From an uncultured virus (IMG/VR IMGVR_UViG_3300021365_000007) (Duplodnaviria > Heunggongvirae > Uroviricota > Caudoviricetes), in the IMG/VR virus record IMGVR_UViG_3300021365_000007: DNA of 22,360 nucleotides. One strand, given 5' to 3'. The position numbers were made by a program, and so were the translations under genes. Positions 1-22,360 of the stretch are shown piece after piece. The notes under the pieces are model-generated. The model had not been told where the DNA came from, ran no database searches, and saw nothing but the letters and a program-made list of their open reading frames with translations. Numbering within the stretch: the stretch's first letter is position 1; every line of letters begins with the position of its first letter.

Positions 1-1
1 T

Positions 2-3000
2 GATGCTAACATGGCTGTACTTATGCCTACAAACCTTTTAACATTTGGTGGTATGCTTAGACCTATGGCAATGGGTAAAAATGCTATATGGGGAGCAGGT
101 CTTACTAAAGAAGGTGGTAAGAAAGTACTTAAAGAATCTATTGAAAACCTACCAGGCTGGGCACAGAAAGGAGCTAGGCTTGGACGTACATACGCTAAAC
201 CTACAGTTACAGGAGCAGTGTCTGAAGGATTCCAAGAAGGTTCTCAGTATGCAATATCTGAGGGTCTTGCAGATTTCACTAGGGATGAAGTAGAAGAGTT
301 AGGAAGTGTTGATGCATTCAATGCTATGACCAATGGCAGAAATTCAAAAGCTATTGGTAGAGTTCTTAAAGACGGTGTAAAGAATGTTTCTAGTCCTGAA
401 GGAAGGGAGCAAGCTATGGTAGGAGCCTTAGTTGGTTTGTTGTCTGGAGGTATAGGAGGGATAAGAGCAAACAGAGCTAAAGACGAACGCACTAAAAAAG
501 CATTAGAATACTTTAACCAATTTGATAATTCTGTAAATCTAAAAACACTTGCTCAAAGTGATGAAATAGCAAAGCGTCACTTTAGGGCCATGGAGATTGC
601 TGAACAAAGCAACGACTCCAAAGCATATGACGATGCTAAGTTTAGATTAATCAGACAGATGGCTCTTACTCATGCACAGAACGGAACGTTTGATGCATTT
701 ATAGAGAGGCTTGAAGATACTAAAGAGTTGTCAGAAGAAGAGTTTAACTCATTGTTTGGGGTAGAAACTAAAGTAAAGTCTAGAGGTGAAGGTGGTAGAT
801 TTCAGAGTGTAGATGTATCTAACAAAGAAAGAATAGATGAGCTTGTAACAAGAGCAAAAGATCTTAAGGCTACCTATGAAATGGTGGAAGAGCTTTACCC
901 ATCTGTATCCCCAAAGGGAGGATTGCTTAAGACATTTATTAGAGCAGCTCAAGGAAAAGAAAGACTAGCAGAGCTTAGACAGCAAGACGCTGATCAAAAT
1001 CTTTACAAGCATGCTATGGTTTTGGCTATGACTGAAAGCAAAGATGCTGAAGAAAGAGCTCTGAAGAATCTCAAAGAACTTCAAAAGCTAGACCCAGATC
1101 TAGTCATTGAAGAGATAACAGATATTGAATCCGAAGGGTATGATGTAGCTTTAGATAAAGAAGGGAAAGAAAAAGTAGGTGTAAGTCGTCCTGAATTTTT
1201 AGAAAAGTCATTGCAGGAATCTGTAGATAGAGCTGTTGAGAATGGTGCTTCTAGAGAACAAGCTACAAAATATGCTCAATCAGCTTTAAATTTATTGACC
1301 GATCGTAATAATGCACGTGAGGCTTACAACAACTTAGAAGCAAGCCCTGAAGCAAGAGAGATCTACAAGCAGAGAAAGAAATTAGAAGCTGAGCTAAAAG
1401 AACAAAGACGTATAGATCAAGCTGCGGACAATGCTATCAACGATAGTGAAAGCCATGCAGATCTTGTTAAGGCTGCTGAGCAGTTAGATCCTGACGTTAG
1501 TGATGAAGCTAAAAAAAGAGTACAAGATGAGATAGTCTCACGACTTAGAAAAGTCAATGAGTTTAAAAGAAAGTTTGAAGCTATGGACCCGGCCCAAGTC
1601 AAAGCTCTTAACCCTGCAGATATGGAAGCGCTTGAAAAAGAAGCGTGGGAACTTGACGTAGAGGAAATAGATAAGACAAAAAGAACTAAGCCAAAAAGAA
1701 AAGCAGCAAGTGAAAACTCTAAAACTAAAACTAAAGAAGCTGCTAACAAACGGGGGAAAAAAGAGGCACCTAAAAACAAACAAGGTAAGGGTCTAAAGAA
1801 AGATGTAAGATCTAATAGGGGTAGAGCTAAGAAAGCAGTTGATCAGACTAATACTCTTGATACAACAACAGATATATCAGGAGAACAGTATAGTGGACAG
1901 TATAACTTAGTTAAGGGACCTGACGGTAGGACTTATGTACAAGTAGACAGTAAAGGTAATCCTGTAGAAGGAGACAGACAAGCCGGTCATAGGCTTAATG
2001 GGGAACCTATTATTACTGGACGTTCAAGACTTGCAGACCCAGAAGTAAACAGCGGTACAGAAGTAACTCTTGTTGCTATAGAAAATGACTGGTGGAACAA
2101 TGAAGCCACTGAAGCAGAAAAGAATGATCCTAATACTAAACTCCCTATCTATGTAAAAGTAGGTGATGATATAATAGGTGTATTAAGAGGTACACATACT
2201 GCACTTAGAGAAGCTGTAGTTGAAGAGTGGAAGAAAGGAAACAACGAAGCGGTTGTTACTACCATAGAAGAGAAGTTAGCTAACAGGTACTTTACAGCAG
2301 GAAGTTCTCAGATGGGAGTATTTAGTGAGCCCTTCTTCTATAATCCTACAGAGTCTTTAGGACCGGATGTAGTAATTGGTGTAGTAACACAAGGGGAGAA
2401 TGGGGTATTAAGATATACTGTACCTGATGGCTCACCTGAAGTAGATCAAATAAGAAAAGACTTCCAAGACAGGTCACCAGAGAAGATGGTTCCTGGTCAA
2501 GTGTTCTACGCAATTAAAGATCCACACGGTAAGTACAGAGCAGCGGTAGCATCTACTTCAAACTTAAGTAAGTCAGATCAAGTTCACGCTCTAGAGTTAA
2601 TGAAGGAAGGGAACCTAGACGGTCTTAAAGAACTAGTAGGTACCAACTTACTTTACGCTTTAGACGGTAAGGTTTTAACTGCTAAGCAAGCAGGAGAAGA
2701 TGTACTCTACACATTTAATGCTGTTGATGAGAACGGTAACCCTGATCCTAACCTTCCCGAAGGGATGTTTATACAGGTCAACCAAGATCTAGTAAACAAA
2801 GCACTAGCAGGAGAAGTAATTAACTTAGAGGACTTAACTGATGTACAAGCATCTAAGTTGTTGATTGAATTAAACCTAGGAAAAACATCAGAGAAAGGGT
2901 TAGAAGTACAGAACGAAACCGGTATAGCTCCAGAGAATCCAGAAACTGCTGAGTACGTAGCAAAGAATCTCGCAAAGCTTTTACAGAATATTATACAAGC

Positions 3001-6000
3001 TAAGAAGTATCAGGTCTCTATGGATGGTCTTAATACTGAGGGCGGGTATGTAGACTCTCGAGGCACTAACTACCTAGCAAGAAACGGAGTATCAGGATAC
3101 GTAAGGTATCTTACTGAAGGCACACAAAATCCTGAAGGGCAAGGGTCTAAAGGTATACTAAGGTCTACTACAAAGAGTACTAATGGCTCTGTCTTTATAG
3201 ATATTGGGGCTACATTAAGTAGTGAGTTTAAAGTTAATGGTGAGGAGGTGACAGCAGCTGATACAACTACAGCAGCACCATCTAACCCTGAGAGACAAGC
3301 TCCAGGTACACCATCAGCCCCAAGACCTAGTAGTGAACAGAACCCTGCTGATTTACTTGGTGGGGATACAGGACCAGCTCTTACTCCACCTAGTGGGCCA
3401 AGTATAAATCCAGAGCCAGGACCAGGAGATACTGTAATAGAAGAAGCATCAATAGATCCAGAAACTGGGCAGCTAATAATACCTTCTGCTCAACCAACTA
3501 GTACGGTTGGAGATACTCAATTAGATGTTATAAAAAAAGCTCAAGAAGCAGGAATAAGTTTAGATCGCTTAGAAAATGTTGTATTAAAAATTATAACAAA
3601 TAATCCATCAATTGACATTGATTTAGCACATCGTACGGCTTTATTTGAAATTCAGCAAGACATTGCAAATAAAACTAGAGGTCCACTTAGATATACTCCT
3701 ACTACTCCTATTTATAGTAAACTTAATAAGTCTCAAGCTGAGAAGTGGTTGAAGGACAGAGGTATCCCAGTATCGTTTTACGATCAAGCAGTTCGTATTG
3801 GGAATGGTACAGTGCACGGATATATGGTTGATGCGGGTGTAAAACTATGGACACAAGGTGAGGTAGGTACTGAGTACCACGAGTCATTTCACTATATATT
3901 TAGAACATTACTTAATGATAAGCAACGTAAAGCTTTATATGCAGAAGCTAAGAAGAAGTTTGATATTACTAAAGAAGAGCTTGCACAGTTAAAGAAACTT
4001 AACCCTAAGATTTCCAAGCAAGAACTTATGGAACTTGCTTTGGAGGAGCGTATGTCAGAAGAGTTTAGAGACTATGTTATGACTATGGAGGAGACAGCAA
4101 AGACTCTACCTGGAAAGATTCGTAAGTTCTTCAAAGACCTATACAACTTTATCAAAGCAGTGTTTGTAAATCCTGTAGAGATGAAGCAGCTGTACTCTTT
4201 AATTGAGTCTAACCGTATCCCCAAAAGATATCTTAGAAACACTGAGAAGTTTGCAGGCAAAGCAACAGCCTATGCATACAACGAAGATGTTGTAGATGTA
4301 GGATTTCATAATGAACTACAAAATACTTTAACAACACAGTTCTTAGTAAGCTATCTCAATCTCACTGATGGGGGTACACGAGATCTTACTGCTGAAGAGA
4401 CTAGAAAACTAATAGGGGATAAAAACAATAGAGGCCAGGTAGCTGAATTCTTTTTGAAGAACTCTTTTAGAAACAGAAGCGACAAGAAAAGATTAAGCAT
4501 AGAGGACTTATCTAAGGTGAGAAATAGGATCAATGCGGGACAACCTGTTGGTGAATTATTTGTTGAGTTAGGAATGGAGCAAGGTATACCAATGGATACA
4601 GGTTTACCTCAGTCTCTCATTAACGATCCTAACATGCATGGTCATACTGCTCAATGGTTTAGAATAGTATATCAAGGATGGTCAGACATAAGATCTAAGG
4701 ATAACTTAGAGAATACACTTAAGTTTGGATGGCAGAGCATCATGCTTCAAGGACTAGAGAAGTATGGTCTTAGTATCAAAGGAAACCAAAAAGGTATTGA
4801 GAATGATGCAAGAGATGAGGCTAATGATGAACAAGATCAATTTGATAAAATATATGCTTTGGGTGCTTTAGAGTACAACCCCATGGATAGGGCTTCAAAA
4901 GAAGTACGAAGACTTCTTGCAAATATCAAATCCGATAAACCAAACTCATTGGGCATGACTACCTATGTTAACATAGATGATCTTGTTCGACTTATTGTAC
5001 CAGCTACTGCAAATAAAAGCAGTTTAAACAGTATGATAGATGCTTTAAAAGTTAAGTCTAAGAACTTCCCACAGCTTAACCCTGTTATAGAAGCTCTTAA
5101 CAATGACTTCAGTAAGCAGCAGCTAGGAGCATTCTTTACAGTGTTTAGTAACAACTACACTACTCTAAAACTTATTGAGGAGTCATATGAAGATAACAAG
5201 AAGCTTACAAGGTTTATTAACTCTAACCGTAAAAGTGCAAGTAACAATGCTTTAGATGGTTGGACTCAAGGTGGTATAGAAAAGCAAGTACCTAAGCCTA
5301 ATGCTATCTTCAAAGATGTAAATGGTAAGCTTCAGGTAAACGAAGAGTTTGACGGACAGGACAGAGGAGCACTTGTAGCTCAAGCATATGGGCAGATGCA
5401 AGACAGAGGTAACTCTACTGAGGACAGAGTAAGAGGTTTAGCTCGTGTATTACACTACATGGGACTTAATCTTGGAGAAACTGTAGAAGAGTCTGTGACT
5501 AGACTAGGTAATTATCTCCAAGCTCAGAGTGAACTTGATGAGGTAAACGACGTACTATCTACACTCAACAACCTAATAGAAGAAAAAATAAGACCTTCTT
5601 ATATTGTAGGGGCAGCCTTTGAACTTAACATTGACAAGTCAACTAAAGCTCTCATACCGGGCCCTGTCAAAGCAAAGAAGAACCCTGTTAACTTCTTCGT
5701 TCAGCAAAGCAAGAGAATTAAAGAGATAGCAGATATCAAATCAAACTTTGAGTCACCACTAGCTATGTCTATAGTTGATGGAGCAGGTAAAGTTAAATAC
5801 CCATATAACCTCCCTACACCTTTGGATGCAGTTCTTAAAGAGATGCAAGGACTAGAACCAACAGATCCTAGATCATTAGATCTTGTAAAGATGATGGCTA
5901 GCGATGAATTCTTCAATGCTTTAGGTGTAGCACGATACCAATCATTGTTAAAGCGTTTGATTGACAGTGGTTCTTTTGAGATAGAATCATTCACTATGGA

Positions 6001-9000
6001 TGTGCTTAAGCAGGAGGACGAAGAAACTAGCAATATAGATTATAAAAATGCTAGTGCAAGAGACTCTCTTATTATGAGACTTGAAGCCTACGCAAATAAC
6101 GGCAATGACTTTGCATACTACGCACTCCCAACACAGGAGACTAGAGGACGTATGGACTTTATCAAGTTACCTAGGTTTACTAGTAAGAAAGAGATGATTA
6201 AAGCTGGTCTAGGAGATGTATCAGGAGCGGAAGCAATCATTAGAGGTCTTATTATACAAGACCTAATTAGAATTAATAACGACGAAAACATCATTAATAG
6301 TGATGAGTCCGGGGGAGAAAGCTTAATACAAGATTACCATACAGGTAGACAGAGATATAAAGACTTCCAGCTTTCTGGAATGAGTAATACAGTAGTAGCT
6401 GGGACAGGATTAAATCTTAGTACACTAGCTCCTGTGGTATTAGAAATGGAAGGAAGAGCTACTTCATCCAAAGAGTCTGTTTTATTTTACAATGCTGTCG
6501 ATAAGATGGTAAGAAATTACTTAGATACCCATATCTCAAGAGAGGTAAAGGAACTTAAAGCTAAGATAGATGACTACAATTTAGATCAAGAAGGAGCTTC
6601 TAGACTACCACTTCAAGCTATCAACAGACTAGGGGGTAAGGATAAGTTCCTACAGACCTTTGTTATAAATGATATTACAGCTAGACTAGAAATGGCTAAG
6701 CTGTTCCGTGGTGGTATATCTATGAGTAAAAACGTTACAGACTTCTACAAACGTATGGGTCTAATCAATACTCCAGGTAGTGTGTTTATGCTTAAAGGAG
6801 ATGTTGAGTCTGCACCAGACTATGGTATGTTTGAAGAGTACAACGAAGGTGTAATAGATGAGGTTAGAATACTTGACGAAGTACACAACGAAATTGCTGA
6901 AGACTACTACGATACTCTCGTAGAGCAAGGAGTACCTGCAGCAGAAGCAAGAGAAATTACAGATAAGTACCGTACTGAAATGGCTGATGCTACAGATGCA
7001 CAGGCATTTATCATCCCAAGTTTTTGGAGAGCTCTTAGAGAGGGTGAAGGACAGTTTAGTGTAGAAGATGAGCAGTGGTACGATAACTTTGAGAAAGGGG
7101 GTAAGTGGGCTGCTAAGTACTCAGCTCCAGAAAAACTGTATGCAGAATCTCAACAGCTTATCGAGTTCAACACATCAGAAGGAGTGGTAAAAAAGTATGT
7201 TGCCGACATGGCAAAGAACTCATACGTTCTACTAACACCTGAGTTTGTAAAAGGTAAGCCTGTATTACAACAACTGTACAACAAAATGATTGAAGACAGC
7301 ATTCATGTTGTCAATACAGTATCTGCTAAGAAAGGGGAGAAGCGCAATGTAATGAGGTTTGATCCTACAGTTGAAACAAACATCTTTAATAAGTTGCAGA
7401 CTACTAAGAGAAAAGGATCAAGACTCTTTAAGCCTCAGACTATAAATGACAAAGCAACAGATCTAGTTAGATTGAATAGGCAGATTCGTAAGAACATGCT
7501 CAACAATGTATTCCGTGACCAAGACTACATACTTAACAGAGGTCTGAGTAATGAAGAGACTGTCAATGGACAGGACATGCTTGATGAATACCACAACTCT
7601 TTCCAAGAGATTATGAACATTCAAATGGCTGACCTTAAGAATGAGTTAGGATTCGCAAAGCTTCAAGAGGCTAACGCATCTAATGATGCTAAAGCTATAG
7701 ATGCAGCTAGAACCAATATCTTTAAAAAACTTCGTAATCTATTCTTAGAAGAAAACTTAAAGCGTGACAGACTAACTGATAACATGGAGAAGCAACTGCA
7801 GCTTGTGTATGACAATGGTGTCGTAGACTTTGCAGTACCACTTGCATTCCCTGCATATCAAGATCAATACCAAGGACTATTCTTCTCAGTGTTTAAGAAC
7901 CGTGTACTTAAGACCATGATGAATGGTAAAGAAGTAGTACAGGTAGCATCTGTTGGGGGCATGATTGAAAATGAGAATGGGGAAGCTAGAGAACTTAGAT
8001 ACTTGTCTGTAGAAACAGATAAAAGCGGTAAGCGTATAGTACATGCTGAGGTTATGGTTAACCCTTCTATAGCTAAGAAGTTTGGGTTGAAGCCTGGAGA
8101 TGACTTATCTCAAGTTCCAGAAGAATTACTTAGAGCTGTTGGATATCGTATACCACATCAGGATAAGTCATCAACACTTATTATGAAAGTTGTTGGGCTC
8201 CTACCAAAGTCATACAACAAATCAATAGTTGTACCGGGTAACATCACAGTGATGATGGGTTCTGACTTTGACGTGGACAAGATGTTTGTTATGTTCCCAG
8301 AGTTTGCTAAGGCTTCACCTTTGACCAACGATTACGCAAAGGTAACGTTAGACAACTATGAGTCACTACGTGGAGAACCTGGACAGAACCTACGTAAAGC
8401 AGCATTGCAGAATAGAATGCTTGACATCATGGAGGCTATATCTTCTTCACCACTGCACTTTAAAGAAAGCATTACACCACTCGATCCTAGCACACTAAGA
8501 AGTATTATTGCTGAGGTAAATGACATTGTAGCTTTAGATGCAGAAAGAAGACCATTTGACTCTCCACTTAAGGAGATTGAGATGGAGGAGAACTATAAGT
8601 TCTCACAAAAACTTGTAGGTATATACGCTAATCAGCTTGCAGGTATGGCAGTTGCATCTGCTGGTAACAACGGAACAGGCGTACAAGTTCCATTCTCTAA
8701 ACAGTTTACTGTAAATGGGGAGATATTAAGTAAAATACAAGGGAGACCTGAGACATTTAAGATACTTGTTGAACACTTGTCAGCAGCTCTTGATGCCGCG
8801 AAAGAAATTATGCAGCCTCAGCTTAATGACAACGTTAATACTGTAGGTAGTAAGGCTTACTTATATGGTATAGGTATGGATCCTAAGCTTGTAACCATGT
8901 TACATAGAACACCTATGGTTATGGACTTTGTTAAGCTAGTTAACATTGACGGCTTGAGTCCTAACAAAGCATTTGAAAGGTTGGGTATTTTATCAGGTAT

Positions 9001-10492
9001 ACAAAGATTAATTAAAACCAATCCTGAAGGCACACCTAAAATAGCACTGTCCACTCCTATGACAGAAGCAAGTTTAAGAGCAGGTATGGGCGCTCAACCA
9101 AAAGAGAATGGTGCATATTCAGGAAAAGACTTAGCACTGTTAAAGAACTTTGTAATTAGTTACTATGCAGGTAAAGACCTACAAGACTTCTTCTCAGCTA
9201 TTACTCCTGATGTATTAGATGGTATCAGTGATTTAGGTAAGTTACAAGAACTCACAGAGACCATAGAAAAGTTTGACAAAGACGACAACATGTTTGGGTC
9301 TGCTTCAGTACAGCAATTCTTAACAGGAGATCAATATGGATTGTCTAAGACATTCTTTGAGACCTTCAGAGAAATGCTTACTTTGTCATCAGATATATTC
9401 CTAGGGGCTACACCTGGAGTTAAGAACTTTAAAGAGCAGTTTAAACTGTTAACAGGTAAAGAGTCTTTCTCTGCAGATGAACACCGAGCTATGGACAGAG
9501 CATTGTTCTATTGGATGATAACTCAACCAGGCTCACCGCTCAACTCTATGGTTGCACAGCAAGAAGGTAAGGAAGACCCCTCTCTATTTATGACTTCTTC
9601 AACTACTAACATAGTGACAGAGTTAGACAAGATGAGACAAGCTCACCCAGAAGAAGTGGGTAAGAATCCATTTGTTATGAAACTTGTAGCATCTACTACA
9701 AACGAATCCCCAAACAACAGGGTATTTAATATTCAGTTTGAAAGTTTGGATAAGATGACTTCAGATCTTACAAATGATTTAACCCGTGGGTTTAATGAGT
9801 TACTAAAAAGTAGTACTCCTGCAGTACGTAACTTTGGTTTAAGACTTATAAGACACCAACTCATGAGCACTGGATTTACTCCAGGGTACGGTTCATACTA
9901 CAACATGATACCAGTTGATTTCTTCACACAAACAATGGAAGGACAAACTCAGAGTGCAGCTGAATTTGCTAGAGCAGCTATAAGAGAAGCACAACAAGAT
10001 CCTGGGTACTTCAATGCAGCTACACTTGAAATTGCAAGAGCTATGGGAACTAGACGGACGCAGAACAAGCAGATGATTCCTATCAATAACGCTCAAGCTC
10101 AAACTGTAACAGACCCAGAGGGTAGACCATTAGACGGTGTTATAGAATTTAAAACTAAAGCAGATATGCCGGCTATCATAGCTAGACGTTATGCTCAAAA
10201 AAATGTGGACAAGATAGAACTGTTTGTAAAAGAACAAGGGAATAGATACCGCAGATTAAATCAATCGGGTATCAATGGGCAGTTCAATGAAATTAACACA
10301 GGAAAAAATTCTTACGTATCTTTAGGACCTAAATCAACACAGAAGAGAAAGGGTACTAAAAATGTAGGTAACCTAAGTGGATTCGTAGCAGCATATAAAC
10401 TAGCTGTTGAAACTGCAGGTAAAGCCAGAGCCCTTGACATCATATCTGAAGATCAGAATGAGCAGCGTGTAATAGAAAGAACTTGTAAATAA
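2..10492 (+). CDS. Giant virion-associated polyprotein containing a crAss-like two-barrel (double-psi beta-barrel) RNA polymerase and a zincin-like domain; 5' end probably lies outside the window
   Basis: The frame is open upstream of ATG 11 (GAT GCT AAC ATG). Catalytic GSDFDVDK at 8258-8281 is preceded by GYRIPHQ at 8141-8161. Other motifs typical of this RNAP family: DFYKR (6740), TDAQ (6992), SAKK (7322), LVGIYAN (8612), DAAKE (8792). HESFH at 3878-3892. Architecture resembles phi14:2 gp66 and crAss-like virion RNAPs. Confidence 0.92.
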   Translation, partial: DANMAVLMPTNLLTFGGMLRPMAMGKNAIWGAGLTKEGGKKVLKESIENLPGWAQKGARLGRTYAKPTVTGAVSEGFQEGSQYAISEGLADFTRDEVEELGSVDAFNAMTNGRNSKAIGRVLKDGVKNVSSPEGREQAMVGALVGLLSGGIGGIRANRAKDERTKKALEYFNQFDNSVNLKTLAQSDEIAKRHFRAMEIAEQSNDSKAYDDAKFRLIRQMALTHAQNGTFDAFIERLEDTKELSEEEFNSLFGVETKVKSRGEGGRFQSVDVSNKERIDELVTRAKDLKATYEMVEELYPSVSPKGGLLKTFIRAAQGKERLAELRQQDADQNLYKHAMVLAMTESKDAEERALKNLKELQKLDPDLVIEEITDIESEGYDVALDKEGKEKVGVSRPEFLEKSLQESVDRAVENGASREQATKYAQSALNLLTDRNNAREAYNNLEASPEAREIYKQRKKLEAELKEQRRIDQAADNAINDSESHADLVKAAEQLDPDVSDEAKKRVQDEIVSRLRKVNEFKRKFEAMDPAQVKALNPADMEALEKEAWELDVEEIDKTKRTKPKRKAASENSKTKTKEAANKRGKKEAPKNKQGKGLKKDVRSNRGRAKKAVDQTNTLDTTTDISGEQYSGQYNLVKGPDGRTYVQVDSKGNPVEGDRQAGHRLNGEPIITGRSRLADPEVNSGTEVTLVAIENDWWNNEATEAEKNDPNTKLPIYVKVGDDIIGVLRGTHTALREAVVEEWKKGNNEAVVTTIEEKLANRYFTAGSSQMGVFSEPFFYNPTESLGPDVVIGVVTQGENGVLRYTVPDGSPEVDQIRKDFQDRSPEKMVPGQVFYAIKDPHGKYRAAVASTSNLSKSDQVHALELMKEGNLDGLKELVGTNLLYALDGKVLTAKQAGEDVLYTFNAVDENGNPDPNLPEGMFIQVNQDLVNKALAGEVINLEDLTDVQASKLLIELNLGKTSEKGLEVQNETGIAPENPETAEYVAKNLAKLLQNIIQAKKYQVSMDGLNTEGGYVDSRGTNYLARNGVSGYVRYLTEGTQNPEGQGSKGILRSTTKSTNGSVFIDIGATLSSEFKVNGEEVTAADTTTAAPSNPERQAPGTPSAPRPSSEQNPADLLGGDTGPALTPPSGPSINPEPGPGDTVIEEASIDPETGQLIIPSAQPTSTVGDTQLDVIKKAQEAGISLDRLENVVLKIITNNPSIDIDLAHRTALFEIQQDIANKTRGPLRYTPTTPIYSKLNKSQAEKWLKDRGIPVSFYDQAVRIGNGTVHGYMVDAGVKLWTQGEVGTEYHESFHYIFRTLLNDKQRKALYAEAKKKFDITKEELAQLKKLNPKISKQELMELALEERMSEEFRDYVMTMEETAKTLPGKIRKFFKDLYNFIKAVFVNPVEMKQLYSLIESNRIPKRYLRNTEKFAGKATAYAYNEDVVDVGFHNELQNTLTTQFLVSYLNLTDGGTRDLTAEETRKLIGDKNNRGQVAEFFLKNSFRNRSDKKRLSIEDLSKVRNRINAGQPVGELFVELGMEQGIPMDTGLPQSLINDPNMHGHTAQWFRIVYQGWSDIRSKDNLENTLKFGWQSIMLQGLEKYGLSIKGNQKGIENDARDEANDEQDQFDKIYALGALEYNPMDRASKEVRRLLANIKSDKPNSLGMTTYVNIDDLVRLIVPATANKSSLNSMIDALKVKSKNFPQLNPVIEALNNDFSKQQLGAFFTVFSNNYTTLKLIEESYEDNKKLTRFINSNRKSASNNALDGWTQGGIEKQVPKPNAIFKDVNGKLQVNEEFDGQDRGALVAQAYGQMQDRGNSTEDRVRGLARVLHYMGLNLGETVEESVTRLGNYLQAQSELDEVNDVLSTLNNLIEEKIRPSYIVGAAFELNIDKSTKALIPGPVKAKKNPVNFFVQQSKRIKEIADIKSNFESPLAMSIVDGAGKVKYPYNLPTPLDAVLKEMQGLEPTDPRSLDLVKMMASDEFFNALGVARYQSLLKRLIDSGSFEIESFTMDVLKQEDEETSNIDYKNASARDSLIMRLEAYANNGNDFAYYALPTQETRGRMDFIKLPRFTSKKEMIKAGLGDVSGAEAIIRGLIIQDLIRINNDENIINSDESGGESLIQDYHTGRQRYKDFQLSGMSNTVVAGTGLNLSTLAPVVLEMEGRATSSKESVLFYNAVDKMVRNYLDTHISREVKELKAKIDDYNLDQEGASRLPLQAINRLGGKDKFLQTFVINDITARLEMAKLFRGGISMSKNVTDFYKRMGLINTPGSVFMLKGDVESAPDYGMFEEYNEGVIDEVRILDEVHNEIAEDYYDTLVEQGVPAAEAREITDKYRTEMADATDAQAFIIPSFWRALREGEGQFSVEDEQWYDNFEKGGKWAAKYSAPEKLYAESQQLIEFNTSEGVVKKYVADMAKNSYVLLTPEFVKGKPVLQQLYNKMIEDSIHVVNTVSAKKGEKRNVMRFDPTVETNIFNKLQTTKRKGSRLFKPQTINDKATDLVRLNRQIRKNMLNNVFRDQDYILNRGLSNEETVNGQDMLDEYHNSFQEIMNIQMADLKNELGFAKLQEANASNDAKAIDAARTNIFKKLRNLFLEENLKRDRLTDNMEKQLQLVYDNGVVDFAVPLAFPAYQDQYQGLFFSVFKNRVLKTMMNGKEVVQVASVGGMIENENGEARELRYLSVETDKSGKRIVHAEVMVNPSIAKKFGLKPGDDLSQVPEELLRAVGYRIPHQDKSSTLIMKVVGLLPKSYNKSIVVPGNITVMMGSDFDVDKMFVMFPEFAKASPLTNDYAKVTLDNYESLRGEPGQNLRKAALQNRMLDIMEAISSSPLHFKESITPLDPSTLRSIIAEVNDIVALDAERRPFDSPLKEIEMEENYKFSQKLVGIYANQLAGMAVASAGNNGTGVQVPFSKQFTVNGEILSKIQGRPETFKILVEHLSAALDAAKEIMQPQLNDNVNTVGSKAYLYGIGMDPKLVTMLHRTPMVMDFVKLVNIDGLSPNKAFERLGILSGIQRLIKTNPEGTPKIALSTPMTEASLRAGMGAQPKENGAYSGKDLALLKNFVISYYAGKDLQDFFSAITPDVLDGISDLGKLQELTETIEKFDKDDNMFGSASVQQFLTGDQYGLSKTFFETFREMLTLSSDIFLGATPGVKNFKEQFKLLTGKESFSADEHRAMDRALFYWMITQPGSPLNSMVAQQEGKEDPSLFMTSSTTNIVTELDKMRQAHPEEVGKNPFVMKLVASTTNESPNNRVFNIQFESLDKMTSDLTNDLTRGFNELLKSSTPAVRNFGLRLIRHQLMSTGFTPGYGSYYNMIPVDFFTQTMEGQTQSAAEFARAAIREAQQDPGYFNAATLEIARAMGTRRTQNKQMIPINNAQAQTVTDPEGRPLDGVIEFKTKADMPAIIARRYAQKNVDKIELFVKEQGNRYRRLNQSGINGQFNEINTGKNSYVSLGPKSTQKRKGTKNVGNLSGFVAAYKLAVETAGKARALDIISEDQNEQRVIERTCK
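3800..4170 (+). other. Zincin-like metallopeptidase domain inside the RNAP polyprotein
   Basis: GTEYHESFHYIF (HExxH at 3878-3892), a downstream LEERMSEEF helix supplying a candidate third Glu ligand (about 4040-4066), and an amphipathic 'IRKFFKDLYNFIK' helix. Boundaries are approximate. Confidence 0.75.
8141..8281 (+). other. RNA polymerase catalytic region (R-x-P...DxDxD metal-binding loop)
   Basis: GYRIPHQDKSS, then about 28 aa, then GSDFDVDKMF. DFDVD is encoded at 8264-8278 (aa 2752-2756 of the listed ORF). It matches the DFDID loop of phi14:2 gp66. Confidence 0.93.
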
Positions 10493-13400
10493 TGGCTTGT
10501 AAATATACTATAGGAGGAAGAGAAGATGCTACACTTGATAAAACACTCAAGTATGTAGAAGATACATCCACTAATCAACGTGAGGCTTTTGAAGTACTAG
10601 AAATTCTACTTACGGAAGATATAGTTGTACCAATAGTAGACGAAACCGATCCAGAAAGAGAAATTACAAAAGGCATTGTAATAGAAGATAGTTTTATAGA
10701 CGATAGAATAAATACTTTAAAAGGTATTAATGCAGGAGCTAAAGAATACTTTGGAGTAAGCGGCGATCTTATTAAAATTAGTAAAAAGGGTACTCTTACG
10801 GAAGTTACTATAAATACAGGCATACTGTCATCAATGAAAGCTGATCCTGATGCAGCCTACAGAGCCAATGAAGCACCAGAAGAACAGGAAGGAGCTGTAG
10901 AAGAAGAAGAAGAAACTGAAGAGTCACAACCAGAAAGCGAGGAGACTCTTTACGTTACAGCTCGTAGACAGTTGATGGATGACACTACAGGTATGCTTAT
11001 TGTTAACCTTCAAAAACAAATTGACAGGTTATCTAAAATACCAGAGACACAGCTTACTAAACAGAAGCTTGCAGAGATGGAGGTTCTTAAAAAAGAACTA
11101 GAGAGAATAGATAAAGAAAAAGCCAACCTAGATGACTACATGGACTTTGTAGATTTTACTGTCCGTACTTCTGAGAGAGCTGAAAGTTTGTTAGCTAAGA
11201 TCGAGGGGCAGGTATCTGAAAATCCTACACAAGAAGATAGGAACAAGATGCTTAAGGATTTATCCGAGCTTAAGAAAACCATAGATGCTTTTTATAATGA
11301 TAACTCTTCTAGGTCCCTTGTCAATAATCTAGAGGAGCTTGTTAAAGATCTAGATGATGTCCAAGAAGATATAGACGACACGGTAATTCTGTTACGACAG
11401 GCAGCTTCTGCAATGAAGAGAGTTAACGAAAAGTTTTTGGATACTGGGTTAGAACTACTAACAGATAATATGCTAGAGTCTGCTCCCCCTCAGATAAATA
11501 TAGAGTTGAACGAGAGGATAGCGGGTATCAAAGCTAACAGAAGAATAGATGGGCTATCAAGAATGGATAGAAGGTATAGAGCTGCACGTGCAGAAGGTAT
11601 GGGGGCCGTCCTTGATCTTAATATATTACAACTTGAAGAAAAGAAGATAGGTAGAGCGTCTATACTAAAGGAGCTAAGACAAACACATAAAGACCAAAGC
11701 TGGTTCAGTGCTTTCTTCTCACCTGTAGTATACAATAAACAAGCTTCTGTACAATTGTTTGCTGAGTCTGTGCGTAATGCATTGGTTACTGCAAATGACG
11801 AAACTTTAGATTTTAAATACGATATACTACAACCATCGTTTCAGGCTTTTAAAGCATGGAAGATGTCTCAGGGAAACATTAGTGAAGACAATGTAGAAAA
11901 GTTATATGAAGACTTTATAGAAAAAATTACTGTATCATCACTAGATAAAAATGGGGACAGAGTAGACACTGAAGCTCTTGCATTTATGCAGGAGTTCGAT
12001 ATGAACAAGTTTAATCTGGCTAAAGCAAATGCTTTTGAAACAATGAGGAGTGAGTACAACTTCCCAGAGGACCCAACTCAATACGATGAATACTTCAAAA
12101 GTGCTGTAGGTAAAGCATACCTAGGAGCTACAGCAAGATGGTATGCAGAGAACACTGAGAAAGTGCAAGGAGCTGAAACGATCTTAGCTGCACTACGATC
12201 TGAACGTGACGCAGTATATGCAGAAATACAAAGACTAAAACCTGAAGGACACTCTGATAGAATATCTGCTTTATATCTTCAATACAACGATCTAAAGTAT
12301 CAGCTTCTTAAGTCATACAGAAATGGTCAGTTCATAGGTAAGTTATCAAAACCCAAGCTATCTGAATATAAGAATACAAAGTATGCTGTTATGCCTGCTG
12401 AGGCAAGAGCATACTACGATGTACTATTAGCTCAATACAAAAAAGATCAGAAGAGGTTAGGTAGAAGCTCACTACTTAGAAACAGTTGGGAGGACTTCTC
12501 ATACATACTCCCAAGTGTAAGGAAAGATGCATACGATAGGCTCATGGAGCAAGGACCAATAAATAGTGCTAAAGATCTAGCAATAGAAGGTTTTAGAAAA
12601 CAGGAAACGGATACAGAGTTTGGGGCATTGCTTGACGCACATGGTGAGAAGATTCGTATGATACCACAGTACTTCACCAACTTGGTGGATGCTAAGGATG
12701 TATCACAAGACGTAACCAATAGTATGATCAAGTTCAATGACATGTCTAACAGGTACAACGCCAAGTCAGAAATACTAGGAGTAGTTACCATGATGGAGAC
12801 TGCACTAAAGAGTAGAAAGAAACTTACTATGCAACCTGATGGTACATACCTCCTAGACAATACAGCTAGACGTCTAGGTAGAATAAGCTCAAGGTTTGAA
12901 GCAGACGATCCACTTGGGACTAGAACGTACGATCAAGTAAAATCTTTTATAGATAATACTATCTATGGTATGAGTGAGCAAGAGTCTATGGACTCACAGT
13001 TTGATAGGATCAATAAAAATAAAGCTGCAAACTTTGCAGTTACTCTTACAGCATTTAGTACGTTATCTTTTAACTGGTTGCAGGCAGGTAACCAACTGTT
13101 GTTAGATAAAATGACAGGTACGCAGGAAGCAGTTGCTGGAGACTTTTATGGGGTAAAGGACTTAGCTTGGGCTAGAGCTAAGATGGCATTTGGTGGACAG
13201 CTCTCTATGATGAATGACAAGTTCCTACCAAAATTTGGTAAGAAAAATAAACTAGCTAAGTTCTTAGAATCCTTTGATGCTTTTCAAGCCTTTGGTAATG
13301 AGTTTGGTAAGGAAGCTGGAACAGCAAAAAAGAAAGCTTTGTCAAGAGATTCCTTTATGGTTCTACAGCAAACAGCTGAGATGTTAGTAGTAGCAGAGAG

Positions 13401-14352
13401 AGCACTAGCTATGGCTCACGCTACTGCAGGTAAAATGCTTGACAGTAGTGGTAAGGTTATACTGAACGAGAATGGTAAGCCCGCACATTTATATGATCTG
13501 CTGACAGAAAATAACAAGGGCAGGTTAATACTTGACCCACGTGTAGCTACTACAGGTAAGTACGCTTTTAATAAAGCCAAGTTTATCGCAAAGCTGCATG
13601 GTATGATGAAACGTACCAACCAGTTAAAAGGAGGATTCGATAGAGTACAAGCTCAAAGATCTGCTGTAGGTAAACTCGGTACGCTGTTCAGAAACTATCT
13701 TGTCCCTGGCTTAAGAAAAAGGTTTGGTAACTTTGATGGGGCTATGATAGATATTGAGATGGCTGCGGTCAACGAAGGATACTATGTAACGTTTATGAAT
13801 CAGATGATTAATGCCATGCTAGATCTCCAAGAGGGAAAGATAGGAGCAGCTATAGGTAAGATACGTCCAGGTATTTTTAAGAGTACTAAGAACTTAGATA
13901 GGACAGAAGCCAACGTTAGACGTATGTACTACGAAGTTATGATGTCTACTGTACTAACTATGATGGCAACATCTCTTGTAGATATGATGGATGATGAGGA
14001 AGAAGAGGGGTACGTAGGATCTTATGTAGCATACCAGTTACTTAGACTTAGTAGTGAGTGGTCACAGTTTAGAAGTACAGCACTCATAGATGTAGTACAA
14101 GACCCAACAGCTGCAGCTAACCCTGTTAGACACCTAGTAGAAGCTCTAAGAGCAATGTACATACACTTAGGGTACAAAGCAGGATTCAAAGATGAGTCAG
14201 AAGCTCTTTACCAAAGAAGATCAGGTAGGTGGCAGAAAGGAGATCCTAAAGTGTACAAAGAGATACTAGACTTTGCCCCTGTCTTGAGAGGCTTCTTTAC
14301 TTCTTCTGATCCAGAAGAGGCAAGAAAGTACTACGATATGAAAAAGAAGTAA
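10492..14352 (+). CDS. Large putative virion-internal/ejected (cargo) protein, 1286 aa
   Basis: Long ORF coupled to the RNAP gene by a TAATG overlap. Helical/coiled-coil composition, an acidic linker (10870-10944) and a C-terminal hydrophobic helix followed by DDEEEE. Size and position match the large proteins flanking crAss-like virion RNAP genes. Function is inferred from context only. Confidence 0.7.
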   Translation: MACKYTIGGREDATLDKTLKYVEDTSTNQREAFEVLEILLTEDIVVPIVDETDPEREITKGIVIEDSFIDDRINTLKGINAGAKEYFGVSGDLIKISKKGTLTEVTINTGILSSMKADPDAAYRANEAPEEQEGAVEEEEETEESQPESEETLYVTARRQLMDDTTGMLIVNLQKQIDRLSKIPETQLTKQKLAEMEVLKKELERIDKEKANLDDYMDFVDFTVRTSERAESLLAKIEGQVSENPTQEDRNKMLKDLSELKKTIDAFYNDNSSRSLVNNLEELVKDLDDVQEDIDDTVILLRQAASAMKRVNEKFLDTGLELLTDNMLESAPPQINIELNERIAGIKANRRIDGLSRMDRRYRAARAEGMGAVLDLNILQLEEKKIGRASILKELRQTHKDQSWFSAFFSPVVYNKQASVQLFAESVRNALVTANDETLDFKYDILQPSFQAFKAWKMSQGNISEDNVEKLYEDFIEKITVSSLDKNGDRVDTEALAFMQEFDMNKFNLAKANAFETMRSEYNFPEDPTQYDEYFKSAVGKAYLGATARWYAENTEKVQGAETILAALRSERDAVYAEIQRLKPEGHSDRISALYLQYNDLKYQLLKSYRNGQFIGKLSKPKLSEYKNTKYAVMPAEARAYYDVLLAQYKKDQKRLGRSSLLRNSWEDFSYILPSVRKDAYDRLMEQGPINSAKDLAIEGFRKQETDTEFGALLDAHGEKIRMIPQYFTNLVDAKDVSQDVTNSMIKFNDMSNRYNAKSEILGVVTMMETALKSRKKLTMQPDGTYLLDNTARRLGRISSRFEADDPLGTRTYDQVKSFIDNTIYGMSEQESMDSQFDRINKNKAANFAVTLTAFSTLSFNWLQAGNQLLLDKMTGTQEAVAGDFYGVKDLAWARAKMAFGGQLSMMNDKFLPKFGKKNKLAKFLESFDAFQAFGNEFGKEAGTAKKKALSRDSFMVLQQTAEMLVVAERALAMAHATAGKMLDSSGKVILNENGKPAHLYDLLTENNKGRLILDPRVATTGKYAFNKAKFIAKLHGMMKRTNQLKGGFDRVQAQRSAVGKLGTLFRNYLVPGLRKRFGNFDGAMIDIEMAAVNEGYYVTFMNQMINAMLDLQEGKIGAAIGKIRPGIFKSTKNLDRTEANVRRMYYEVMMSTVLTMMATSLVDMMDDEEEEGYVGSYVAYQLLRLSSEWSQFRSTALIDVVQDPTAAANPVRHLVEALRAMYIHLGYKAGFKDESEALYQRRSGRWQKGDPKVYKEILDFAPVLRGFFTSSDPEEARKYYDMKKK

Positions 14353-14371
14353 TAAATTATATATACAAAAA

Positions 14372-14734
14372 ATGAAATACATACTAACATTAATACTATC
14401 AATGACTTTTACTAGTCTACTTGGTCAATGTAATCAACATGTATTCACCTCAGTAGGTGCTACAGAATGGACAAATTTTGAATATATAGATTGTGATGGT
14501 GAAGATCATTACTTTGGGTTACCTGCCGGAGGATATACTATAATATTCTGTGCAGATATAGGTACAGCATTTGCTTTAAACGGGGATGGGTTTGTATACC
14601 CGCTACTAACAGAGCACCCTAACTACGCATCATGCGTACAAACACCGTGTGTAGGAGATTTTGATGAAGACGGAATTATAGGTGTAGAAGATCTCCTTGT
14701 ATTTTTATCAAACTACGGTGTATGCGAAAATTAA
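14372..14734 (+). CDS. Small secreted Cys-rich protein with a C-terminal dockerin/EF-hand-like Ca-binding motif
   Basis: Sec signal peptide MKYILTLILSMTFTSLLG followed by QC. C-terminus CVGDFDEDGIIGVEDLLVFLSNYGVC (14648-14725) has a DxDxDG loop and a DLL helix. A-rich leader before the ATG. Confidence 0.75.
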   Translation: MKYILTLILSMTFTSLLGQCNQHVFTSVGATEWTNFEYIDCDGEDHYFGLPAGGYTIIFCADIGTAFALNGDGFVYPLLTEHPNYASCVQTPCVGDFDEDGIIGVEDLLVFLSNYGVCEN

Positions 14735-15897
14735 TATATCTATTAGCCTTATGGGTTCCAACGCTATCTGCACAATGCGATGTAGCTATAAGTAGCTGGG
14801 ATGCCGCGTCAGGTGATATTGTTATTGAAGCAATCAATAGCGAAAATTGTGGTTGCAATGAATTTACAACTGAAGGTAACACGTGTGAAAATAGCGCTAA
14901 CCCGCACGTAAATAACAACACAACAATATCTCATATAGTTTTAGGGTTACATGTAGAAGGGTTAGATTATAATTGGCTGGATTGTTTGGGAGTCAATCAC
15001 CCGGGTTGGACATTTAAATCAATCACTCTTTACGGAAATCAGATACTAGGGAATGGAGATAGTTGGAGTGCGAATGTTTATGATTACGGTAGTTTAACAA
15101 ATGATTGCTGGTCTGAAATGCTTGCTAATGATACTCTATGTACTGAAATAGTTATATGGCAGATTAATATATCTAGAACTGCTTCAGTAGATGATGGTGG
15201 TTGGGCGGCAAATTCAGGGTTTAATCAAACGCAGAACTACCCTGACGTAGATCTTTCTAATAACACAGCTGTTAACTGTGCTTTACCCACATGTGATACT
15301 GTTTATGTAGACGTTATTGAATATGTGGATGTTATTGAATATGTAGATGTTATTGAATACATTACCGACACAGTGTATGTAGATGTTGAGTGGATAACAA
15401 CCGACACGCTGTATATAACTGAAGTGGACACGTTAATAGAGTATGTCCAATTACCACCAGATACTATTTACGAGTATATCTACCTAACTGATACTATGTA
15501 TGTAGAGACAGTTGTATACGAATACATATACATTTACAACACAGACACTATAACTGAATTTGTAGCTGAGTCTATATATATCGATTGTAATACTGGAGAA
15601 CAATGCACTCAAACATTTCCGTGTGACGAGGTATCTATTTTTGCTCCTAATACTGTTACTCCTAACGGTGATGGTTGGAATGATGTTTGGAAAATTATAG
15701 CAGACGGATCTTGCTGGGATCAATGGGAAACTCGTATCTACAATAGATGGGGAGGATTAGTTTGGATTAGCTCCTCTAACTTAGACGAGTGGGATGCTAA
15801 TGTAGCAGCAGGGGTTTACGTATATACTATAACCGCTCATAGTTCTGTTAATACTAGCGTGTTTGAATTTAATGGTACGATAACAGTATTGTACTAA
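14722..15897 (+). CDS. Secreted protein with a gliding motility-associated C-terminal domain (CHU_C / type B T9SS sorting domain)
   Basis: Signal peptide MRKLIYLLALWVPTLSA followed by QC. C-terminal IFAPNTVTPNGDGWNDVW...IYNRWGGLVW...WD...GVYVYTI...GTITVLY (15637-15894) fits the PNxFTPNGDGxND / IYNRWG / GxYxY / GxxxLxR consensus of TIGR04131/CHU_C. Confidence 0.9.
   Translation: MRKLIYLLALWVPTLSAQCDVAISSWDAASGDIVIEAINSENCGCNEFTTEGNTCENSANPHVNNNTTISHIVLGLHVEGLDYNWLDCLGVNHPGWTFKSITLYGNQILGNGDSWSANVYDYGSLTNDCWSEMLANDTLCTEIVIWQINISRTASVDDGGWAANSGFNQTQNYPDVDLSNNTAVNCALPTCDTVYVDVIEYVDVIEYVDVIEYITDTVYVDVEWITTDTLYITEVDTLIEYVQLPPDTIYEYIYLTDTMYVETVVYEYIYIYNTDTITEFVAESIYIDCNTGEQCTQTFPCDEVSIFAPNTVTPNGDGWNDVWKIIADGSCWDQWETRIYNRWGGLVWISSSNLDEWDANVAAGVYVYTITAHSSVNTSVFEFNGTITVLY
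15304..15357 (+). repeat. In-frame 18-bp tandem repeat x3 (YVDVIE)
   Basis: tatgtagacgttattgaa / tatgtggatgttattgaa / tatgtagatgttattgaa; differences fall only at third codon positions. Confidence 0.95.
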
Positions 15898-15920
15898 AGT
15901 AATTCTTCACATAAATGGCA

Positions 15921-15956
15921 GAAAAAAAAGGGCTAATAAGCCCTCTTTTCTTTTTT
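15921..15956. terminator. Bidirectional intrinsic terminator between the convergent modules
   Basis: Stem AGGGCT (15929-15934), loop AATA, AGCCCT (15939-15944). An A-tract on the left and CTTTTCTTTTTT on the right give U-tracts on both strands. Confidence 0.85.
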
Positions 15957-16250
15957 AATCGCTATTTTTAGTAAAATTAAATAACCAATAAGATCCATTA
16001 AAGAATCTTCGGTGTCCGGTGTAATACCTTTATTTTTAATTCTACTTAACTTATCATCTATTCTGATACGTAATGATTCGGCTGCACTTATCTTTGAGAA
16101 CAATCTAATCGGGTTCAACGCGGAATCTCCGTAGGCTTTATTCTTCTCTTCCAATAAGTCTTGCAGCTCGCTCAAAAGATACTCTACTTCTAATAAAGTA
16201 TCAAACTCTTTTGAATTTATTTTTACTGTATCTATTTGCGTTTTTTTCAT
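15933..16250 (-). CDS. Nucleotide-modification-associated domain 1 (Nmad1/DUF1599)-like protein
   Basis: KNKAYGDS...RIRIDDKLSRI...EDSLMDLIGYLIL matches the KNxxYG / RxxDKxxR / DxxxDLxxY pattern of DUF1599. ATGA overlap with the upstream gene. Confidence 0.8.
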   Translation of the reverse strand: MKKTQIDTVKINSKEFDTLLEVEYLLSELQDLLEEKNKAYGDSALNPIRLFSKISAAESLRIRIDDKLSRIKNKGITPDTEDSLMDLIGYLILLKIAIKKEKRAY

Positions 16251-17026
16251 CTTAACTCTTTAGTTTTAATTGAATAGTATTCAGAATTAAATATTTCTTT
16301 TCTCTCATCTGGTTTACTGTGTAACTCACTATCTGAAGGGAGTGTGACGTCTAAGTCACTCTCCATCTTACGTCGAAGAGTATCAGACTGAAAAAGTATT
16401 TTACCAGTATGCCCGTCAATATCAAAGTCATGAAACTCTAGTATCTTCAGTTTCCACAGATCATCGATCTGAGAATACCTACCGTTTATATAGTGTTTAA
16501 ATGACTGCTGACATTTCTTAGGTATATCAAAAACAAACATTACATGATATGGATCTGGATCATATTTGCAACGAAAGTTTCCAAATGAACACAAAGCAGC
16601 TTCAAATTTTAGAAATAAAGAATCACCAGAGTATCTGTACAGCAGAGCTATACAATTTACATGATCTGGTGTTTCTATAAATGCATTAATGAATAATTTA
16701 TCCCACATAAAAAGTTTACGTGACCCGCCTAAAAAAGGCAGAGCAAATATACTAGTGCTGTTGACATGACAATTAAGCAAGTCATAACACACTAGTCTCT
16801 CTTCATGATATCCTGGGACAATGTAATTTACTTTATGAGGGGACTTAGGCTTTGGCCTAATAGTATCCCCTACAGTAATAGTAAAATCACAATCATCATA
16901 TATACAAGTTAAACTGTTTATTTCTCCATTATCTTCTTGAATTGTAGTACAATTAGTTAAATCTCCTGTTAGTCTGACAGTTCTTCCGTTTTGAGGGGTC
17001 ATAACGACCTTATCGCACTTTACCAT
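16247..17026 (-). CDS. Hypothetical phage protein, 259 aa
   Basis: Full ORF tightly packed in the operon (7-nt overlap upstream, ATGA overlap downstream). No motif recognised with confidence. Confidence 0.8.
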   Translation of the reverse strand: MVKCDKVVMTPQNGRTVRLTGDLTNCTTIQEDNGEINSLTCIYDDCDFTITVGDTIRPKPKSPHKVNYIVPGYHEERLVCYDLLNCHVNSTSIFALPFLGGSRKLFMWDKLFINAFIETPDHVNCIALLYRYSGDSLFLKFEAALCSFGNFRCKYDPDPYHVMFVFDIPKKCQQSFKHYINGRYSQIDDLWKLKILEFHDFDIDGHTGKILFQSDTLRRKMESDLDVTLPSDSELHSKPDERKEIFNSEYYSIKTKELR

Positions 17027-17781
17027 GACTCTTTGGTATTTAATTGTGAAACTTCTAAAGGGGGTAGAGACAATTTAGTCTCACGAAATATATCTTCCGG
17101 ACTTCGTAGTAAATATACTAGCCTGAAAGTTTCATGAAACTTAAATAACCCTTCCACCATTCCAAATTTTTCCACATACTTCTTCAAAGCAAACCCTTCA
17201 AAATCTTTTGATCTTGTGGTTAGCCAATTATCAGAAGTCTTCGCACCTACACCAGGTAGGCCCGGAATACCATCAGTACTGTCACCCATGAGCACTTGTT
17301 TCCATAGGAACTTAAGTGCTTCATCAGGTGTGGTGTGTTGAAATTCACTTCTTTGATAGTTATAATGCATACCTACACACTGAAACAAAACATCTTTATC
17401 TGGGGAACAGACAATAGTCTTGCGGTTATCAGTGAAAGAATAATAGCACACTAGATCATCAGCCTCAAGAGCTGTAATTATTGTACAATTATACTGTTGT
17501 TTAAGGTATTCTTTAAGAGCATGAAAAACAATAGGCTTTGGTCTACCACCTTTTCTGTTAGACTTATACGAGTCAGCTACTTTATATCTAAAGCAACGAC
17601 CTTGTGTAAGAAAACCAGAATATAAGGTAGTATTGCAATCTTTTAATATCTTTTTAATTCTCTCATCTATTGTATAGACAGCCTCCTCAAGAGAAGGTTT
17701 GTCCATACAATAGTAAATAAGAGAATCTGCATCTATCAAACAAATGTTTCCGTCTGTTGGAATTCTGTCTATATCACTCAC
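17020..17781 (-). CDS. 5'-3' exonuclease / flap endonuclease (PIN-like FEN fold; T7 gp6/T4 RNase H-like)
   Basis: LIDADSLIY, YKSNRK, LEADD, SPDKD and the H3TH motif MGDSTDGIPGLPGVGAKT. GTG start overlaps the TAG of rIIB. Confidence 0.92.
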   Translation of the reverse strand: MSDIDRIPTDGNICLIDADSLIYYCMDKPSLEEAVYTIDERIKKILKDCNTTLYSGFLTQGRCFRYKVADSYKSNRKGGRPKPIVFHALKEYLKQQYNCTIITALEADDLVCYYSFTDNRKTIVCSPDKDVLFQCVGMHYNYQRSEFQHTTPDEALKFLWKQVLMGDSTDGIPGLPGVGAKTSDNWLTTRSKDFEGFALKKYVEKFGMVEGLFKFHETFRLVYLLRSPEDIFRETKLSLPPLEVSQLNTKESW

Positions 17782-18926
17782 TATAATGATTGTAAGTTAA
17801 TTACATCATTTTGCATAGAAAATAATACATCATGTTTTAATTTTATCCACTCTTCATCAGTCTTAGCTGCATATGCAGAAGAGTGATACATACTACCATT
17901 CACACCAACTAAGCTGGAGTGTACGAAGTATTGAAGGCAACGAATAGCACCATCCTCTGAATCAGGGACAGCACCAATGTGCATAGGATCAATAAAAACA
18001 TTGTGTATTTCACCACTATACCAAGCGATATACTTAAGACCACCAACGTGTAAACCTTTTACACAAGTTGAATTATCATTAGTGTTCACTTGATCCCACG
18101 AAGAGAGTCTGTGTGTACAACCAACTTTAATAAAGTGGCCTGGATTAGTAAATCCGTTAGCACCTTCACAATAGAAAGCATCACCTCCAGTCCCCATCAT
18201 AGATGGTTCAAAGAGTCTTTCTTCTACAGTGTCAGGGAAGCCTTCGCCTTCAATCTCTCCAGTATCGACATTGAAAGTACGTTTGTAACGATCAATTTCT
18301 TCACCAGTCTCAGAGTCATACTTATGCATAATTTCTCTAGATACTTTGAAAGCATTTACAAGACCCTCTTTAGTGATCTTTACTTGGTACATAGTAGCAC
18401 GCTGCTCAGCAAGTTCTTCACTTAGTCCATGCTCCTCCATTAACTCTTTCTTGAGTGTAGGGTGCACATACTTCATGTCGATAAACTCGAAGAATCTTTT
18501 AGTAAAGTCTTCTCCTTTCTTACTAAGTATAGGATTACGAAGCCACCTCATCCATAGTTTGTAAAGGGGAGAAACATCCACGCCTTTATCATGTGATTCG
18601 TAGAAACGATTCACTAATGATTCAGGTAGCGGAGTGCTTAATACCTCTCCTTCTCCAAATTGAACAAAATGTCTTCCAGCAGAATCTTTATGAAGAGATA
18701 CACCGCCCAAGAATTGGTCGTGTATCATCTTCTTATCGAAATCTTCTGTAGTTAATAAAGCAAACTTTTCTAGAATGCTATTATATTCTTCCACCGTTGA
18801 AACTTCATCTGCTTGCGTAGCAAGAGATAGCATTTCATTGTAAACATCCTCCTCGTAGTTACGAGAGTACGGGGTGTTGCCGTAGCTGCCGGATATCATT
18901 TCACCTATTCTATTTACATGTATCAT
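17781..18926 (-). CDS. rIIB: RIIB-like protein
   Basis: C-terminal CVKGLHVGGLKY...VFIDPMHIGAVPD matches the RIIB CxxGLH / VxPxxxxxVP motifs. Directly downstream of rIIA with an ATGA overlap. Confidence 0.8.
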   Translation of the reverse strand: MIHVNRIGEMISGSYGNTPYSRNYEEDVYNEMLSLATQADEVSTVEEYNSILEKFALLTTEDFDKKMIHDQFLGGVSLHKDSAGRHFVQFGEGEVLSTPLPESLVNRFYESHDKGVDVSPLYKLWMRWLRNPILSKKGEDFTKRFFEFIDMKYVHPTLKKELMEEHGLSEELAEQRATMYQVKITKEGLVNAFKVSREIMHKYDSETGEEIDRYKRTFNVDTGEIEGEGFPDTVEERLFEPSMMGTGGDAFYCEGANGFTNPGHFIKVGCTHRLSSWDQVNTNDNSTCVKGLHVGGLKYIAWYSGEIHNVFIDPMHIGAVPDSEDGAIRCLQYFVHSSLVGVNGSMYHSSAYAAKTDEEWIKLKHDVLFSMQNDVINLQSL

Positions 18927-21628
18927 AATGGTGGGTTAAACTTATGTCTATTTTTCATCTCAAGATACGAACTAATTTCTTTCCAAAACTCCTGAGAGTC
19001 AATGAAATGAACTTGGTCAAACAGTGGACGTAGAGGCTCTAAGAACTCTTTTAGGTACTGACCCAGTATAAGCATGTCTTCATCCATGATGGTTGATTGA
19101 ATATCTGAAACCTTAAAGACTTCCAAGGATTTATTCTTGATAGCTTCAGGGTCATCATTATCTAACAAGAAGACTTGCATGTCATGCATCTTCTTCATTA
19201 GAGATATAACTTCTTGAGTCTTTTCATTTCCTTTATGAAAATAAAAGTTATTATGATGTTCATATTTATTCTGATACTCTATACATTTAGTAAAGACGTC
19301 TTCGTACTGCGGGTCAACTTCTTGTAATTTAGATACCCAATCTGGGATCTTAGGTAGCATACATCCTGTAAACCATTCTTTGACTTGTTCGTTCATTGTC
19401 CATTTATTATTATCAATCATTGAAAAGAAAGCACTAATGTGCTTAGCGTTTGATCCGTCAAGCTGTTTAGCCATCTTACCAGAAACTTTATACAACTGTA
19501 TCGGAGTCTCCTTCTGTGCTGTTTTATCTTCCCCCATACCACTAGCCCATTTCCCATAGTAATCACTAAAGAAACGTTGTGGTTTGAAGTTAGTAAACAC
19601 AGGATTGTGATTCCGTGCATGTGAATGTGTATTTCTATTTTGATGCCAATAATCCAGATCAGGATAAACACCGTTCCAATCAGGAACATTAGGAGCACAT
19701 ATAGTAGCAGCTAGATATAGTAAGTCAACATCTTCAGATGTACCGTAGTACGTTTCTACTGATGTTTGCTTTAGTAAGTTAAGGGGTGCCTCAACTTTAT
19801 CCCATATCCAGTCATCAACTTCATTGGCATATTTTTTATCACCTGAATCTGCTCGACGTAAAGTAAACAGAACCTGTTCTCCTGTTAACTCTCTACGTTC
19901 TGCAGGTGTCAAGTTTTCAAACTTACCATGCTGTGCTCTTATCTCTTCATCGTGTAATACTCCTGCTTCGAAGTCTTCAGGTATTTCTATTTCATCATAA
20001 TTCCACTTAATCGTAGAAGAGTCTTTAATTAATTCCCAATTACGTACACGCATAAGATTGACATTATCTATATACGCTTCTTTAAGTGGGTTTGAATCTC
20101 CAACTTCTTCTGGATTATGCTGAGTAATGATGGACAGGGTCTGTTCTCTCATAAGGTACAGGTCCTTAGTCTTAGACGGATTGCCTTCAATAAAATACAA
20201 ATTGTCAAAGTTCACCGAACCCCAACCAACTTCTTCTCTTTCAATCTTCCATTTTCCATTCTTAAATGTTCTGTTTACATTTCTTACCTTGTATCCTTTC
20301 AATAGACCACCGGGTCCAGCAAACGTTATAGTTTTATCTCCAGGAAACTTAGGCTTGATCTTTTCTTTATCTACAATACGACCTAGAGCTTTAAGTACTG
20401 AGTCGTCATTGTCTCCTTTATAGAGGACATCTCTGCACTTCTTAATCCACGTCATAAAGTCTTTCTCATCTAACTGTTGTTCAATCACATCTGCTGCGTC
20501 TTGAGCTGCCCTCTCAATTGCACCTTGGATGTATGCTTTGGTATTTTCGTTCCATATAACTTTCTCTCTACTTGGGGTAACATCAACACCTTCCTGTAAT
20601 ACAACTTCAGTTCCATTACCTGGAGATGTATACGCTTGACGTGCAGGACATTTAATAGCCACTGAGCCCCATAAAGATTCCATTTCTAACTCACGGAAAT
20701 CTACATAACCATAGTTAATACCGGTAGTTGACTTTGGATCTTTAACCATTAGTATATGTGGTTTACTCCAACCCCAAGAGTCTGATACAATCAAATTGTC
20801 AGAGTTGTATAAAACTTCACTCTTAACAGTTCTATCTGATTCTACCCCATCCTCGTAGATGTAAGTAAACTTTACATTAGGGAGATAGTTTAGCTGATCC
20901 TGTACAGCTTCTTTAAACTTATCCCTGTTGTGTCTCTTAACACCAAACGATACTTTAGTATAATTAGTGTCTTCAGTATTTTTGTAATAAACATTAGTTC
21001 CGTTAGACATAGTCACATGACCATCTCCTTCAAACTTACCTATCATAAAATCTGTCTTGTAGGCATAACAGTTAAACTTAAATAACTTACCGTCATGCAC
21101 AGTCTCTACAGTATAGAAATCTACTCCTGTTGAGAGCGGGACTTTTGCTCCGAGTCCAAAGGCTCCGAAGTTTTCTGCCGTGTTCCTCTTAGTCGAGAAA
21201 CCCAGTTCCAAATAACCTTCAAGCCTTGGCATTCCAATACCCACACCGTAGTCCAAAACGCTAAAAGTATCACAATAACCCGTGCCAGCTCGCTCGGTGT
21301 ATTGCACTGTGACGCTATCAATAGCACTAAGCCTAGTCCTATTATAGTAGCTAGGATTAAAATTAGAATCTTTATACTCTTCTTCATGTCTAGTTATAAA
21401 ATAATCTTTGACTTCTTTTTCTCCTGACAATATCTCTAAAGCAATTTCCTTCTCACGTTGTGAATCGCAGGCGTTAGTCACCAGCTCACGTACAGTTGAA
21501 GCAATAGGGGTAGAGTATTGTGTAGATTGAAGAATATCAAAGACAAGTTTTTCAGCAGATTTATTTATACGTTTTTCAACACCAGTACTATTACTGTCTG
21601 CATGTGTTCCAATTGTCTTTATACTCAT
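18923..21628 (-). CDS. rIIA: RIIA-like protein with an N-terminal GHKL (HATPase_c/Hsp90-like) ATPase domain
   Basis: YSTPIASTVRELVTNACDS (N-box, RELVTNACDS at 21461-21490), DYGVGIG (G1), STKR...GAFGLGAK (G2) and VTPSRE. Adjacent to rIIB. Confidence 0.85.
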   Translation of the reverse strand: MSIKTIGTHADSNSTGVEKRINKSAEKLVFDILQSTQYSTPIASTVRELVTNACDSQREKEIALEILSGEKEVKDYFITRHEEEYKDSNFNPSYYNRTRLSAIDSVTVQYTERAGTGYCDTFSVLDYGVGIGMPRLEGYLELGFSTKRNTAENFGAFGLGAKVPLSTGVDFYTVETVHDGKLFKFNCYAYKTDFMIGKFEGDGHVTMSNGTNVYYKNTEDTNYTKVSFGVKRHNRDKFKEAVQDQLNYLPNVKFTYIYEDGVESDRTVKSEVLYNSDNLIVSDSWGWSKPHILMVKDPKSTTGINYGYVDFRELEMESLWGSVAIKCPARQAYTSPGNGTEVVLQEGVDVTPSREKVIWNENTKAYIQGAIERAAQDAADVIEQQLDEKDFMTWIKKCRDVLYKGDNDDSVLKALGRIVDKEKIKPKFPGDKTITFAGPGGLLKGYKVRNVNRTFKNGKWKIEREEVGWGSVNFDNLYFIEGNPSKTKDLYLMREQTLSIITQHNPEEVGDSNPLKEAYIDNVNLMRVRNWELIKDSSTIKWNYDEIEIPEDFEAGVLHDEEIRAQHGKFENLTPAERRELTGEQVLFTLRRADSGDKKYANEVDDWIWDKVEAPLNLLKQTSVETYYGTSEDVDLLYLAATICAPNVPDWNGVYPDLDYWHQNRNTHSHARNHNPVFTNFKPQRFFSDYYGKWASGMGEDKTAQKETPIQLYKVSGKMAKQLDGSNAKHISAFFSMIDNNKWTMNEQVKEWFTGCMLPKIPDWVSKLQEVDPQYEDVFTKCIEYQNKYEHHNNFYFHKGNEKTQEVISLMKKMHDMQVFLLDNDDPEAIKNKSLEVFKVSDIQSTIMDEDMLILGQYLKEFLEPLRPLFDQVHFIDSQEFWKEISSYLEMKNRHKFNPPL

Positions 21629-21641
21629 TTATTTTTGCATT

Positions 21642-21668
21642 AAAAAGCCCCAACTATTTAGTCGGGGC
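21642..21668 (-). terminator. Intrinsic terminator-like hairpin between the nuclease gene and rIIA
   Basis: Minus strand reads GCCCCGACT-AAAT-AGTTGGGGC (9-bp stem with one G-U pair) followed by TTTTT. Confidence 0.75.
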
Positions 21669-22124
21669 CATTATTTCTAAAATTTGATTTACAGTCTCAA
21701 TGTTTTGTCGTTGATTCCGTGGTACAAATAGTACCGGGGGATCATCTTGTTCCATTAAGAGCTGTTTAAACATCTTCCACTTAAGCGGAAAGCGTTCGTT
21801 TGCGTAGCCTTTACACTCTATGACCCATCGACCTTTAGGGTCTACAAAGTCAGGAGTGTATGTTATATCTCGCACCTTATGTTTTTGTTTATCTTGGAAT
21901 CCTGTCTTACCGTTGTCCTCGAAAGAGCTATTAGGATAGTGAAAACCTTTTAAAAGAACATACTTATGTTTCTCATAGTCTGCTTCTATATTAGCATCCT
22001 TGAGCATACGATAACAATGTGCTTCTAATTTAGAACGGAATTTGATCCCGTCCACTTCCGTGGGCTTCGACTTTATTTTTGCTTTCCCACTGCGGGCTTT
22101 TCTTTTCCAAGTTCTTGATGACAT
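21654..22124 (-). CDS. PD-(D/E)xK endonuclease, DUF1064 / T7 endonuclease I-like (possible resolvase)
   Basis: TEVDGIKFRSKLEA...ITYTPDFV...VIECKG. The true start could be slightly downstream of 22124. Confidence 0.85.
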   Translation of the reverse strand: MSSRTWKRKARSGKAKIKSKPTEVDGIKFRSKLEAHCYRMLKDANIEADYEKHKYVLLKGFHYPNSSFEDNGKTGFQDKQKHKVRDITYTPDFVDPKGRWVIECKGYANERFPLKWKMFKQLLMEQDDPPVLFVPRNQRQNIETVNQILEIMAPTK

Positions 22125-22359
22125 CTTTTGCTGTTTCTATTCCATGATCTTTAACTAAGTCCGATATATCCTTACTCTTATAGTGAGAAGGTATCTTCAA
22201 ATTAGTTAGATCATACTTACTGCAAATCTTTGCAGCCATAGTTTGTCCAGGATTAGAAGCCTTCTCAAAGTCGTTGTCGTAAAAGACTATTACTTTTTTG
22301 AAGCGCGTTTTGATTTCTTCAATGGTTTCTTTACTTGGCACAAGCATTTCTGACTGAAG
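22030..22359 (-). CDS. DNA primase, C-terminal TOPRIM portion (5' end outside the window)
   Basis: The frame stays open to the window edge (LQSE-MLVP). TOPRIM DxD motif VIVFYDND...GQ and downstream KDISD. Confidence 0.8.
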   Translation of the reverse strand, partial: LQSEMLVPSKETIEEIKTRFKKVIVFYDNDFEKASNPGQTMAAKICSKYDLTNLKIPSHYKSKDISDLVKDHGIETAKDVIKNLEKKSPQWESKNKVEAHGSGRDQIPF

Positions 22360-22360
22360 A

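Follow-up and report, generated by a model that had tools for sequence, protein, structure and literature searches.

The window analyzed here, a stretch of 22,360 nucleotides from an uncultured virus (IMG/VR IMGVR_UViG_3300021365_000007), contains two very long open reading frames (ORFs) that overlap on the plus strand. The features of these genes that are relevant to the analysis are as follows.

2..10492, plus strand: giant ORF whose 5′ part lies outside the window; corresponds to residues ~324 to 3819 of the 3,819-aa protein P0014 and consists of module A (HExxH; like phi14:2 g067 and crAss001 gp47) fused to module B (virion RNA polymerase [RNAP], by likeness to phi14:2 gp66 and crAss001 gp50)
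3878..3892, plus strand: HESFH, module A; HExxH motif of the zincin metalloprotease type
8264..8278, plus strand: DFDVD, matching the DFDxD catalytic motif of crAss-type RNA polymerases, in the context GSDFDVDK
10484..10486, plus strand: TGT, the sole Cys codon of the giant, penultimate (ERTCK, then stop); C3818, invariant in alignment A2
10490..10494, plus strand: TAATG, stop/start overlap of the giant gene and the gene for the 1,286-aa protein
10492..14352, plus strand: 1,286-aa protein, module C; resembles phi14:2 g065 ("RNAP associated protein") and crAss001 gp49
10498..10500, plus strand: TGT, the sole Cys codon of the 1,286-aa protein, residue 3 (MACK); C3, invariant in alignment A3

Counts on the translations found one cysteine in the 3,496 visible residues of the giant and one in the 1,286-aa protein. 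The giant ORF ends with a TAA codon at 10490 to 10492, and the downstream ORF starts with an ATG codon at 10492 to 10494. An earlier note on this DNA had reported a single cysteine at the facing termini of the two proteins and a TAATG overlap of their genes, and both observations were confirmed at these coordinates. One objection to the pattern was that the N terminus missing from the window might be rich in cysteine. A protein search recovered the full length of the giant as P0014 (3,819 aa; 100% identity over the searched region), and the objection falls because the first 323 residues of P0014, which lie outside the window, hold no cysteine; the full-length protein has one, at the penultimate position. 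At the nucleotide level, the first 51 bases of the window had no match in viral_contigs or metagenome_contigs, and megablast of positions 9000 to 13000 against phages gave no match. At the cysteine content measured in control ORFs of the fetched loci (1.2%), about 60 cysteines would be expected in the 5,105 residues of the two proteins, versus the two that were observed, each no more than three residues from a facing end. Nine other ORFs of the window were counted and had 0 to 13 cysteines each (0 to 5%), with none in a 105-aa ORF at 15933 to 16250, one in a cut ORF at 22030 to 22359, and 2 to 13 in seven, in agreement with the earlier statement that there is no genome-wide bias against cysteine.

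Homology searches placed both proteins among the virion proteins of crAss-like phages. The phi14:2 RNAP structure (PDB 6vr4_A) matched the giant with an E value of 1.5e-17 (query 116 to 272 versus chain 1219 to 1389), and tblastn aligned the giant with phi14:2 g066 (E value, 3e-14). The 1,286-aa protein matched crAss001 gp49 over residues 611 to 1281 and phi14:2 g065 over residues 631 to 1208, at 23 to 24% identity and E values of 1e-17 to 1e-25. The module A homologue of crAss001 is gp47 (E value to phi14:2 g067, 1e-9), and the HExxH residues H1616, E1617, and H1620 were invariant in 11/11 aligned homologues. PHROGs gave no match for either giant protein and Pfam gave none for the 1,286-aa protein; for the giant, Pfam returned DUF7443 alone, under the cut-off (19.1 bits versus 27). 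The DFDxD motif is named in a preprint (10.1101/2020.03.07.982082), and module proteins of phi14:2 and crAss001 have been detected in virions by mass spectrometry (10.1101/2020.03.07.982082; PMC10172136). The label "RNAP polyprotein" given earlier to the giant was correct in that the RNAP module is present but incomplete in that the HExxH module A is fused N-terminal to it. We conclude from homology that the window carries the virion RNA polymerase module of a crAss-like phage in a two-gene layout, AB/C, where the slash marks the split. By homology to the phi14:2 and crAss001 virion proteins, AB and C are most likely both packed in the particle and injected.

The earlier note proposed that terminal cysteines be sought in homologues, and they were found to be kept. 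Exactly one cysteine, at residue 3, was present in 13/13 module C homologues (28 to 99% identity), and exactly one, last or penultimate, was present in 11/11 full-length AB homologues (44 to 100% identity, 3,742 to 4,035 aa), none of which had a cysteine at the N end. A wider sample came from a HMMER search of 50%-identity cluster representatives, in which the best 150 of 816 matches were analyzed and 29 fragments were left out. Among these best 150 of 816 matches, 92 of the 95 complete split forms shorter than 3,000 aa had a cysteine at residues 2 to 8, which was at residue 3 in 52 and was the sole cysteine of the protein in 75. The same 95 split forms held 23 internal cysteines across 133,580 residues, and the label for a cysteine in the last 10 residues was assigned to 0/95. 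By comparison, control ORFs had a cysteine at residues 2 to 8 in 24/400 cases (6.0%) and in the last nine residues in 25/400 cases (6.2%). The three split forms without the cysteine in this best-150 sample adjoin longer or fused forms and may be cut gene calls. The C-end cysteine occupied various positions, up to 8 residues before the end and including the last residue itself. The Cys-free state is not universal, as proteins of gut clades have as many as 17 internal cysteines; in the lineage of the window internal cysteines are very rare, and the many internal cysteines in homologues that would have counted against the earlier proposal were not seen there. We conclude that the terminal cysteine pattern is not due to chance.

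The presence of terminal cysteines also tracked the points at which the module is split into genes. Named crassviruses had four layouts, A/B/C, AB/C (as in the window), A/BC, and ABC, and across them the number of terminal cysteine pairs equaled the number of splits. For phi14:2, which has the layout A/B/C, the sole cysteine of g067 is its last residue, g066 has exactly two cysteines, at residue 3 and at the penultimate residue, and g065 has its sole cysteine at residue 3. Intestiviridae are A/BC (examples are p-crAssphage, cr3_1, cr8_1, cr271_1, and Rudgehvirus), with an upstream protein of 1,957 to 2,749 aa that ends in cysteine (C-0 or C-1) and a 4,070- to 4,620-aa protein that begins M-x-C; crAss002 fits this pattern only with the start codon moved 32 codons. 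Suoliviridae are AB/C (cr53_1, cr52_1, cr118_1, and cr7_1), with cysteines at C-0 to C-3 upstream and N3 to N6 downstream. The A-B-C order is kept and the split points alone differ, because module C sits at the C end of the 4,098-aa Rudgehvirus giant and p-crAssphage gp45 gave a weak, collinear alignment with the N end of the window's giant (E value, 0.001). Circular permutation in p-crAssphage was rejected on both of these grounds.

Proteins of the phi14:2 type are fused as one polyprotein in some phages (10.1101/2020.03.07.982082), and such fusions were found by the HMMER search of representatives; a homologous-protein search for longer fused relatives found none, which is weak evidence, and it missed P0026. 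Full fusions were defined by a DFDxD motif more than 2,500 residues from the N end, and the 11 such proteins among the best 150 of 816 matches had cysteine counts of 0, 0, 0, 0, 0, 0, 1, 0, 5, 0, and 2, none of them terminal. Most of the fully fused giants in that sample, at 4,500 to 5,600 aa, had no cysteine at all. The B+C fusions of the same sample kept the N-end cysteine only (7/7, one with one extra), and three long forms (P0039, P0043, and P0046) with a B-like N-end distance had no cysteine. On the module C tree, the fused, Cys-less state required at least five changes, and an independent-pairs test on these related sequences gave three to four pairs in the same direction and none in the opposite direction (P = 0.125).

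Covariation with splits could reflect either the DNA of the junction or the proteins that it separates. In crAss001, gp47 lies on the strand opposite to gp50, and gp47 nonetheless has its sole cysteine at C-2 while gp50 keeps Cys5. Moreover, gene spacing at 43 junctions ranged from −17 to +169 nt. Because the pair is kept across opposite-strand genes and variable spacing, it acts at the level of protein rather than DNA. An interrupted gp50 homologue, in which the break adjoins DFDxD and an HNH-like ORF lies inside, had no cysteines at the new ends, and the interruption is probably an intron. The pairing of the facing cysteines, as the earlier note had put forward, thus has strong comparative support: the pair follows the split points, is absent in fusions, and persists in crAss001.

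One way in which facing cysteines could pair is by a disulfide, and a precedent exists in cyanophage A4 (Anabaena phage A-4L), for which cryo-EM shows a gp27 Cys1715-gp26 Cys5 disulfide in the pre-ejectosome (PNAS 2025, PMC12002296). The A-4L gp27 protein is 1,717 aa with a single cysteine at 1715, and gp26 is 1,114 aa with a single cysteine at 5. The likeness lies in large ejection proteins from consecutive genes, the upstream one with its sole cysteine near the C end and the downstream one with its sole cysteine near the N end. The window shows this signature on both sides, with the sole cysteine of the giant at C-1 of 3,819 aa and Cys3 of 1,286 aa corresponding to Cys5 of gp26. Pairwise BLASTP found no similarity of the window proteins to A4 gp26 and gp27 (best E values, 2.0 and 0.13), and A4 is therefore an analogy and not a homologue. 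A4 differs further in belonging to another family (Saffermanviridae) and in having no RNA polymerase in the gp27-gp26 pair, and the published bond is a single one, from a single phage (PMC12002296). Disulfides between subunits also occur in the crAss001 virion, where tail proteins and portal-vertex proteins carry them, and mass spectrometry in that study covered reduced as well as non-reduced samples (PMC10172136). By analogy, A4 and crAss001 together suggest disulfide chemistry at the facing cysteines of crAss-like phages. The crAss001 proteins gp47, gp49, and gp50 are not resolved in virion maps (PMC10172136). Complex prediction on the C-terminal 350 residues of the giant and the N-terminal 350 residues of the 1,286-aa protein, both with alignments, gave a score of 0.03 and was weighed neither way.

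We consider it about 65% probable that a head-to-tail inter-protein disulfide joins the C end of AB to the N end of C in the particle. The earlier proposal of a paired disulfide is supported in part, as the pairing is backed by comparison and the disulfide chemistry by analogy. Both proteins lack cysteine save for one thiol at the C end of AB and one at the N end of C, and the disulfide would take the place of the peptide bond that relatives with one fused gene have at this point. The product would be linear and about 5,100 residues long, and because an end-to-end bond keeps the chain linear, the joined product could pass a narrow channel partly unfolded. After entry, the reducing cytoplasm could free the parts. 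As the earlier note had proposed, the chain may thread through the tail in a fixed order, and the loss of internal cysteines may be owed to ejection. What the comparison shows is the pattern, its conservation, and its covariation with gene splits; the crAss-like bond, its timing, and its use in ordered ejection and release are inferred. Counting against a disulfide, virions are put together in a reducing cytoplasm, and the life of gut phages is anaerobic; the crAss-like bond may form late, or only once exposed to air.

Other injected or translocated proteins resemble the window pair in part. The homologous virion proteins gp65, gp66, and gp67 of phi14:2 and gp47, gp49, and gp50 of crAss001 are believed to leave the particle in a partly unfolded state (10.1101/2020.03.07.982082; PMC10172136). 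N4-like phages (Schitoviridae) inject a giant virion RNA polymerase that, with its partners, is almost Cys free, and the suppression of cysteine in the ejection operon has been ascribed to passage through the periplasm (PMC11445570). The absence of cysteine from the N4 virion RNAP, stated in the earlier note, is in print (PMC11445570). The N4-like proteins, as described there, have no cysteine at all and no terminal pair, whereas the window proteins keep one at each facing end; N4-like ejection has no junction to bridge, because the polymerase is one protein. In two-chain bacterial toxins, one interchain disulfide holds the chains through membrane passage and cytosolic reduction frees them, but the toxins are an unrelated family in which cleavage of a single precursor gives both chains, and the disulfide does not link one chain end to another (PMC6899712).

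The word "cysteine" has no matches in the available text of the A4 paper, which gives no rule tying cysteine pairs to splits or fusions (PMC12002296). The text of the phi14:2 preprint has no matches for cysteine, disulfide, or Cys (10.1101/2020.03.07.982082), and the available text of the crAss001 paper has none for cysteine and mentions disulfides for tail and portal-vertex proteins only (PMC10172136). A literature search found no crAss paper describing a terminal cysteine rule. We conclude that the A4 bond, in proteins with the same signature, is already published and that the terminal cysteine rule is absent from the crAss literature found.

A disulfide is not the only way to hold two ends together. 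A shared metal ion, such as zinc, bound by the two terminal cysteines and other ligands could clamp the ends with no disulfide, and this would account equally for the pairing and for its covariation with splits. In a large clade, P-N-x-x-H/S/N comes after the N-end cysteine (as in MxCPNKSH and similar sequences) and could supply a second ligand. Each side has only one cysteine, however, the clade of the window (MACK facing a terminal CK) has no conserved second ligand, and the sole solved case with this signature had density read as a disulfide (PMC12002296); we regard a metal clamp as unlikely. Alternatively, each terminal cysteine might act independently by bonding another virion part (portal, capsid interior, or small cargo), by homodimerizing, or by carrying a modification, such that the facing arrangement is a side effect. 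Consistent with independent action, some small upstream cargo-like proteins, namely p-crAssphage gp47 and crAss002 gp30, end in cysteine with no N-end partner adjoining, and crAss001 tail proteins have many disulfides (PMC10172136). Independent action nonetheless leaves the joint gain and loss of N-end and C-end cysteines with splits unexplained, and the outer ends of the chain (the N end of A and the C end of C) have no cysteine, nor do most full fusions have any; it seems as improbable as the metal clamp.

The Cys codons might instead belong to a recoding or coupling signal in the nucleic acid (ribosome hop or frameshift) that yields a fused protein. A 10-nt direct repeat, CTTGTAAATA, flanks TAATG and occurs at the junction only (positions 10482 and 10496), with its first copy directly preceding the stop codon. 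The repeat follows from x-C-K being coded with the commoner codons (TGT 38 versus TGC 15; AAA 310 versus AAG 248). The longest shared word at 23 junctions was 4 to 11 nt and different in each case, which, with the variable junction spacing and the cysteines kept by the opposite-strand crAss001 genes, led us to reject recoding or hopping as very improbable. Chance or general compositional bias would explain the low overall cysteine of the two proteins and nothing more, and it is contradicted, to the point of being negligible, by neighboring genes with mostly 1 to 5% cysteine and by the 92/95 split forms (best 150 of 816 matches) against a 6% background. A lipoprotein or prenylation role was dropped, as the C-end position varies and the displayed N termini start directly with M-A/S-C, which leaves no room for a leader peptide.

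The end-to-end disulfide could be one instance of a broader "terminal cysteine code," which we offer tentatively and think rather less likely than not to hold in full: crassviruses, and perhaps podophages more widely, with A4 as a second and unrelated case, would inject their cargo as one linear, disulfide-restored polymer. Each cut that evolution makes in the gene would be mended in the protein by a disulfide joining the newly formed ends, which restores the thread. The virion RNA polymerase would enter within a 0.6- to 0.9-MDa chain in gene order, and cytoplasmic reduction, perhaps aided by thioredoxins, for which several crassviruses have genes, would act as a switch, setting the polymerase free and activating it for early transcription.

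The crAss-like phages are the most abundant human gut viruses (PMC10172136). For annotation, the terminal cysteine rule can mark true protein ends, correct start codons (as for crAss002 gp33), flag cut gene calls, and tell real protein splits from intron interruptions. For the biology of the group, the rule bears on how polymerase proteins of roughly 0.6 to 0.9 MDa pass through the narrow crAss-like tail.

Cys counts of the translations indicated that the giant, the virion RNA polymerase-bearing protein cut by the 5′ end of the window, and the 1286-aa product of the next gene each carry a single Cys at their facing termini, exactly as the earlier note had claimed.

to 10492, + strand: giant ORF, running off the 5′ end, stop at 10492, 3496 aa visible
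10492–14352, + strand: ORF of the 1286-aa protein, directly after the giant ORF and overlapping it by TAATG
3878–3892: HExxH motif in the giant
8264–8278: DFDxD motif in the giant
10484–10486, + strand: TGT, sole Cys codon of the visible giant, penultimate residue (..ERTCK-stop)
10498–10500, + strand: TGT, sole Cys codon of the 1286-aa protein, residue 3 (MACK..)
14372–14734, + strand: Cys-rich protein directly after the polymerase module, 6 Cys in 120 residues
14722–15897, + strand: next Cys-rich protein after that module, 13 Cys in 391 residues

The full-length giant is protein P0014 (3819 aa), within which the window begins at approximately residue 324. The missing 323 N-terminal residues, which the note said would count against its idea if they were Cys-rich, contain no Cys, and P0014 has one Cys in all, at the penultimate residue. 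Nine other window ORFs, including those for rIIA-like, rIIB-like, 5′-3′ exonuclease, DUF1064 and two secreted proteins, contained 0 to 13 Cys each (0 to 5%). Seven of the nine had 2 to 13 Cys; the 105-aa ORF at 15933–16250 had none and the cut ORF at 22030–22359 had one. Both proteins encoded from 14372 to 15897 begin with hydrophobic stretches that are putative signal peptides. The second also matches CHU_C, a sorting domain of type IX secretion (E = 3.8e-15), and so resembles phage-encoded T9SS cargo.

Over its last 999 residues, the giant matched crAss001 gp50, phi14:2 g066 (annotated as the catalytic subunit of RNAP) and the phi14:2 polymerase of known structure (6vr4_A; E = 1.5e-17). Its HExxH motif was invariant in 11 of 11 homologues. 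The C-terminal half of the 1286-aa protein matched crAss001 gp49 and phi14:2 g065 at 23 to 24% identity, annotated as "putative RNA-polymerase subunit" and "RNA polymerase associated protein," respectively. We define module A as the HExxH module (like g067 and gp47), module B as the polymerase (like g066 and gp50) and module C as the associated protein (like g065 and gp49). We conclude that the window has the layout AB/C, in which the slash marks a gene split.

Close homologues carried the same cysteines. A word-indexed search found exactly one Cys, at residue 3, in 13 of 13 module C homologues (28 to 99% identity). Among 13 matches to the C-terminal region of the giant, 11 (44 to 100% identity, 3742 to 4035 aa) had Cys-free N-termini and exactly one Cys, last or penultimate. 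The other two were P0025, a cut protein with Cys at 234, 1731 and the third-last residue, and P0026 (4883 aa), which has no Cys. P0026 aligned with the giant, and its residues 3729 to 4880 aligned with the 1286-aa protein at 28% identity (E = 5e-127), which makes it a full fusion of A, B and C.

Across the named crassviruses below, the order A-B-C was constant and the split points alone varied.

Gene splits and terminal Cys in named crassviruses. C-0, C-1 and C-2, Cys at the last, penultimate and third-last residue; N3, Cys at residue 3.
phi14:2; A/B/C; g067 (1797 aa), single Cys, last residue; g066 (2180 aa), exactly two Cys, residue 3 and penultimate; g065 (1421 aa), single Cys, residue 3
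crAss001; A/B/C, A on the opposite strand; gp47 (2341 aa), single Cys, C-2; gp50 (2412 aa), Cys 5, 1334 and C-8; gp49 (1349 aa), single Cys, 5
Intestiviridae p-crAssphage, cr3_1, cr8_1, cr271_1 and Rudgehvirus; A/BC; upstream protein (1957–2749 aa), C-0 or C-1; giant (4070–4620 aa), Cys at 3 or 5
crAss002; A/BC; upstream protein, C-1; giant conforms after a 32-codon start shift to an internal M-S-C
Suoliviridae cr53_1, cr52_1, cr118_1 and cr7_1; AB/C; upstream, C-0 to C-3; downstream, N3 to N6

Homology of crAss001 gp47 to module A was indicated by its match to g067 (E = 1e-9). The start annotated for crAss002 gp33 (L080 15927–16025) is probably 32 codons too early, as the internal M-S-C at residues 33 to 35 agrees with the N-end rule of the sister phages. 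ctcc615 had Cys at residue 3 of the downstream giant, the protein scored there. Gut clades had more internal Cys (up to 17) and kept the terminal ones. Many in-frame stops are read through in these genes of cr53_1, cr52_1 and cr7_1 (TAG in the latter two, up to 148 per ORF), and these phages also obey the Cys rule.

The same rule was found in 75 IMG/VR loci, many of them near-copies of crAss001. Junctions were counted in the window and fetched loci, with L002 and L090 set aside, as same-strand pairs of ORFs of at least 800 aa each, −30 to +250 nt apart and unique by end peptides. Both Cys were present at 34 of 43 junctions; eight of the other nine had a smaller upstream protein (≤1182 aa) that is not part of the polymerase module (muzzle or cargo-like), and one was the crAss002 start call. 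Smaller proteins upstream of the module also had Cys near the C-end (L079 gp48 and gp47, L080 gp30, L082 gp20, L088 gene49), and in several of them G-G and then a basic tail come after this Cys (..RCGGHRR, ..RCGGKKKIA, ..CGGRKRMKRK). The next protein showed no Cys at its facing N-end.

For a wider sample, a set of sequences reduced to single representatives of 50%-identity clusters was searched by HMMER with residues 601 to 1286 of module C, and the best 150 of 816 matches were kept, less 29 fragments lacking an initial M or with the conserved region starting before residue 400. The tabulation of Cys positions proposed earlier bore out the pattern: among these best matches, Cys fell at residues 2 to 8 in 92 of 95 complete proteins below 3000 aa (52 at residue 3, 19 at 4 and 14 at 5), versus 6.0% of 400 unique control ORFs (other ORFs of 150 to 899 aa from the window and fetched loci), in which Cys made up 1.2% of residues and fell in the last nine in 6.2%. 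The N-end Cys was the sole Cys in 75 of the 95, which held 23 internal Cys per 133,580 residues, and none was labeled as having Cys in the last 10. One large clade among the matches listed (P0055, P0063, P0068, P0097, P0102 and many others) has a conserved P-N-x-x-H/S/N after the N-end Cys (MxCPNKSH, MPFCPNLSN), where the clade of the window has MAC[KREV]Y.

Proteins of at least 3000 aa (26 of the same best matches) comprised 19 without an N-end Cys, holding 9 Cys per 89,122 residues, and 7 with one. In those seven, DFDxD lies 1382 to 2448 residues from the start, and thus they are B+C. DFDxD lies more than 2500 residues in for 11 proteins, P0026 included, which are thus A+B+C; their Cys counts were 0, 0, 0, 0, 0, 0, 1, 0, 5, 0 and 2, none terminal. 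The strict motif pattern was absent from six long forms. P0039, P0043 and P0046, long and Cys-free with a B-like DFDxD distance, fell within full-fusion clades and may be cut gene calls. A FastTree phylogeny of module C (122 rows) gave at least five changes for the fused, Cys-less state. Two of the three split forms without Cys (P0074, P0084) adjoin a 5570-aa fusion and the third (P0138) a 2356-aa form. Independent pairs, too few for significance, ran three to four in the same direction and none in the opposite (p = 0.125).

A DNA-level explanation, a ribosome hop at the junction, was prompted by the 10-nt direct repeat CTTGTAAATA at 10482–10491 and 10496–10505, either side of TAATG and nowhere else in the window. 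It was ruled out, as the longest shared word over 23 junctions (4 to 11 nt) is not conserved, gene spacing ranges from −17 to +169 nt, and crAss001 partners on opposite strands still keep their Cys; the repeat arises because x-C-K is coded alike with commoner codons. Separately, in some crAss001-like contigs (L035 4136–5058; also L049, L063 and L077), an insert of about 0.9 kb breaks the gp50 homologue shortly before DFDxD. The insert contains a 181-aa HNH-like ORF and is probably a self-splicing intron that encodes a homing endonuclease. No Cys is present at the ORF ends that this interruption creates.

Cys suppression in ejected proteins has been published for N4-like phages (PMC11445570), and one head-to-tail disulfide is already in print, gp27 Cys1715-gp26 Cys5 of the A4 pre-ejectosome (PMC12002296). 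Consistent with that report, the sole Cys of A-4L gp27 (1717 aa) is residue 1715 and that of gp26 (1114 aa) is residue 5; as in the window pair, the single Cys lie at facing ends. BLASTP found no similarity of either to the window proteins, and A4 is therefore an analogue rather than a relative. In crAss001, inter-subunit disulfides are described for portal-vertex and tail proteins; mass spectrometry placed gp47, gp49 and gp50 in the virion, and cryo-EM did not resolve them (PMC10172136). A full-text literature search found no description of the terminal-Cys rule in crass-like phages, and the phi14:2 preprint (10.1101/2020.03.07.982082) does not mention cysteine, disulfide or Cys.

We consider it likely, at a probability of roughly 0.65, that the terminal Cys pair forms a head-to-tail disulfide standing in for the peptide bond of fused relatives. 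A small deletion spanning the junction would remove stop, start and both Cys together and leave a Cys-free fusion, a plausible route to the covariation of Cys and split. Thioredoxin-family genes lie near early genes in 4 of 15 crAss-like regions examined with annotation (L079, L083, L088, L089); any role for them in reducing the cargo as it enters the cell is speculative. The order of ejection, the time of bond formation and the release, for which cytoplasmic reduction is plausible, are all matters of inference. An end-to-end disulfide would keep the joined product linear, which fits with the passage in a partly unfolded state proposed for crAss001 cargo (PMC10172136).
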